A stretch of 64,000 nucleotides of DNA, taken from Candidatus Thorarchaeota archaeon (GTDB taxonomy: Archaea > Asgardarchaeota > Thorarchaeia > Thorarchaeales > Thorarchaeaceae). Numbering within the stretch: the stretch's first letter is position 1; each line of letters begins with the position of its first letter. The stretch covers positions 13,530-77,529 of the forward strand of contig PRDJ01000039.1 of NCBI GenBank assembly GCA_003345555.1, given 5' to 3'. A program made the translations under genes and the position numbers. This document shows, one piece after another, positions 1-64,000 of the stretch. Below the pieces are notes generated by a model. It had not been told where the DNA came from. It saw only the letters and a program-made list of their open reading frames with translations, and ran no database searches.

Positions 1-1
1 C

Positions 2-793
2 GCCGTCATGTCCGGAGCACTCGCTGCTGTCAAACTGCATATCCCTCTTGCTCATGTCGAGGCAGGACTCAGAAGTTATGATAAGAGAATGCCCGAGGAG
101 TATAACCGAAGACTAACAGATCATGCATCTGATTACCTATTCGCACCCACTGAACGCTCTGCTGATATCCTTAGGCAGGAGCATGTCATGGGAGAGATCT
201 TTGTCACTGGCAACACAGTGATAGACGCTCTCGAGACCATTCTGCCAAGAGCTAGGAAAAGGAAAATCCCTGTCGCCGGTCTGAAGGCGGGAAGCTTTGC
301 TCTCATGACTCTGCACCGGGCGGAAAACGTGGACGACAAGGCTACTCTTGAGGGTCTTGTAGATGGGCTCATTTCTCTCGACACCAAAATAGTATTCCCA
401 GCTCATCCACGGACTGTGGCCCGTCTGAATGAGTTTGGTCTGATGAGCTTGCTTCGGAGTGGTGGATCCATAGAGGTAATCGAGCCCCTCGGCTATCTCG
501 ATTTCCTTCGGCTCATGGACATGTGTTCTTACGTAATAACTGATTCAGGTGGGATTCAAGAAGAGGTAACGGCTCCATCTCTTAACAAGAGAGTCTTCGT
601 GCTGCGAGTGACCACTGAGCGACCTGAGGCTGTCGAGTCTGGCCATGCAGTAGTCGTTGGTGTGGACCCTACGAGATTTCCCGCCATGATTCGGGATGGA
701 GTCGATTCGGGCCTTCACCCATCCAGACCCTGCCCTTACGGCTCAGGAGACGCTGCCAAGAGAATCATGGACATTCTGATTGACAGGTTGTAG
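2..793 (+). CDS. wecB: UDP-N-acetylglucosamine 2-epimerase (non-hydrolysing, WecB-like), C-terminal ~260 aa; 5' end cut by window edge
   Basis: ORF 8..793 stays open back to the window start. HVEAGLRS matches the conserved HVEAGLRT motif of WecB-type epimerases; HRAENVD is a second family motif. Confidence 0.8.
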   Translation, partial: AVMSGALAAVKLHIPLAHVEAGLRSYDKRMPEEYNRRLTDHASDYLFAPTERSADILRQEHVMGEIFVTGNTVIDALETILPRARKRKIPVAGLKAGSFALMTLHRAENVDDKATLEGLVDGLISLDTKIVFPAHPRTVARLNEFGLMSLLRSGGSIEVIEPLGYLDFLRLMDMCSYVITDSGGIQEEVTAPSLNKRVFVLRVTTERPEAVESGHAVVVGVDPTRFPAMIRDGVDSGLHPSRPCPYGSGDAAKRIMDILIDRL

Positions 794-971
794 CGCCTTT
801 ACGAGCGATTGGCCTGTGTTCAAGCGCCTGAGTGACAAGAAAACACATTCTTCATGGCTGAAAAACCGCCAAAGAAGAGGCAAGAACGCCTTCTGAGCAC
901 CGTCTTCAGATAACGTTTAAAAGGCACGTGCAGGCCATTCTACCTTACCATTAATAGTGGAGCTAAGTGCA

Positions 972-1143
972 AATGAGCTTTGTAGTAAAGAGCAAGGTTC
1001 AGGAATTCGCAAAGAGCAAGGATCTACAAGTCAGCTCAGAGTTCTACGCTGCCCTCGACGCAAAGGTTCGTGACGTGCTTGAGCACGCAGCGAAGAGGAC
1101 CGCAGGCAACAAGCGCAAGACCCTCAAGGATTACGATTTGTAA
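972..1143 (+). CDS. mini histone-fold-like protein (57 aa), missing from ORF track (below 60 aa cut-off)
   Basis: ATG at 972, TAA at 1141-1143. Translation MSFVVKSKVQEFAKSKDLQVSSEFYAALDAKVRDVLEHAAKRTAGNKRKTLKDYDL aligns along its length with the HMf histone fold (..AERVSDDARITLAKILEEMGRDIASEAIKLARHAGRKTIKAEDIEL), including the (K/R)RKT(I/L)..D loop2-helix3 signature. Confidence 0.4.
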
Positions 1144-1268
1144 ACCAGGTGGTCGACGGGAGGGGAGGCAAGCTTAGGCTGCTTCCCGCCTCCCTTTTCC
1201 TTTTTCATCCGCTATTCTTATGAACCGTGTGGGGTCACGTCGGAGTCAGCAAGGCTTGGGAGAACCGA

Positions 1269-2060
1269 TTGTTGCATAAGATATGCTTGACGAACGACGA
1301 TGGTCCAGCGAGTCCCGGGCTGTTGAGTCTTGCAGAGCATCTGAAAGATACCGCAGACCTGATTGTTGTCGTGCCCGACGGGCAAAGAAGCGCCTCCGGG
1401 AAGGGACAGACGCTGAATCGTCCGCTAAGAGTGACTCATGATGCCAACGCTATTGGCTACAGAATGATTACCCACGATGGTCTGCCTGCCGACTCCGTGG
1501 TCATGGCTCAGCACTTCGCTAAGAATCTCGATCTCTTCGTGTCGGGCATAAACGCCGGTGCAAATGCGGGATATCAAAGCATTCTCACAAGTGGCACAGT
1601 GGGAGCAGCAATCGAAGCCGCTCTGAGGGGTTATCCGGCTGTCGCGATATCCATGGAGGTCTCCTCCGACAATTGGTTCTCGCAATCTGGAAAGGACACG
1701 GATTTTCATGTGATTTGTGAGATGGCAACACGCATCATCAATCGGATTCTTGAAACGGGCATGCCAAGAAACACAAGTGTACTGAACCTGAACTTTCCGC
1801 GCGAAATCACCGACAGGACGCGGGTAGTCGTGACAAGACCAGCGAAAGCTCGGTTGAAGGACGAAATCGAACGTAGGATTGACCCGAATGGTAGTCCCTA
1901 CTACTGGGTTCGCGGTGTCGAAATCACTCCCCCAAAGGACACGGACGTTTATGAGGTCTTGACAAGAGGCAACATTTCTCTCTCTCCGATTACCATCGAG
2001 GGCGTGACCGACGCCGAGCTCGACGCTGTGAGGGACTTCGTAAGGTCTCTATCTTTGTGA
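1269..2060 (+). CDS. surE: 5'/3'-nucleotidase SurE
   Basis: ICLTNDDGPASPGL matches the SurE N-terminal (I/L)LxTNDDG motif. The ORF-track ATG at 1227 adds about 14 aa in front of the motif; TTG at 1269 or 1272 is the more likely start. Confidence 0.8.
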   Translation: MLHKICLTNDDGPASPGLLSLAEHLKDTADLIVVVPDGQRSASGKGQTLNRPLRVTHDANAIGYRMITHDGLPADSVVMAQHFAKNLDLFVSGINAGANAGYQSILTSGTVGAAIEAALRGYPAVAISMEVSSDNWFSQSGKDTDFHVICEMATRIINRILETGMPRNTSVLNLNFPREITDRTRVVVTRPAKARLKDEIERRIDPNGSPYYWVRGVEITPPKDTDVYEVLTRGNISLSPITIEGVTDAELDAVRDFVRSLSL

Positions 2061-3048
2061 GGGCGCCCCATAGTGCGTCTGTGATAGGTCGGGGAAGAGT
2101 GCTTCTGCTTTTTCCCGATACGACCTCGCGCTTGCTCCGATCTTGGACTATGGTGCCTATGACTCTTGCCTCGATCCCATCTTTCTTGATTCTTCCGATG
2201 ACTTCGTCAGCATGATTTGCATTGCAGGTCACAATCATACATCCGCTACTGATGAGTTCGAGCGGGTTTATGTCGAGTTCGCGGCAGATCGATGCCGTTG
2301 AAGGATGAATGGGCACAGCATCGAGGTCCATCTCAAATCCAACATCGCTTGCATCACATACCTCATGTACGCCCCCAGCAAGACCTCCTTCCGTGGGATC
2401 GTGCATTGCAGTCACATAACCGGTCTTGAAGGCGGCCAGGCCTTCTCTGACTACGCTGATTTCATTTCGGAGGCGGCGTGCCTCACCAAGCATGGGCTGG
2501 CCGATTGCACCAGAGAGAACTTCTGCCCCTTCTGCCGCGAGGATAGCTGTCCCTTCAAGGCCTACGGTCTTAGTAATGATGATTGAGTCGCCGGGTTGTG
2601 CGCCAGAAGAGGTCACGTATTGTCCTTCACGCGTGATTCCCAGCATGAACCCTGCTACTATCGGCCTATCTGTGCCTCCGGTTACCTCCGTATGTCCCCC
2701 CGCTACTGCTATTCCCAGCGACTTAGAAGCATCATCAATCTGTTCCATGATTGGGCCAATGTCCACTTCGGCGCTGCCGCTTGGCAGCATTATCGATGCA
2801 AAGAACCATCTCGGAGCAACTCCAAAGGTTGCTATGTCGTTGGCATTAACATGGACCGAGAGCCAACCAACGTCCTCAATAGAGCCAGTTATTGGATCCG
2901 TGGAGGCAACGAGGATACTCTCTCCAATTCTGATTAGTGCGGCATCTCGACCAGTGCCGGGGCCGAGCACCAAGTCGGGGTCCTTCCTGCCCAATCTTGT
3001 AAAAACAAGACTCTCTAGCACATCCGTGGGGAGTTTTCCGTGAAGCAC
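1990..3048 (-). CDS. AIR synthase-related (PurM/HypE/ThiL superfamily) protein
   Basis: N-terminus KLPTDVLESLVF...GPGTGRDAALIRIGESILVASTDPITG and GGHTEVTGG fit the PurM-like N- and C-domain pattern. The Arg-rich last ~25 aa read through the antisense of the surE 3' end. Confidence 0.65.
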   Translation of the reverse strand: MLHGKLPTDVLESLVFTRLGRKDPDLVLGPGTGRDAALIRIGESILVASTDPITGSIEDVGWLSVHVNANDIATFGVAPRWFFASIMLPSGSAEVDIGPIMEQIDDASKSLGIAVAGGHTEVTGGTDRPIVAGFMLGITREGQYVTSSGAQPGDSIIITKTVGLEGTAILAAEGAEVLSGAIGQPMLGEARRLRNEISVVREGLAAFKTGYVTAMHDPTEGGLAGGVHEVCDASDVGFEMDLDAVPIHPSTASICRELDINPLELISSGCMIVTCNANHADEVIGRIKKDGIEARVIGTIVQDRSKREVVSGKSRSTLPRPITDALWGALTKIETLRSPSQRRARRRSRPRW

Positions 3049-3243
3049 AATGGACAGCTCCTTTCTTTCAACAGGGGGCGCATCAGTCCTGTACCATGAT
3101 GCATGAAAAGCTGATTCATCGAAAACCCGCTAGGGGCTCTCCTCACTCACTATGACATCAGGCTGCTCTCGGACTGCATGCGCCCATTGAAGGAATCTGT
3201 CTTATGTTAAAAAACAATCGAGTCATCGCCGCTTGCGTTGGCA

Positions 3244-4674
3244 CTACTTGGCTACGTACGTTTCGGCTCTTCTCAGGTTCTGCGTGTTGTGCCTGTTCTG
3301 AGGTTGAGTTCCCTTTAGCATGAAACCTAGAGCTGAACGCTGCGCGAGAATCTCGCCTGAAAGGAACGCCTTACCACCACTTGCTCTTGCCACAAGAAAG
3401 GCACCAAACGATTTTCGGAACTCAGGAATACTGATGACAGTCTCTATGGAATCCTGAAAGCCTTCCTTTTTAGCCCTCAGCAACACTGCCAGTTCCATTG
3501 CATCGTGGTACGGCCTCTTGAGGAGCTTCGACCACTTTGACTGTTCGGCGTCAACGTTTACTGCTGCCAATCGCACTCTCTGAGTTCTAAGCAATCTCGC
3601 GGCCCTTACGATATCGTGTACCGGAGAATAAGTGACATCCTCATGGTGTAAGGACGCGACCAATGGTATGTTGGGTGAGAAGTCCGAGACCATGATGATG
3701 AGAGACTCACCATTGCCTGCTCTAATGCGTTCTCGTCGTACTGTCTCCAAAGCCTTTGCCAGTCCGTCTGCCAGTGGTGTGAGACCAGAGATTCTGAGGC
3801 AAGCGAGAGCTCTGAATATCCTGTTCCAGTTTGAGGTCGGTGTCTGAACTTGGACTGCGCCGCTGTCCTTGAAGGCGACTATTCCAATCCTATCTTTCGA
3901 ACCTCTCGTTTCCTGTTCGATTTTCTCCACGAGCCTGCGCACTTCATTCATGCTGCCTTTCATTGACAGACTTGCATCAATGACAAGAATGATTGTAAGG
4001 GGAGCTCTTTGAGACAGAACCTTCTCTCGCAAATCCTCATCGCATATCTTCAGTCTCTCATGTCCTCTCGTCTTGCCCGTTCTGAGCGCGGCGGCAACAA
4101 TGGTAGATCTAATGCTTGGCGTGGACACTTCACCATGAGGCATTCTTGCACGAACGAATCTGCCTGTTTGCCTGCTTTCCGACGCCTTGAGCGAACCCAT
4201 GGCTCTAGAACTCACTCGCTTTCGGCACCAATTGCCTGATGACACGCTTGAACGCATCATCCCATGGGAGTGAAGCCGTTCTGGGTCGAAGAGGTTCTCG
4301 CCACTGGCTATGTCTGGGGGTTTCATGAAAAAACTCATATCGAGTCCGGTTGGACTGCTTCTGATGTCTGACTTGGGACCGGTGATCTTTGGAGGCACCG
4401 TTGGTGTGTACGGGTGTGTTGCTTCTCCCCACTCGTCGCCTTGATCCGGCGTCGCGCCTTGGGGCTCCACAACGTCAATTCCTGCCGCTGGTCCGCTCTC
4501 TCGTCTCATCATTCCCCTCAGCCAAGCACGAACGAGATAGTAGGCGCATGGGATGTACACGATGGTGTCTAGTGCCAGTACAAAGGGGCTCGGAAATGTG
4601 GCAGGGTTCAGGCCGTATATGAGGTTAATGGGACTGAAGAATATCCAGGCAAAATAAGTGAAGCCCACCACCAT
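3244..4674 (-). CDS. membrane-anchored von Willebrand factor A (VWA) domain protein, ChlD/BchD-like
   Basis: Two N-terminal hydrophobic helices, then a linker, then LTIILVIDASLSMKGS...IGIVAFKDSGAVQVQTPTSN...GLTPLADGL, a VWA MIDAS-type (DxSxS) pattern. It sits adjacent to and co-oriented with a ChlI-like ATPase. Confidence 0.7.
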   Translation of the reverse strand: MVVGFTYFAWIFFSPINLIYGLNPATFPSPFVLALDTIVYIPCAYYLVRAWLRGMMRRESGPAAGIDVVEPQGATPDQGDEWGEATHPYTPTVPPKITGPKSDIRSSPTGLDMSFFMKPPDIASGENLFDPERLHSHGMMRSSVSSGNWCRKRVSSRAMGSLKASESRQTGRFVRARMPHGEVSTPSIRSTIVAAALRTGKTRGHERLKICDEDLREKVLSQRAPLTIILVIDASLSMKGSMNEVRRLVEKIEQETRGSKDRIGIVAFKDSGAVQVQTPTSNWNRIFRALACLRISGLTPLADGLAKALETVRRERIRAGNGESLIIMVSDFSPNIPLVASLHHEDVTYSPVHDIVRAARLLRTQRVRLAAVNVDAEQSKWSKLLKRPYHDAMELAVLLRAKKEGFQDSIETVISIPEFRKSFGAFLVARASGGKAFLSGEILAQRSALGFMLKGTQPQNRHNTQNLRRAETYVAK

Positions 4675-4721
4675 TATGACCGCACAAATGGTTCCCCTTA
4701 TTGGGTCACCACGGGGTCTCC

Positions 4722-5915
4722 TTATCCCTTGTTTAGCTTTTTTTTTACGTCTGTTGCCCCGGCTTCTGCCGTTCTCTGCTGGCGGCCGAACACTCCTCCT
4801 GTGCGTCGTTCAGTCTGCTTCTCTGGCGTAGGAGGAACCTCTGTAGGCGATTGTCGACGATCTCGCTTTCGGACGACTTCCTCAGCCTTGACAATCGCAG
4901 TATCAATTTCATCCGCCGAAGGAGGCTCCAGCAATCCACCTCTCCTTGTTCGGTGGCTCAGTGCCAGCTGCGCAGCAAGCTTCATGTCCTCGAGAGTCAC
5001 TTCCTTGCGACCCTCCAATGCAGCGTTAGCTAAGGCTGTCTTGCTGATGATGATGTCCGGTCTTACGCCATCAACTTCGAGTGCATCACATGCCATGGCT
5101 ATAGCTCTCAGCCTCGACTCGGGAAGCACAACATCTTGGAGTATCTCCTTCGCATGAACGACTTTCCGCTTCAAACTGGATTGACGTTCTGACCATTCAT
5201 CCTTGAATTGCTTTGGATTTCTTTCGAAGGCCAGATTCCGTTTGACGAGCTCCATTCGATCCTCGACGCTCAAACCGCCGCCAACGGCAACGTGAAGTGG
5301 AAACCTATCTAACAGCTGGGGTCTCAGTTCTCCTTCTTCCGGGTTCATGGTTCCCACCAGAACGAAGTCAGACGGATGGACGAATGATATGCCCTCTCTC
5401 TCAATCACATTGACTTTGGTTGCTGCCGCGTCAAGCAAGTCATCAACCAAGTGGTCTGGCAAAAGGTTCACTTCGTCGACGTAGAGGATATTCTGGTTTG
5501 CTTCGGCCAAGATTCCGGGCCTGAGTGCTTGAACGCCCTCCTTCAATACACGCTCTATGTCAAGAGATCCGATAAGTCGGTCTTCAGTTGTCGAAAGTGG
5601 AAGATTGACTACGCGCATCTTCCGCCGCAGCAATCTGAGTTCCTGTCCCTCCTCATGCCGTCCCCGACAATCCGGACAAAGTGAATCGCCCGCCGGATCG
5701 CATCCGAAGACACAACCCTCCACAATGGTGACTTCCGGCAGGAGGTCTGCAAGCGCCCTGACCGCAGTTGTCTTGCCAGTTCCTTTCGGGCCTGATATCA
5801 GGACGCCGCCGATTCTCGGGCTCACACCATTGAGAATGAGAGCAAGCTTCAGCTTCTCTAATCCAACGAGGGCGGCGAATGGCATCACAGACCGTTCAAG
5901 TTCGGTCAAGGACAC
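4722..5915 (-). CDS. Mg-chelatase subunit ChlI/BchI-like AAA+ ATPase
   Basis: [50 protein letters not shown] plus the Cys-rich insert CVFGCDP...CPDCRG, characteristic of the ChlI/BchI family. Lys-rich C-terminal tail. Confidence 0.85.
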
Positions 5916-5996
5916 ACCAACTCAGATCTCAACAACGATTCCTTGGTGATAGTGACCTTTAAGCCTGAGTGTCCGTGTAACCTCGAATGATAGGCC

Positions 5997-7184
5997 TTGA
6001 GCTCGAAAATCGTGATCCTGCAATGCCCTGCATGTGGACATGAATTCTCAGTTGATAGAATCGTTGGATACTGTGCATGCGGTTCTCCTTTGCTGGCCAA
6101 GTACGATACCGATAGCGTGAGAGAGATCGTGTCCTCGCGGAAGTTTCCTTCGTCTGTGAGTTCGATGTGGCGCTACGCGGAGCTGCTTCCTGTCAGGTCA
6201 TGGTCCTCAGTGGTGAGCCTAGGTGAAGGGTGGACACCTATGCTCAGCTCTCGTGGTCTTGCTAGGAACTTGGGAATGCAGAGAGTCTTCATCAAAGATG
6301 AGTCGCGTAATCCAACATTCTCGTTCAAAGATCGAGGGCTCTGTGTTGCCATATCGAAGCACATAGAGCTAGGCGCAGTGTCCTTCGCGCTGCCTTCCGC
6401 GGGCAACGCAGCAGTAAGCATGTGCGCATACTGTGCCGCGGCAGGTGTTCGCGCGCACGTCTTCATGCCTGCTGATACGCCTCCGGTTTTCTTCCGAGAG
6501 TGTGAAATGTATGGCGCAGAGACAATGCGAGTTCCGGGCACGATTGCGGACTGTGGAACAAGAATGAAGAAACTTGCAGGTGATTGGGTCGATTTGTCTA
6601 CAACCAGAGAGCCATACAGGGTTGAAGGCAAGAAGACTATCGGCTTTGAGATTTCCGAGCAGCTGGGATGGAATGCTCCTGATGCAGTTATTTGTCCAAC
6701 TGGCGGCGGAACAGCAATCGTCGGGATTTGGAAAGCATTCAACGAACTCGAGGAAATTGGCTTGGCGGGGAACAAGCGGCCCCGTTTGTACGCGATTCAG
6801 ACTGAGGGCTGTGCCCCGGTTGTGCGCGCAATTGAGAATGGTCAAGACGACATCGAACTGTGGCAGGAGTGTAGAACAAGGGCGTTGGGTCTAAGGGTTC
6901 CAAAGCCCTTTGCAGGGCAACTTATCCTACGAGCAATTCGTGAGTCTGGCGGTAGTGCCTTGAGTGTGTCCGAGTCTGCCATTGACTCAATGCGGGACGC
7001 CGTGGCACGTGCAGAAGGGCTGAATGTCTGCCCAGAGACCGCGGTCGCGTGCTTGGGCCTCAAACGATTGATTGAGCTCGGTAAAGTGCAGACCGATGAG
7101 AACGTAGTCGTCTTGAACACGGGTGCAGGATACCGTTACTCTACATCGATATCGGTCAATGGACGAAATCCAGTATACCTCTGA
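5997..7184 (+). CDS. thrC: threonine synthase (archaeal type with N-terminal Cys4 ribbon)
   Basis: N-terminal CPACG...CACG ribbon as in archaeal ThrC; PLP-lysine motif FSFKDRG; 395 aa PLP fold-type II length. Confidence 0.85.
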   Translation: MSSKIVILQCPACGHEFSVDRIVGYCACGSPLLAKYDTDSVREIVSSRKFPSSVSSMWRYAELLPVRSWSSVVSLGEGWTPMLSSRGLARNLGMQRVFIKDESRNPTFSFKDRGLCVAISKHIELGAVSFALPSAGNAAVSMCAYCAAAGVRAHVFMPADTPPVFFRECEMYGAETMRVPGTIADCGTRMKKLAGDWVDLSTTREPYRVEGKKTIGFEISEQLGWNAPDAVICPTGGGTAIVGIWKAFNELEEIGLAGNKRPRLYAIQTEGCAPVVRAIENGQDDIELWQECRTRALGLRVPKPFAGQLILRAIRESGGSALSVSESAIDSMRDAVARAEGLNVCPETAVACLGLKRLIELGKVQTDENVVVLNTGAGYRYSTSISVNGRNPVYL

Positions 7185-7788
7185 GATCATCATCGCGAAC
7201 CACAGCTTGAGCGGCGTCTGCGACTTCCTGCCTCTCCGGCCTGAATGCTATGGACAGGCCAACTCGTCGAAACACACTGATGTCATTTAGACCATCTCCA
7301 ACAAAAGCAGTCTCCTTGAGAGACACTGCAAAGTGGTCTGCGACTTGTTTGATATGCCGTACTTTCCGGCCCCACTCCACGAGCACCTCCACCTCGCCGG
7401 TCAGCATGCCATTTGTGTGACGAAGCTTGTTCGTCATGACGTAATCTATTCCTACGCGTGCTGCGACGTCGTCGGCGAGGAGATCCACACCTCCGGACAA
7501 AATGGCCACATTGATACCCATTTTCTTGAGAGCACTGACGGTTTCCTTGGCGCCGGGTACCAGCTCGGTTGTTCGGACTATCTCCATGACCCGACTCAGA
7601 GACTTGCCTTTCCACAAGCTTGCATCGGAGTTGGCCCACTGTCGGTATGTAATCTCTCCCGCGAAATACTTGTCAAAGAAGACCCTTCCTTCCTCTTGAG
7701 TACCGAACACCTCATGAAGTCGCCACCATATACTCGTGTGACGCGTCAACGTACCGTCAACGTCGAAAACGACCAGCTTTATTGTCAT
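7156..7788 (-). CDS. HAD-superfamily hydrolase, phosphoserine phosphatase-like (HAD-IB)
   Basis: N-terminal LVVFDVDGTLT (the DxDGT HAD motif I), ~210 aa; convergent with and overlapping the thrC 3' end. Confidence 0.65.
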   Translation of the reverse strand: MTIKLVVFDVDGTLTRHTSIWWRLHEVFGTQEEGRVFFDKYFAGEITYRQWANSDASLWKGKSLSRVMEIVRTTELVPGAKETVSALKKMGINVAILSGGVDLLADDVAARVGIDYVMTNKLRHTNGMLTGEVEVLVEWGRKVRHIKQVADHFAVSLKETAFVGDGLNDISVFRRVGLSIAFRPERQEVADAAQAVVRDDDLRGILDFVH

Positions 7789-7828
7789 CTAAGCACCTGC
7801 AAAGTCATCAAAGGGCAATATGGCCCGA

Positions 7829-8497
7829 CTACTTCTCTGCCTCTCGCTCTTTCTCCTCACGTGCCTCTCGTTCGAGATCTGCCAGAAGGTCGTCAATCCT
7901 TTTCTCTTCGGTGCGAGGTTTGCGGCCAGATTCTTTCTGCTTCTGCTTAGCGAGCGGCGGCAAGACCTTCTCCTTTTCCAGCATGATTTCTGCCTCCATG
8001 GCCTCTAGCTCCTGATTGATTCTCTTTTCCATCTCGACTGTGGTTCCACTCGTGGAGAGGTCTTCAGAGAGCAGTTCGCCTGCCTCAGATATTTGTTCGA
8101 ACGATTGTGTGAGTTTATCCAGCTGCATCTGTATCTCAACCGGGCTGAGCATGGCCTGCGCTTTTGAGAGTGCATCATTCGCTATCTTGAACGCTCCCAA
8201 GACATCAGTCTGGTCTTTTGCCTCCTCGATGTTCATGAGCGCTGTCTCAAGCGTGAGGAATTGCTGACGATATCTGGCCCTGCGGTTGTCCAAATCAAGC
8301 ATGATTGACAGGTGCGACCGGGCCAACGACTTTTCACCCCCGGCCATAGCCTCTTTCGCAGATTTTCGCTCTTCCTGCATTCGCGTTTCGAGCCTGCGAG
8401 TCCTAAGGGTCAGGGCATTCATGGTTCCTTTGATTTCGAGGATTCCTCGTTCGGTGTCCACTTTTTTCTTGCCGCTCAGAAAGCCCATTGCGTGCAC
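7829..8497 (-). CDS. ESCRT-III family protein (Snf7/CHMP/Vps2-like)
   Basis: MGFLSGKKK basic N-terminus, ~220 aa all-helical. Aligns along its length with CHMP2/Vps2 (LRTRRLETRMQEERKSAKEAMAGGE..ARSHLSIMLDLDNRRARYRQQF..ALMNIEEAKDQTDVLGAFKIANDALSKAQAMLSPVEIQMQLDKLTQSFE). Acidic C-terminal helix RIDDLLADLERE resembles a MIM. Confidence 0.75.
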   Translation of the reverse strand: MHAMGFLSGKKKVDTERGILEIKGTMNALTLRTRRLETRMQEERKSAKEAMAGGEKSLARSHLSIMLDLDNRRARYRQQFLTLETALMNIEEAKDQTDVLGAFKIANDALSKAQAMLSPVEIQMQLDKLTQSFEQISEAGELLSEDLSTSGTTVEMEKRINQELEAMEAEIMLEKEKVLPPLAKQKQKESGRKPRTEEKRIDDLLADLEREAREEKEREAEK

Positions 8498-8604
8498 CGT
8501 TCCTATCGTAACCAGCTGAGGTCCTCAGCTGACACATTTAAACGATTGCACATCCGCCCTTCGTCGAAAGAATCGTACCTGATTCGGAGAACAGAGGTCT
8601 CAGC

Positions 8605-9420
8605 ATGACAATAGCCAAAATCCTGAAAGCTGCCTTGGAATATTCAAGAAAGGCAGTACTTGAGAACTTGCAGCGCGCGGCTGAGTCTACAGATAGTCTC
8701 AACCCTTTCGGCGACGTGACTCTTGCGGCAGACATATTGGCAGAAGATGAAATAATCAGAGTATTGCATGAGTCGGGATTAGGCTTTAACATCTTGACCG
8801 AAGAAAGAGGATTGATAGAGGCAGAAAGCCTGCCCGAGTTCTTGGCTGTCGTTGATCCTCTTGATGGCTCGGCAAACTTCGAACGAGGACTCCCCTTGTG
8901 TTGTGGAGGAATATCCGTCATACCATTCTCCGATCAGATGACCACTGATCGAATTGAGACCAGTGTAATCAGTTCGTATTTCACCAAGGACGTCTACGTT
9001 GCGGTCACTGGGAAAGGAGTGAGGCGAAACGGGAAGTCTGTCAGTGTGGCTAGTCCAAAACATGTTGAAGAGTCAGTCGTGTCTTACGATACAAAGGCGT
9101 CTTGGCTGGGAGACTTCGCATCAGGTTCGCTCCGTGTGTTGGGGCACGTGAAGGACATGCGGAGAGCAGGTAGCAATCTGCTCGACCTCTGTTGGACGGC
9201 TTGTGGCGTTCTTGATGCAATGGTTGACCTTAGGGATATTCTTCCCATCGTCCATGTGTCAGGTACACATATAGTCTGTGAAGCCGGTGGGTTTGTGATC
9301 GCTGCAAATGGCAGTCGTTTGTTGCTACCACTACGCATCGATTGCAGAATGAGCTTTGTTGCCGCGTCAACGAAGGAGTTGGCTCGAGAGATACTTCGTC
9401 TGTTTCAGGGTGGTCGGTGA
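8605..9420 (+). CDS. inositol monophosphatase / fructose-1,6-bisphosphatase family protein (SuhB-like)
   Basis: Metal-binding motif VVDPLDGSANF (the IMPase DPxDGTxNF) and ~270 aa length. Confidence 0.75.
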   Translation: MTIAKILKAALEYSRKAVLENLQRAAESTDSLNPFGDVTLAADILAEDEIIRVLHESGLGFNILTEERGLIEAESLPEFLAVVDPLDGSANFERGLPLCCGGISVIPFSDQMTTDRIETSVISSYFTKDVYVAVTGKGVRRNGKSVSVASPKHVEESVVSYDTKASWLGDFASGSLRVLGHVKDMRRAGSNLLDLCWTACGVLDAMVDLRDILPIVHVSGTHIVCEAGGFVIAANGSRLLLPLRIDCRMSFVAASTKELAREILRLFQGGR

Positions 9421-9509
9421 TGTACCTGCGCCTGCTGGGTGTCAGTATTATCGCGCTACTAAGCCTGATGAAGTCCTTGCTCAGTCCGAACTCGTCTTGC
9501 CGAATGGGC

Positions 9510-9959
9510 TCAGTTCTCTGTCTCCTCGTTTTCCTCGTCTAGCTCAGAAGCTCCAGATTGTTCTTCGGCTTCTGCAGGCTCGCGGGCTGCCTCTTTCTCC
9601 TCGGCAATGGTCTCGGCTTCAATCTCGGGCTCCTCTTCCATCGCAGCCATTGCCTTCTTCTTCTCTCGAGGCACTGTCTTCGGTTTGGTCTTGATAACAT
9701 ACACATAGCCGATCAAGATGCTTGCTGCAGATAACCCAAGCATGACCGCGACGGCTCCGAGGTACCCGAACAACGAAAGAGGGTTCAAGGCGAGATTGGA
9801 CGCGGGAACTCGAAGCAGGGTATACTGAATCCACATAGGAACTACAAAGACAAGTGGAAGACAGATGATAAGAAGCAACACAATCGACATGATGATGTCG
9901 GCCAGTTCTGTTACGACGCGGCTCCCGGTGCCAGCTGCTGATTTCTTGGGGGTCGACAT
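9510..9959 (-). CDS. small two-TM membrane protein with acidic C-terminal tail
   Basis: Two long hydrophobic segments followed by an E/A-rich tail (EEEPEIEAETIAEEKE...DEENEETEN). Confidence 0.45.
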   Translation of the reverse strand: MSTPKKSAAGTGSRVVTELADIIMSIVLLLIICLPLVFVVPMWIQYTLLRVPASNLALNPLSLFGYLGAVAVMLGLSAASILIGYVYVIKTKPKTVPREKKKAMAAMEEEPEIEAETIAEEKEAAREPAEAEEQSGASELDEENEETEN

Positions 9960-10644
9960 TTTGTTGCTCTTCGCGATGGCCCGCCGGGGCTCCCTTTAAA
10001 ACTTTGCCAAAGCTGGAGGCTTGTGTGACACCAGCTCACGCTACTCCGAGTCAATGCCTGGGGCCTGAGAAAGGAGGAGGATCGAGCACTTTTTGCTCTT
10101 GGAGGAGAGAGAGTTCAAGCGGAGAGAACTTGGTCCCAGACAGAATATGAATATGGTATAATGATAGATAAGCGTATGTTGCTCGTAACTTCAGAACGGG
10201 GTGAAATCATCGTGCTATGAGTGCAGTCGCGGATAGTTTCGCTAGAACCGGGACTGAATCGTCGGCTTCGAGGATCCCAGGAAGGCATGTCTACGAATAA
10301 CGACAATGAGATTGTCGCGAGGTCACCATTTTGAAGCTTCACTCCTCGTAGCTAATCATCTGAGACACCACTTGTCAGTCGCCCCTTCTTCATGATGTTC
10401 ACAGCATGGGCCTCCGATTACATTGACCTCGTCAACGTACTCTGTTCGTCGCACCTAACACAAGTCGTTGTTGGCGAAGTTGCGCATTCTCAAGACGGTC
10501 TCATTGCGAACCGAATGTGTACTCCGGAAGGAACCAATCACGCTAGCTCCCTCTTCTAGCGCGTAATCAGTATCCTGCCCATGTTCATTCGGAACAAGGA
10601 GTCTCCGCGCGATATGTTTAAGGCCTGACAAAGGGACCGTCGAA

Positions 10645-11511
10645 ATGAAGAGGTCGAGTTCATACATGAGATACGCTTACGGCTTGTTCTTCGGGGCCAT
10701 GCTGCCAGCAGTGATATTTGCGGAGATAGCAGTCCTAAAGATAGCCGGTTACGGAGTCACAGATCCGGTTGCATTGGCTGGGCTATGGGGCCTCTTCTTG
10801 ATTTGGGTAGGAATATGTGTAATCATACTGGTCGCGCCTCCCCTCGCTGTCTTTTTCACGAATAGAACCATGTTCAGAGAAGTCATGCTATACGAGGTCG
10901 GAGGCTTGGCCCTATTCACCCCCATATGGTTCGCAATTTCGACGGAACTGTCAGGTGGTTCGTGGATTGCCACTCTTTTGACTGGGGTCAAAAGCGCAAT
11001 CCCTGTTCTTGGAGAGGGCTGGACGATTGTAGGAGCGGATGTCGGTCCAGTAATACTCGCGCCATCGCTACTTGTCATGATTATACTTGGTGCAATACTA
11101 TTGCGACCTTCCTTCATAGAAAGGTATAGTCTGCCGGCAGAGTCCCGAGAGGCACGCGCACCGAAGGAGAAACCTGTGACACCGAAAGAGAAACCTGTGA
11201 CGCCAAAGGCAAAACCTGTTGCGCCAAAAGCGAAACCAACACCCGAGGGAGAATCCATTGAGACAGAGATGCCAGGAGTCGCCGCTCCGGTTCCTGACGA
11301 GAGAAGTGTCAACGAACTCAAGTCGTTGCTGAACGAGATTGGGGCATCAGATGCAATTGTGAGGGCAATTATGGGGGCAGGCATTGCCACAGTGACAGAC
11401 TTGGTTTCAACGAGTCCGGAACAGCTAGTAGCCATGACAGGACTAGACCGGACGACTGCTGAGAATCTTCACGTGGCTGCGCAGAAGAAGGTGTGGTTTG
11501 GCGGCATATAA
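10645..11511 (+). CDS. polytopic membrane protein with Pro/Lys-repeat linker and C-terminal tandem helix-hairpin-helix (HhH) motifs
   Basis: About 5-6 predicted TM helices in the first 170 aa, then PKEKPVTPKEKPVTPKAKPVAPKAKP repeats, then GAGIATVTDL...LVAMTGLDRTTAENL, which resembles (HhH)2 DNA-binding modules such as the RadA N-domain or ComEA C-domain. Confidence 0.55.
   Translation: MKRSSSYMRYAYGLFFGAMLPAVIFAEIAVLKIAGYGVTDPVALAGLWGLFLIWVGICVIILVAPPLAVFFTNRTMFREVMLYEVGGLALFTPIWFAISTELSGGSWIATLLTGVKSAIPVLGEGWTIVGADVGPVILAPSLLVMIILGAILLRPSFIERYSLPAESREARAPKEKPVTPKEKPVTPKAKPVAPKAKPTPEGESIETEMPGVAAPVPDERSVNELKSLLNEIGASDAIVRAIMGAGIATVTDLVSTSPEQLVAMTGLDRTTAENLHVAAQKKVWFGGI
11161..11244. repeat. 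tandem ~24-nt in-frame repeat encoding (PKEKPVT)-like units
   Basis: ccgaaggagaaacctgtgaca / ccgaaagagaaacctgtgacg / ccaaaggcaaaacctgttgcg / ccaaaagcgaaacca seen directly in the sequence. Confidence 0.7.
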
Positions 11512-11660
11512 GGAAACGACGCAATCACAGTGCCTAGCCGTTCTAAGGAGGCAATGCGGCATGCTGCCAGACAGTGTCAGACGGTTACTTGTCATATGAG
11601 AACGAGGGCGGCCTATTCGTACGAGGTTGAACCTAGTTTCCAGAGAAGCAGAAGCCCCAC

Positions 11661-12437
11661 CTAGCGATTCGCCATTTTCTTCAGTGCATCAAGAGCTACG
11701 AGCGTGAGGTTGTCTATCTTAGGCTTTCCCACGATTTTCGCTTCCTTGTCAATCGATTCCCCCACTATCACACATGCAGTGCCGACTCTGACTTGCCTGA
11801 CCTGACCCAGAACAAAAAGTGCAGCAGATTCCATTTCTGTGGCGATGACATTCGCCCTACGGAGCGTCTGCCAGTAGTTGCGCATCCGTTCTGGGTCTGT
11901 GACCATCTCCGGGAATTCGCTGTAGAATGCATCTTTGGTATGTCCAATCCCCATCCGATATTTCACTCCTCTTGCCTTTGCAGAGTCAGCCAGTGCTCTC
12001 ACAATTCCGGGATCAGCGACGGCAGGGAACTCGATTGGGGCGTATTGTCTGGATGTTCCTTCGTCTCGGACTGCTCCTGTGAATATGACGAGGTCCCCGG
12101 CCTTGAGAGAGGGCTCAATAGCACCCGCAGTACCAACTCGTATGAATGTTGTACAGCCGACCTTAATCAGCTCCTCTAGGGCAATCGCGGCTGATGGGCA
12201 TCCGATACCCGTTGAACATACGCCAACAGAGACTCCTTCATACTTACCCCTGTAGCTCCAGTACTCCCTGTGCCGGGCAATCTCCTGTGAATCCTTGAAG
12301 AATCCCTCTGCGATTAAACGGGCTCTATCCGGATCCCCCGGCAGAAGTACTAACGGCGGAATCTCACCGGGCGCGATGGCTATGTGATACTCAGGTTCAC
12401 GGGTCACCCAATCACCAACGAGTGGGCCGCCGTGCAA
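11661..12437 (-). CDS. nucleoside phosphorylase, PNP/UDP family 1 (DeoD/Udp-like)
   Basis: GVCSTGIGCPSAAIALEELIKVG, FIRVGTAGA and ATEMESAALF are hallmark PNP_UDP_1 motifs. Confidence 0.8.
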   Translation of the reverse strand: MHGGPLVGDWVTREPEYHIAIAPGEIPPLVLLPGDPDRARLIAEGFFKDSQEIARHREYWSYRGKYEGVSVGVCSTGIGCPSAAIALEELIKVGCTTFIRVGTAGAIEPSLKAGDLVIFTGAVRDEGTSRQYAPIEFPAVADPGIVRALADSAKARGVKYRMGIGHTKDAFYSEFPEMVTDPERMRNYWQTLRRANVIATEMESAALFVLGQVRQVRVGTACVIVGESIDKEAKIVGKPKIDNLTLVALDALKKMANR

Positions 12438-12551
12438 TTCTAATAAAAAGCGTTTCTCCGGGACTCTCCTTTGGCATTGATCGTGAGACGCGTGCTGCCG
12501 AGGAATTCATCGACATAGTTAAAAGTGCTAATCAGAGGCCGCCCAGAAGTG

Positions 12552-12788
12552 ATGACTATGAGCAGCGATCTTACAGATCTTGAACAAAAGGTTCTGAGTC
12601 TTGTCAAGAAAGACAGTCATAGACCCTCGGCTATCGCAAGAACACTTACTGCACGTCATGTTGCGTGTGATCAGAACCAGATAGTCGCTGCGCTTGTAAG
12701 CCTTGAGAGCAGAGGGCTAGTGGAAAGATTCACCTCCAAGACCTGGGTGGCTACGTCCAAAGGCCAGTCTGAGGCAGAGCAGACCTAG
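12552..12788 (+). CDS. small winged-helix DNA-binding protein
   Basis: 78 aa; LEQKVLSLVKKDSHRPSAIARTLTARHVACDQNQIVAALVSLESRGLVER reads as an HTH-wing. The ORF-track GTG at 12525 is probably over-extended; ATGs sit at 12552 and 12558. Confidence 0.4.
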   Translation: MTMSSDLTDLEQKVLSLVKKDSHRPSAIARTLTARHVACDQNQIVAALVSLESRGLVERFTSKTWVATSKGQSEAEQT

Positions 12789-14476
12789 GTCAGCTTCAAT
12801 CCGCATTTCGGACAGGATTTGCTGGCACCCGGTACTTCGCTTCCACACTTGGGACATTTTCCAGCATATCTGTCCCACTCTGCGATAACATGTTCCTTGA
12901 CCCCTTCTTTCAACAACTGCCTTGCATCGATTTGATCCAAACCCGACTCCATTTGCGCCCGAGCTCCTCCAGCAAGGAGCATGTTGCCTTCGAGACATGT
13001 TTTCTGGAGGCTGTTCCTGAATGCCGAGATGGTTCCGGAAAGGTCAGAGATCATGGTTTGGAGATATCCGTCAAGGTTTCGGTCAACCGGGACCTCTTTG
13101 AGTGGAACAGAAAACCTCTCTGAGGGCAGCATCGAAGGCGTGAAGACCTTCGTCTCTCCAGCATCATATATGGCAACAAACACTTCGATGTCGAGATGGG
13201 TCAAGGGAGCTAAATCCCTGATTCTGTTGCTTTCGAATTCAAACGCAGCGAGGTTCAGCGCCTCGGTTCTTAGTTCATCGATGCGCTGTCCAATTGCTCT
13301 CTTCAGTGCACCAACAGATTCTGTGGCCGCATCCAGAATCTCATCGAGCTCGTTCTCGTGTTCAGTGTGCTCCATATCGAACTCGACGATTCGATGCTGG
13401 TGTTCTCTAATCTGAGAGTCCAGCGATTCTGCTATCTTTGCCTTTTCCCCGTCTATTGTCCGAGTGAGAACGGCCACCTTCTCGAGGGTTTGTGTCGCCT
13501 TCGCTTTTACATCGTCTATGCTCTCTGTGTATTGACTGATATGCCCTGAAAGGAAACCGACAAGACTATCGAATTCATCGATCGCCCCGTCTATGTCTTC
13601 TCCCTTTTGTCCAATGACGATGCGGCTCTCTCTTATCTTGTCAAGTATCTGAACAAAGAACTGCTCCAACGCCGTGCTTTCTCTTGCGAACTCTGCAGTA
13701 AGGGCGCGTAGACCGATTCTGTACTTCGTTTCAATGTCGGAGAGAGCATCTCTCTTCTTCTCTGCCATTTCTGCCGATTCAAGATTGACGATATCCTCCA
13801 GTGATTGTGATCGCCTCCTCCATCGTTCCTTCTCCGTCTTCACAGTGTCGGACAGAGTCTCGCCTCGCGAGGCGATTCTTTCCTCGGCAAGCCTCTGGAG
13901 TTCCTGGCAGGCCGCTATTCTGTTGTCTCGTGATTCTATGATATGTTGAAATTGCTGGCTTATACTGAGTGCTCCTTGCGAGTCGAGTCTGGAATCAGGT
14001 CTGTTAGGTCTGTATGTTGGTTCGGTCTCTTCAAACCAACTTGCTGTACTCACGACCGCATCTGGTTTTTCGAGGTGCCTGACGTAATCCGCTTTGCGTT
14101 CAACACTGCCTAGGTATGTCAATGCTTGCTCGACAGCTGGAGGGATATCTCTTGGCTCAGGGACCTCACCTAACGACTTCCTCAGAGATCCGGTCGCTGT
14201 ATTCTCGGTGAACTCAAGGGCGGTGGTTCTGTCACTCATTTCAGAGAGCAGTATCGAGCTCGTGCTTGACACCTGAACTATCCAGAATGGGATTGAGACT
14301 GGGGCGAGAATCGCGATTCTCTTCCCGGCACCATAAGAATCCGCTAGCATAAACCCGAGAGAAGTGGCGATGTGGTTCGGCTCGCTCTTGGGCCTGCCAC
14401 CGACCACGGAATTCGCAAAGCTCATACATATCTGACGGACCATACCACTAACCTCTGACAGGCCGCCAGTGCACAC
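12785..14476 (-). CDS. large coiled-coil protein with C-terminal CPKCG..CPKCG zinc ribbon
   Basis: 563 aa with long heptad-like E/R/L-rich stretches; C-terminus KCPKCGSEVPGASKSCPKCGLKLT; no NTPase motifs seen. Confidence 0.5.
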   Translation of the reverse strand: MCTGGLSEVSGMVRQICMSFANSVVGGRPKSEPNHIATSLGFMLADSYGAGKRIAILAPVSIPFWIVQVSSTSSILLSEMSDRTTALEFTENTATGSLRKSLGEVPEPRDIPPAVEQALTYLGSVERKADYVRHLEKPDAVVSTASWFEETEPTYRPNRPDSRLDSQGALSISQQFQHIIESRDNRIAACQELQRLAEERIASRGETLSDTVKTEKERWRRRSQSLEDIVNLESAEMAEKKRDALSDIETKYRIGLRALTAEFARESTALEQFFVQILDKIRESRIVIGQKGEDIDGAIDEFDSLVGFLSGHISQYTESIDDVKAKATQTLEKVAVLTRTIDGEKAKIAESLDSQIREHQHRIVEFDMEHTEHENELDEILDAATESVGALKRAIGQRIDELRTEALNLAAFEFESNRIRDLAPLTHLDIEVFVAIYDAGETKVFTPSMLPSERFSVPLKEVPVDRNLDGYLQTMISDLSGTISAFRNSLQKTCLEGNMLLAGGARAQMESGLDQIDARQLLKEGVKEHVIAEWDRYAGKCPKCGSEVPGASKSCPKCGLKLT

Positions 14477-14520
14477 TCGGGTAATTATGTGTTGTCGGTA
14501 ATCAGCGTCAAATTACATCG

Positions 14521-15507
14521 CTAGATTGTCTTCACTAGCGAATCAACGACGTTGTATGTGCTCTCTGGTCTTCGCTCGCAGAACACGTGCGTATGTATTG
14601 TGTTGGATGTCACTATGCGTCCCCGACTCTTATCGACGAGGTTCTCAAGAAGCTGTTCACCCTTGTCCGCGAGTGGCATCACGTGAACCACAGCCAGTCC
14701 CACATCAGATGCGCCCTGAGCCTTGAGTCTCTCGGCTGCTTTCAGCAAAGTTGTGCCGCTCTTCGTTAAGTCGTCAATCAGAATGACCTTCTTACCTTTG
14801 ACGCTCACATCTCCTGAAAGCTGCACCGAATAGGAGTTGTCGCGCTTCTTTCCGAAGCCCTCTACTGCGAATCGCTCTTGACCTCCCTCGTCAGGGGTGA
14901 CGATAGAGTACTTATCAAACCCAAACTTCGCAGCTGCGAACTTGATTAGGTCCGGCATGATATCGATTTCTTCGTAAACACCTTTAGCTGCGACTGCTTT
15001 CACCCATGGAAGATTCGGGTTTGCATGCGGATTGACGACCCACACTTTGTTGCATGCCCTTGCTATCTGCTCTGCCGCCCATTTGCATGATATTGCTTCG
15101 CCCGTCTTGAATGCTTTGTCTTGGAGAGCGAACGGTTGAAAAGTGAGGACGACCTCAACGTGAGAAGGGGACACGATTGGCTCGCATTGGTACTGCTTAT
15201 GACCCACTTCCTCTACACGACAGGGTTTTGCAAGAATGTCGAGTATCAGAAGTAGCTCCACCACTCGGTCAGATGTGGTAAACACTTCCTTGTCAGTTCG
15301 ACTGGATCCAGTACAACTCTGAATAACGATAACCTTACGATCGGATAGCATTTCGACATCCGGAATGCGCGCGTATACGTCCGCATTGGGAAACATCCGT
15401 CGGCCATCATAGTTCATCGCGCATTTGAAAACACGATATCCATGCTTCTCAAAACCCTCTCTAAGGTGTTCAGCACCACTGGCAAGGACTACGTCGTATT
15501 CCTTCAT
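14521..15507 (-). CDS. prs: ribose-phosphate pyrophosphokinase-like protein (PRTase domain)
   Basis: PRPP-binding motif KVILIDDLTKSGTTL in the C-terminal half; an N-terminal domain of compatible size precedes it. Confidence 0.65.
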   Translation of the reverse strand: MKEYDVVLASGAEHLREGFEKHGYRVFKCAMNYDGRRMFPNADVYARIPDVEMLSDRKVIVIQSCTGSSRTDKEVFTTSDRVVELLLILDILAKPCRVEEVGHKQYQCEPIVSPSHVEVVLTFQPFALQDKAFKTGEAISCKWAAEQIARACNKVWVVNPHANPNLPWVKAVAAKGVYEEIDIMPDLIKFAAAKFGFDKYSIVTPDEGGQERFAVEGFGKKRDNSYSVQLSGDVSVKGKKVILIDDLTKSGTTLLKAAERLKAQGASDVGLAVVHVMPLADKGEQLLENLVDKSRGRIVTSNTIHTHVFCERRPESTYNVVDSLVKTI

Positions 15508-15672
15508 GTTCGTCAGGCCGCGAGGAACGGCCCTCTAATAGAGTTGTCCCCTTCCCAAGCTGGGAAAGGTCGGGGCCATTCTGTTTGGAATTCTTGTTCT
15601 TTGACATTGATATGACATGTACGACAACCTAAAATGAATTGTGTGGCGAAGGAAGCATAATAGAAAAGGTAC

Positions 15673-16401
15673 GTGCTCTTAGTGATTCTCACAGCCCGTG
15701 ATCTGTTGCGAAAGATTGCCCAGGATTCGGGCCTAGACTACCCAGAGGTAGCTAAGCGGGTCAATCGAGACATGAGCAAGGGCAGGGGCTTTCTCCAGTC
15801 GGTGGGAATCATCGTTGAACAGATCGGGCTGAATCCTGAGCAGTACCGTTTAAACCCCGTATCAATAGTGGATGAGGCATTGAGAATACTGCGTCGAGAT
15901 TATTCGCAGACCCTAATGATGTCTGCAGTTCTGGCACGAATGGTGGAATCAGATGCAAAGGACGCTCTTCCTCCTCCCGCTTTTTTTGCTTTTCTTGAGT
16001 TACTATCGGCTATTCCAGACGCTCCCCAGCACAATAAGAGTGAACGGAGTGTCGCAGTGGATGAGGACACCACTAGGGTCATTGAGCTCCTTACAACACT
16101 CGTTTCACTTGTGTGTGAGTGGTCGAAGGACGGGATTCGGGGAGTTGCCACGGACTGTCCGGAGTCCCTTGTTCCGATAGCCCGGTCTGTGTTTCGAAAG
16201 ACCAAGCTTTACCAAGGGGGCCTCTGGACCTGCATATCGTGTGGAAGAATAGTGGGAATCAAAGAGACACACGCGCTGGTCTGCGATGAGTGCGATGTAA
16301 AGATGTCTCGTGTTCTCCCAGTGGTGGATCGCTTGACTTCGAAGGAGCCTGAAAGAAGGGTCTACGGGCGTGCTGACCACGGTGAGCCTTTCAAGAGATA
16401 G
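15673..16401 (+). CDS. hypothetical protein with C-terminal Cys4 zinc ribbon
   Basis: CISCGRIVGIKETHALVCDECD near the C-terminus; otherwise helical, no known motif. Confidence 0.45.
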   Translation: MLLVILTARDLLRKIAQDSGLDYPEVAKRVNRDMSKGRGFLQSVGIIVEQIGLNPEQYRLNPVSIVDEALRILRRDYSQTLMMSAVLARMVESDAKDALPPPAFFAFLELLSAIPDAPQHNKSERSVAVDEDTTRVIELLTTLVSLVCEWSKDGIRGVATDCPESLVPIARSVFRKTKLYQGGLWTCISCGRIVGIKETHALVCDECDVKMSRVLPVVDRLTSKEPERRVYGRADHGEPFKR

Positions 16402-16558
16402 CTTCAAGGGTACCTCAATAACGAGATTGCCAGCGCCTTAGGGAGAAATAGTGTGACGTGGGTGTCCTCCGTGTCGGCAATGCGATATTCACGGGGGCCC
16501 GCACGTCTTTGGTTAATCTAGATCCGGATTCCGTCCCCTTTCGCCAGGCACCATCTGC

Positions 16559-16843
16559 CTAGTGATGAGTCAGGGCCTCTTCAACAACGCTGAGTGAGAC
16601 CTTGGGACTTGCAGACTCCATTTCCTTTAGTTGCTTGCGCGCTTTCTCGGTAATCTCGAATCGAGGACCGCCTGTCAGAGACCAATCCCTGGACTCGACA
16701 CGTCGAGCAAGCCCTGCCTTCTCGAGAGACTCAAGAATCGGCAACGGTTCTGCAATATTCGTATGCAATGACACGAAACCCAGTGGGCAGGATCCCTTAG
16801 CCATATCCAGCGCTTGTAGTACAGTAATCATTTTCTTGTCCAT
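16559..16843 (-). CDS. small winged-helix protein
   Basis: 94 aa; ILESLEKAGLARRVESRDWSLTGGPRFEITEKARKQL resembles a wHTH recognition helix plus wing. Confidence 0.4.
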   Translation of the reverse strand: MDKKMITVLQALDMAKGSCPLGFVSLHTNIAEPLPILESLEKAGLARRVESRDWSLTGGPRFEITEKARKQLKEMESASPKVSLSVVEEALTHH

Positions 16844-16867
16844 TCTTTCACCTCATTTCGTTCTTGA

Positions 16868-18094
16868 TCAATGACTCCCCTTGTTGATGCGTCGTTCCAT
16901 TGCTTTCTGGACCCTTTCCTTTGCAATCATCATTGCAACGGCCCTCGGAAGCATCACGACATCACCGCTGATTGAGCTGGTCAACACCAGCTTCGTGTTC
17001 TCCCTGATCTTGGAATCGATCATGGCGAACGCTTCATCGATGCTCTTGCCAAGATACTCAGCATAAGAGCCTATCACGCCTCCAGAGTTGGCAAGCATAT
17101 CGGGCAGAATTAGAATGCCCTTCTTGAAGAGTATCTCTTCTCCGGCTGGAGTCGTCGGGTTGTTTGCACCTTCAACTATGAGCCCTGCTCTGATCTTGCT
17201 TGCATTGCGGTCCGTGATGACATTTCCAACCGCAGCCGGAATCAGCACATCACATTCTACTTCGAGAACCTCGTCTCTGCCAATCTCTTTGGCTCCCTTG
17301 CAGTGTTTACAGGAGTGTGCCTCATCTGTTGCGTACGCATGCTTCATTGCTACGTCAATGTCAATGCCTTTGGCACTGTAAGCTCCTCCCCAGAAGTCTC
17401 CTATGGCTACGATTTTTGCACCCTTGCGAACGAGATACTTAGCCACTTCCGATCCCACATTGCCAAATCCATGGATTGCGACTGTGAGACCATCGACTGT
17501 CTTTTGGACCGGGACAAACTCAGAGAGTATGCCTAGCGTTGTCTCTATACCGACCCCAAGTCCGAAACCCGTCGTTCCAAGTTCATGAGGAATTCCTCCC
17601 ATTCTCTCAGGCTTTCCAGTTGCAGCCTTCTTGTCGCCAATGACTTCGACAAATGCTGCGATTTCTTCTTCACCTACGTTCATGTCAGGGGCAGAAACCC
17701 ATTCGTCTGGCACGTGAGCTGATACAGCTCTTGCGAATGACCTGACATAGGACAGCTTGTCAATTGAATATGGATCTGCATTAATGCCGCCTTTGGCTCC
17801 TCCGAATGGAAGACCCGCAAGTGAGCATTTCCAGGTCATTGTCCTCGCTAGGCCGAAGACTTCATGCGGCGTTAGGCCTGCTCTGATTCTAAAGCCGCCC
17901 TTTCCTGGGCCCAGTGCCGTATTGTCTATGATGAGCATCCCTTCCATACCCAGGTTCGGGTCATAGACACGAAGGACCTTCTCAGGGCCCCATTTGTCAC
18001 TGAAAGCAGCAACGTTAACATCCTCGAGCATTCGCTCGAGCATAGCCATCTGCTGCGATTGAACTTCTGTCGATGCATCCTTCAATGTTGCCAT
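16868..18094 (-). CDS. gdhA: glutamate dehydrogenase (paralog 1)
   Basis: GGAKGG, the K-containing active-site region and the GFGNVG Rossmann motif; 408 aa. Confidence 0.9.
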   Translation of the reverse strand: MATLKDASTEVQSQQMAMLERMLEDVNVAAFSDKWGPEKVLRVYDPNLGMEGMLIIDNTALGPGKGGFRIRAGLTPHEVFGLARTMTWKCSLAGLPFGGAKGGINADPYSIDKLSYVRSFARAVSAHVPDEWVSAPDMNVGEEEIAAFVEVIGDKKAATGKPERMGGIPHELGTTGFGLGVGIETTLGILSEFVPVQKTVDGLTVAIHGFGNVGSEVAKYLVRKGAKIVAIGDFWGGAYSAKGIDIDVAMKHAYATDEAHSCKHCKGAKEIGRDEVLEVECDVLIPAAVGNVITDRNASKIRAGLIVEGANNPTTPAGEEILFKKGILILPDMLANSGGVIGSYAEYLGKSIDEAFAMIDSKIRENTKLVLTSSISGDVVMLPRAVAMMIAKERVQKAMERRINKGSH

Positions 18095-18349
18095 TCTTCA
18101 TCGCTCTTCTGGCTTCTTTGTTGAAGCTCGTGCCTTTCTCGCCGAGTGGAGTACACTTAACTCCGGTGGACCCCCGACCGGAGACCAGTGCCAAAGAATG
18201 TACCAAAGTGGCTTGGAAAGTGCATTTGCATACCATTCATCCAGACGTTATGTGCAGAAAGTACACTTATAGTGGGCTTGCCTACCGCTGGCATTTTTGG
18301 TATTGCATTCACACAAAAGTATTAATTATGTCACATTGGTCCCATCTGT

Positions 18350-19432
18350 GTGCCAGATCTTCTATCCGACAAGAGCAATCTCACTATTCTTGAGGAATTG
18401 GTATCGGGACAAGCGGTTGGTGTCAATCTTAGCGAACTTTCTCGGGTTCTAGGTCATCATAGGCACACAATTGCAGGCAGGGTTCAAGACCTCATGGACC
18501 ACGGAGTCCTAGATGTCCCACATGTTCCGTTCATCGGCTTGGGCAGGGTCTACCCTCTGTTCGTGATTCTATACCTTGAAGCTCCAGATGACGCTCGATT
18601 TGAGAAATGGATTAAGGAAGACCCGTATATATTCGCGGCTTTCAGAACTAGGCAATCAGACTTCAACACCCTGCTGTTCGTATACCACCAGGACTTGACG
18701 AGCTATCTCCGGTGGAGGGAGTCCCTTCCCTCAATCATGAGAACTGAGTATGACATTCCCGAAGAGATGGCCTCATTTCTATCTAGTTCATTCTATCACT
18801 CTAACGAACTGACAATCAAACATGAACCCTCTTCTGGGTTGAGTCTTATGATGAAGGAGGCTCACCATAACAACTCTCAGCATCTGAACGGACTTAGTCT
18901 CGCAGACCTTGATTTCGAGATACTGAAGTGCCTTACTTCCGGTGTGGGTCTCAAGATCAATGAAGCACATTTGTGTCAGAAGACGGGATTGCATCGAAAG
19001 ACTGTCGAGAAGCGAATTGCGTCGATGATGGAGGAAGAATACATCTCCCGCCCGGTGTGCAATTTTCCCAACTACTTCGTCCCTCCTGACTACATACTGA
19101 CACTGTCGCTGGTAGAGGTGAAGAAACAGTGGGAGAAAATCGTGCGCGAGATTGTTGTCGACCCGCATGTTCCCATGGCTCTCAGGACCGTGCAAGGAAG
19201 GTACAATCTCCTAATACTCGGAAACCACGAGAGCATAGGCGACTATCTTCAATGGGACGAAGGATACAGGGAGAGATTCCCTGGGGCATTTGGTGGTGCC
19301 AGCGTTACATACCTGACACCCCGCATGACCATCTCCTTCAACTACAATATCGTTGCTCTGATGTTCATCCGGAAGAAAATGGAGATGTATAAAGGAAGAA
19401 AGTTCAGGGAGCTTCTTGAACCAAGACACTAG
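18350..19432 (+). CDS. tandem Lrp/AsnC-like HTH transcriptional regulator
   Basis: Two modules, each with an AsnC-type HTH (SNLTILEELVSGQAVGVNLSELSRVLGHHRHTIAGRVQDLMDHGVL and DLDFEILKCLTSGVGLKINEAHLCQKTGLHRKTVEKRIASMMEEEYI) followed by ~100 aa. A TATA-like attaattat lies ~25 nt upstream of the GTG start. Confidence 0.55.
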   Translation: MPDLLSDKSNLTILEELVSGQAVGVNLSELSRVLGHHRHTIAGRVQDLMDHGVLDVPHVPFIGLGRVYPLFVILYLEAPDDARFEKWIKEDPYIFAAFRTRQSDFNTLLFVYHQDLTSYLRWRESLPSIMRTEYDIPEEMASFLSSSFYHSNELTIKHEPSSGLSLMMKEAHHNNSQHLNGLSLADLDFEILKCLTSGVGLKINEAHLCQKTGLHRKTVEKRIASMMEEEYISRPVCNFPNYFVPPDYILTLSLVEVKKQWEKIVREIVVDPHVPMALRTVQGRYNLLILGNHESIGDYLQWDEGYRERFPGAFGGASVTYLTPRMTISFNYNIVALMFIRKKMEMYKGRKFRELLEPRH

Positions 19433-19787
19433 ATCATCGCATTCGAGGGTTCATGCGGAGAACTAGTCTTCCAGCGTGAGCTCGCGAGAAATAAAGCCAC
19501 ACTGAAGTCCTTTGGCCTTCATCGATAGTGGCCGTATGCTCTGTGCTCGGACACGATTGCACGAGACCGCCAGAATGACATATCAGTCCATCAGTCTGAG
19601 CCAAGATTGCTGCATTTGGAATCAGAAATGCTCTTGGGTGCAAGAAGCTCGTAAAAACAGGGTCCTGATTGTCCACGGTTGCTATTTGACCGTGCATCTT
19701 TAATAGGTGGAGCTTCAAGCCGCGGATGGCTTCCTTATCACTTCTCAAGGGAGGAATATCAACTTGGAAGAGGAAACACACGGCAGC

Positions 19788-21032
19788 ATGGCTAACAACC
19801 CGTTCGAAATCGCTCAGCACCAGATTGACATCGTCGCGAAGCGATTAAAGGTCGATCCGGGCATAATTGAAATCATAAAACAACCCAAACGCGTCTTGGA
19901 AGTGGCAGTTCCCATAAGGATGGACAACGGTCAGTTGCGGGTCTTCCGCGGTTACAGAGTCCAACACAATGATGCGCGCGGTCCCTTCAAAGGTGGCATC
20001 CGGTACGGTCCAGGAGTAAACATGGATGAGGTGAAGGCACTCGCTACTTGGATGTCAATGAAAACAGCAGTAATGGACATTCCATACGGTGGAGGAAAAG
20101 GCGGAATCATATGCAACCCCAAAGAGATGAGCAGCGCCGAGCTTGAGAGGCTGACCCGCAGATTCACCGCCGAGATTAGCTCTATCATCGGACCACTGAA
20201 GGATATCCCTGCTCCCGATGTGAACACGAACCCGCAGACGATGGCTTGGATAATGGATACCTATAGCGCTACTATGGGCATCGCTGAGCCCGCAGTTGTG
20301 ACAGGTAAGCCCATCTCCCTTGGGGGATCCCTCGGTCGAAACGAAGCCACTTCTCGTGGTGTTGTGATATGTGCCAGAGAGGCAGCCAAGGTGACCGGAG
20401 CAAAGCTTCAGGGCGCCACTGTGGCAGTAACTGGATACGGAAACGTTGGCTACAATTCGGCATGGCTTGCTCAAGAACTTCGCATGAGAGTTGTCGCTTG
20501 TAGCGACTCCCAAGGCGCTATCTACAATCCAGATGGTTTGGATGCTCGAAAAGTCGGTGATTTCAAGGCAAGGACTGGCACGGTCAAGGGTTACCCTGGA
20601 TCGAAAGAGATTCCCATTGACAAAGTGGTCGAACTGGATGTCGATTTTCTGTTCCCCTGCGCTCTGGAAAATGAGATTACATCGACTAACGTAGAATCAG
20701 TGAATGCGAAGATTATCATTGAGGGCGCAAATGGTCCCACCACACCCGAAGCTGATGAAGTTCTATACAGAAATGGAACCTTCCTTGTTCCTGACATCTT
20801 GGCCAATGCCGGAGGAGTGACGGTCTCTTACTTCGAATGGCTTCAGAACCTACGGCGCGAGTATTGGACTGAACAGGAAGTTAATGTTAAACTCGAGGCA
20901 CGCATGGTGAAGGCATTTCATGAAGTCTATGACATTGCCAAGAAGGAAAACGTCCACATGAGAACGGCAGCATTCATGCTGGCCGTGGGCAGAATAGCAT
21001 CAGTTATGGAGACGCGTGGTCTGTTTCCATAG
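19788..21032 (+). CDS. gdhA: glutamate dehydrogenase (paralog 2)
   Basis: MANNPFEIAQHQ is a typical GDH N-terminus; GGGKGG and GYGNVG motifs. The ORF-track GTG start at 19707 falls inside the TATA-like ctttaatagg and is probably an over-extension. Confidence 0.9.
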   Translation: MANNPFEIAQHQIDIVAKRLKVDPGIIEIIKQPKRVLEVAVPIRMDNGQLRVFRGYRVQHNDARGPFKGGIRYGPGVNMDEVKALATWMSMKTAVMDIPYGGGKGGIICNPKEMSSAELERLTRRFTAEISSIIGPLKDIPAPDVNTNPQTMAWIMDTYSATMGIAEPAVVTGKPISLGGSLGRNEATSRGVVICAREAAKVTGAKLQGATVAVTGYGNVGYNSAWLAQELRMRVVACSDSQGAIYNPDGLDARKVGDFKARTGTVKGYPGSKEIPIDKVVELDVDFLFPCALENEITSTNVESVNAKIIIEGANGPTTPEADEVLYRNGTFLVPDILANAGGVTVSYFEWLQNLRREYWTEQEVNVKLEARMVKAFHEVYDIAKKENVHMRTAAFMLAVGRIASVMETRGLFP

Positions 21033-21049
21033 AGTTCCATAGGGTACTC

Positions 21050-21088
21050 GGAGGACTATCCATCAGGATGGTCCTCCACTTCTTTTAC
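21050..21088 (+). terminator. hairpin GGAGGAC-(14 nt loop)-GTCCTCC followed by a T-rich tract, 18 nt after the GDH2 stop
   Basis: ggaggactatccatcaggatggtcctcc followed by acttcttttac, read directly from the sequence. Confidence 0.45.
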
Positions 21089-21305
21089 ACATCGGCATGG
21101 ATCATGCGGTGGAAACACTGGAGAATAAGTGGCACTAGGGTGAGCACGTGCACCAGCAAAAATCAGTGCCTCGAACGAGGAGGCACGAGTTGCGCATGAT
21201 GTCTCCAACATTCTCACTAATCACTGGCCAAATTGCATTAAGATGGGCCGAAGGAGTCCTCGTGAGGAGGTCCCTCCTTCGGTCAGACAAATAACAACTA
21301 CACTA

Positions 21306-22568
21306 CTATGGGAATATGCCTCTGAGCTCTATCGCCCTAGCGACTCTTTTTACCGCCAGTGCGAGCGCAGCAGTTCGAAGAGTCTTGATGTTGAACTCCA
21401 TTGCAGTCTTATTGACTTCGTCAAATGACTTGACTAGGATGTCTCGAAGCGCCTGGCTAACCTGCTGCTCACTCCAGAAGAAGTGCTGCAATCCCTGAAC
21501 CCATTCGAAGTAGGACACAGTAACACCGCCTGCGTTTGCAAGTACGTCCGGAACTACTGTCGTTCCTTTTTCTGCCAGAATAGCATCGGCTTCCGGAGTA
21601 GTGGGACCGTTGGCCCCTTCAACTATCAGGGATGCCTGAATGGAATCCGCATTGTCCTCTGTAATTGCGTCGCCCATAGCGCATGGCGCAATAATGGGCA
21701 CATCCAGTCCGAAGAGCTCTTTGTTGGTTATGGAGTCCGCACCTGGAAAACCTTCAACCGACCTCTTCGGGTGCTTTGCGGCATAGTCGGCCAGCTTTGG
21801 GATATCGAGCCCGTGTGGATCGTAGGCACCACCGAAGGCATCTGCTACAGCTACGACTTTGAAGCCGCCTTGATGAGCGAATCTGCAAAAGTAGCTGCCC
21901 ACGTTGCCGAAGCCTTGCACAGCAAGCTGTAACCCCCTAGTGCTTCGACCTTTCTGTCTCAAGGCTTCCTCCATCACATAGAACAGCCCTCTTCCCGTCG
22001 CCTCAGTTCTGCCAACACTGCCACCGATCTCCACTGGTTTGCCTGTAACGACGCTAAGCTCGGTGTGACCAGTCAGCATGGAATATGTGTCCAGCATCCA
22101 CGACATAACCTCTGGGTTCGTGTTCACGTCCGGAGCAGGTATGTCTGATTCTGGCCCAATCATGTTGATCAGACTGTAAGTGAATCTTCGAGTCAATTTC
22201 TTTAGCTCACCAGAGCTGAGCTTCCACGGATCGCACACGACACCGCCTTTGGCCCCGCCGAATGGAATATTGACCACTGCAGTCTTCCAAGTCATCAATG
22301 CGGCCAAGGCTTTCACTTCGTCGAGGCTAAGGTCGGGCGAATATCGGATTCCGCCCTTGCATGGTCCTCGGTGATGTGAGTGCTGTACCCTGTAACCTTC
22401 AAACATTTCAAGATGGCCGTCGTCCATGATAACTGGGAAATAGGTTATCAGGATCTTATCCGGCTTCTCGAGAATCTTGAGTATGTTCTCGTCTAGCTTA
22501 ATCGCTTCAGCTGCAAGGTGCAGCTGAGTCAGAACGTTCTCCCAAGGATTAGATTCTGGATTTGACAT
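21306..22568 (-). CDS. gdhA: glutamate dehydrogenase (paralog 3)
   Basis: MSNPESNPWENVL start with GGAKGG and GFGNVG motifs. The ORF-track start at 22712 adds 48 non-conserved aa. Confidence 0.9.
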   Translation of the reverse strand: MSNPESNPWENVLTQLHLAAEAIKLDENILKILEKPDKILITYFPVIMDDGHLEMFEGYRVQHSHHRGPCKGGIRYSPDLSLDEVKALAALMTWKTAVVNIPFGGAKGGVVCDPWKLSSGELKKLTRRFTYSLINMIGPESDIPAPDVNTNPEVMSWMLDTYSMLTGHTELSVVTGKPVEIGGSVGRTEATGRGLFYVMEEALRQKGRSTRGLQLAVQGFGNVGSYFCRFAHQGGFKVVAVADAFGGAYDPHGLDIPKLADYAAKHPKRSVEGFPGADSITNKELFGLDVPIIAPCAMGDAITEDNADSIQASLIVEGANGPTTPEADAILAEKGTTVVPDVLANAGGVTVSYFEWVQGLQHFFWSEQQVSQALRDILVKSFDEVNKTAMEFNIKTLRTAALALAVKRVARAIELRGIFP

Positions 22569-22879
22569 AGTCAACCGTCCTGAGGTCTTTATAGTGGAAC
22601 CCGTTCGATTTGGTATTAAACGCTTTCCTAGGTACTCCTCGCCATTCGCGTGGAAACACTGTGTACAGGAGATGGCTTGAGTTTTGTAGAATCCTTCATG
22701 TGATATGCACACGCAGCTATCCCCCGTTCGTGCGAAATCTGTTCGACCCGGAAAGCGGTCTCAGCGCCCTGTGCCACTACCTGCCTTCGAATCGAACAAC
22801 ACTTCAAGGGATTCAGATTCTGCAAACAACAGACTGCAACAGAACTGCAATTCTAACGAGCCCGTGGATGCATCCTCTT

Positions 22880-23491
22880 CTATCTTCTTATGACTTCGAG
22901 GAGTTCTGCCAGCCGCGCCTTTACGTCGGTCTCCACAGTTCTCAACTCAGCGAGTTGCCGGATTTGGGACATGCGGGCGGATCGGTAGTCAGCTTCCGAT
23001 ATCTTGCCGGTTCTTCGCTGAGCTTCAATCTTGTCCATCTGAGCAGCTATCTCGTTGCGCCTGTTGATAACGAGTTCGAAGCCGTGCTTCAGTGACATCC
23101 ATTCAATCATGGCATTACTTCGTTCTTCTTCCATGTGCTCGCGTTTTACTCTCTCTGCTTCCCTTTCTTTGAGCTTCTTGTTTGCGGTCCTGATCTGCTG
23201 CTGAAGCTCATACAATCTGGCTTCAACTTCTCTCTTCACTTCGATTATCTGTGTTGAAAGCTGCCATTTCTCCTTATACTGCTGAATATGCTCCTGCTCG
23301 GTTATCTCTCTCCTCGCGAGCTTCTCATCGAGTTTCGTGAGATCCATCTGCACTTGCTCGAGCTTTGCCTTGACTTCCTCGTATGACGCACGAAGGGCAG
23401 TCCACTCAACACTGAACTGGGTCAGAACCTCTTTCGGGTCTAGCTGTAGGTAGTCTTCGCCGCCCCCTTGGGGTCTTTGGCCATGACTCAT
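22880..23491 (-). CDS. coiled-coil protein (203 aa), unknown function
   Basis: Continuous heptad-like charged/hydrophobic pattern (KLEQVQMDLTKLDEKL...); no motif. Confidence 0.45.
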   Translation of the reverse strand: MSHGQRPQGGGEDYLQLDPKEVLTQFSVEWTALRASYEEVKAKLEQVQMDLTKLDEKLARREITEQEHIQQYKEKWQLSTQIIEVKREVEARLYELQQQIRTANKKLKEREAERVKREHMEEERSNAMIEWMSLKHGFELVINRRNEIAAQMDKIEAQRRTGKISEADYRSARMSQIRQLAELRTVETDVKARLAELLEVIRR

Positions 23492-23672
23492 CAGCTACAT
23501 CCGTCCTTGTCTATCAACATAGTTGTCCTACAATGCCTTCACCAATTGGACCGACTTAAGCTTTTTCCGAAGAAAGTGATGCAGAATGGTATTCGCTAGA
23601 GGGAAACACGACACCATTTCACCGAAAACTATAACGTGAGGGCCAGCAGGACTTTGGTCGTCGTGAAGGCAC

Positions 23673-24737
23673 ATGAATCTGAAGGTAGAACTTGTCCCGC
23701 CCGTAAGGAGGAAGCCAAAGCCCAAAGATCCTCTCAAGCTTCCTTTTGGATCAACCTTCACAGATCATATGTTCACAATGCGTTATCGGAATTCAGAATG
23801 GTCAGACCCTCAGATTGGACCCTACCAACCGCTGTCGCTCGACCCGGCTGCAATGTGCCTACACTATGGGCAAGGCATATTCGAAGGGATGAAGGCATAT
23901 CGCAGAGCAGGGAAGGTCTATCTATTTCGCCCCCGGGACAACATCATGCGCTTGAACGATTCAGCCAAGAGAATGGTCATGCCAGAAGTTGACGTTGATT
24001 TTGTGCTTGGGTGCCTGAAAGAGCTGGTGAAAACCGAAAGGGACTGGATTCCCGACCTGCCCGGCACATCGTTATACATCAGACCGACGATGATTGCAGT
24101 TGAGCCTAAACTCGGCGTTAGAGCATCTCTCGAGTATTTGTTCTACATAATAGTAGGACCCGTTGGTCCGTATTTTCCCGAAGGCTTTAACCCGCTGAAA
24201 ATCATGGTTTCAGACAAGTATGTTAGGGCTGTGCGAGGAGGAGTAGGGTTTTCAAAGACAATGGGCAACTACGCCGCCAGTCTCTTGGGGGGCAAAGAGG
24301 CATCAGATGCAGGTTGTTCCCAAGTACTGTGGCTGGATGCTATTGAACGTAAGTACGTCGAAGAGACAAGCACCATGAATGTGTTTGTCAAGTTTGACAA
24401 GGAGCTGGCCACGCCGCCTCTGGATGGGACGATACTGCCTGGCATAACGAGACATTCTGTGATTCGAATAGCGAAGGACTGGAATCTAACTGTGAACGAA
24501 CGTCGTGTTTCCATTGACGAGATTGCCGACGGAACGAAGTCAGGAAAGGTCAAGGAATTGTTCGGCGCCGGTACTGCGGCCACTATAGCTCCCATTGGAG
24601 AGCTTTTGTACCAAGGGAAATCATACGTTGTGTCCGGTGGCAAGACTGGTGACCTGACCCGCAGGCTATATGACGAACTCACTGCCCTACAGTGCGGCGA
24701 AGGAAAGGACAAATATGGCTGGGTTGTGAGCGTCTGA
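23673..24737 (+). CDS. ilvE: branched-chain amino acid aminotransferase (fold-type IV)
   Basis: N-terminal FGSTFTDHMF matches the conserved FG(T)VFTDHM block; 354 aa, long-form BCAT. Confidence 0.85.
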   Translation: MNLKVELVPPVRRKPKPKDPLKLPFGSTFTDHMFTMRYRNSEWSDPQIGPYQPLSLDPAAMCLHYGQGIFEGMKAYRRAGKVYLFRPRDNIMRLNDSAKRMVMPEVDVDFVLGCLKELVKTERDWIPDLPGTSLYIRPTMIAVEPKLGVRASLEYLFYIIVGPVGPYFPEGFNPLKIMVSDKYVRAVRGGVGFSKTMGNYAASLLGGKEASDAGCSQVLWLDAIERKYVEETSTMNVFVKFDKELATPPLDGTILPGITRHSVIRIAKDWNLTVNERRVSIDEIADGTKSGKVKELFGAGTAATIAPIGELLYQGKSYVVSGGKTGDLTRRLYDELTALQCGEGKDKYGWVVSV

Positions 24738-24798
24738 TTCGTCTCCTGATGCATATCTATATCCGTTGTCCATGGCTTGAACTTCGAATCATAGTGAG

Positions 24799-25314
24799 GT
24801 GTTAGACCTGCCTGCACAACTGACTGTCGATTACACCAAGTGCACTGGATGTAGAATCTGCGAGCTAGCTTGCAGTGCGAAGAAGGAGGGCCTCTTCAAC
24901 CCCGCTCTTGCCCGTCTCAAGATAGTCCGTTACGACGACTTAGGGATGGACATTCCCAATGTGTGTGGCCCCTGTGATGAGGCTCCTTGTGTTGATATTT
25001 GTCCCGTCTATGCGATGCGGCGCGACCCCCTCTCAAGAATGACGTATCTGGATGAGGACAAGTGTATCCTCTGCAAGTCCTGTGCCGGGGTATGTGTCAA
25101 CGGTGTGATTAAGCTGGACACCTCACGAATGAGAATTATAAAGTGTGACCACTGTGGAGGCGATCCTGAGTGCGCCAAGGCCTGTCCGACAGGTGCCATA
25201 CAATATGGCTCCATTTCTCAATCGACCATCAGGGGTCGGCATGGTAAGATGATACACTACCTCAAGGAGATAGAGCGGACTGCGTTAGCAGAACAAACCG
25301 ATGGGGAGAAGTAA
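24799..25314 (+). CDS. multi-cluster 4Fe-4S ferredoxin, probable electron partner of the adjacent AOR
   Basis: Four Cys-cluster motifs: CTGCRICELAC, CGPCDEAPCVDICP, CILCKSCAGVC and CDHCGGDPECAKACP. The stop overlaps the AOR start. Confidence 0.75.
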   Translation: MLDLPAQLTVDYTKCTGCRICELACSAKKEGLFNPALARLKIVRYDDLGMDIPNVCGPCDEAPCVDICPVYAMRRDPLSRMTYLDEDKCILCKSCAGVCVNGVIKLDTSRMRIIKCDHCGGDPECAKACPTGAIQYGSISQSTIRGRHGKMIHYLKEIERTALAEQTDGEK

Positions 25315-27217
25315 CGTGCAAGTCGGAGGATATGCTGGGAAGATCCTGAGGGTAAACTTGACCGATAGCAGTTTTCATGTGGAGCCCTTGCCGTCAGAAT
25401 GGGTCCGCGAATATGTAGGGGGAGATGGCTTCGCGGCAAGGATGCTCTTCTCGGAATTGAAGCCGAGAATAGACCCACTTGGCGAAGACAACAAGCTGAT
25501 AATCGCCACAGGCCCGGTCACTGGCACGTTGTGGCCCATGAGCGGTCGGACTGTATTTGTATCGAAGGCGCCTCTGACAGGGATATGGGGAGAGAGTCAT
25601 GTCGGCGGCTTTCTCGGACCTGAACTCAAGTATGCGGGATACGACCTTCTGGTTGTGGAGGGTAGGTCCGATGAGCCCGTTTACATTTCAATCGAGGACT
25701 CGGACCTCGAGCTGATGAAAGCAGCCGAGTTATGGGGTCTGAAGACAAATGAGGCTACAGCCGCCATCAAAGGAAGGCATTCAGATCCAGACACCCAAGT
25801 GGCTGCCATCGGGCCGGCTGGGGAACGCCTTGTGAGATTCGCATCGGTAATAGTGAACAACGCACGGGCGGCCGGAAGGACTGGCATGGGCGCAGTCCTG
25901 GGCTCGAAGAAGGTGAAAGCCATCGCAGTAAGAGGGCATAAGGCACTCGAGGTCAGTGATCACGATGAATTCGTTAGACTTGCGAAGGCCGCACATAAGC
26001 GAGTTCGGGAGAACGGTCAAGCCAGAGAGATGCACAAGTGGGGCACCTGGATTCTGACTTCAGTTAAGCAGACGATTGGGGAACTGCCCACATACAACCA
26101 TCGTACTGGTGTGTTCGACGGCTGGGAGAAACTCAGCGGCGAATACATACGACCAAGGTACACAATTTCAGATAGGGCTTGTTTCGGCTGCAGTCTAGGC
26201 TGCAAGAAGGTCAACTACGTTCGCGAGGGACCGTATGCCGGGACGTTTGGGGAAGGGCCTGAATATGAAGGTCTGATGTCATTTGGTAGCCTGTTAGGTA
26301 TCGCAGACTTTCCGACCGCTTTGAAAGCAAATCAATTATGCAACGGACTCGGTCTTGACATGATCTCCACAGGAGCCACAATCGCGTTCGCAATCGAGGC
26401 GTTTGAGAATGGCGCTATCGATGAAAGCATCGCGGATGGGATGAAACTGGAATGGGGCAACAGTGAGCAGGCTCTGCGACTGCTTGAGATGATAGCCAAG
26501 AAGGAGGGCATTGGCAAGCTGTTGGCAGAAGGAAGCAGAGCGGCGGCCAAGAGCATCGGTCATGGAAGCGACAAGTACGCAATCCACGTTAAGGGGCTCG
26601 AGATGTCAGGCCAAGACGGTCGAACTCACCGGAGCATAGGCCTGTCTCATGCCACTGCGGCCCGCGGGGCCGACCACCTTCGGAGTCTCGTGACCGTCGA
26701 TCAGCTTGGATATCAGGAAGTGGCTGCCAAGAGATGGGGTCGCGACAAGCTGCCGGAGATAGTTGATCCCTACACAGAGAAGTACAAGGCTGCTGCTGTC
26801 GTAGAGACTGAGAATGTGTACTGCATCAGGGACTCGATGATTGTCTGTTGGTATTCGGTGTCATGGCCTCCAATCTTCTGGCTTGATGATTTTGCGCAAG
26901 TGCTGCCAGTTGTGACGGGGGTCGATTCACTCGGGTCTACAGATGAGTTGCACAAGATTGCTGAGCGTCAAGTAACGCTGAAGCGGCTGTTCAATGCCCG
27001 AGAAGGCATTGACAGGAAGGACGATCGATTGCCCACCAGATTCACAGAAGAACCGATGCCCGAAGGTCCCGGGAGAGGACAGAGAGTGAATCTTGAGCCC
27101 ATGCTGAACGACTACTACAAGCTGCGCGGATGGAACCTGAAGAACGGACTCCCCACAGACGAGACCCTGCAAAGGCTATCACTTGAGTGGACTCGCACTG
27201 GCGTTCGACGGGAGTAG
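25301..27217 (+). CDS. aor: tungsten-type aldehyde:ferredoxin oxidoreductase family protein
   Basis: N-terminal GKILRVNLTD (AOR has GRILRVNLT); 638 aa; Cys ligand region CFGCSLGC; the family's two-domain size. Confidence 0.9.
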   Translation: MGRSNVQVGGYAGKILRVNLTDSSFHVEPLPSEWVREYVGGDGFAARMLFSELKPRIDPLGEDNKLIIATGPVTGTLWPMSGRTVFVSKAPLTGIWGESHVGGFLGPELKYAGYDLLVVEGRSDEPVYISIEDSDLELMKAAELWGLKTNEATAAIKGRHSDPDTQVAAIGPAGERLVRFASVIVNNARAAGRTGMGAVLGSKKVKAIAVRGHKALEVSDHDEFVRLAKAAHKRVRENGQAREMHKWGTWILTSVKQTIGELPTYNHRTGVFDGWEKLSGEYIRPRYTISDRACFGCSLGCKKVNYVREGPYAGTFGEGPEYEGLMSFGSLLGIADFPTALKANQLCNGLGLDMISTGATIAFAIEAFENGAIDESIADGMKLEWGNSEQALRLLEMIAKKEGIGKLLAEGSRAAAKSIGHGSDKYAIHVKGLEMSGQDGRTHRSIGLSHATAARGADHLRSLVTVDQLGYQEVAAKRWGRDKLPEIVDPYTEKYKAAAVVETENVYCIRDSMIVCWYSVSWPPIFWLDDFAQVLPVVTGVDSLGSTDELHKIAERQVTLKRLFNAREGIDRKDDRLPTRFTEEPMPEGPGRGQRVNLEPMLNDYYKLRGWNLKNGLPTDETLQRLSLEWTRTGVRRE

Positions 27218-27301
27218 GCATTCCCCGCCGACCGAATAGGATATAGACAAGCGCTCGTATCTGTAAACAGGCATTTTTAGCATGCCATCAGGGAGAGATA
27301 T

Positions 27302-29503
27302 GTGATTATGGCAAACAAGAACATAGTAGTATCGCTGTTTGTAGTGTTCTTGGTTGCTTCGTTTGCTGCCTTTGCACAGACAACACTCCCACAATCAAAC
27401 AATAACACTCAAACCATCGCTGAGCCAATTGGCTATCGTGCGCTTGCTGATTGGTCCGGATCAAGTGCTCTGATGCGGGAATACTTACTACCCGCAGGTA
27501 GTCCGGCCACCACCTACGTGCCATCAGCAGGTCCGAGCTATCCGACGGCCATAACGTACGATGCCAATGGTTTCATCTGGTTCACAGACATCTTCAACAA
27601 CAGGGTTTATCGTCTGACACCGGCGACAGCAATCAACCAAACGTCTACTACAGCTTTGAAGTGGCAACTGCCTCTCTTTTTGAACATGACACGCGGTCCT
27701 GCACACATCATCGTTGATGATGCTCATACCTCCGTGTGGTTCACCGACTACGTCAGCATGCAGATTAGCTGCCTCAATTGGACAACCAATCTGCTCAGGG
27801 ATTGGACTATCCCAAGGAACCTGAACATTCATCCATGGGATCTGCTTATGGACCCGGCAACCGGTCACATCTGGTTCACTGGGCTCAATTCATCTAGGTT
27901 CTGTGAGTTAATTCCACCCAATAATGCGCTAATCATCTACAACTTGATAGTCATGGGTGACACAGGCGGGCCACTACCTGTGAGTCTTGCCGAAATGAAG
28001 CCAAATGGGCCGAGATTCTACATGACGGACTTCCGTCTTGACTTTCTCTACAGGGTTCAGTTCATGAACCCTGGAGCAGGTGCCTCGGTCTTCCCACTCG
28101 TGCCTGGTGGCTCTAGCTTGGCGCTTGTCCTAGATAGCAAGCAAGACGTATGGGTTAGTCAACCTGCAAGTGACTTTGTGAATGAGCAGCTCACTGGCAG
28201 CAATTACAAGAAGACAGGAAGCATAACCTCAATGGGAACAACACTGGAGGATGACATGAATGTTGTTGCCCCCAACTCGGTAAATATCCCCATTCACATT
28301 ACTCCAGTAAGAGCCGCGGAATACACGACTCCCCCTCAGGTCATAGGTGATCCGTTGAACGTATGGAACGTTCCTTCCTCACCATCGGGGCCCTGGGGAA
28401 TTGACACCGATACCAACGATAGCGCATGGTACGCCGAATACACAGGGAATCAAATCGGAATGATAACTCCTTCGACCAACAAGACACTTGAGTTCATGGT
28501 TCCGACAACTAATTCCCACCCGCTCTACCTCACTGTGCCACGCTTCGGCATGCCACCCTATGCGACGCACGTATGGTTCACGGAGTTTACGGGCGGGAAG
28601 GTCGGTGAGCTTTTCACTGGCACCTTTGTGGACGTTCGGGCAGCACCATCCATTCCGCCACAGTATCCTCCTCCGAATCCTGGCTCCATTCGTTGGACTG
28701 CTGAGCCCGGAGCCGAGATATGGATTGACGCACCCAGCAACGGATTTAGCTCTGCACACCATGACATCCCTGAGAGAGGCGTTGTGAACCATCTGTACGC
28801 TCGTGTGGCGAACTTGGGCTTCTCTGCAGCCACCAACATCAATGTGAAGTTCTATTACCACAACATGTCCGTGGCGTTTGCGGAGTTCGTCCCATTGCCG
28901 CCATCTACGCCATCGGTTACTGTGTGGTTCCCGATAGGTAGTACGACGATAGCATCATTGGCACCCAGTCTCTCTACAGACGTGTATGTGGAGTGGACAA
29001 TCAACTCAACAGTGCCCGACCACTTCTGCATAGGCGTCCAAGTGTATACTTCAGGCGACATCAACCTGTATGACAACGTTGCCTATCGGAACTTCGAGAT
29101 ATTCAGCGTCCTTGCAGGTGTCCCCACTACACTCTACCTGCCAGTCTGGGCCACCAACTTCCTGAATGCGACTGGCACGCTGAGCGTGTCATTGTCCGGT
29201 GTTCCAGATGGCTGGACTGCAGTTGTCAAACCCAACGGCGTTTCTGTAGGACCGGGCAAGTCTACGCTACTGAACCTCACTATCCAAGTGCCTTCATCCG
29301 CAAAGGCTGGCATGCGTGCGGTGATAGAGGTCACGGGCATGATCGATGGAACCACGACTGGAATGCTCTGGGTTGAAGTCGATGTCGTTGCTCAGACCAC
29401 TACACAGACGCCGCCAATCAGTACGCTTGATGTGGGTTTCTTGGCAGGTGGATTCGTAGCGGGCGTTGTGTTGATGCTACTGATACGCAGACGCGGAAAG
29501 TAA
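27302..29503 (+). CDS. secreted cell-surface protein: signal peptide, Vgb/NHL-like beta-propeller repeats, Ig-like region, C-terminal TM anchor
   Basis: Signal-like N-terminus NIVVSLFVVFLVASFAAFAQ. At least six repeats of the (I/V)WFT(D/E)..N.(I/V) type: IWFTDIFNNRVYRL, VWFTDYVSMQISCL, IWFTGLNSSRFCEL, FYMTDFRLDFLYRV, AWYAEYTGNQIGMI, VWFTEFTGGKVGEL. Many N-x-S/T sequons. C-terminus VGFLAGGFVAGVVLMLLIRRRGK. Confidence 0.65.
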   Translation: MIMANKNIVVSLFVVFLVASFAAFAQTTLPQSNNNTQTIAEPIGYRALADWSGSSALMREYLLPAGSPATTYVPSAGPSYPTAITYDANGFIWFTDIFNNRVYRLTPATAINQTSTTALKWQLPLFLNMTRGPAHIIVDDAHTSVWFTDYVSMQISCLNWTTNLLRDWTIPRNLNIHPWDLLMDPATGHIWFTGLNSSRFCELIPPNNALIIYNLIVMGDTGGPLPVSLAEMKPNGPRFYMTDFRLDFLYRVQFMNPGAGASVFPLVPGGSSLALVLDSKQDVWVSQPASDFVNEQLTGSNYKKTGSITSMGTTLEDDMNVVAPNSVNIPIHITPVRAAEYTTPPQVIGDPLNVWNVPSSPSGPWGIDTDTNDSAWYAEYTGNQIGMITPSTNKTLEFMVPTTNSHPLYLTVPRFGMPPYATHVWFTEFTGGKVGELFTGTFVDVRAAPSIPPQYPPPNPGSIRWTAEPGAEIWIDAPSNGFSSAHHDIPERGVVNHLYARVANLGFSAATNINVKFYYHNMSVAFAEFVPLPPSTPSVTVWFPIGSTTIASLAPSLSTDVYVEWTINSTVPDHFCIGVQVYTSGDINLYDNVAYRNFEIFSVLAGVPTTLYLPVWATNFLNATGTLSVSLSGVPDGWTAVVKPNGVSVGPGKSTLLNLTIQVPSSAKAGMRAVIEVTGMIDGTTTGMLWVEVDVVAQTTTQTPPISTLDVGFLAGGFVAGVVLMLLIRRRGK

Positions 29504-29673
29504 CAACCTTTGGGTTAGGAATTGACGTTCCTGACCCCCTCTCTTTCTTTTCTAACTCCTTCACTAGCTAATACGGAGATAATGCCGGGATTGGTGTCCC
29601 GGTCTTGACACGCCTCGATTGGTCAGCAGAGAGTTACCGATGAGGCCTCTGCCTGATTCTATGACAAACCAGC

Positions 29674-29892
29674 CTAGGCGCCTGGGCGAGCAATCGAAAG
29701 GTAAAGTACATCCTCATACCCGAGAATGCCGTATCCGGACGGGTTCTCGAGCTTGACGTAGTCATCATAGACCTCGCTCACGCGCACGTTCGGTATCTTG
29801 GCTAGTGTATCTTTCTGCATATAACGCAGGTAAACGGTGAAGACCTGCCCGCTGCTCTTCATCTCCTCGAATATAATCCTCCAGTTCGGCAT
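29674..29892 (-). CDS. small hypothetical protein (72 aa), possibly a small beta-barrel (Sm-like?)
   Basis: MPNWRIIFEEMKSSGQVFTVYLRYMQKDTLAKIPNVRVSEVYDDYVKLENPSGYGILGYEDVLYLS; beta-rich pattern with a GxLxGYEDVLYL end faintly like an Sm2 motif. The ORF-track start at 29949 is probably an over-extension. Confidence 0.25.
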   Translation of the reverse strand: MPNWRIIFEEMKSSGQVFTVYLRYMQKDTLAKIPNVRVSEVYDDYVKLENPSGYGILGYEDVLYLSIARPGA

Positions 29893-30128
29893 TCTAGAAT
29901 CCTCTGAACAAAAACTGCGTAGATATGGGCATTTAATGCTTGCTCCCAAGATTGGCGCCGTATCTCTTTAATCAGCTAGGCCTTCTTGCAGGTCGCGACA
30001 CGGTCCAGATTAGCGTGAATCGATTTCCGCCTGACCTGAGTCACTGCAAACGATTCAACCAAAATACGTCTCAGGAACGAACAGTCGATAGCGTCATAAG
30101 GGCCCTAACCGTCCCTCAATGCTTGAGC

Positions 30129-31076
30129 ATGCTCTTCTCAGAGATAACCCCTGGCGTCCACTCCGTAAGAGGGAAGTTCGCTCCGGAATTTGGCTTCATC
30201 TCAAGCTACTTGGTCGTAGAAGGTGAGGAAGTTCTCGTTATTGATCCGGGTACTGTGGGGGACCCAGGGGAAGACATTCTGAAGGCAATCGACTCCCTTG
30301 GAATGAAACCAAAGCGCTGTGTTGTAGGCATCTTGTGCACTCACGGTCACCCTGATCACATTGGAGGTGTCTCTAGGCTGCGAAGAGCAACCGGCGCCCC
30401 GGTAATGATTCACAGCGGGGACAAGGAGCTTCTCGAGAGACCTGAGACGTTTCCTCGAGAACGGCTTAGATTGAATTTCGCGGGACGTCTTGCTATGAAG
30501 GTTGACCGAAGCCCTCTCCGGGTAAACTATGCCGGGCAGAAACCTGACCGTATTCTGAGCCAAGGCGATCAGATAGATGTGGGCGCGGTTTCTCTCAAGG
30601 TGATTCATACCGGGGGCCACTCAGCAGGGCACTGTATGTTCTTCGACCCCGACAGAAAGATACTCTTCTCGGGCGATGAGCTGAACAACTTCCCAAATGA
30701 GCCCCGGAGGTTCTATGTCGATCTCAGCGGCAGTCTCACAACCAAGCTCTCAGCGATTGAGCGTCTCTCTTCCATGGAGATTGACTATATACTTCCTAGC
30801 CACGACGTGCCTCATGTATTGGACGATGCCAAGCCCCAACTAGACGAGATCAGGGAAGGAGTTGTCCAGTTTCTCGACTTGCTTCTAGAACACTTGGGCT
30901 CTAGAGGTGAAGCCGACATAGAACAGCTCGCATTTGATTTGGCGCAAAGCAAGGCAGTGCCGATTCCCGAGGTACTGAATTCTCTTCTTCCAACGACAAT
31001 CCAAGTTGCACTAAGTGACCTGATGAGAGCTGGGCTGGTCAGGGTCAACGCAGACGGGGTATGGAGTCCAAGATAG
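30129..31076 (+). CDS. MBL-fold metallo-hydrolase with C-terminal winged-helix-like tail
   Basis: MLFSEITPGVHSV..SYLVVEGEEVLVIDPG then THGHPDHIGG (the HxHxDH motif) and later H and D ligands. The ORF-track start at 29940 overlaps the opposite-strand ORF and precedes the conserved N-terminus. Confidence 0.75.
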   Translation: MLFSEITPGVHSVRGKFAPEFGFISSYLVVEGEEVLVIDPGTVGDPGEDILKAIDSLGMKPKRCVVGILCTHGHPDHIGGVSRLRRATGAPVMIHSGDKELLERPETFPRERLRLNFAGRLAMKVDRSPLRVNYAGQKPDRILSQGDQIDVGAVSLKVIHTGGHSAGHCMFFDPDRKILFSGDELNNFPNEPRRFYVDLSGSLTTKLSAIERLSSMEIDYILPSHDVPHVLDDAKPQLDEIREGVVQFLDLLLEHLGSRGEADIEQLAFDLAQSKAVPIPEVLNSLLPTTIQVALSDLMRAGLVRVNADGVWSPR

Positions 31077-31218
31077 GGTCCGAGTGCCTTACAACCGAGC
31101 TATGTTCAAAAGAAACCTGCTTCTCTTCTGATTTGTTGTGATACTCGTCCAGCGGGTGCACACTAGGTCGCGCATCAGCTGTGTCCTTGGTGACTAGGTG
31201 AACACAGGAGGCTAAATC

Positions 31219-33816
31219 GTGAGTCGAACGGGGAAGCCAAAGGCTGTGAGTGGAAGTACTATCGAGGCTATTCGAATGGCGTCCGCATCGGTTCTGGGTT
31301 CCACGACCGGACATGGCTATCCAATCGGTGATGCGGTCGGTGTGGGCAGCATGATGGAGGCCAACTCTGAAGCTGTTGCAGGAAATGTGGCACCACTGAT
31401 TCTCTCGGTAAGCACACCTTTGAAGGCCTCTGAAGAGCTTGAACTTCTGTCTATGGAGTGGGACCTCGAAAGGACGCCGGGACCCGAGATACTGCCTGAA
31501 CAGCTCGTTGTTGCTGGGGGGTATGCCCGGGGTGTTAGTTCACATGTTTCCATGCTAACTTGGGAAAAGGGCATTGCGGATCCCTTCAATATCGAAGAAC
31601 GAGTCGAGCTAATCTCAAAGAAGCTTGCTGACCTAGAAGCGGCAACATCGGCAAGCGGGCTCGGGGTTGAAAACGAAGGTCTAGCCGTCCTCCGTAAGTT
31701 CTCGGGCAGATTGAATCGGACTCTGTTCCTGGATATGTTAGATCGTCAGTTTCAGGGGTCTTGGAGTACGCTCAGGATCAAGCCTGAGGATGTCGATGTA
31801 GAACTTGTGATTAGGCAGAGCTATCGGAAGGATTTCACGACTATGCCTCCCGGTGTGAACATCTCCGAACGCTCAAGTCCTGAATTCTTGCTTCCAGATG
31901 CTGATGATGCTGCGCTAACGGAGCACTTCAAACACCGAATCCTGAGCCCAAGCGCAGTAAGAGCGCTGTCCGTTCAAGTGCCCGAAATCGGAAGGGCGAT
32001 TCTCAAGGAAATGAACAGATATGCTTACAGCGGCGAGGAGGCTGATATAGCTCGAGCGCTTACGGCGGCGCTCGTCCGGTTCTTGGGCCGGACCGATATG
32101 CGATTTGCCGAACTGGACAGCATAGCGAAGGAAGCTGTCGATTTCACAAGCACTGCAAAGAACGCGATTAGGATCCTTGGAGATGCCGTAGAGCAGCATG
32201 TTTCCTCTGGTACGAGTCTTCGTCTAGCCGAGCACAAAGAGCGTCTTGATACTGCAGTTGAATCCTTAATCGTTAAGTTACCCAGCCCCACTCGCGATGT
32301 AGTGACTTGGTTCCTGCATGAAATGACCTCTGCCATGATGAAGTCTGCCGGAGGTGACCTGCCGGGTGAGGTCGAGTTCAAGGCTTGGCAACTCAAGAGC
32401 GCGACGGGATATTTCCTCACCTACGCTAGGAAAGTCAGCGACTACTTTGCTGAGCAGCTCTATCGTTTCCTCATCGTTTCATTCGCACGGGCAGGCATCA
32501 TGAATTCGCTTCACAGTCTTCATCAGGAAATGCTTGAGAAGGGTCTGAGCCCCACAGATCTGGTATTGTTTAATATGCTCTATGATGAGCTTCTGTCAAA
32601 GTTCAAGTCGGCTCTTGGCCGACGGGCGTGCGAAGGAACGACAGAGCGCAACCCAGGCCAGCTCATGGTAGCAATAGTCCAAGAAATCGTCGATGAATTC
32701 TCACGGGATAATCCGCGGAACATGGCTCAGTTTAGGAACATGGTTCAGGTCGCACGTTCCGAGATAGAGGCAAAACACAAGGTCGAGGAGCGAGATGGCG
32801 TACAGGGTCTCGACCGACTAGGAGAAGCACTGTTGGTCCGACTCTCTGACCTTGAGACTCTCGTCACACAAACGCTTCAGGATATTGCAGATACCCTTCT
32901 CAGCAAGAGATTCATCACTCAACTCGCAGATTTGACGACAACAGAGCAATCCAAATTGTCGGCCGAATTCATCAGACTAGTCGAGCTGCAGGAAGGTAAG
33001 TCGGCGCAATGGAAGAGCGAAGCAAGAAAGATAGTAAACGATGCTCTGCAAGGAGCCGCCATGGGAAAGGGCACAGCCCCGAGGTTGCTTACGCTAACAC
33101 AGAATCTACACGAGGCCATCCGTACCGGCCCTTCCACCGAGTCAGTCCTACAACGCGTGAAATCTGAAGCCGAGAGGCTCCAAGCAGAATACGAGCGCGA
33201 AGTCGAGGAGTGGGAGATAGCGTGTTCTCGGATAGAATCAGAGAACGTGCGTATTCGGGATGAGAATGAAACAAGAGAAGGTCTCCTGAAGCAGGCAAGC
33301 GCTGACTATGCTCGCGAGACGGCTCAATATGAGCAATTGAAACAGGCATATGACCCGTCTACCGTCCCAGGTTCTCCTCCTGAACCGCCTGAAACCCTCG
33401 AGCAGCGTGTTCTTAGAATCGAGCGGGCGCATCCCGTACAGATGCCCAAGTCGATGCCCACGAAACCAGAGGCGCCTGAAGAGCTTCTCGTTGCTGATGA
33501 GCTGCGCGATACGATTGCCGCCAACATCGAGACAGCAAGCAGAGACGAAAAATCATTACAGAGTATTCTCATAGATCGACTGAATTCCATGCGCGATCAA
33601 CCGGCGAACCAGATGGGGGATCAGGTCGTCAATATCGCTGACGGATTTCATGAGTACCTATTGGAGTCAACAATACGAAGCATCGGAAAGCTGCTGCCGC
33701 GTGCTTCACGGGTCTATCTTAAATCGCCTGAAGAACCCGACCTGATTTATCTCGTGAGCTACGAATACAAGAAGGACGAGATGATGGTTCAAATCGGCAG
33801 CAATTTCCTGAGGTGA
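31219..33816 (+). CDS. large hypothetical all-helical protein (865 aa), no recognisable domain
   Basis: GTG start 7 nt after an aggagg SD-like element. Long uninterrupted ORF with a helical/coiled-coil composition (EAERLQAEYEREVEEWE...); no P-loop, no TM. Four nt separate it from the next gene. Confidence 0.6.
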   Translation: MSRTGKPKAVSGSTIEAIRMASASVLGSTTGHGYPIGDAVGVGSMMEANSEAVAGNVAPLILSVSTPLKASEELELLSMEWDLERTPGPEILPEQLVVAGGYARGVSSHVSMLTWEKGIADPFNIEERVELISKKLADLEAATSASGLGVENEGLAVLRKFSGRLNRTLFLDMLDRQFQGSWSTLRIKPEDVDVELVIRQSYRKDFTTMPPGVNISERSSPEFLLPDADDAALTEHFKHRILSPSAVRALSVQVPEIGRAILKEMNRYAYSGEEADIARALTAALVRFLGRTDMRFAELDSIAKEAVDFTSTAKNAIRILGDAVEQHVSSGTSLRLAEHKERLDTAVESLIVKLPSPTRDVVTWFLHEMTSAMMKSAGGDLPGEVEFKAWQLKSATGYFLTYARKVSDYFAEQLYRFLIVSFARAGIMNSLHSLHQEMLEKGLSPTDLVLFNMLYDELLSKFKSALGRRACEGTTERNPGQLMVAIVQEIVDEFSRDNPRNMAQFRNMVQVARSEIEAKHKVEERDGVQGLDRLGEALLVRLSDLETLVTQTLQDIADTLLSKRFITQLADLTTTEQSKLSAEFIRLVELQEGKSAQWKSEARKIVNDALQGAAMGKGTAPRLLTLTQNLHEAIRTGPSTESVLQRVKSEAERLQAEYEREVEEWEIACSRIESENVRIRDENETREGLLKQASADYARETAQYEQLKQAYDPSTVPGSPPEPPETLEQRVLRIERAHPVQMPKSMPTKPEAPEELLVADELRDTIAANIETASRDEKSLQSILIDRLNSMRDQPANQMGDQVVNIADGFHEYLLESTIRSIGKLLPRASRVYLKSPEEPDLIYLVSYEYKKDEMMVQIGSNFLR

Positions 33817-33820
33817 TTCA

Positions 33821-36265
33821 ATGTCAAGCTCTTGGATACTCAGAACTCGTCAGATGAGTGAAGCTGGAAAGGAAATCCTTCTGAGAGAAGCGCTCGCTTC
33901 TCATATGAGGAACACACGCGATCGACAGTTTGTCGCAGAGCTCCTGAAACAGAGATTGCCTCTGGAAGACATTGTTTGCCTCTTTGCAGCTTATTACCTC
34001 ACGAGCTATCAAGACGTGAGGCTGAGGGGACATGAATCCTTTGAGAACGTTCCCGGCGAACAGAAGGATCGGGTAGCGGCTGAGTCGCGGAGACTTCTGG
34101 AACTGGAGATACGCGGGCTCTTGGGTAACAAACAGAAAGAAGAGATGGACGTTGCAAGACTCATCAGCGAATTCATAGTTGAATTCTGTGATGAAGTCGT
34201 GAGACCTGACTCGTCAAACCCTCAGGCAGGGATTGAAGTCACTAAGCTGCTGCAATCGTATGTCAAGAGAATTCCTAATGACTACTCGCCAAACCATCAT
34301 ATCGATTTCATCAATGGTGTTACAGGCTGGGGGTCTATATGGAGAGACGAGATCTATGAGAAGGCATCGGGGCTCAAAGAGTCATCCCTGACGCTCAGAG
34401 AGGAGCTGCTTAAGGAGCGTGAGCCGGAGATACCCGAAACAGCTGTTCTTCTTAGGTGCATTACACGTTTGCTGGGACATACTACGTACCTTCAGGGCCC
34501 GTTGAGCCCCGGTGATATCGATAATAGCAAGTGGGAGGAGATTGCCCGAGCAGTAACCCAGAATATCGCCAAGAGCGGACAGGGGCTGCAAGCGCTGAGG
34601 AAAGCCCATCAGATTCGTCTAGAAGCTCTTGATGCCATCGAGAGGGAATTTCAAACCCCGACTTCCCTTGAGGAATTCGAGAATCGAGTCGGCGATTTTC
34701 TGGCGAAGCGAATTGCCGAGGAGATTGCAGCTAATCCAAATGACGCGTACTTTCTCTTGGGGCACTTGCTTGGCCTCAACCCAAATGATGTCAAAGCGGC
34801 ACTCAGACCGAAAGGAATCGCCAGCCCAACTGACCTTGTGTCTGGGTTCGGCGCACTGACCGCGGGAGCACCTGAGGATGTTGGGCGCACCCCAGCGGAA
34901 AAGGGTGATTTGGAGGACATGGACCGCTCGCTGAAAACATTGGACAAGATCGAGCAGACCCTTGAGAAGTCTGTGAAGGGTATGCTTCGTTCCCGCGGTC
35001 TCAAGTCTTCCGAACTCGACAAGATATCCCTCCAACTTCTCACCAAAGAGCGAAGCAGCCTCATAGGAATCGAGATTGTTGTATTGGAACAGTTGAAGAA
35101 GATGGTACGTGTTCCTCCTCCGCAAGAGATTGCCCGATTAATCAAACTCCGCGAGGACGTACAGAAAGGTGCCCTGACTTCTTCGGGTGTCTCCTCAGGA
35201 CCACAAGTCAGCCGCCAGCTGAAGCAAGATGAGACAATCCGTTCTCTTAAGCTGGATATAGTCTGGCACCTGATGATAGGCCTGTTTACGAACCTGACTC
35301 GTGTAGTAGAAATGTACGTGCGTTCCAAGCAGGACATTCTTCGTATCAAAGCGCTTCTCAAAAGCATCTACGAGAAGACCGAGAGTGAATTGCAGGTCTA
35401 CCGAGAAGAGATACTTTTCGACTTTGCCATCGTACGAATCCAAGAGATCAAGTGTATTTGCCCTGAGTTGGACACCCTTTCCCTTTGGGCTTGGTTCCAT
35501 GCGCGGCTGTCAGGCGAGGACATGGATTCTGCTAAGTCTGAGTTCACTGGTTCGTCAAGTTCTGTGTTTGAGGGCGTGGTCAAAGCCCCTCTCAGAATAG
35601 CTGGTCTTGAATTTGATAACTACGCTATAGCTTTCGACGTGATGAACAGATTCCTAGTGAGGGAGAAAAGGGCAAAGCAGGCTAAGGAAGAGGTTGCGGT
35701 AGAGACGAAGCTTGAAGAACAGAAAATGATAGAAACCAAACGGAAGGAGCTCGACGTCCTCACATTTATCTATACTAAGGCTCACACCGTATTCAAGGCC
35801 ACGGGCAGGACCGGTCCCAAAGGCTTGGAATGGACATCAACTGATAGTTCCAAATGTGCGAATCTCCTGAGTCTGTACTTGAGAACCAATCGGGGCCGAG
35901 CCATATGCACGGCATGTGGGTCAATGGCTAAGGAGGGAACGTGTCCTAATCATGGTTCAGAGCTTGTAAATGCGAGTTCCGACTTGGACAACTTGGCGGT
36001 GTTCATAATGCAGGGAATCTCCGAAATCAAGACTGGCCTTATCGGGCCGTCTGCTGAATCCATGTCGTGGGAGAAAGCGAAGGCCGTCGTGCAGAAAGAA
36101 ACTAGCTTGCTCAAGCAGAAAGGCAAGCTTGACAAGAAGGCGAACTTGAAGCTTCTCTTGCCGGGTGAGATAGACTATGTGGTCGGCCCAGCAATGGCGG
36201 CCGTCGTGGCGCAGTACTTCAATGAGTCACTTCAGTATGCCGCTCGTCGGGCACGCTTGGCATGA
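33821..36265 (+). CDS. large hypothetical all-helical protein (814 aa) with one Cys2-Cys-His knuckle
   Basis: ATG preceded by gaggtga; coiled-coil stretches; CTACGSMAKEGTCPNHG near the C-terminus; no NTPase motif. Translationally coupled to the upstream 865-aa gene. Confidence 0.6.
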   Translation: MSSSWILRTRQMSEAGKEILLREALASHMRNTRDRQFVAELLKQRLPLEDIVCLFAAYYLTSYQDVRLRGHESFENVPGEQKDRVAAESRRLLELEIRGLLGNKQKEEMDVARLISEFIVEFCDEVVRPDSSNPQAGIEVTKLLQSYVKRIPNDYSPNHHIDFINGVTGWGSIWRDEIYEKASGLKESSLTLREELLKEREPEIPETAVLLRCITRLLGHTTYLQGPLSPGDIDNSKWEEIARAVTQNIAKSGQGLQALRKAHQIRLEALDAIEREFQTPTSLEEFENRVGDFLAKRIAEEIAANPNDAYFLLGHLLGLNPNDVKAALRPKGIASPTDLVSGFGALTAGAPEDVGRTPAEKGDLEDMDRSLKTLDKIEQTLEKSVKGMLRSRGLKSSELDKISLQLLTKERSSLIGIEIVVLEQLKKMVRVPPPQEIARLIKLREDVQKGALTSSGVSSGPQVSRQLKQDETIRSLKLDIVWHLMIGLFTNLTRVVEMYVRSKQDILRIKALLKSIYEKTESELQVYREEILFDFAIVRIQEIKCICPELDTLSLWAWFHARLSGEDMDSAKSEFTGSSSSVFEGVVKAPLRIAGLEFDNYAIAFDVMNRFLVREKRAKQAKEEVAVETKLEEQKMIETKRKELDVLTFIYTKAHTVFKATGRTGPKGLEWTSTDSSKCANLLSLYLRTNRGRAICTACGSMAKEGTCPNHGSELVNASSDLDNLAVFIMQGISEIKTGLIGPSAESMSWEKAKAVVQKETSLLKQKGKLDKKANLKLLLPGEIDYVVGPAMAAVVAQYFNESLQYAARRARLA

Positions 36266-36577
36266 GCCTTTGCGATCTCAATCAAGGAAAAAAACCACTC
36301 TTCCTCTCCGTCAGATGGTAACCTCTGTGCTATTTAATCACCTCAAATCCAGCGCAATCGCAGGACAGTCTCCGCCGTTCTGACCGACAGAAAACGTAGA
36401 ATATTGTCTGTCGGCAGATTGTGGGTGAATAGTTGAATTGATTCTCGGTGAATAACCGAAATGAACGTCGAGACAAGACCCGTTGTTCCACCGGACGGTC
36501 CTTGGGTCTTCTAAGGAGCACCAAGGTCAACCTCTGGAATCACATCATTGAGAGATTCGTGAATATTCAAAGCCCCT

Positions 36578-36624
36578 GGTGCCGGTACCGATTCTGGGAC
36601 CGGCACACCATCCTCTTTTTTCGT
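36578..36624 (+). terminator. strong hairpin (9-bp GC-rich stem) followed by a T6 tract, about 310 nt downstream of the 814-aa gene
   Basis: ggtgccggtaccgattctgggaccggcacc then atcctcttttttcg, read directly. Confidence 0.4.
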
Positions 36625-36816
36625 CTTCAAGTAACTCCGTTGGGCTGATTCATTCTACCAGTTCGCCGATTGTTGTCCTCCTTCCGCATTCTTCACGAAT
36701 CGCTGCTTTTGTTAGAAGAGGCGGTTGATCGGCCTATTCCCCTGATAGTCATAGAGCAACGTAACCTGAAACTTATATACGGCCTTAGGACCGGCTTGGC
36801 TGCTGAGTGAATTCAG

Positions 36817-38220
36817 ATGCCTAAGAAGTTCGTGCCAAGAGGGATAATGCCAGCCCTCATAACGCCATTCGCGAAAGATGGCGAGATAATCGAACAGAGC
36901 TTTCGCGAGATTATCGATTACACAATTAGCAAAGGAGCCGCCGGAGTCGTACCCGCTGGCACAACGGGCGAGTTCGTTTACATGAATATGGACGAGCGCA
37001 AGAAGCTTCTGAGTCTGACAACGGAATGCGTGAATGGTCGCGTTCCGATTATTGCAGGCACAGGTCAGAGCAGCACTGAAGCAGCTACTGAGCTGACGAA
37101 GTACGCGGCAGATATTGGATGCGATGCAGCTTTGATCGTTTCTCCCTTCTATTTGAAACCGACTGACAAGGGCTACTACGAGCACTATGCCACTATCGCA
37201 AGAAAGAGTGACCTGCCTGTCATAATGTATAATATTCCTCAGATGGGCGGTATGGGTGTCCTCCCTGTTAGCGTTGTGGAAGACCTAGCCGAACTGGACA
37301 ATATCGTAGGCATCAAGGACAGCAGTGGTAACATAACCTACATGCTGGAACTACTGCAGAAGCTAAAAGGCCGCATTTCTGTGATAAATGGCAATGACGA
37401 GATCTTCTTCTCTGCAGTGACTGCGGGTGTGAACGCCGCAATCATGGCCTCAGCGAACTTGATGCCTCATCTTTGGAATGATCTTTTGAAGAAAGTCCGC
37501 AAAGGTGACATTGATGGAGCCCTCAAGCTTCAGCTCTCGATGCAGACTCTGACTCGAATTGTGACAAGGTATGGAGGTGCTCCGCCAGTCAGGGCAGCAC
37601 TGAAGATGATGGGAATCGATTCGGGTAAAGCACGAATGCCACTTAACACAGGTGGGACGTTGACTCCCGAACTTAAGGAGGAAATAAGAGTCGAGCTGGA
37701 GAAGCTAGGGCTGATTGGGGGTTCAAAGCATGTTGGTCCAGCGAAAGAAGTCGACATTAATGGTGTCCTACTAGAGGCCGGATTGAGTGCCGAACAGCAA
37801 CAAGCCCTCAAGGTCGGACGCGGATCGAGTCAAGCTTGTACCGCCAGCGTCGTTTGTGGATCCAAGACCGGTCCCCTGGGATCAGCGTTTGTCCGATTGC
37901 TGACGACTCCGCGAATTGGACGCGAGGCACTATCAGTGATTCTTGAACCGAACTTGGCTGTCAGACCTTCCAGCCTAATGTTGCCGGGCAGAAAGATCAG
38001 CTCAATGCGTCAGGCGTCAGTGTTCTACGGTCCAGTGCAGTCCGGCGCTGCTAGAGCTGTTGCAGGTCACCTAGCTGCTGGCAAGATATCTCCTGACGCG
38101 GTTCAAAACAATGTCATGGTGATGGTGATCGATGTGGACTTGGATACAGTCGACAGAAGAGCAGTCACTGCCGCTACGGAGGTAGCGGTTTCCGCGGCTC
38201 TCAGTCAGATTTGGAGGTGA
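36817..38220 (+). CDS. DapA/DHDPS-like class I aldolase fused to a C-terminal Fae-like domain (paralog 1)
   Basis: N-terminal 295 aa: GIMPALITPF...GTTGEF..., the Schiff-base aldolase (DHDPS/NAL family) pattern. C-terminal ~170 aa aligns with formaldehyde-activating enzyme (LMLPGRKISSMRQASVFYGPVQSGAARAVAGHLAAGKISPD.. versus Fae [41 protein letters not shown]). Confidence 0.7.
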   Translation: MPKKFVPRGIMPALITPFAKDGEIIEQSFREIIDYTISKGAAGVVPAGTTGEFVYMNMDERKKLLSLTTECVNGRVPIIAGTGQSSTEAATELTKYAADIGCDAALIVSPFYLKPTDKGYYEHYATIARKSDLPVIMYNIPQMGGMGVLPVSVVEDLAELDNIVGIKDSSGNITYMLELLQKLKGRISVINGNDEIFFSAVTAGVNAAIMASANLMPHLWNDLLKKVRKGDIDGALKLQLSMQTLTRIVTRYGGAPPVRAALKMMGIDSGKARMPLNTGGTLTPELKEEIRVELEKLGLIGGSKHVGPAKEVDINGVLLEAGLSAEQQQALKVGRGSSQACTASVVCGSKTGPLGSAFVRLLTTPRIGREALSVILEPNLAVRPSSLMLPGRKISSMRQASVFYGPVQSGAARAVAGHLAAGKISPDAVQNNVMVMVIDVDLDTVDRRAVTAATEVAVSAALSQIWR

Positions 38221-38256
38221 GGAAAAACGCCTGAAGGATCTTGGCGATTCAAAGGT

Positions 38257-39705
38257 GTGTACGCCGGACTAGTCACACCGTTTGGTGAGAACGGCGTCAA
38301 TGAGGCACAATACCGCAATCTGATTGAGCATGTTATCAAGGCAGGGGCAAACGGCATTGTTCCCTGCGCATCACTCGGCGAATTCACAAGTATGTCATTT
38401 GAGGAGAAAGCTGAAGCTATTCGAGTCGCATGCGACGCTGCGAAGGGACGGGTGCCGGTGCTTGCGGGTGCATGCGCGGCTTACACTGCCGACGTCGTCA
38501 AGCTGTATCTAAAGGCTGCCGAGTACGGAGCTTCGGGGGCGTTGGTAGTCTCTCCGTATTTCATGAAGCCTTCCACAAAGGAAATCTATGAACACTATGA
38601 GAAGGTTGCGAACTCAGCTGGTCTCCCAGTATTCCTGTATAATTGTCCACAGTTCACTGGCGTGAACCTCGACTGGTGGCTGATCGAAGGTCTGCGCGAG
38701 ATCAAGGGCATTATTGGGCTCAGCGATGCGAGCGGCAACTTGGTCAATGTCTCGCAGATACTCGCTCGTCGGCCAGAGGACTTTCAAGTTGTTGTTGGCC
38801 ATGATGAAGTCGTTCTGCCGAGTATGGCAGCAGGCTGCGATGGAGCTATCCTAGCAACTGCAAATATCTTCCCCGACAGATATGTAAGAATGGCGATTGC
38901 TCTAAGTCAAGGCGATCTCAAAGAGGCTAGACTCATTCAGCGTAGCGTTCAGAGAACCGCGAGAATCGTTGTCAACAAGGGCGGTCCTCTCGCTGTCAAG
39001 GCGGCCCTGAATATGATGGGCATCCCCGTCGGTTCTGCTCGAATGCCTCTCCTACAGGGCGATGTTCTGGGCTATGATGACTTAGATGAACTCAGGACAC
39101 AGCTGGAAGACCTCCAGCTGATGCCTAGAGGGTCAGTCACCTACAGGGCGCATGGTCGATCCGTTGTTACGGATGCATATCCGAAGGCTGTGGGAATGAG
39201 CAAGGACATCATCGATGACCTCACCCTCCTTCATGGAGAAGCTTTGTGTGGGGAGGGATTGGAAGTTGCTCATGTCGATCTGGTTGTGGGACTCAAGGAT
39301 GGGCCTATGCAGGCTGCCTTGACCAACGCAGGTATCAAGACCGATGGCTTCCATATGTCCAACATCATCAAGGACCTTCGACCTACGACCGTATTTGCGC
39401 CCACGGTGACAATCACCGACGAACATCACAGCAGGCTCGTGTTCGAGTTCGCTCAGAAGGCCGTTGCTGACGCTGTGACAAGGACAATCACAGACCGGAT
39501 GATTCCCGAGGAGCTTGTGCCAGACCTAGTGATTGCTGTGAAAGTGTTCGTCCATCCCAATGCCAACAACCCAAGACGGGTACACATGAACAATTTCCGA
39601 GCCACGAGGTTTGCGATAAGGCGAGCTCTGGAAGGTCGACAATCTGTAGAGGAGGTAGTTGCCCGAAAGGACTCAGCTCGTCATCCATATGGCTACAATC
39701 CATGA
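38257..39705 (+). CDS. DapA/DHDPS-like class I aldolase fused to a C-terminal Fae-like domain (paralog 2)
   Basis: GTG start. DapA-like N-half (LVTPF..., GEF). The C-terminal domain carries the Fae signature HGEALCGEGLEVAHVDLVVGLKDGP (Fae: [24 protein letters not shown]) and a KDSARHPYG end (Fae: KSATHPF). Confidence 0.75.
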   Translation: MYAGLVTPFGENGVNEAQYRNLIEHVIKAGANGIVPCASLGEFTSMSFEEKAEAIRVACDAAKGRVPVLAGACAAYTADVVKLYLKAAEYGASGALVVSPYFMKPSTKEIYEHYEKVANSAGLPVFLYNCPQFTGVNLDWWLIEGLREIKGIIGLSDASGNLVNVSQILARRPEDFQVVVGHDEVVLPSMAAGCDGAILATANIFPDRYVRMAIALSQGDLKEARLIQRSVQRTARIVVNKGGPLAVKAALNMMGIPVGSARMPLLQGDVLGYDDLDELRTQLEDLQLMPRGSVTYRAHGRSVVTDAYPKAVGMSKDIIDDLTLLHGEALCGEGLEVAHVDLVVGLKDGPMQAALTNAGIKTDGFHMSNIIKDLRPTTVFAPTVTITDEHHSRLVFEFAQKAVADAVTRTITDRMIPEELVPDLVIAVKVFVHPNANNPRRVHMNNFRATRFAIRRALEGRQSVEEVVARKDSARHPYGYNP

Positions 39706-39802
39706 GCCTACCTCATAGATGTTGATATAAGCCAGAAACGCTCGGGAAGATGTAAGCCGGCCATACATCGCCACCATCTCCAATCTACGGCAGGCGAAAC
39801 GG

Positions 39803-40012
39803 GTGTCGGGACAATACGGTCAGTCGCTAAAGGATCTACTTGAGCGAATGCATATTTCTGACTCAGAGAAGCTTGTTGCGGAAGGTGAGACCTTAGTGAT
39901 AGACACGAAAGCAGAACGAATTCTCCTCTCGCGAAAGGATGGCGTTCTGTCAATCAGGTCTCTTCCTTCACCGGGATCCGGCAGTATTGCTGGAAAGGGT
40001 CACAACACTTAG
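39803..40012 (+). CDS. small hypothetical protein (69 aa)
   Basis: ORF in an otherwise empty ~0.9 kb gap; GETLVIDTKAERILLSRKDGVLSIRSL is protein-like but matches nothing I recognise. Confidence 0.25.
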   Translation: MSGQYGQSLKDLLERMHISDSEKLVAEGETLVIDTKAERILLSRKDGVLSIRSLPSPGSGSIAGKGHNT

Positions 40013-40597
40013 TTGGCCGATTGTTAAGCCAAGTTGTCACCGAAAGTGTGACAATTCGAGAGGCCTTGGCCATCACAGTTGGAATTGGCTCTTCTTTGCC
40101 CTTCTTCGCTCTCCGGGAGGTTTCTGTGCCTGTTTGGGGTATTTATACTTACAGAGCCAGTATTGAGTGAGCCAAGCAGATTTGTCTTAGCGTGCTAGCC
40201 CAGATTCCGTTGGAGCTCGACAATATGGTTGAAACCCGTTCTGCCAAAGTGGGCCTCCATCAAGGGGACGAGACGGCATGCTTGGCTGGGCCCACAAGGG
40301 GGACCAAGACGTTGGCGATCGACACCGCCGAAATCAACAGTTGCGTATCTATCTCGAAGGTTCTCCACATCACCTCTTCGAGGGATGGCGGACCTTGTTC
40401 GGTTTGTCCTGTGAAAGTGTCTCATAGATAGCAACCTGAGAAAGCGGCCGTTTGGTATGGAACGGGTTTCAACCTAACCATTCTGCAGGTCCGGCAGGTC
40501 ATAAACAACTCTGGTGGCAAGTCTCAGCCTGCTCTTGGATCGTCATTGCTCGGTGCTCAGATAGGGGTAACCGCCTCATCGACCCGCCGTTCTCCAC

Positions 40598-41821
40598 TTG
40601 TCTCGCGCTCACCTTATGAAACTGCCTTTTTCCGTCGCAATCTTCTTAGCGTGCCTAGACTGGTCCCTCACTGATGCAGCGTTGGTAAACACATCGCGAG
40701 TTCTTCATCTTGTCAAAGCCCTCGTAGCCGCGAACTCAGAGAATCCCCCAGGTCGAGAGGATCGGGCCGCCCAAGTCCTACGTGAACACGTGGAGGAACA
40801 TAGTCTTTCCTGCACGACAATCGGTCCAGACGAGCGACCGAATCTGGTCGTTTCGACCGATCGTCTTGACGAGGCAGAGCTGGTGCTTCACGGTCATCTT
40901 GATACGGTCCCCGTAGGTCCGAGAGACTCATGGTCGCATGAACCATTTCAGTGTGAGCAGGTGGGTGACAGACTCTATGGGCGAGGAGCCTGTGACATGA
41001 AAGGGCCACTAGCAGCATTGGTTGAGACGATGATAACCTATGCTGACGAAAGGCACGCGAAGCCGCTGCTTATGCTAGCCACGACTGATGAAGAGAGCGG
41101 TTCTTCTGGTGCTGACCAAGTAGCTGCAAGCAAGATCCTAACCGGAGTTCGCTATGGCGTATGCGCGGAACCTACGTCGCTTGAGGTTCTGGTGGGCGAG
41201 AAAGGGATGCTATGGGTTCGCGTTACTGCTGAAGGGAAGTCAGCCCATGGTTCTAGGCCTGAGGAGGGGATCAATGCCATTGAACTCTGCATAAACGCCG
41301 TCAAGATACTGACAAAGCGCCCCTATCCGTTCGAGCGAGATTCACTCATGGGAAAGCCGACGATGAACGTAGGTGTCATAAACGGCGGCGTCAAAATCAA
41401 TGTGGTACCCAATCGGTGTGAAGCACTTATCGACATGAGACTAGTGAAAGGGCAGGGCATCGAGTCCACCCTTGAGCAAATGAAGAACAGGTTGAAAGAA
41501 GCTGGTCTATCTGAAAGAGTCAGGGTGGATTATGTCCACGGACTCCCCGCAGTAATCACTCCGATTGATGCAGAGATAGTGTCAGCAAGTCTTGAAGCTG
41601 TTGAGAAGGTGACGGGCCGAGCACAGCGACCCCGTGCCGCAACGTTTGGCACGGACTGTTCTGTTCTGCAACCCAAGATAGGCATCCTGAATGTGATTTG
41701 CGGGGCAGGTTCAATTGAACAGGCGCATCAACCTGATGAGTACGTTTCTGTGGAGCAGTTGCTCTCTTCTGTTGATGTCTATCTCCATATAGCGAGGCAC
41801 TTTGCTCGCGACATCTCTTGA
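40598..41821 (+). CDS. M20-family metallopeptidase (ArgE/DapE/acetylornithine deacetylase-like)
   Basis: LHGHLDTVP metal-binding motif, catalytic ..DMKG.. and ..TDEE.. blocks, and a dimerisation-domain-sized insert; the N-terminal ~40 aa may be over-extended. Confidence 0.8.
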   Translation: MSRAHLMKLPFSVAIFLACLDWSLTDAALVNTSRVLHLVKALVAANSENPPGREDRAAQVLREHVEEHSLSCTTIGPDERPNLVVSTDRLDEAELVLHGHLDTVPVGPRDSWSHEPFQCEQVGDRLYGRGACDMKGPLAALVETMITYADERHAKPLLMLATTDEESGSSGADQVAASKILTGVRYGVCAEPTSLEVLVGEKGMLWVRVTAEGKSAHGSRPEEGINAIELCINAVKILTKRPYPFERDSLMGKPTMNVGVINGGVKINVVPNRCEALIDMRLVKGQGIESTLEQMKNRLKEAGLSERVRVDYVHGLPAVITPIDAEIVSASLEAVEKVTGRAQRPRAATFGTDCSVLQPKIGILNVICGAGSIEQAHQPDEYVSVEQLLSSVDVYLHIARHFARDIS

Positions 41822-41955
41822 TTCCTCCGCAGTAGCGTCCACAATGAACCGCACTAGCAGCATGTAGTGGACAAGATTCTGCCAATACGTAGAAACCTAC
41901 TTATCGATGTTTGCCGGCAGCATGAGTCGGGCCTGCTGGCTCGGGGCAAAACCAG

Positions 41956-42450
41956 ATGCACGACGTTACTTTTGTCATGTTCTTGCAGAGCCCTCTTGCT
42001 CTCTTGCTCCTTACTGCCGGGCTTGTTCTGAAGAAACGCTCCAAAAAGCCCACGAAGGCTCCGTACGAGAAACAGATTCGTTCCATGATCACAGCGATTG
42101 ACAAGGGAAAGACTGTCACAGCTCCTGCCACTGATAGTCGTCTGGAGATTATCACCGACCTCTTTGAGAGCAAGATGAAAGCTGTAGGTCTGGAGCCGTC
42201 TCAGGATTCGGGCTACGTACCTACCGGTTTCACACCTCTAGCTACCTTTCTTCACGAGCATGGTGCATCAGAAGATATCGTGGGCGCAATGCTCTCAGGT
42301 TTGAAAGAGGCCAATTCTGAGTCAGAAGTTCTCGATATGATCGACGCGGCAGCAGAGTCGAAGGAAATTGACTTGCGCGGATCGACGTTGGCCAAAGCCA
42401 AAGAGCTTGCTATGCTCGAATGGAAACGTTCCGGACACGACACGTCGTAG
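41956..42450 (+). CDS. N-terminally membrane-anchored hypothetical protein
   Basis: One hydrophobic helix (FVMFLQSPLALLLLTAGLVL) followed by KKRSKK and a soluble helical domain. Confidence 0.4.
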   Translation: MHDVTFVMFLQSPLALLLLTAGLVLKKRSKKPTKAPYEKQIRSMITAIDKGKTVTAPATDSRLEIITDLFESKMKAVGLEPSQDSGYVPTGFTPLATFLHEHGASEDIVGAMLSGLKEANSESEVLDMIDAAAESKEIDLRGSTLAKAKELAMLEWKRSGHDTS

Positions 42451-42462
42451 AGGGAGAATCCC

Positions 42463-43191
42463 TTGACCGAGTTACTACATATGCAGGATAACTATCTCCG
42501 AGAGTTTGACGGACGGGTTGCCAGCATAAGTGAAGGTGCTGTCGTTCTTGACAGGACCTGCTTCTATCCAGAAGGAGGAGGGCAGATCGGCGACAAGGGC
42601 ACTCTTAGCGACAGCAAGAGCACATTCCAAGTTACGGACACTAGGAAAGTGGATGATGAGGTTCGACATATCTGCGCAGGTATTATTCCGCAGGGATTTG
42701 GTCCAGTGGTTCATGGGTCTCTTGACTGGAATTCACGTTACGAATGCATGCGTTTCCATACTGCACAGCACGTTCTTTCTCGTTATCTCCTCTTGAACTA
42801 TGGACTTGAGACAGTGGGAAATATGGTCAAGCCGGGCGAGAGCAGAGCCGACTACCAGCAAGTGGATCACATAACTGAAGATATGAAAAGGGAAGTTGAG
42901 GCGGGTGTCAATTCCATTCTTGCCCGCAACCTCGATATCGCCATTCGCTTCATGCCGCGCGAAGAGGCCATCACTTTTCTGCAGGAAGCCGGCTATCAGG
43001 TGAGGTACCTCGAGATGGTTCCTAAGTCGGTCTCCGAATTCAGGGTTGTCGCCGTGGGTGACTACGACTTCGCCTCATGTGCAGGCACGCATGTGGCCAA
43101 CACCGGGGAAATCGGGAGAATCGTAATCGGGAAGAGTAAGAACGTGGGAGCAGGAAAGCAGCGGATATACTTCTCACTGTCTCGCGCGTGA
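42463..43191 (+). CDS. alaX: alanyl-tRNA editing protein AlaX-M
   Basis: HTAQHVL (HxxxH) and CAGTHV (CxxxH) zinc motifs of the AlaRS/ThrRS editing domain; 242 aa matches the AlaX-M size. Confidence 0.8.
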   Translation: MTELLHMQDNYLREFDGRVASISEGAVVLDRTCFYPEGGGQIGDKGTLSDSKSTFQVTDTRKVDDEVRHICAGIIPQGFGPVVHGSLDWNSRYECMRFHTAQHVLSRYLLLNYGLETVGNMVKPGESRADYQQVDHITEDMKREVEAGVNSILARNLDIAIRFMPREEAITFLQEAGYQVRYLEMVPKSVSEFRVVAVGDYDFASCAGTHVANTGEIGRIVIGKSKNVGAGKQRIYFSLSRA

Positions 43192-43257
43192 ACCCGTCAT
43201 GTCATAAGCATCTCGGGCCAAAGACTTTATTCAGCCTGAGTATCTCGGGAAGGCAGT

Positions 43258-44562
43258 GTGAAAGAGATGAAAGCACTGGTTCTGACTGCAGGCGTCGGTA
43301 ATAGGCTCAGGCCTCTCACTGCCAATCGATCAAAGTCGATGCTCATGATAGCTGGCAAACCTGTGGTGCAGTACATTATCGATAGTCTCAAAGAAAACGA
43401 CATACGAGATATCACGATTGTTGTGGGACACGGCAAACAGGAGCTTATGGACTACATTGAGCAGGGTGGTGACGAGGACATCAGCATCCGCTATGTCCAC
43501 CAACTCGAACAGAAGGGAGTGGAAAATGCAATACTCTGTGCAAGAGATGAGCTGGGCGACGAGGAGGAGTTCCTTGCTGTGCACGGAGACGTTCTGGTCG
43601 AGCCCGAAATGGTCGCACGTGCACTCGAAAATCACGAAACGCAGGACGCCTACATGACTTATCTCGTGACACTTGTCTCAAACCCTGAGCAGTTTGGCAC
43701 CGTGAAGATAGGCCGAAATGGGATGGTGGAGCGGCTTGTGGAGAAGGGTGGTCCCGACCGCTATGTAAGCAACTACGCAGTGGCGGGCTTGACCGTATTC
43801 AACCGAGAGATCTTCTCACTGCTTTCAAAGCATGGAACCATGGAACGCGCAATCGAATCTGTAATCACAGGCGGTAAGAGAGTTGGCGCCGCTGTCTGGG
43901 AGAAGGAGTGGGCCGAATTCACATGGCCATGGGACATTCTTAAGGCAAACAGGATTGTCATGGATAGAAAGCTGAAGGGCCATGGGACATTCATAGCCGA
44001 GTCTGCAGAGATTCATAAGAACGTGGTACTAGAAGGGCCAGTCTTCATTGATGAGGGAAGCATCATCCGCCCTGGTACGACTCTGCACGGCCCGATATAT
44101 ATCGGAAAGGGAGTCTATATCGGGAACAACTCGCTCGTGAGGGACTACGCAAGTCTGTGTGATAACGTTCACATAGGCTACGCTGTTGAAGTGAGGAACA
44201 GCATGGTTTTCGAACGAGTGAAGATTGGAAGAATGACTTACTTAGCTGATAGTCTCGTGGGTGCTGACGCTGTCATAGAAGCCGGGGTCCAGCTCTGGAA
44301 CTGGAGACCGGGAAATCAGCCACTTTACCTGCGGGAACCGGAAGAGAAGATACGAGTGCCGATGAGTAAGTTCGGGGCTATCATAGGCGATGGCGTTATC
44401 ATCGGAGTGAATACGTCAATCTATCCCGCTACGCGTATCGGGGAGAATAGTGTCATTGCAGCAGGGTGCATAATTGACGAGGACATCCCGCCTGACAGCG
44501 ATGTCCGAGTACAACAGAACCTTTCAATCACCAAGCGTTCTGATTCCCAAAGCTGTGAGTAG
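43258..44562 (+). CDS. bifunctional sugar-1-phosphate nucleotidyltransferase / acetyltransferase (archaeal GlmU-like)
   Basis: N-terminal LVLTAGVGNRLRPLTANRSKSML (the nucleotidyltransferase G-x-G-x-R-L motif) and a C-terminal left-handed beta-helix with hexapeptide repeats. Confidence 0.8.
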   Translation: MKEMKALVLTAGVGNRLRPLTANRSKSMLMIAGKPVVQYIIDSLKENDIRDITIVVGHGKQELMDYIEQGGDEDISIRYVHQLEQKGVENAILCARDELGDEEEFLAVHGDVLVEPEMVARALENHETQDAYMTYLVTLVSNPEQFGTVKIGRNGMVERLVEKGGPDRYVSNYAVAGLTVFNREIFSLLSKHGTMERAIESVITGGKRVGAAVWEKEWAEFTWPWDILKANRIVMDRKLKGHGTFIAESAEIHKNVVLEGPVFIDEGSIIRPGTTLHGPIYIGKGVYIGNNSLVRDYASLCDNVHIGYAVEVRNSMVFERVKIGRMTYLADSLVGADAVIEAGVQLWNWRPGNQPLYLREPEEKIRVPMSKFGAIIGDGVIIGVNTSIYPATRIGENSVIAAGCIIDEDIPPDSDVRVQQNLSITKRSDSQSCE

Positions 44563-44564
44563 GA

Positions 44565-45236
44565 TCAGTCCTGGCTGTCAATATGCGTTTTCGCGACAAG
44601 CTTTTCATCAATATAGAGAGCGACTGAATCTTCTCTCACTAGAAGCTTCACACTAGACCCGGGCAGGATGGTTACTCCTTGGAACACATAACCCCCGACG
44701 TGGGCTTGACAATCCCCGCCAATTGCCGTGTCATGGATGGTTTCCGTCAAAGAGACACCGTAGCTCGATGGTACAATCTTTAGTAAGTCAAGCAAGCGGT
44801 CCAGCTGTTTCGTTTCATGCTGTGTCAGGTACTCTCTCACAGTCTGATAGCCGAGATACCTATCTCGACCCCTGCCAACTACTTGGTCACGATATCGTCC
44901 GGTCGTAATCCTTTCAGCGGCGAGGTAGACCCCAAGCCCTCTCTCAATTGCATCGAGGTCTGTTCTTTCTTCTGCACGCCTCGAAGTGGACACGCAGGGA
45001 TGGCTCATTTCATGAGCCAGTAGACCTAGCAACGCGCACTGGTGCCATCGCTGGGCAGTCTTGTCACAAACAAGACTGATTGCCTCGCGTGGGTTGGTCC
45101 ACCTTATTTCAGCGAACGAGGACAGCCTGCTCCACTTTGCCCTCAGAGGCTGGTCAACGAGTTCTGGGTATGCGTATCTGGAAAGATTCGATACAAGCAT
45201 GCTGAGCTCAGAGTCGGAGTGTTTCTCCCTTCTCAT
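44565..45236 (-). CDS. hypothetical protein with HEMSH (HExxH-like) motif
   Basis: LLAHEMSHP is the only motif; a possible metal-dependent hydrolase. Confidence 0.35.
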   Translation of the reverse strand: MRREKHSDSELSMLVSNLSRYAYPELVDQPLRAKWSRLSSFAEIRWTNPREAISLVCDKTAQRWHQCALLGLLAHEMSHPCVSTSRRAEERTDLDAIERGLGVYLAAERITTGRYRDQVVGRGRDRYLGYQTVREYLTQHETKQLDRLLDLLKIVPSSYGVSLTETIHDTAIGGDCQAHVGGYVFQGVTILPGSSVKLLVREDSVALYIDEKLVAKTHIDSQD

Positions 45237-45357
45237 TGGTCATCACGCAAGCAAGCATAATGGCGGCACTTAAGCCTGAGTCACACTTTTTCAGCGAATC
45301 CGCAGTCGCCGCTGCCCGGGTTGACACAAATTGCCAACATTCACACAACAACGCATG

Positions 45358-45371
45358 AGCATATTTAAAAG
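45358..45371 (+). promoter_or_regulatory. TATA-box-like element upstream of the S25e-like gene
   Basis: catatttaaaagcc seen directly; the predicted TSS (~45390-45395) lies upstream of the in-frame KKKWGK-encoding stretch. Confidence 0.35.
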
Positions 45372-45473
45372 CCAAACTCCAGATTCCCGCGAAGGAACCG
45401 TCCCAAATCAACTAGGAGAGTAATTGCCATCAGCAAGAAGAAGTGGGGAAAGCCTGCCGCAAAGACCGAGCGA

Positions 45474-46238
45474 TTGGTGCGAGAAGCAGTTCCCAAGCCA
45501 GAGACACTTCAGGAAGTGGATGACTACCTCAAGAAGGTCAGATCAACAACGGTTTTTGATGTGGCCAATCGGTTCAACATTCGTATGAGTGTTGCTCGGA
45601 GTATATTGGCGGAAAGAGAGGCAAACGGCAGTCTTGTTCCGTACGTGCGCGATGGCGGATTCGTAGCATACTCAACTCCAGCTGAAATGGAGAAACGTCA
45701 GTCGGGTCGTGCCGTCCTTATCGCTGATGCACTCGAGGAGGTCGCATCATCTGTCACTCATGAGAGTCTTATGACTGACCAGGTGGAAACAGCGTTGGCA
45801 GCAGCTGCCAGCATGGCAGTGGTGAAGCCGGGCAAGATTGCACGCCAGAGACGAGAGTTTGGCGAAAGAAAAGAGAAGACAAGGGATCGGAGACCCGAAG
45901 TCCTCGTGCAGCCTTTGGAAGGCGAAGGCGAGACTGGGCGAACGCTGGAACCAGAAAGGGGATTCACTCGGCCGGTTGCTCCGAAGGAGACTCCCCGGGA
46001 GGTAGCGCCGAAGACCGCTATCGTATCGCCAGAGGCCCCACAAGCGAGTTCCCGTTCGAAGAAGACTCCATCCAAGCCCGAAAAGCCCGCCAGACCTGCG
46101 GCGAAGCCAAAAGAGAAAGCCGGGCCCAAGAAGAAGCCTGAGGCCGCAGCGAAGAAGCCTGCCAAGCCTGCGCAGAAGGCTCAAGTCAGGAAGAAACCAT
46201 CTTCCGAAAAGCCGACCAAGACCGTCAAGAAGAAGTAG
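45474..46238 (+). CDS. rps25e: ribosomal protein S25e-like winged helix with ~160-aa Lys/Pro/Ala-rich C-terminal extension
   Basis: VRSTTVFDVANRFNIRMSVARSILAEREANGSLVPYV aligns with the S25e core ([33 protein letters not shown]). The in-frame upstream codons encode ISKKKWGKPAAK, matching the S25e KKKWSKGK N-terminus. C-terminal tail KPARPAAKPKEKAGPKKKPEAAAKKPAKPAQKAQVRKKP. Confidence 0.6.
   Translation: MVREAVPKPETLQEVDDYLKKVRSTTVFDVANRFNIRMSVARSILAEREANGSLVPYVRDGGFVAYSTPAEMEKRQSGRAVLIADALEEVASSVTHESLMTDQVETALAAAASMAVVKPGKIARQRREFGERKEKTRDRRPEVLVQPLEGEGETGRTLEPERGFTRPVAPKETPREVAPKTAIVSPEAPQASSRSKKTPSKPEKPARPAAKPKEKAGPKKKPEAAAKKPAKPAQKAQVRKKPSSEKPTKTVKKK
45990..46235 (+). repeat. low-complexity Lys/Pro/Ala-coding tract (S25e-like gene tail)
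   Basis: Reiterated aagcc/gccaag/cctgc units encoding KPAKP/AKKP repeats. Confidence 0.6.
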
Positions 46239-46402
46239 GAATATTCCTACTATCAAGCGGTCGTCCGGCTGTCTACAGAATCACGTTCAGTCAGGGTCAT
46301 CGCCACTAGGTCCCACGAGTACGTCGACAGAATCCGAGTCACCGATGGAAAGATAGGATGAGGCAAGAAACAAAGAGTATCTTGCCTTTCCAAAACTCGA
46401 TC

Positions 46403-47047
46403 TCACTTCATGCCAGCTATTTGCCTATCAAGATCCTCAAGCTGCGAATCCAGTTCGGCTTCCTTGGTCTTGTAGTCCTCTTCTGGAATGTATCCTCTCA
46501 TGTAGTCAAAGCGCAAGTCAGTCAAGGCAGCCTTCAAACGATCCTTCTGTTGCAGAAGGAAGTCGAGTTGGTCGCTAGAACCTGCAGGCGCTGCTGGAGC
46601 TGGAGCAGGAGCTACCTTTGCTGCGGGTGCAGCAGGCGCTGACTTCGCTGGGGCCGGAGCTAGTGCCGATTTCGCGGGAGCGGGTGCTGGCGCAGGCTTT
46701 GGCGTAGGTGCTGGAGCTGCTTTTGGAGTTGCAGCAGCCTTCGGAGGAGCTGTCGGTGCAGCCCTCGGTGGCGCAGTCGGGGCAGCAGCCTCTGCCGACA
46801 ATGAGCTTGGTTGTACTGCCTCCATAGTCTCCATGTTACGCCTAAGAGTGTCAATCTGGTCAGCAATCTGAGTAAAGCTATCATTGATGGTCTGATTAAT
46901 CGCGGTCTTCATCCTTGCCAAGTTCTCTGCCAGCTGATCGGCAAGCTTCTTTGTCTCCGCGACCTTGTTAGCAAAGCTTTCTATCGCCCTGAGCTTCTGG
47001 TTCAGCTCTTCCATTTGTCTTTGAATAGCGCTAAAATCGAAGGCCAT
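46403..47047 (-). CDS. coiled-coil protein with Pro/Ala-rich low-complexity linker
   Basis: N- and C-terminal amphipathic helices flank an (AP/PA/AK)n stretch (46560..46800, GC-rich low-complexity DNA). Confidence 0.5.
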   Translation of the reverse strand: MAFDFSAIQRQMEELNQKLRAIESFANKVAETKKLADQLAENLARMKTAINQTINDSFTQIADQIDTLRRNMETMEAVQPSSLSAEAAAPTAPPRAAPTAPPKAAATPKAAPAPTPKPAPAPAPAKSALAPAPAKSAPAAPAAKVAPAPAPAAPAGSSDQLDFLLQQKDRLKAALTDLRFDYMRGYIPEEDYKTKEAELDSQLEDLDRQIAGMK

Positions 47048-47144
47048 GTATACTCACCTGATGGACAGCCTCTGTGCATGAAAGTCTGGGCTGTCGTTCT
47101 TAACCTTTGTCGTCATCAACTCCGTCACCTGCGCGTATGGGAGC

Positions 47145-48017
47145 CTACGCAGGCACCGGTTTGGCTTCACCCTTTCCTTCAAGGATGGCTTTCCGGATGA
47201 TTTGAATGAGGCGGTCTCTATAGGAGATGTCTATCGCGACGAGCTCGTAAGTGGCGATTCCGAGAATCTGGCCCACTCTCTCAGGAGTCAGAGCAGTGGG
47301 CAGGTCTTGCTTGTTGGCGATGCCAATTACCTTGGCTTCAGGAACCTCCTCTTTGACCAGAGACACCAACTTCTTGCTACGCAAAACGTTCTCAAGGGTA
47401 CTATCGGTCACAATGATGACAACTTGGGCATTCGCTATCATCTTGGCCCAGAGGATACTAAACCGCGATTGACCCGCAAGGTCCCAGAGTACTATGTTCG
47501 CATTTTGGACTTCGTCCGGGAGCTTCTTTATCGATACACCGATTGTAGGATCATGTACCAGTGGAAGTGTCTCTCCCCTGAGCAGATGCAGTGTGGTGGT
47601 CTTGCCAACGCCTGCGTATCCAAGAATCGCCACCTTCACCATTGTCACTGCTATCTCGTCGACCTTTGCATCAAGACCTTCCAAGGGGAGGTTCGCTTCT
47701 GCAAGGGTTGCGAAGTCCTTTATGAAGGCATCAACTAGCTGCGTCATCCGCTCCTCTATCTGAGCTGTGTCGTCGGCCTTGTCGGCCACAAACATGAATA
47801 CGAAGTCGCGTCGAGCAGCATAGAATATCCTTGTCCCTGAGAAACCCATGTACTCTGTCTTTCCCTCCAGGTCAACTGAGGAAATGAAATGAGCGAAATT
47901 CACTAGGAACTCAACCAGTCCCTCTCCTGATTCGCTCTTGGCGTATTCTTTGGAATATATGACATTGCTCTGTTGTCCAAGTATGTATAGGCTTCTAATC
48001 ATTGCTCGCCACTCCAC
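47145..48017 (-). CDS. longin/roadblock-like N-terminal domain fused to a Ras-superfamily small GTPase
   Basis: GTPase motifs: G1 GYAGVGKTT, switch-I PTIG, G3 WDLAGQ, G4 ANKQD. The first ~125 aa (IRSLYILGQQSNVIYSKEY...FVFMFVADKADDTAQIEERMTQLVDAFIKDF) follow the longin/SRX/roadblock profilin-like pattern (compare Sec22/Ykt6 ...VVIADNEYPSRVAFTLLEKVLDEF). Confidence 0.7.
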   Translation of the reverse strand: MEWRAMIRSLYILGQQSNVIYSKEYAKSESGEGLVEFLVNFAHFISSVDLEGKTEYMGFSGTRIFYAARRDFVFMFVADKADDTAQIEERMTQLVDAFIKDFATLAEANLPLEGLDAKVDEIAVTMVKVAILGYAGVGKTTTLHLLRGETLPLVHDPTIGVSIKKLPDEVQNANIVLWDLAGQSRFSILWAKMIANAQVVIIVTDSTLENVLRSKKLVSLVKEEVPEAKVIGIANKQDLPTALTPERVGQILGIATYELVAIDISYRDRLIQIIRKAILEGKGEAKPVPA

Positions 48018-49117
48018 TTCTCGGCAAGTATCTCAAGATGTCTTCTGGCAATCTCAGGGGTTATCTCGTCGTTAGACAGCTTATCTGCTATCAGCGGCAG
48101 AACAAACTCTGGGATAAATGATTCCATGATTGGGTTGGTCACCAAAGCCCAGATTCCTTCTCCGATTTGTGCCGCAACATTTTCAGACTCTAAGCTGAAT
48201 AGCGCGTTTTGAACGATTTCTTCCTGAAGCAGCGTTCTGTTCGATATCTCTCTCACTGAAAGCGGCTCATCTCGCAGAGAAGTTAGGACCTTGTATTCGA
48301 TCTTCTTGGAAAGCACTCTCGCGATCTTTTCCCTGTCTTCGACCAGCGGTGAATTGGGGTCGTCGCTGGGTATCGTGGGGTTGTATCCTCGGCTCGGAGG
48401 TGGCGGTGCGAAGAACTCAGCAACTCGCTGTTGGTACTGAGCGGCGAGCCCGGGCATGGATTTCCTAGCTTTCGTGATGGCTTCAACTGGCGGGGCCCTG
48501 TAGGCAAATACGTCCTTTACTAGAAACACGGCCTCGATGCCTTTTCCTATGATTTCGACGTTGACGATACCAGAGTCCATCAAAGGTAAGATGGACTCCC
48601 GCAAATCCACGGAGTCGCTCTGGACTTGGCTCTTGAGCCAAATCGAGAGCTTCGCAGCTCTCTCGACTCCTTCGTTCTCAATCTTTTCAAGTACCAATCC
48701 TGATGATGGTGTCAGGAATATCTGGGCATATCTCTGTTCTTCGCTAGCTTCCCCTAGGCTGCTGTGGCTCTCGAGTATCTCATCAAGGTGAACCAGCTCA
48801 GGATTCTCGACCATGAGCTCAATTATCAGTCTCCCCATCCCTGGTATTTCTTCCTTAAGCCCTTCATAGTCCTCGTCAGCGGTCAAGACGAAGCATGCCA
48901 TCCAGCGGGGACGCGCTCTGTCTACAAAGGAGACTATCCGCACGTTGTCGATTTCACTGTACCTTAAGTTCTCCTTCTCTTCCTTCTCATGTTCATAGAA
49001 TATCAAGTTCAGGATCTTCTCGTTCAGCGAGAAAGAGAAGGGATGTCTCTTCTCGACAACAAAACCTTGGTAGTCGTCTAGGTGGACCACGAATATTGCT
49101 TGTGGCATGCCATGCAC
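47999..49117 (-). CDS. protein with a longin/roadblock-like N-terminal domain and a C-terminal winged helix
   Basis: AIFVVHLDDYQGFVVEKRHPFSFSLNEKILNLIFYEH...WMACFVLTADEDYEGLKEEIPGMGRLIIELM has a longin-like beta-beta-alpha pattern. C-terminal SVREISNRTLLQEEIVQNALFSLESENV is wH-like. Overlaps the GTPase gene start by 19 nt (operon). Confidence 0.45.
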   Translation of the reverse strand: MHGMPQAIFVVHLDDYQGFVVEKRHPFSFSLNEKILNLIFYEHEKEEKENLRYSEIDNVRIVSFVDRARPRWMACFVLTADEDYEGLKEEIPGMGRLIIELMVENPELVHLDEILESHSSLGEASEEQRYAQIFLTPSSGLVLEKIENEGVERAAKLSIWLKSQVQSDSVDLRESILPLMDSGIVNVEIIGKGIEAVFLVKDVFAYRAPPVEAITKARKSMPGLAAQYQQRVAEFFAPPPPSRGYNPTIPSDDPNSPLVEDREKIARVLSKKIEYKVLTSLRDEPLSVREISNRTLLQEEIVQNALFSLESENVAAQIGEGIWALVTNPIMESFIPEFVLPLIADKLSNDEITPEIARRHLEILAEKWSGEQ

Positions 49118-49197
49118 TGATATGTGTTCGTAGCCGTTCGGTTAAATGTTTGACTCCGATGTTCTATCCCCTGCGGGTCATATTCAAGAGGATGAGG

Positions 49198-49698
49198 TCA
49201 GCTCTGTGAATCGTGAGCGTTTCGCTTTTCGAGATGCTTGACGCAGTTGATTCTGCCGAGGTTGTCAAGTATCCAGCAGTGTTCACACACAAGTTTCCCG
49301 CACTGAACACAGGTCCCAATGTAGTGATCGGGGCCATTCATCACGACCTCAAACCGGTTCCGGCTATGGTGAGCGCAGTATGGACGGCCGCAGGCGCTGC
49401 ACTCAACAGATTTTGCCTCGTTGCACAAGCAGCATGTCCTTTCCCGTTCAGAGGAGGCTTTCATGCCTTTTCCGTGTGGTGAAGGTACTCGTCGCTGTTC
49501 CTTTTCAGGTAGCTCGAGGGAACCGGGGCAATCAGAGTACCGGCAAGGGCCGACGCCCTTATAGCGGCCACATATCCCGCAGTAGGGGTCGAGGAGTTCG
49601 CTGTCTCTTTTCATAGCATTAGATAACCTCGCACCGTGACGGGACGACTCGTTTGACACGGTGTCGCCTTTTCGAGTCACTGGCTGGACGTCTAACAA
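49198..49698 (-). CDS. Cys-rich multi-zinc-finger protein
   Basis: At least four CxxC pairs (CGICG, CCLCN..CSACG, CVQCG..CEHC); the start may instead be the internal MKRDSEL. Confidence 0.4.
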   Translation of the reverse strand: MLDVQPVTRKGDTVSNESSRHGARLSNAMKRDSELLDPYCGICGRYKGVGPCRYSDCPGSLELPEKEQRRVPSPHGKGMKASSERERTCCLCNEAKSVECSACGRPYCAHHSRNRFEVVMNGPDHYIGTCVQCGKLVCEHCWILDNLGRINCVKHLEKRNAHDSQS

Positions 49699-49721
49699 TC
49701 ATCTAGAAAGGATGAAAAGCA

Positions 49722-52118
49722 TTGCCTCGCACTTTGGGGCAAGGGACCATTATGGACCACCACCATCAGCGGACTATTGTCCCAGTGGCAGCCATTAGTA
49801 CTGTTGAGATGGTAACCGGTCCACCTGTTCAGAAGCCAATCCCGGAAGACTACGTACTAGCGGATTTCGTTTTGAGGGCTATTGACAGCAAAGAGGGTCG
49901 GGATCTGGAATTCGTTTTGAAGGCATATCTGGATTTTCTCGTCATGCCCACCGGGTCCCCCGGCAAGTGCTTCTTTGTGGAAATGCGGGGCCTGACATCA
50001 GCCTCAGTTCCCGTACTCCAAGAATATGACTTGGATGAACTAATCAGGAAAGTGCACCATTCCGAAACACAATCACAGTTGGTTGCAGCCATCAAGGAGA
50101 CAGGCGTCTATGCGCGTGGGATTACTGGAGTCGAAGAGATTCTCCTCAGGGGCGTCGTTTCCAATCCGACTGCATCGAGCCTAGCCCAGCTACTTGCTTG
50201 GCCTATGAAGGAACAGGCCGAGACCTACTCTATGCTATTTCCGTCAACGATTGACACCTCGTATTGCACTTCGGTTCGCAACACTCTAAGGAATCTATCT
50301 GAGTTCACCCATAAAGCGGAGACGGGTCTACCGTGGTTGGTTGACGCTCTGAGAATGAAGGCTCGTGACATCATGGCTGCTCTGGAAGGCGATCTGTCTC
50401 CGAAGTTGAGTCGGCTTGACCTCAGGATATCTGCCCTGCGCAGGGAGATTTCTGGTATCGAGTCCAAGACCAAGCAGATACCAAGGTCTGAACGACACGG
50501 GCCTAAGGAGGCCGAAACAAGAGACCTGCTCAGGGCTCGTCAAACCGCCCTAGACAGAGACCTCAAGAGACGGGACAAGACGGTGTCGGAATCCGAGACG
50601 CTCAAGAGCGAGCTCAGTGAGACACTGAATGCAGTCCTCTCAGAGCTTGAAGTCTCTCATGAAATGATACTGGCTTTCCGAAAGAGCATCGACTCCATAG
50701 AGGCAACTGTGGGATCTCTTGATGTGCCCGAAGATGGTATCCGACTCCTTGTTCCTGTCATCATCGCTGGGCTATCAAAGAAGGGACGACTTGACATGGT
50801 CGTATACCCTCCCTCGATACTAATTCCCGGCACCCAGAAGGCTGGCCGCCGCAAAGACTTCACGGATTCACTGATATCGGCATCAGAGGAACTTGCACAG
50901 ATTGCTGCATGGTGTGAAGAACAGATATCAAATGATGTCACTCTGAAGAAGTCAATCCGTGACTCTTCGGAGGTTCGCAATCTTCTTGCCCTGAAGAACA
51001 CAAGAGCCGCAATAGGGGAAGGAGTGAAGCTACTGTTGGCCGACGGTTTCGCGAATGAGCCGGCGGTCAATCAGATTGAAACACTTCTTTCAGGCGTGCC
51101 AGAGCATTCACTGACCTTGGATGCAACTCCGCCGGCTGGTACTGAGCTGATTCCGGGCAAGGCATCAGACTGTACGCTAATCCTTCACGTTCGCGATGAA
51201 AACGATACTCCGGTGAACCATCCGGTCCTTGAAACAGCTGACATCAAAGCCGAAGGCAATCAACAAGGAGTCATCAGGGTCCGTCTTTGGGCTGGTCTTC
51301 ACAGGGCGAGCATTTCAGGAGCGGGCCACAGAAGCAAATCCATCGAGTTCAGCCTCCAATCAGGTACCGATGTTGTTATCCCTGTTGCTCTGTCTCCCCT
51401 TTCACGTGAGGAAGAGATTGAGAAGGAACTTGACCAACTAGTGGGTCGGGCGGAGCGCATTGACCAGGTTCGGAAGCGGCTGGCGGATGCATTTGGCGCA
51501 CAGGGCGAAACGATGCTCAGCATTCCGGCGTATCGGAGTTCCCTAGTTGAGCTCCTAGTGGACCTCGGATACGATCCGGAATCATGGATTTCAGAAGCAA
51601 AGAAGAAGAAAGGAATGGTCAAACGCTTTCTGAAACGAGACGACCGGGCGGATGCGCTCAGAAGAGATATCCTCCGAATTGCCGAGGAGTCAAAGCGATC
51701 AGGAGGTATCATGCTCTTTTCGGGTCTATTGGTCCAGCTGGACGCCAAGGGCTGGACAACAGACATGAATGAGGTGACGTCCATCATAGGCGGTTTGTCG
51801 CGCGATGGACTGATAGAGGGTCTAGCGACAATCGAAGGAGGTGCACGCCTAGTGAAATTCGTGCCAGTGGGGCTGACTGATGATCCTCAGAAAGTGCTGA
51901 GCCTCGCTGCAGAGAAGGATGGTCACCTGACCCCCGAAGACGTTGTGCTGAGCCTTGGGTGGACAGAGGAAAGAGTGAGAAACGCGCTGAATCTACTTGT
52001 CGCCAATGGAGTTGCGAAGGTCCAAAAGAGCTACTCGCAAAGTACTCAGTACTGGTTCCCGGGGCTTAGAATGCGCCCCGCGAGAGAACAGGAATCGCAA
52101 AAAGATGAGACAACCTAG
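49722..52118 (+). CDS. large protein (798 aa) whose C-terminal ~160 aa is an EAP30/Vps22-like tandem winged helix (ESCRT-II-like)
   Basis: The C-terminus aligns with human SNF8/Vps22 (GGIMLF..NEVTSIIGGLSRDGLIEGLATIEGGARLVKFVP..QKVLSLAAEKDGHLTPEDVVLSLGWTEERVRNALNLLVANGVAKVQ..STQYWFPGL versus GGLITL..DDLIRAIKKLKALGTGFGIIPVGGTYLIQSVP..VLQLAEKNGYVTVSEIKASLKWETERARQVLEHLLKEGLAWLD..AHYWLPALF). The N-terminal 600 aa hold a coiled-coil region and have no match I know. Confidence 0.6.
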   Translation: MPRTLGQGTIMDHHHQRTIVPVAAISTVEMVTGPPVQKPIPEDYVLADFVLRAIDSKEGRDLEFVLKAYLDFLVMPTGSPGKCFFVEMRGLTSASVPVLQEYDLDELIRKVHHSETQSQLVAAIKETGVYARGITGVEEILLRGVVSNPTASSLAQLLAWPMKEQAETYSMLFPSTIDTSYCTSVRNTLRNLSEFTHKAETGLPWLVDALRMKARDIMAALEGDLSPKLSRLDLRISALRREISGIESKTKQIPRSERHGPKEAETRDLLRARQTALDRDLKRRDKTVSESETLKSELSETLNAVLSELEVSHEMILAFRKSIDSIEATVGSLDVPEDGIRLLVPVIIAGLSKKGRLDMVVYPPSILIPGTQKAGRRKDFTDSLISASEELAQIAAWCEEQISNDVTLKKSIRDSSEVRNLLALKNTRAAIGEGVKLLLADGFANEPAVNQIETLLSGVPEHSLTLDATPPAGTELIPGKASDCTLILHVRDENDTPVNHPVLETADIKAEGNQQGVIRVRLWAGLHRASISGAGHRSKSIEFSLQSGTDVVIPVALSPLSREEEIEKELDQLVGRAERIDQVRKRLADAFGAQGETMLSIPAYRSSLVELLVDLGYDPESWISEAKKKKGMVKRFLKRDDRADALRRDILRIAEESKRSGGIMLFSGLLVQLDAKGWTTDMNEVTSIIGGLSRDGLIEGLATIEGGARLVKFVPVGLTDDPQKVLSLAAEKDGHLTPEDVVLSLGWTEERVRNALNLLVANGVAKVQKSYSQSTQYWFPGLRMRPAREQESQKDETT

Positions 52119-52462
52119 AGCCAATCTTCCTCCTCGTCTTCGCTGCTCTCTTCCTCTTCTTCTTCGTCTTCCTCTAACAAATCCTCTTCGGTCTCTTCTT
52201 CAATCTCCTCTTCCGGCTGTTCTTTAGCTGCGGGGCTGATCACTTCTTCTTCCTCTTCTTCTTCATCCTCGAAGAGGAAAGTTTCCTCATCTGGTTCTTC
52301 TTCACCCGGACGCTCCTTCTTGACTTTCCTCGGTTTCTGAACGGCAAGACAGATCTCATCGTCCGGGTCAAGAAATTCGCACTCTGGACAACACTCGCCC
52401 TTGTGAGTGCAGGTATAGAAGGCTCCACATTTCCGGCAGCATTTGAGCTCTTGAGTCAACAT
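52115..52462 (-). CDS. zinc-ribbon protein with hyper-acidic C-terminal tail
   Basis: N-terminal CCRKCG...CPEC ribbon; the C-terminal 60 aa are almost entirely E/D (EEEEEEEESSEDEEEDWL). Convergent, with a 4-nt overlap of the ESCRT-II-like gene. Confidence 0.5.
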   Translation of the reverse strand: MLTQELKCCRKCGAFYTCTHKGECCPECEFLDPDDEICLAVQKPRKVKKERPGEEEPDEETFLFEDEEEEEEEVISPAAKEQPEEEIEEETEEDLLEEDEEEEEESSEDEEEDWL

Positions 52463-52623
52463 CCCACATCCAGTAGAGGTGTGTTTACCGCAAGATTACT
52501 CCGTTCACACCCAAAAAAGCTATCTCTAAGCTCAAACCGACTTTTGTGATTGGACGTGATGGTATGCATGGCCAGTCAAAGTTAAATGATTGGCCCAAGC
52601 ACCCAACTCCGGGTTGCATGTGA

Positions 52624-54357
52624 TTGAGCGATCTGAATCTGGAAATCCGCAAGTTTGTGCTTGAAAACGCGATTAGGTACAGCGGGACTCCGGACGCCAA
52701 GTCCGTGATGAGTGCTCTGCTCGGGGCTCGTGCAGACCTGCGTTCACGGGCCTCAGAGGTGAAAGCGATAGTCGAGAGGACGGTGACTGAGGTCGGGAAG
52801 CTCTCTCTCGAACAGCAACAATCTTTGTTGGCCGAAATCGCTCCCGAAATGCTGGGACAGGAGGCAGAATCTAAGATCGGTCCGAAGGGGCTTCCTGATT
52901 TACCAAACCTGAGTAGTTGGCCCAAGGTCGTCATGCGGATGGCTCCATTTCCATCAGGTCCGCTCCACATAGGCAACTCCCGCATGGTCATACTCAATGA
53001 TTACTATGTTCAACGGTACAACGGCAAGCTAATCCTCGTGTACGACGACACCATCGGGTCAGAAGAGAAGGTGCTTGAGCCCGATGCCTACGATCTAATA
53101 CGGGAAGGTCTTGAATACCTCGGTGTCAAGTATCATCAGACCATATACAAGTCCGATAGGTTGGATGTATTCTACAGGTATGCAGTTGACCTCATCAGTA
53201 ATTCACAAGCGTACGTGTGCACCTGCGATGCTGAAGTATGGCGGAAACAGAACAAGGTCAAGGGAAAGCCATGTGCATGTCGTGATCTCAGTCCTGAAGA
53301 GAACCTCGCTCGTTGGGAGAAAATGGTTGATGGCTCATACACAGTGAAGGCCGCTGCGGTTAGGCTCAAGACTGGCATGGACCTGCCCGACCCTGCACTT
53401 AGAGACCATGTCATTCTCAGGATTTCAGAGGCACCACACCCGAGGGTGGGAACCAAGTACAGAGTCTGGCCCCTTCTCGAGTTTTCGTGGGGAATTGATG
53501 ACCATGAGCTCGGCATCTCTCACATAATAAGAGGAAAAGATCTCGTGAAGGAAGGGAAAATCGAGGAGTTCGTGTGGAATATCTACGGCTGGCCGCATCC
53601 AGAGTTGCTTTATTATGGCAAGCTGAGGTTCGAGGACGCTACTTTGAGCAAGAGCAAGTCCCGCAAAGAAGTGAAATCGGGTGCCTACAGTGGTTGGGAT
53701 GATCCTCGGACTTGGAGCATGCAATCGCTTGCGAAACGCGGAATCGAGGCACAAGCTCTCCGGAAAGTCATGCTTGACCTCGGTCTCAGCATGGTTGACA
53801 TATCGATTTCAATGAAGGCCGTATACTCAGAAAACAGAAAGCTGAAGGATGCAGAAGCACCGAGGTTATTCTATGTGGATGACCCGGTCTGGCTGGGTCT
53901 AACTCGAGTTCCTGCCGAAATACGAGAAGCAGACGCACCCATACACCCTGACTTTCCTGAGCGCGGCAACAGGCACATTCCGCTTGTGCGAAAAGGCACG
54001 AAGCTAGCTGTGGGCATAAGTGATCTTGACTATCAGCGGTTTGAAGATGGACAGATCTTCCGGCTCAAGGACTTTGCCAACTTCACATTGAAGAAGGGCC
54101 CGACCCCTAGTGCAGGTTTCCACAGTCGCGAGGTGGAGAGGGCAAGAGAGGCCAACGCCTCAATCATCCATTGGGTACCAAAGGAAGGTCGCGTTGGCGT
54201 GGAGATGACTTGGGCGGATGGCAATCGGACAGCGGGCTTCGCAGAACCCTCCGTGTCTGGGGTTGCCGCTGGGACGCTCGTTCAGTTTGAACGTGTGGGC
54301 TTCGCCCGTATCTATGAGATCAGTCCTTCAATAAGGGCTGCATTTGCTCACAAGTAA
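52624..54357 (+). CDS. gltX: glutamyl-tRNA synthetase, archaeal/eukaryotic type
   Basis: Class I HIGH motif (PFPSGPLHIGNSR) and the archaeal GluRS layout, ~570 aa. Confidence 0.85.
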   Translation: MSDLNLEIRKFVLENAIRYSGTPDAKSVMSALLGARADLRSRASEVKAIVERTVTEVGKLSLEQQQSLLAEIAPEMLGQEAESKIGPKGLPDLPNLSSWPKVVMRMAPFPSGPLHIGNSRMVILNDYYVQRYNGKLILVYDDTIGSEEKVLEPDAYDLIREGLEYLGVKYHQTIYKSDRLDVFYRYAVDLISNSQAYVCTCDAEVWRKQNKVKGKPCACRDLSPEENLARWEKMVDGSYTVKAAAVRLKTGMDLPDPALRDHVILRISEAPHPRVGTKYRVWPLLEFSWGIDDHELGISHIIRGKDLVKEGKIEEFVWNIYGWPHPELLYYGKLRFEDATLSKSKSRKEVKSGAYSGWDDPRTWSMQSLAKRGIEAQALRKVMLDLGLSMVDISISMKAVYSENRKLKDAEAPRLFYVDDPVWLGLTRVPAEIREADAPIHPDFPERGNRHIPLVRKGTKLAVGISDLDYQRFEDGQIFRLKDFANFTLKKGPTPSAGFHSREVERAREANASIIHWVPKEGRVGVEMTWADGNRTAGFAEPSVSGVAAGTLVQFERVGFARIYEISPSIRAAFAHK

Positions 54358-54375
54358 CCGTGGAGTCTTAATCAT

Positions 54376-55563
54376 ATGGAACCAGAGTACTCGGCTGTAC
54401 TTCTCAGATATGGTGAGATTGGCATTAAGTCAAGGCAGACCAGAAAGCACATGGTGGACCTTCTCGTCAAGCATGTGGGTACTGCCCTGAGGGAGAAGGG
54501 AACTCCGTTCGACAGAATACGGACGGAGTATGGTCGTATCTTCATCGAGACAAGTGACGCTCCGAGAGCAGCTGCCGTTGCCTCGCGTGTCTTCGGCATT
54601 GTGTCGGTATCCCCTGTAATCGTAGTGGAATCGGCCATGGAGAAGATACTCGAGATGGGGCTCTTGGTGGCCCAGAAGCATTTCACGAGGGGGAAGAGCT
54701 TCGCTGTTCGAGCCAGCAGACTGGGGTCGCATGCCTATACGAGCCAAGAGATTAGAGAACAGCTGGGTGCCCGGATTCTGGAGGGATTGTCCGAGCTTGA
54801 ACTAAGGGTTGATCTTGATTCGCCAGATCAGTACATATACGTCGAAGTGAGAAATGACAGGGCCTATTTGTTCACACAGACGGTCAAGGGTGTGGGGGGA
54901 ATGCCCACAGGTTCCCAAGGCACCGTGGTCTGTCTAATCTCAAGTGGCCTGGACTCTCCTGTCGCAGCATACAAGGCTATGAAGAGGGGCTGCATACCGG
55001 TCTTTGTCACATTCGACAATATGCCCTACTCAAATGAAGCCTGCGCCAACATAGCGGTGAAGCAGGCAAGTCTGCTGGCACAATACATCTACGACCACGA
55101 AGTCAAGATGTATATTGTGCCGCATGGGCTGGACCTAACCGATATTGTTGATCACGTACCGCAACGGATGACTTGTCTGTACTGCAAGAGGAATATGTTC
55201 CGATTGGGGCGTGAAGTCGCTATCAGGGAAAACGCTGATGCTATAGTGACCGGCGAGATAATCGGTGAACAAGCGTCTCAAACTAGCAGGAACCTGAGAG
55301 CGACCAGCAGTGCGGTCTGTGACTTTCCGATACTGAGACCCTGCATCGGAGAAGATAAGGTGGACATAGAGCATTTGGGCATGGAGATTGGCACCTATCA
55401 ATTCGCGAAGGAGAATGTTTCTTGTTGTACCCTTCCTCCCAAGTATCCGGTCGTGAGGGCGAACATTGACGAAGTAGGTGCGTTAGAAGGGGGCATGGAT
55501 CTGAGCGTCCTCGATAAGGAAATCTCTCTCGCAAAGGTAATCGTCTTGAGGTCTGTTGAGTGA
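54376..55563 (+). CDS. thiI: tRNA sulfurtransferase ThiI (THUMP + PP-loop)
   Basis: N-terminal LLRYGEIGIKSRQTR (ferredoxin-like/THUMP region) and the PP-loop VCLISSGLDSPVAAY. Confidence 0.85.
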   Translation: MEPEYSAVLLRYGEIGIKSRQTRKHMVDLLVKHVGTALREKGTPFDRIRTEYGRIFIETSDAPRAAAVASRVFGIVSVSPVIVVESAMEKILEMGLLVAQKHFTRGKSFAVRASRLGSHAYTSQEIREQLGARILEGLSELELRVDLDSPDQYIYVEVRNDRAYLFTQTVKGVGGMPTGSQGTVVCLISSGLDSPVAAYKAMKRGCIPVFVTFDNMPYSNEACANIAVKQASLLAQYIYDHEVKMYIVPHGLDLTDIVDHVPQRMTCLYCKRNMFRLGREVAIRENADAIVTGEIIGEQASQTSRNLRATSSAVCDFPILRPCIGEDKVDIEHLGMEIGTYQFAKENVSCCTLPPKYPVVRANIDEVGALEGGMDLSVLDKEISLAKVIVLRSVE

Positions 55564-55645
55564 ATGGCGCCCCATGCCAGATTGATGCGCCAATCTATGA
55601 TAAACCAAATCGCAGTCCATGGACGTTTCGTTCTCAAAACCAATG

Positions 55646-55655
55646 TCTTAAATAG
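55646..55655 (+). promoter_or_regulatory. TATA-box-like element ~23 nt upstream of the histone ATG (leaderless transcript likely)
   Basis: tcttaaatag seen directly. Confidence 0.4.
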
Positions 55656-55677
55656 TGCAACGGGGGAATAGAAGTTT

Positions 55678-55953
55678 ATGAGGACTGCTTCGGGCAGTCC
55701 GAGGAGCGAGAACACTTTGCCGAGGTCCAGAAAGGACAGGATTATCCCTGTTGCGCCCGTAGATCGCCTCATACGAAAGGCAGGCGCTGGTCGAGTGAGT
55801 GACAAGGGTTCGGAGAGGTTGGCGGCAATCTTGGAGGAAGTCGGCGAATTCCTTGCAAGGCGAGCTTTTGAGCTGACGGAGCATACAGGTCGTAAGACAA
55901 TTACTGACAAGGACATCGATTTAGCTTACAAACAGTGGACCAAGCCCAAGTAA
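55678..55953 (+). CDS. archaeal HMf-family histone with ~20-aa N-terminal extension
   Basis: IPVAPVDRLIRKAGAGRVSDKGSERLAAILEEVGEFLARRAFELTEHTGRKTITDKDIDLA is near-identical in pattern to HMfB ([32 protein letters not shown]...HAGRKTIKAEDIELA). It is preceded by MRTASGSPRSENTLPRSRKDR. Confidence 0.85.
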   Translation: MRTASGSPRSENTLPRSRKDRIIPVAPVDRLIRKAGAGRVSDKGSERLAAILEEVGEFLARRAFELTEHTGRKTITDKDIDLAYKQWTKPK

Positions 55954-56034
55954 TCGAACACGAGACGAGTTTCTTCGTTATCCCTAATAGCCAAGGGTGG
56001 TTCACATTGACTCCCGAGAAGGAGAAAGAGCCCA

Positions 56035-56733
56035 GTGCAGCAGCCAAAGACAGATGCAAGTGTAAGCGAAAGAACTGCACTTCTGTCCCTTCATGATGTA
56101 AGTCCTGCCTTTGAAGACGATGTTGTAAAGACCATAGACAGACTGACTGACATGGGCATCGAGAGCTTCACCTTGCTTGTTACGCCATTTTACGGAATGA
56201 AAATGTCGAATAGCATTGAGAAAAGCGAGCTCTTCTGCAAGTACCTCCAGTCTCTTGGTCTGGAGATTTCTATGCATGGGTACTCGCATCTCTCGAAGTC
56301 CGGTGCCGGGGACGAGTTCACAAGAATGGTCCAAGACCGAGCAATTGCCAGACTACGATCGGGCTTCAGCGCAGTCGAGAAGGCAATCGGAAAGAAGCCG
56401 AGCGGATTCATTCCACCCCTATGGCAGGCGCCCTTAAGAATTGTCGACGCTGCGAGATTGACTGGTTTCAGATACTGCGCGGTCGGCAACAGGCTCTATT
56501 CATTTGCCGAGCCGAGGGTCTTCACGACAGCTCAGTATCTTGTCAGCGAGGGCGCGGCTCGCACTTCTTTCGTTGATTCAGTAGTCGAGCTCGAGCTAGG
56601 CGGCCCCGTACAGGTGGGGGTCCATCCCCTAGACCTACGGACAAACAAGGTTCTCGAAATGCTTGACGATATGAGGGATCGACTGGGGTACCGTTTCACG
56701 GGCTATCTCAATTTCCTTGACTCTGTTCATTGA
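56035..56733 (+). CDS. polysaccharide deacetylase-like (DUF2334-type) protein
   Basis: LSLHDVSP...ISMHGYSH motif arrangement typical of the predicted-deacetylase DUF2334/PDA family. Confidence 0.5.
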   Translation: MQQPKTDASVSERTALLSLHDVSPAFEDDVVKTIDRLTDMGIESFTLLVTPFYGMKMSNSIEKSELFCKYLQSLGLEISMHGYSHLSKSGAGDEFTRMVQDRAIARLRSGFSAVEKAIGKKPSGFIPPLWQAPLRIVDAARLTGFRYCAVGNRLYSFAEPRVFTTAQYLVSEGAARTSFVDSVVELELGGPVQVGVHPLDLRTNKVLEMLDDMRDRLGYRFTGYLNFLDSVH

Positions 56734-57189
56734 GCGACTCCCTGATCAGCCTGCTGGTGAACTCAGAGGTCGTCGCCGGCAACTCACTTTCCGGCCCATT
56801 GGCTTGGATAGTCGTGCCATGTGCAAGTCTTTGATTCCAACACCTTAAGCTTATCAATAAAGAACGCAGATGAACGACCGTCTTGCCAAGCGCGTCGCGA
56901 TATGGCTGACTGCACGACAATCGCGAAATCGCGTGCTCCAACGATTCTGCCGCACGGAGGGCTTTGGTGATTTGAATCCGAAGTCACGGTTCTGCAAGTG
57001 GTCAACCGCCGCATGTGTCGGATGGCCAAAAAAAGGAACGGCTTTGCGACCAAACGAATGGCTTTGTACGGAATTGCTTATTATGCGAAGCCAAACAACT
57101 GGGCGTCATTCCGAAGTGAGCCGGTCAGGCCGTCTGATAGCTATCCCGTATCCATCCATCGTAGGGAACGATGCTGGAGGTAGTGATTG

Positions 57190-60100
57190 ATGAAGAGAAT
57201 TAGCACCTCTTTGATAGTCATGTTCGTGATGTTGCTCTTTACAGGTGTGGGTTTTGCGGGTACTCCCGTTGCACTAAGTTCTGGATCTCAGCCCAGTCTG
57301 GTTGACCAGAGTCTCGACGCGGCCGGGCAGGGTGCGTACACCGGCACCGGCGCAGCACGCACTGCCACACTGAAAGGCATGACAAGCAACGTGACTGGAG
57401 TTACGAATCTTGACTCCACCGGGACAGCAACGACCAAGGTGCTCCGCCCGACGGGTTGGACAGGGACCAATCTGAGGACAGACATCAAAGGGCTGAGGGC
57501 ATGGTACTACAACGTCCTTAGGAACGGCAACTTCTCGACATACCACGATGAGATATACACCGAGCGGGGCGGCGAAGACCAGATTTCATTCCCTGATTAT
57601 TGGCGCCTTCACAAGTACGATGCGCATGGAAGTCAGAACGCTACAAGCGGATACCTATATTTCTCCGTAGAGGGCACAGATCCAGATTATTACTGGCGCA
57701 TGGTGATTGACGATTCTCCTCCCGACGCAGGCGAATACCTGTCTCTCTCCCAAGAACTGAAGCTGCCATACATGGCAATCGAAGAGATGCAAATCACCGT
57801 CTCATTCAGACCTGATTACTGGGGAGGCACATACAATAACTCATTCATGTTCATCAAGGTAGGAACGTATCAGATCTCAGATTACTGTTTCAGGAGTACG
57901 GACACTTTTGGTGCGAGACTATTGAGGACATACACTGTACCGGGTTCATACTTGTCTTCTCTTACTTGTCCAACTGCTGTGAATTTCGAGATAGGACACA
58001 AAGTCAAAACTGGCGTGAGTAGCGGATGGTATGGAGCCATTCTTGACATCATGTATGTCACTGTGGATATCAAGGTAAGGCCGCTCCCTGACAGAATAAA
58101 CATGAAAGCCAACTCAACCGCGATACTAGATGCAACAACTGGCAGCGGAGGTCCATACAAGGTACCTCTGGCTCAATACATCGCTGGGGTCTCGAGCCGA
58201 GATGGGTACAACATAGGCTCAAGCACGTTCGATATAAATGGGTATTCAGATGATGGCCACCTTTTCGTCGGTTATGCTCCAAACTGGGGTGGTGTCGGCC
58301 GAATGGGTCTTCAGATGCAGGTTTACGTCCCGAAGGGTGCCATCATTACGAGTGCAACCCTTACTCTTACTGGCGCAGACTACTCCGGGTCGCCCACCTA
58401 TCCAGCTAGATTACTAGTTGACGTGGCAGATCGTTCCAATTCCGCCACATTCACACAGGGCGGGACCACAATCCTGTCACAATCGACTTGGATGAATAAC
58501 CCCGTGGTTTGGCAATTCTCGAGTTTCAGTGGCGGGACGAAGTACACTTCACCAGACATCTCAGCTCTACTTCAAAGAGTTGTATCGAACAGCACATGGG
58601 CCAGTGGTAACTATGTCGTCCTGATGGTGTCTGGAGCGTATTTCGGCGGCGAGACGGTGGACGCCGGTCTTAACTTCTATGGTACTGCGGCCGGAGTGGA
58701 TGCGAATGTTGGATATCTCACCATGACCTGGCTTGTTCCGTCAAGCACGACAGAGCAGACCAAGTATACGAGCACGGGCTCTTGGTCAAGCACCAGCTCC
58801 GTATCATTGAGCTTTCAGTCAAACGCAACCGACGTTTCGTTCAGCTCGAACATGTACTTGAACGCCTCTATCATTGTAATCTCTCTAGACAACAATCTAA
58901 ATCCCGGCACAACATTCAGTGTGGCCAACAACACTGTCATGACTTGGACAGCCAATGTACTGGTATCACCGCCGGTGGGTGTGGGCTACACTAACATCTC
59001 TTTGAGCAAACCGGCAACTTCTTGGACCCTCTCAAGTGTTACCGATGCTGATGGTTCTACTCGAACGTCAGAAGTTACTATAACCTCAAATGCGGTGCAA
59101 GTCAAATCATCGGTGGTTGATGTATTTGGAATATGGAAGTTCGTTTTCACGGCCGACCAGCAGTTAGCCAGCCCGTATCTGCAATGTGGAATCAATGGTG
59201 GTAGCTACGCCAACACCTACACATACTATGTGGGGAACTCGGCCTCTTTCATCAGTTGGGCTCCATATTTGTCCACCAATGCAGAGCGTCTTTTGCTTAC
59301 TGCCCCCAGCGGTCAGCTTTTCTATGCCGTAGACGATCTTACGCAATCAGTTAACAGTCCATACCCCTTTGAATGGACTGGAATCACTGTCACGAGTGCA
59401 TGGCCGGCCGGGGTCTGGTACGCTGATGTGAACTTCAACAACACCAAAGGTGCCGTTCCTTCGGTTGTGGGTAGAGCAACGCGCAGTTTCACGGTCATAC
59501 ATGCGACGAGCCTGAGTCTAATATCGCCTGCCACTCAAATTACGAGTAGGATTGCAGGTAACTTGCTCTACGTTCAGGTAAAACTCACCGACACAGACAA
59601 CTCGGCTCTCGTAAGCGGTGCAACTGTTACTATGAACTGGACGAGTCCGAGCACTGTGACTCTTGACGACTGTGGCAACGGTTACTACGAGAAGACATTG
59701 AACACTACTGACTTGGGCACTGCCAAGAGATGGAGAATTGATCTGTCCGCCTCCAAATCATACTACTCTGGTTCGTTAACTTACTTCAATTTGGACTTGA
59801 CCCATTCAACGTTCTTGACCTATCAGACTCCAGCATCCGCACCCTACGGAGACGACTTCAGGGTCAAGGTGACGCTCTACAACGCTTTCACCAAGACGAC
59901 AGTACCCGGCGCTACTATCACATCCAACGGCACCTTCTTTGGCTCGCCCACAGATCACGGTAACGGCAGTTACACGGTCACATTCGAGACTTCCGGCCTA
60001 GGTGTGGGTGACTATCTGTATCGGATTATTGCGACTCCAGCCAGCGCGTATATTCTGGCAAGCAATGTGACCATCAGGTTCACCCTGCGCAATGTCTACA

Positions 60101-63100
60101 CTACCACGTACGGCGTGGGCGGCAGTTCGGTCTCAACACCTTACTCGATAAGCACATCCAAGATAATAACGTATAACGATACTGACCACGCGTTTGCAGG
60201 AATAGCCGGAGCATCGAATTCGGTTCAGAGCCCGACCGGCGTCATAACTACCGTGTCTGATTCTGGTGGAGGCAAGTACACAGTAAGCATCAATGTTGGT
60301 ACCAAGACTGTCGGAACGTACTTGATCAACATCACGCTGTCCAAGTCGAATTACTACAGCAGCACAATTCGGATCTCTCTGACTATTACGGCGCGTATCA
60401 CGAGCGTTGTCTGCAAATATACTAACATTGTTCCCTACGGGTCCAACTCCCCGTTCACTGTTACTTGGTATGACATTGACGGCGGAGGAGCAAACATCTC
60501 AGGTGTAGTGGCCATAAGCAGCATCACTGTCAATGGTACGTCCTATGGAAGCAATCCTAGTTTTGCATACGTTTGTAGTAGCCTCTCTGTGCGGAGCTAT
60601 GTACTGAACGTTACTGTAAACTCCGGCAATACCGGTTACAAGAGCTCATGGCAGATTGTGACTCTCACGGTCCGAAGCTTGGGCATCTATATCTACAATG
60701 AACCCAGTGATCTTGTGTTTCCAAGCGGTGACGATTTCGTCATTGTCATTCGCGTCAACATTAGCGAACCGGGCAATCAGTTCAACAAGCAGCCGATAAG
60801 CAACCTTACTGCTGCTCAGTTCACAATCTCGAACTCTACGTACACGTTCCCCAAGACGATTACAGCGCTCGGAAACGGTAGGTACAACCTTACGATAAGT
60901 CACACCTATCTGAACATGAATGCATACACAATCACCATACTTCTGACTCCAAGTAATTCGAGATTCGCTAGCGCGTCTGTGCAGATATCATTCAGCTACA
61001 GGGCGGCCAGAAGCTACCTTTCATCACCAAACTATCCTTACATTATCACACCATACGGGACATCGGTCGTAGTCACACTCAACTTCACCGATGTGGACCG
61101 CAACAAGGGTATCACAACAGCTGACATCACTGCTACGGGCATCTCGATATACGGAAAGACGAACGTCGGCAATGGCATCTATAGAGTGACGCTCAATGTC
61201 ACTGGTTTAGCTAAGGGAGATCATCAGTTCAACCTGAAAGCAACTGCATCACAATATCAGTCGCAGAATCTAACGTTCACTCTAACGGTCAGGATTGTCT
61301 TCACGTCTGTTATTCCAACGGTTGGTTCTCTTGACATACCCGTCGGCAACAGCCCCGTCTTCTATGTGAGGTTCTGGGACCAAGACAATAACCTGCCCAT
61401 AGCGGGCGCCACAATGACCAGCACTTGGATTAGGAGCTTGACAGTTACATACATACCAGCAGATCAAAGATACAGCGTTACTTTCGCAACTCTCGACACG
61501 GACATACTGAGATCCAACTATGTAGTAACCTTCAACTTCTCGAAGGGTGTCAACTATCAGCTCGGTATCTTCAATGTCACGATTACTATTCGAACTCACA
61601 ATACTGACTTTCGACTTGTGAGCGCCGTACAACCATCATCCTATAACGGTATCATCAACGTATCAGTGTACTACGGTGACCTCGATAACAATGCAGGAAT
61701 AAGGTCAAGTTATGTCCATCACAAAGTGATCAACTCAACGGGTTCTGTAAGCTCAACTTTGTACAATGATACGGTCTTAGGAGCTGGCTTCTACATAATC
61801 AGGATTCCAGCGTCTCAGTTTGCCGGTCTAGGTCTTCGGACTTTCACAATCTACTTCAACTGGACAGGTTCTGTCTACAAGTACCTCAATAAGACCTTGT
61901 CGACAAGCGTCAATCTTGTAGGTACTGATTCCAAATATACGTTGCTTGTGGCAGCCGAGCCGACAGCATATCTCAACAACATGAGCTACATGTTCCTCTA
62001 TGCTCAACTCAGCGGTATCGGCATTGACAACAGTTCCGGCAACGTTCATATCAGGGTCGCATTCCAAGGTGAATCCGTAGACCTGTCGAGAGTCAAGATT
62101 TGGTGGGTGGCGGGCGGGAACTACTCTATCCGCTTCAACACAACGGTGTTCACTCATACCGGTCTCATATACATGACTGTATACGTCAACTGGACCAAGG
62201 GTGCGGTGCCGTTCTACACAAACCGCACCGATGTGATTTCTGTTCGCATTCTCCCGCGAGACACACTTGTGTCCGTCATCCCACCATCGCCCACATCATG
62301 GGGCCAGAACGCAACGTTCACGTTTGCTTATGAGGATGTAACTGGAGGCGGCAGTGTACCCATCCCCTACAACGTTAAGATGACAATCAAGCTGAGCCTA
62401 TCTAGCTACACACTCACCTACAGCAGCGCGACCAAGTTATTCACGGTGTCGTTCAATTGCAGTCAATCTCCGATAGGTCTCGCGCCTCTTGGTTCGAAAT
62501 CCTTCATACTGAATGTCACCTGGGCTGGGTCGCCGTTTTACAACAACCGGACAGGTCAGTCGATCAGCATAACGGTGCTTGCTCGGCAGACGGTCTTGGA
62601 CTATCAGACTCCTGCCCCGACATCGTATTCCGACAATGTAACATTCGTCGTGAGTTGGTTTGACGTAACTACTGGTTCTTCTGTGGGAATCAATGGAGCA
62701 ACAGTAACGCTCTATGATGGTGCGGTTCCAGTGTCCGCGAGCAAGTACAAGGTCACGCCGCTCGGAGGAGGCAGCTACTCCATTCAGCTGAACACGACCT
62801 ACAAGTCGTCTCCTGGTACCTACGCTTTGAAGGTGATCCTCGACAAGTCTCTGTTCTACCTTCCGGCTGCCAACTCCACAAGGCAGTTCAGCATCATCTG
62901 GCGCATAACGCTTCTTTCATCAGAACCTGTTGATCAAGTACCCTACAACTCGTCGATCCAGGTCAGAATCCACTATCAAGACTTGCTGAGATTGACCTCA
63001 ATCGGGAATGGTTCAGGCTACACTTCAATCAAGATACTCAACGGGACAAGTTGGCTGTTCACGAGTTCTTGGCAATCCGCGTTTGACTACTACCTTCTTA

Positions 63101-64000
63101 CGATTCAAACCTACAATCAAGCCGGGCTCAAGCTTGGAACCGTATACACTCTACATCTCAACATGACCTACGCGAGTCTATCTCCATTCTATCGTTGGGA
63201 TGATGCTTACATAACATTCCAGCTGCGCCCGCGGACAACAAGCCTCAGTGCCTCCTCGCCGTCTTCTACACCGTATCTCGACTATGCCAACTTCACTGTC
63301 ACCTACTTGGACACAGATGCTGGTGGGAAAGGAATCGGGTCTGCTACCATTTCAATAAAGAAGAACGGCACACTTCTGACACCCGGTTCACAGTACTTGG
63401 CTGTTCAGACTTTGCCTGGTGTGTGGGCCATCTCGGTGAACTCCACAGCCCTGAATGCCCTGACCACGACTAGGATTGATGTCTATGCGACCTGGTTCGG
63501 AACGCCGTACTACGCCAACAACTCAAGGTCTGTTGACATCACGGTCATTCGGAGACCGACGGCAGTTGATGTTGTGACGCCGCCATCGCTCACGCGGTAT
63601 CTCGACAATGTCACATTTACAATCGGTTTCTCGGACGTCGAAAGAGGCAGCTACATCGGTAGCATAATCAACAACATCCTCATTTACAATGGTACGAAAT
63701 ACCTCACTTCGAGTCAGTATAAGGTGGTAACGGGTTCTGTTGCAGGCACCTTTGACATAAGGATTAACTCGACGATTCTGAGTGCTCACTTACTTACCAA
63801 CTATCAGATAACAGTGAAAGTGTACTGGCTCAACATACCGTACTACGCAAATGCAACAATCTCTGTGCGCTTAACAACTACGAACAGAGCTGGGGCGCTT
63901 ACTTGGGACCAGATTGATAACACTCCCATGGGTGACCTCCTGAACCTGACGTTCTACTACAAGGATCTCGATACAGGTCTAGGAATAGCAAACGCAATTG
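57190..64000 (+). CDS. giant secreted cell-surface protein (more than 2270 aa; 3' end beyond window) with reiterated ~100-aa beta-rich domains
   Basis: ATG at 57190 with a signal-peptide-like ISTSLIVMFVMLLFTGVGFAG. No complete ORF is listed in this frame, so it stays open to the window end. Recurring domain motif (T/S)P.P(T/S).Y.DNVTF.(V/F)...D...G.GI..ATV; very rich in T/S/N/Y with dozens of N-x-S/T sequons. Confidence 0.65.
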   Translation, partial: MKRISTSLIVMFVMLLFTGVGFAGTPVALSSGSQPSLVDQSLDAAGQGAYTGTGAARTATLKGMTSNVTGVTNLDSTGTATTKVLRPTGWTGTNLRTDIKGLRAWYYNVLRNGNFSTYHDEIYTERGGEDQISFPDYWRLHKYDAHGSQNATSGYLYFSVEGTDPDYYWRMVIDDSPPDAGEYLSLSQELKLPYMAIEEMQITVSFRPDYWGGTYNNSFMFIKVGTYQISDYCFRSTDTFGARLLRTYTVPGSYLSSLTCPTAVNFEIGHKVKTGVSSGWYGAILDIMYVTVDIKVRPLPDRINMKANSTAILDATTGSGGPYKVPLAQYIAGVSSRDGYNIGSSTFDINGYSDDGHLFVGYAPNWGGVGRMGLQMQVYVPKGAIITSATLTLTGADYSGSPTYPARLLVDVADRSNSATFTQGGTTILSQSTWMNNPVVWQFSSFSGGTKYTSPDISALLQRVVSNSTWASGNYVVLMVSGAYFGGETVDAGLNFYGTAAGVDANVGYLTMTWLVPSSTTEQTKYTSTGSWSSTSSVSLSFQSNATDVSFSSNMYLNASIIVISLDNNLNPGTTFSVANNTVMTWTANVLVSPPVGVGYTNISLSKPATSWTLSSVTDADGSTRTSEVTITSNAVQVKSSVVDVFGIWKFVFTADQQLASPYLQCGINGGSYANTYTYYVGNSASFISWAPYLSTNAERLLLTAPSGQLFYAVDDLTQSVNSPYPFEWTGITVTSAWPAGVWYADVNFNNTKGAVPSVVGRATRSFTVIHATSLSLISPATQITSRIAGNLLYVQVKLTDTDNSALVSGATVTMNWTSPSTVTLDDCGNGYYEKTLNTTDLGTAKRWRIDLSASKSYYSGSLTYFNLDLTHSTFLTYQTPASAPYGDDFRVKVTLYNAFTKTTVPGATITSNGTFFGSPTDHGNGSYTVTFETSGLGVGDYLYRIIATPASAYILASNVTIRFTLRNVYTTTYGVGGSSVSTPYSISTSKIITYNDTDHAFAGIAGASNSVQSPTGVITTVSDSGGGKYTVSINVGTKTVGTYLINITLSKSNYYSSTIRISLTITARITSVVCKYTNIVPYGSNSPFTVTWYDIDGGGANISGVVAISSITVNGTSYGSNPSFAYVCSSLSVRSYVLNVTVNSGNTGYKSSWQIVTLTVRSLGIYIYNEPSDLVFPSGDDFVIVIRVNISEPGNQFNKQPISNLTAAQFTISNSTYTFPKTITALGNGRYNLTISHTYLNMNAYTITILLTPSNSRFASASVQISFSYRAARSYLSSPNYPYIITPYGTSVVVTLNFTDVDRNKGITTADITATGISIYGKTNVGNGIYRVTLNVTGLAKGDHQFNLKATASQYQSQNLTFTLTVRIVFTSVIPTVGSLDIPVGNSPVFYVRFWDQDNNLPIAGATMTSTWIRSLTVTYIPADQRYSVTFATLDTDILRSNYVVTFNFSKGVNYQLGIFNVTITIRTHNTDFRLVSAVQPSSYNGIINVSVYYGDLDNNAGIRSSYVHHKVINSTGSVSSTLYNDTVLGAGFYIIRIPASQFAGLGLRTFTIYFNWTGSVYKYLNKTLSTSVNLVGTDSKYTLLVAAEPTAYLNNMSYMFLYAQLSGIGIDNSSGNVHIRVAFQGESVDLSRVKIWWVAGGNYSIRFNTTVFTHTGLIYMTVYVNWTKGAVPFYTNRTDVISVRILPRDTLVSVIPPSPTSWGQNATFTFAYEDVTGGGSVPIPYNVKMTIKLSLSSYTLTYSSATKLFTVSFNCSQSPIGLAPLGSKSFILNVTWAGSPFYNNRTGQSISITVLARQTVLDYQTPAPTSYSDNVTFVVSWFDVTTGSSVGINGATVTLYDGAVPVSASKYKVTPLGGGSYSIQLNTTYKSSPGTYALKVILDKSLFYLPAANSTRQFSIIWRITLLSSEPVDQVPYNSSIQVRIHYQDLLRLTSIGNGSGYTSIKILNGTSWLFTSSWQSAFDYYLLTIQTYNQAGLKLGTVYTLHLNMTYASLSPFYRWDDAYITFQLRPRTTSLSASSPSSTPYLDYANFTVTYLDTDAGGKGIGSATISIKKNGTLLTPGSQYLAVQTLPGVWAISVNSTALNALTTTRIDVYATWFGTPYYANNSRSVDITVIRRPTAVDVVTPPSLTRYLDNVTFTIGFSDVERGSYIGSIINNILIYNGTKYLTSSQYKVVTGSVAGTFDIRINSTILSAHLLTNYQITVKVYWLNIPYYANATISVRLTTTNRAGALTWDQIDNTPMGDLLNLTFYYKDLDTGLGIANAI

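Follow-up and report, generated by a model that had tools for sequence, protein, structure and literature searches.

A large Vps22-like protein encoded beside a small-GTPase operon in Thorarchaeota

The window considered here, namely the whole stretch of 64,000 nucleotides of Candidatus Thorarchaeota contig PRDJ01000039.1 that was analysed, carries an intact mechanical open reading frame (ORF) of 798 codons with a TTG start at 49722..52118 on the forward strand, as an earlier note on this DNA had recorded. Translation probably begins at the ATG at 49752 (MDHHHQ...), since this is where most homologues start (MD...), as does the NCBI entry for the protein ('hypothetical protein C4K47_05220, Candidatus Thorarchaeota archaeon'). 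This start gives a protein of 788 aa, and residue numbers below refer to it unless ORF residues are named. The protein is soluble, having no hydrophobic segment (maximum KD19 = 1.27), and is composed of a ~450-aa N-terminal module (N-module), a transthyretin/PEGA-like beta-sandwich and then a whole Vps22 core. The gene, its parts and its conserved neighbours are located as follows.

46403..47047, minus strand: 214-aa protein with a coiled coil, a Pro/Ala-rich linker and a C-terminal CdvA-like/steadiness-box-like hairpin (Pfam PF18822)
47145..48017, minus strand: 285-290-aa protein with a longin-like N-domain and an Arf-like small GTPase (Pfam Arf, E 5.5e-20)
47999..49117, minus strand: 369-372-aa protein in which a single winged helix can be recognised (~residues 267-323); its gene opens the GTPase operon
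49198..49698, minus strand: Cys-rich zinc-finger protein, probable start M29 at 49614
49752..52118, plus strand: gene for the 788-aa Vps22-like protein (TTG 49722 being the mechanical ORF start)
49773..50201, plus strand: N-module part 1, alpha/beta domain, residues 8-150 (AF2 pLDDT ~90)
50256..50699, plus strand: N-module part 2, antiparallel helical hairpin, residues 169-242 and 251-316 (AF2 model)
50700..51101, plus strand: N-module part 3, beta-meander then four-helix end, residues 317-450 (model and family motif)
51168..51395, plus strand: transthyretin-like/CarboxypepD_reg/PEGA-type beta-sandwich, residues 473-548 (Foldseek; Pfam in orthologues)
51405..51644, plus strand: Vps22-type N-terminal helical region, residues 552-631, aligned to SNF8 30-~110 (mean pairwise identity 53% among 20 family members)
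51645..51866, plus strand: winged helix 1 of the EAP30 core, residues 632-705 (PDB sequence alignment, model, Foldseek, conservation)
51867..52076, plus strand: winged helix 2 of the EAP30 core, residues 706-775 (best-conserved part, 60% mean identity)

Sequence comparison and structure prediction agree in presenting residues ~552-775 as a complete Vps22/EAP30 core of ESCRT-II, comprising a helical region and two winged helices (wH1 and wH2). In a phmmer search against the PDB, human SNF8 was matched over almost its whole length with an E-value of 2.2e-9 (ORF residues 570-783 against SNF8 30-240), and yeast Vps22 with an E-value of 2e-4; the family profile reached SNF8 at E 4e-9. BLASTP gave 80 bits and 33% identity to the canonical Vps22 of Thor AB_25 and 70 bits to that of Loki, scores as high as those of canonical Asgard Vps22 proteins among themselves, and the AB_25 protein had its sole match in the window at 51639-52076 (E 1e-19). 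The EAP30/Vps22-like nature of the C-terminus, which had been claimed in the earlier note, thus lies far beyond chance, and the three motifs quoted there (GGL/IxL, LxWxxER...L and YWxPxL) are all present in the SNF8 alignment, wH2 containing LGWTEERV...GVAKVQKSYSxSTQYWFPGL. The likeness was rightly seen, but its extent was set too short at ~160 aa, the homologous stretch being ~215-225 aa including the N-terminal helical region. The Pfam EAP30 profile (PF04157), which had been suggested as a check, leaves the window protein alone below threshold (16.5 bits, the gathering score being 26.8) but matches 8/8 close homologues (best E 1.3e-7), and gives the distant orthologue P0057 70 bits (E 3e-19), above the gathering score. 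A word-index search with the C-terminal profile returned only fragments of the same large-protein family, canonical Vps22 not being among them.

In the AF2 model, the core begins with a helix at 552-590 and further helices, followed by wH1 at 632-702 and wH2 at 712-768, with only moderate confidence in this region (pLDDT 65-77). The top three Foldseek matches were the Vps22 chains 2zme_A, 3cuq_A and 1u5t_A (E 3e-7 to 3e-6), aligned over 214 columns to targets of 213-219 residues, and Vps36 chains came next. The core is the most conserved region of the protein (51-60% mean identity vs 22-37% elsewhere). Core subunits of the EAP30/Vps22 family typically bind Vps25 via wH2, and a second EAP30 subunit via the helical region and wH1. 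The Asp aligned with D214 of yeast Vps22, which we take to be a contact to Vps25, is kept in 5/6 canonical Vps22 proteins, whereas the position is Gln or Glu in the Thor-type large proteins and is missing in the Asgardarchaeia type.

The earlier note had seen no other recognisable domain in the protein; this did not hold, as a beta-sandwich occupies residues 473-548, between the N-module and the core. Foldseek matched it to 6hif_Y (E 1.4e-4, TM 0.79) and 5aq0 (TM 0.80-0.84), and also to 2nsm, and it can be placed among beta-sandwiches of this type, the match of the window protein itself being at fold level only. In orthologues, Pfam PEGA scores 22.5 bits (P0075) and 23.5 bits (P0093), both above the gathering score of 20.8, and CarboxypepD_reg scores 30 bits in P0075, just below its gathering score; profile positions 455-550 draw many repeat-protein matches. 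In archaeal ESCRT systems, Ig-like domains and coiled coils are found repeatedly (PMC10936438).

Residues 1-450 are modelled as a single compact unit that contains a helical hairpin of 2x70 residues (AF2 pLDDT 90.5, pTM 0.79). The coiled coil reported earlier is confirmed and corresponds to this antiparallel hairpin. The family hallmark of the beta-meander is PFxxxGxSKKGxLxxxVxPPS, in which P335 is invariant. Pfam assigned no family to the module, Foldseek with the pLDDT-90 model found no significant neighbour in the PDB, an NCBIfam search of the Vps22-like protein gave only a coiled-coil artefact, and no eukaryotic homologue occurred among the best 150 of 207 matches from 1.84 billion representatives. 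The order of secondary structures had raised the idea of a longin fold for the N-terminal alpha/beta domain. This idea was rejected, as a Foldseek search of the PDB had no match at E<=1e-3 and its top 50 contained no longin, and hhalign against the longin-like domain of the neighbouring GTPase gave a probability of 0.1.

The N-terminus had been called novel, which is right in that its ~450 aa match no known family but not in that the module also stands alone, in ~540-aa proteins of Bathyarchaeia (e.g. MEM2917168.1; P0120, P0107, P0119). Homologous to residues ~50-450, these proteins have in common with the N-module its alpha/beta domain and long hairpin as well as the PF...PPS beta-motif and a helical end that bears a GW motif; they have neither the beta-sandwich nor the Vps22 core. 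Because of this stand-alone occurrence, the N-module is regarded as older than its fusion to the Vps22 core. The Bathyarchaeia gene is followed by a gene for a conserved ~590-aa P-loop protein and is not linked to a small GTPase. The P-loop protein had no PDB or Pfam match and no homologue near the Asgard genes, and the Rosetta-stone idea that it corresponds to the transthyretin-like plus EAP30 part was dropped, there being no similarity. No ESCRT context was seen at the loci of this N-module-only family.

The full architecture is encoded at 70 genome loci, almost all of them carrying the Thorarchaeota label, as a single-copy gene with syntenic orthologues; Asgardarchaeia and MAGs labelled Odinarchaeota have it too. 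Since the AB_25 (L031) and SMTZ1-45 (L022) genomes carry both the large gene and a canonical Vps22, the 788-aa protein is a paralogue of the ESCRT-II subunit Vps22. A neighbour-joining (NJ) tree of EAP30 cores places the large proteins among Asgard Vps22 without resolution, and their overall monophyly has only 34% bootstrap. The gene is thus real and conserved, and encodes a previously undescribed variant of the known ESCRT-II machine; among the papers covered by a literature search, none describes the architecture, although it may already be catalogued, for instance in the asCOG tables.

The Vps22-like gene is divergent to the operon for the winged-helix (wH), longin/Arf-like GTPase and coiled-coil proteins in 46/48 informative genomes, the wH protein lying upstream on the opposite strand in 46/48 informative Thorarchaeota loci. 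Within the operon, the start of the GTPase gene overlaps the end of the upstream wH gene. A PDB profile search with the N-terminus of the 372-aa wH neighbour gave only a Z-alpha-type wH (E 0.26), and the N-terminal profile of the GTPase matched AP-2 sigma 1-116 weakly (E 0.1). The GTPase is 74-87% identical across Thorarchaeota (median 81%) and 56% identical in the distant locus L005, where the C-terminal 40 aa of the coiled-coil neighbour are 60% identical. PF18822 was found in 5/5 orthologues of the coiled-coil protein (best E 5.9e-5, below the gathering score); this weak CdvA/steadiness-box-like match occurs only in the neighbouring 214-aa protein and not in the Vps22-like protein. The zinc-finger gene is kept in 36/48 informative loci and in L005, and its probable start at M29 (49614) leaves a divergent intergenic region of ~137 bp shared with the Vps22-like gene. 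In the deep lineage L005, the GTPase, coiled-coil and zinc-finger genes, together with two more neighbours, again cluster beside the Vps22-like gene. Asgard genomes are rich in small GTPases, and the GTPase linkage outside Thorarchaeota is therefore weaker evidence. Candidates for a Vps25-like neighbour were the 372-aa wH protein and a ~220-aa gene after the big gene (L005/L007/L008); neither matched the Asgard Vps25 profile.

In none of the lineages examined is there an ESCRT gene closer than 8 kb to the Vps22-like gene on either side. The ESCRT-III gene of the window (7829-8497) is real, an ESCRT-IIIB orthologue, and is unlinked to the large gene, as had been stated; a search of the window likewise bore out the absence of Vps4 and found no Vps25 or canonical Vps22. 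The suggestion of an ESCRT-I/II-like fusion is not supported, as Pfam gave no match to UEV, Vps28, steadiness-box or GLUE/PH domains in the 788-aa protein at E<=1, and none to the ESCRT-I domains (UEV, Vps28, steadiness box) in its homologues at E<=0.1; on this evidence, the protein does not qualify as an ESCRT-I subunit (Vps23/Tsg101, Vps28 or Vps37).

Among known systems, the canonical Asgard Vps22 (asCOG cog.002769, 'EAP30/Vps22 family protein'; ThorAB25_09030, Lokiarch_37450, HeimAB125_14050) has the ESCRT-II core in common with the large protein, at 29-33% identity and 70-80 bits, including the motifs GGI(M/I)xL, W(T/S)EER and (Y/F)(W/Y)FPGL. However, the large protein is not itself a canonical Vps22. 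It is ~3x as long (788 vs ~240-250 aa in the sequences from Hatano 2022), in line with the size difference pointed out earlier. The N-module and beta-sandwich precede its core, whereas canonical Vps22 has a short steadiness-box-like N-terminus (Makarova 2024, PMC10936438), and its gene lies outside the ESCRT cluster (vps23/vps28/vps25/vps4) in which canonical vps22 is found. The D214-equivalent Asp, mostly kept in canonical Asgard Vps22, is replaced. Eukaryotic Vps22/SNF8/EAP30 (2zme_A, 3cuq_A, 1u5t_A) provides the best sequence and structure matches, covering nearly the whole SNF8 chain, but is a stand-alone subunit of ~230-260 aa without the N-module among the matches listed. The arCOG09748 proteins of euryarchaeal ESCRT loci, described as having an N-terminal domain, a coiled coil, a globular domain and a C-terminal Vps22-like wH (PMC10936438), are loosely alike in layout, a likeness drawn from the description only; unlike the large protein, they possess only one wH, and their genes neighbour those of Vps4 and ESCRT-III.

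We suggest, at a probability of roughly 0.45, that the Vps22-like protein serves as an alternative ESCRT-II-type adaptor, possibly controlled by a GTPase. Its conserved core would pair with another EAP30 core, either its own or that of canonical Vps22, and Asgard Vps22 is reported to self-interact (PMC9192718). Via this core the large protein may reach Vps25 and ESCRT-III, and the N-module and beta-sandwich would supply site or cargo recognition, as the GLUE domain does in Vps36. The 'Vps36 logic' of the earlier note, in which an EAP30 core comes after a targeting region, is a reasonable analogy in this functional sense. Recruitment or activity may be switched by the neighbouring longin/Arf-like GTPase, as suggested by the almost invariant divergent linkage to its operon, and such switching would suit Thorarchaeota, since these are reported to be without ubiquitin (PMC9192718). 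Counting against the adaptor are the missing ESCRT neighbour, the loss of the D214-type Asp, the missing Vps25-like neighbour and the N-module-only family without ESCRT context. A more far-reaching and unlikely version envisages the gene as the hub of an unrecognised GTPase-driven route into ESCRT, in which the GTPase, the wH and coiled-coil proteins and the large Vps22 would form an alternative ESCRT-I/II-type module recruiting ESCRT-III to GTPase-marked rather than ubiquitin-marked sites. The steadiness-box-like hairpin of the coiled-coil neighbour would be an ESCRT-I-like element of this route. For comparison, RILP couples Rab7 to ESCRT-II in eukaryotes.

Alternatively, the protein could be an ESCRT-independent GTPase effector or scaffold, a somewhat doubtful possibility that nevertheless carries appreciable weight. 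It would then belong, together with the GTPase, wH and coiled-coil proteins, to a separate trafficking, tethering or cytoskeletal module, and the tandem wH would be a dimerisation or protein-binding platform only, with no feed into Vps25 or ESCRT-III. The genomic linkage, which joins the gene to the GTPase operon but in no case to ESCRT genes, is consistent with this, as are the loss of the Asp conserved in canonical Vps22, the very strong constraint on the GTPase (median identity 81%), and the stand-alone N-module, which has no ESCRT context and in Bathyarchaeia is paired with the conserved P-loop protein. However, the entire Vps22 core has been kept as the most conserved part, including the helical region for Vps22-Vps36 pairing, and its distance to canonical Asgard Vps22 is no greater than that between canonical Vps22 proteins of different classes; the CdvA/steadiness-box-like hairpin of the coiled-coil neighbour is also an ESCRT-associated motif, albeit a weak match. 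A role in chromatin, transcription or chromosome organisation has a slim chance. It is prompted by the tandem wH, the Lys/Arg-rich patch EAKKKKGMVKRFLKRDDR and the SMC-like coiled coil. DNA binding is common among winged helices, the coiled-coil segment has a basic pI (9.2) and weakly matches an archaeal SMC-related protein, one fragment was labelled 'PadR family transcriptional regulator' by JGI, and Pfam gave weak sub-threshold matches to TFIIE_alpha and the DUF7343 HTH. Yet these HTH matches all fall inside wH2, far under the cut-offs, the similarity is specific to Vps22 over its whole length, non-wH helices included, and the neighbours are trafficking-type proteins rather than DNA-transaction genes.

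A slimmer chance still attaches to a true Vps36 orthologue. The protein would then supply the second stalk subunit that is missing from a heterotetrameric ESCRT-II of Asgard archaea, and would be the direct ancestor of Vps36 in eukaryotes. As in eukaryotic Vps36 (GLUE/PH plus EAP30 core), a recognition region lies ahead of the EAP30-type tandem wH in a second EAP30 paralogue beside Vps22. A Lokiarchaeial 'VPS36' (MK-D1) with an N-terminal beta-rich 'oligosaccharide-binding fold' (OBF) and two wH domains follows the same architectural logic, compared by description only (2025 preprint, 10.1101/2025.11.01.685982). Foldseek does match Vps36 chains, but at E 3e-4 vs 3e-7 for Vps22, and the PDB sequence search, which reached Vps22 at 2e-9, returned no Vps36 chain at E<=10. 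In addition, the protein is without a GLUE/PH domain, its N-terminal region is far larger, unrelated and without a eukaryotic homologue among the matches surveyed above, and the NJ tree sets the cores unresolved among Asgard Vps22 (big-protein monophyly 34%). Vps36 orthology is not supported on these grounds. As for a chance or generic winged-helix resemblance in an ORF that is not a real conserved gene, only the sub-threshold Pfam score of the window protein speaks for it, and it is already refuted by the SNF8 match, the 70 bits of an orthologue on Pfam EAP30, the 70 syntenic orthologous loci and the Vps22 chains at the top of the Foldseek results.

ESCRT-II is a eukaryote-signature machine that has been traced back to Asgard archaea. 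With regard to the targeting of archaeal ESCRT-II, above all in Thorarchaeota, which have no recognisable ubiquitin, a second Vps22-type subunit linked to a GTPase offers a concrete candidate for an alternative arm that can be put to the test. A yeast two-hybrid and pull-down set-up has reportedly been used already on Thor AB_25 proteins. The finding also defines a new ~450-aa archaeal module, confidently foldable and with no known structural relative. It indicates that the diversification of EAP30 paralogues by new N-terminal recognition regions, the same step as gave rise to eukaryotic Vps22 and Vps36, happened within archaea. If true, the GTPase route would explain how ubiquitin-less Thorarchaeota target ESCRT, and would set a precedent among prokaryotes for the control of ESCRT-II by a small GTPase.

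The open reading frame at 49722..52118 (+) is a real gene, with 798 codons counted from TTG, while the deposited copy of this protein (P0001, NCBI 'MAG: hypothetical protein C4K47_05220, Candidatus Thorarchaeota archaeon'), like the majority of homologues, starts at ATG 49752, giving 788 aa. Residues are numbered here on the 788-aa protein, and ORF numbers are higher by 10. The surroundings of the gene have a uniform base composition, and members of the family are labelled 'hypothetical' or 'PEGA domain-containing' in the databases. Hydrophobic segments are absent (the highest Kyte-Doolittle mean over 19 residues is 1.27), so the protein is soluble and cytoplasmic. A convergent gene at 52115-52462 (-), overlapping its stop by 4 bp, encodes a 115-aa protein in which an N-terminal Cys-rich zinc ribbon is followed by a poly-Glu/Asp tail of ~70 residues that terminates in W-L; this gene is kept downstream in most Thorarchaeota, with a median identity of 56%.

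The C-terminus of the 788-aa protein is a bona fide Vps22 core. Among all PDB chains, phmmer matched human SNF8/Vps22 at E 2.2e-9, aligning ORF residues 570-783 with SNF8 30-240, nearly the entire chain, and yeast Vps22 at E 2e-4, and no Vps36 chain was matched at E<=10. All three motifs cited in the earlier note lie within the SNF8 alignment. The EAP30 domain assigned in that note is not recovered by Pfam in the window protein itself (16.5 bits, under the gathering score of 26.8), but it is matched by 8/8 close homologues and by the distant orthologue P0057 at 70 bits (E 3e-19), so that membership is secure by transitivity. When the first AF2 model (pLDDT 65-77 in the core region) was compared with the PDB using Foldseek, the top three matches were Vps22 chains, aligned over 214 columns at E 3e-7 to 3e-6, and a Vps36 match ranked after them at E 3e-4. 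Against canonical Asgard Vps22 sequences published with Hatano et al. 2022 as supplementary data, the core scores 80 bits with ThorAB25_09030 (33% identity) and 70 bits with Lokiarch_37450, two canonical proteins which match each other at only 68 bits; the canonical Thorarchaeota Vps22, searched across the window, has its sole match at 51639-52076. From these core matches, the homologous stretch therefore spans ~215-225 residues, including the helical region that precedes the first winged helix in both Vps22 and Vps36; the likeness claimed earlier is thus real, although it is longer than the ~160 residues then proposed. The core is also the most conserved part of the family, with mean pairwise identities of 53% in the helical region, 51% in the first winged helix and 60% in the second, compared with 22-37% in the other domains. 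The Asp aligned with yeast Vps22 D214, which we take to be a Vps25 contact, is retained by the human, yeast, Thor, Heimdall and Odin forms of Vps22 and replaced in the 788-aa protein.

The core is joined to a beta-sandwich and to a large, ancient N-terminal module that has no structural assignment. Residues 473-548 form a transthyretin-like/CarboxypepD_reg/PEGA beta-sandwich, for which Foldseek found 6hif_Y (E 1.4e-4, TM 0.79) as well as the TTR domains of carboxypeptidases D/N/M; in the orthologues P0075 and P0093, PEGA exceeds its gathering score and CarboxypepD_reg falls slightly under its own. The earlier statement that the protein contains no other recognisable domain is therefore not quite accurate. 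Residues 1-450 are predicted, from a 38-sequence alignment, to fold as one confident module (mean pLDDT 90.5, pTM 0.79), which corresponds to no family in Pfam or NCBIfam and would consist of the following parts.

Predicted parts of the N-terminal module
Residues 8-150: alpha/beta domain (model)
Residues 169-242 and 251-316: antiparallel hairpin of two ~70-residue helices (model)
Beta-meander with the family hallmark PFxxxGxSKKGxLxxxVxPPS (model and alignment)
Residues 379-448: four-helix end (model)

P335 of the hallmark is invariant in the 38 sequences. A longin fold, proposed during the analysis for the alpha/beta domain, was unsupported.

This architecture is conserved across Thorarchaeota, occurs in at least one further Asgard class and coexists with canonical Vps22. 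An exhaustive HMM search of 1.84 billion representatives with the N-terminal profile yielded about 25 full-length proteins (760-805 aa) that share the architecture, together with a distinct set of ~530-550-aa proteins matching the N-module only. The latter are 'hypothetical proteins' of Bathyarchaeia without a Pfam domain, and the combination of N-module, beta-sandwich and EAP30 was also found in proteins annotated as Candidatus Asgardarchaeia, Candidatus Asgardarchaeum and Odinarchaeota. The N-module is thus the older archaeal protein, which was extended in Asgard archaea by the beta-sandwich and Vps22 core. Scanning a single genome for each GTDB species gave 70 loci, nearly all labelled Thorarchaeota; because SMTZ1-45 and AB_25, which are among them, also carry the short canonical Vps22 (KXH75178.1, as tabulated by Makarova, and ThorAB25_09030, respectively), the 788-aa protein is a paralogue and not a replacement. 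In a neighbour-joining tree of EAP30 cores, the Thor-type and Asgardarchaeia-type clades each have 100% bootstrap support; their placement among canonical Asgard and eukaryotic Vps22 is unsupported, and monophyly of all the big proteins reaches only 34%. In Bathyarchaeia, the stand-alone N-module gene is followed by a conserved ~590-aa gene (L009 9701-11491, L081 8628-10409, L082 8647-10401) encoding a P-loop protein that carries the Walker A motif GEPGTGKS and matches nothing in Pfam or the PDB. Upstream lies an NTP_transferase gene, accompanied in L081 by a PIG-P-like gene, and together these genes may constitute a conserved operon.

The Vps22-like gene is linked to a longin/Arf-like GTPase operon. 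Among the 48 informative Thorarchaeota loci, defined by at least 3.5 kb of upstream sequence, 46 share one set of divergent neighbours, namely a Cys-rich zinc-finger gene and then a three-gene operon whose first gene encodes a 369-372-aa protein with one recognisable winged helix.

Divergent neighbours of the Vps22-like gene
49198-49698 (-): Cys-rich zinc-finger protein; several CxxC pairs, weak ANCHR-like B-box match
47145-48017 (-): operon gene 2, longin-like/Arf-like GTPase (285-290 aa); begins within the end of the 372-aa gene upstream of it
46403-47047 (-): operon gene 3, 214-aa protein; coiled coil, ~90-residue Pro/Ala-rich linker, C-terminal 40-aa hairpin

The zinc-finger gene probably starts at 49614, since its homologues align only from residue ~29. 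The N-terminal 116 residues of the GTPase give a co-linear yet weak alignment with AP-2 sigma (E 0.1); this is the longin-GTPase architecture known from Asgard Rag/Arf-like proteins (PMC10933270). Across Thorarchaeota genomes, the GTPase is 74-87% identical, far above every neighbouring gene and compared with only 30-48% for the Vps22-like protein; it retains 56% identity in the distant Asgard lineage L005. The hairpin of the 214-aa protein (LTDLRFDYMRGYIPEEDYKxKExEL) matches Pfam PF18822 (CdvA-like) in 5/5 orthologues at E ~6e-5, under the gathering score, and this family is equated with the steadiness box by Makarova 2024 (PMC10936438); the layout recalls an ESCRT-I subunit. At the L005 locus, which encodes P0057, the GTPase, hairpin and zinc-finger proteins and two further neighbours are again grouped no more than 5 kb from the gene, though in another order, which favours functional coupling over frozen synteny. 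Two cluster companions kept even there are a 223-aa protein with an HExxH-like motif (HEMSHP) at 44565-45236 (-) and a 254-aa protein with an S25e-like winged helix and a long Lys/Pro/Ala-rich tail at 45474-46238 (+).

ESCRT genes never adjoin the Vps22-like gene at any locus examined. The only one in the window is the Snf7-family gene at 7829-8497 (-), an ESCRT-IIIB orthologue 67% identical to ThorAB25_07240 and 41 kb away, and Vps4, Vps25 and canonical Vps22 are absent from the window, as the earlier note had reported for the ESCRT-III linkage and Vps4. The AB_25 ESCRT-IIIB gene is likewise apart from the main ESCRT cluster. In the window, this gene is flanked by HAD hydrolase and inositol-monophosphatase genes, and a VWA-domain protein is encoded at 3244-4674. 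At three non-Thor Asgard loci (L005 12421-16529, L007 10374-14421, L008 10346-14417), the Vps22-like gene is followed by codirectional ~220-aa and ~1140-aa genes, the former poorly conserved and the latter conserved with a weak GCS2 match; L007 and L008 also have a CDC48_N/VWA-like 424-aa gene nearby, and none of these three has a homologue in the window. Elsewhere in the window, a frame at 57184-64000 (+), open to its end (at least 2271 codons), encodes a giant protein for which L002 has a syntenic 2531-aa gene, with weak repeated similarity to a 1258-aa protein beside the Asgardarchaeia orthologue (L007), and the tandem paralogues at 36817-38220 and 38257-39705 (+) each fuse a DHDPS-family domain to a formaldehyde-activating enzyme (Fae) domain.

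We infer that the 788-aa protein is an alternative ESCRT-II-type adaptor, whose core would bind either a second copy of itself or canonical Vps22, self-association of Asgard Vps22 having been reported (Hatano 2022, PMC9192718); the N-terminal modules would supply the recognition role that the GLUE domain has in Vps36, and the neighbouring GTPase possibly controls the adaptor. The main rival is an ESCRT-independent GTPase effector reusing the EAP30 fold. Caution is warranted on three counts: the Vps22-like gene is unlinked to ESCRT genes, the family of stand-alone N-modules lies outside any ESCRT context and is partnered in Bathyarchaeia by the conserved P-loop protein, and the Asp corresponding to D214 is lost; this rival therefore keeps substantial weight. 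Vps36 orthology, the ESCRT-I/II-like fusion raised in the earlier note, a nucleic-acid-binding role and chance resemblance have each found little support or been refuted.

As described by Makarova et al. 2024 (PMC10936438), Asgard Vps22 are short proteins fused to a steadiness box, and the many patchy multidomain ESCRT-related proteins are mostly based on Vps28-C or the steadiness box; the 788-aa architecture was not found in the text available. In a 2025 preprint (10.1101/2025.11.01.685982), a Lokiarchaeial protein combining a beta-rich N-terminal fold and two winged-helix domains is named 'VPS36'; compared by description only, it sets a precedent for a second EAP30 paralogue that has acquired a new N-terminus. 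No mention of the family was found in the literature searched, and earlier cataloguing in asCOG tables is possible; the architecture appears new, as a variant of known Vps22-family machinery. The reading as an alternative ESCRT-II-type adaptor is attractive in Thorarchaeota because these archaea reportedly lack ubiquitin (PMC9192718).
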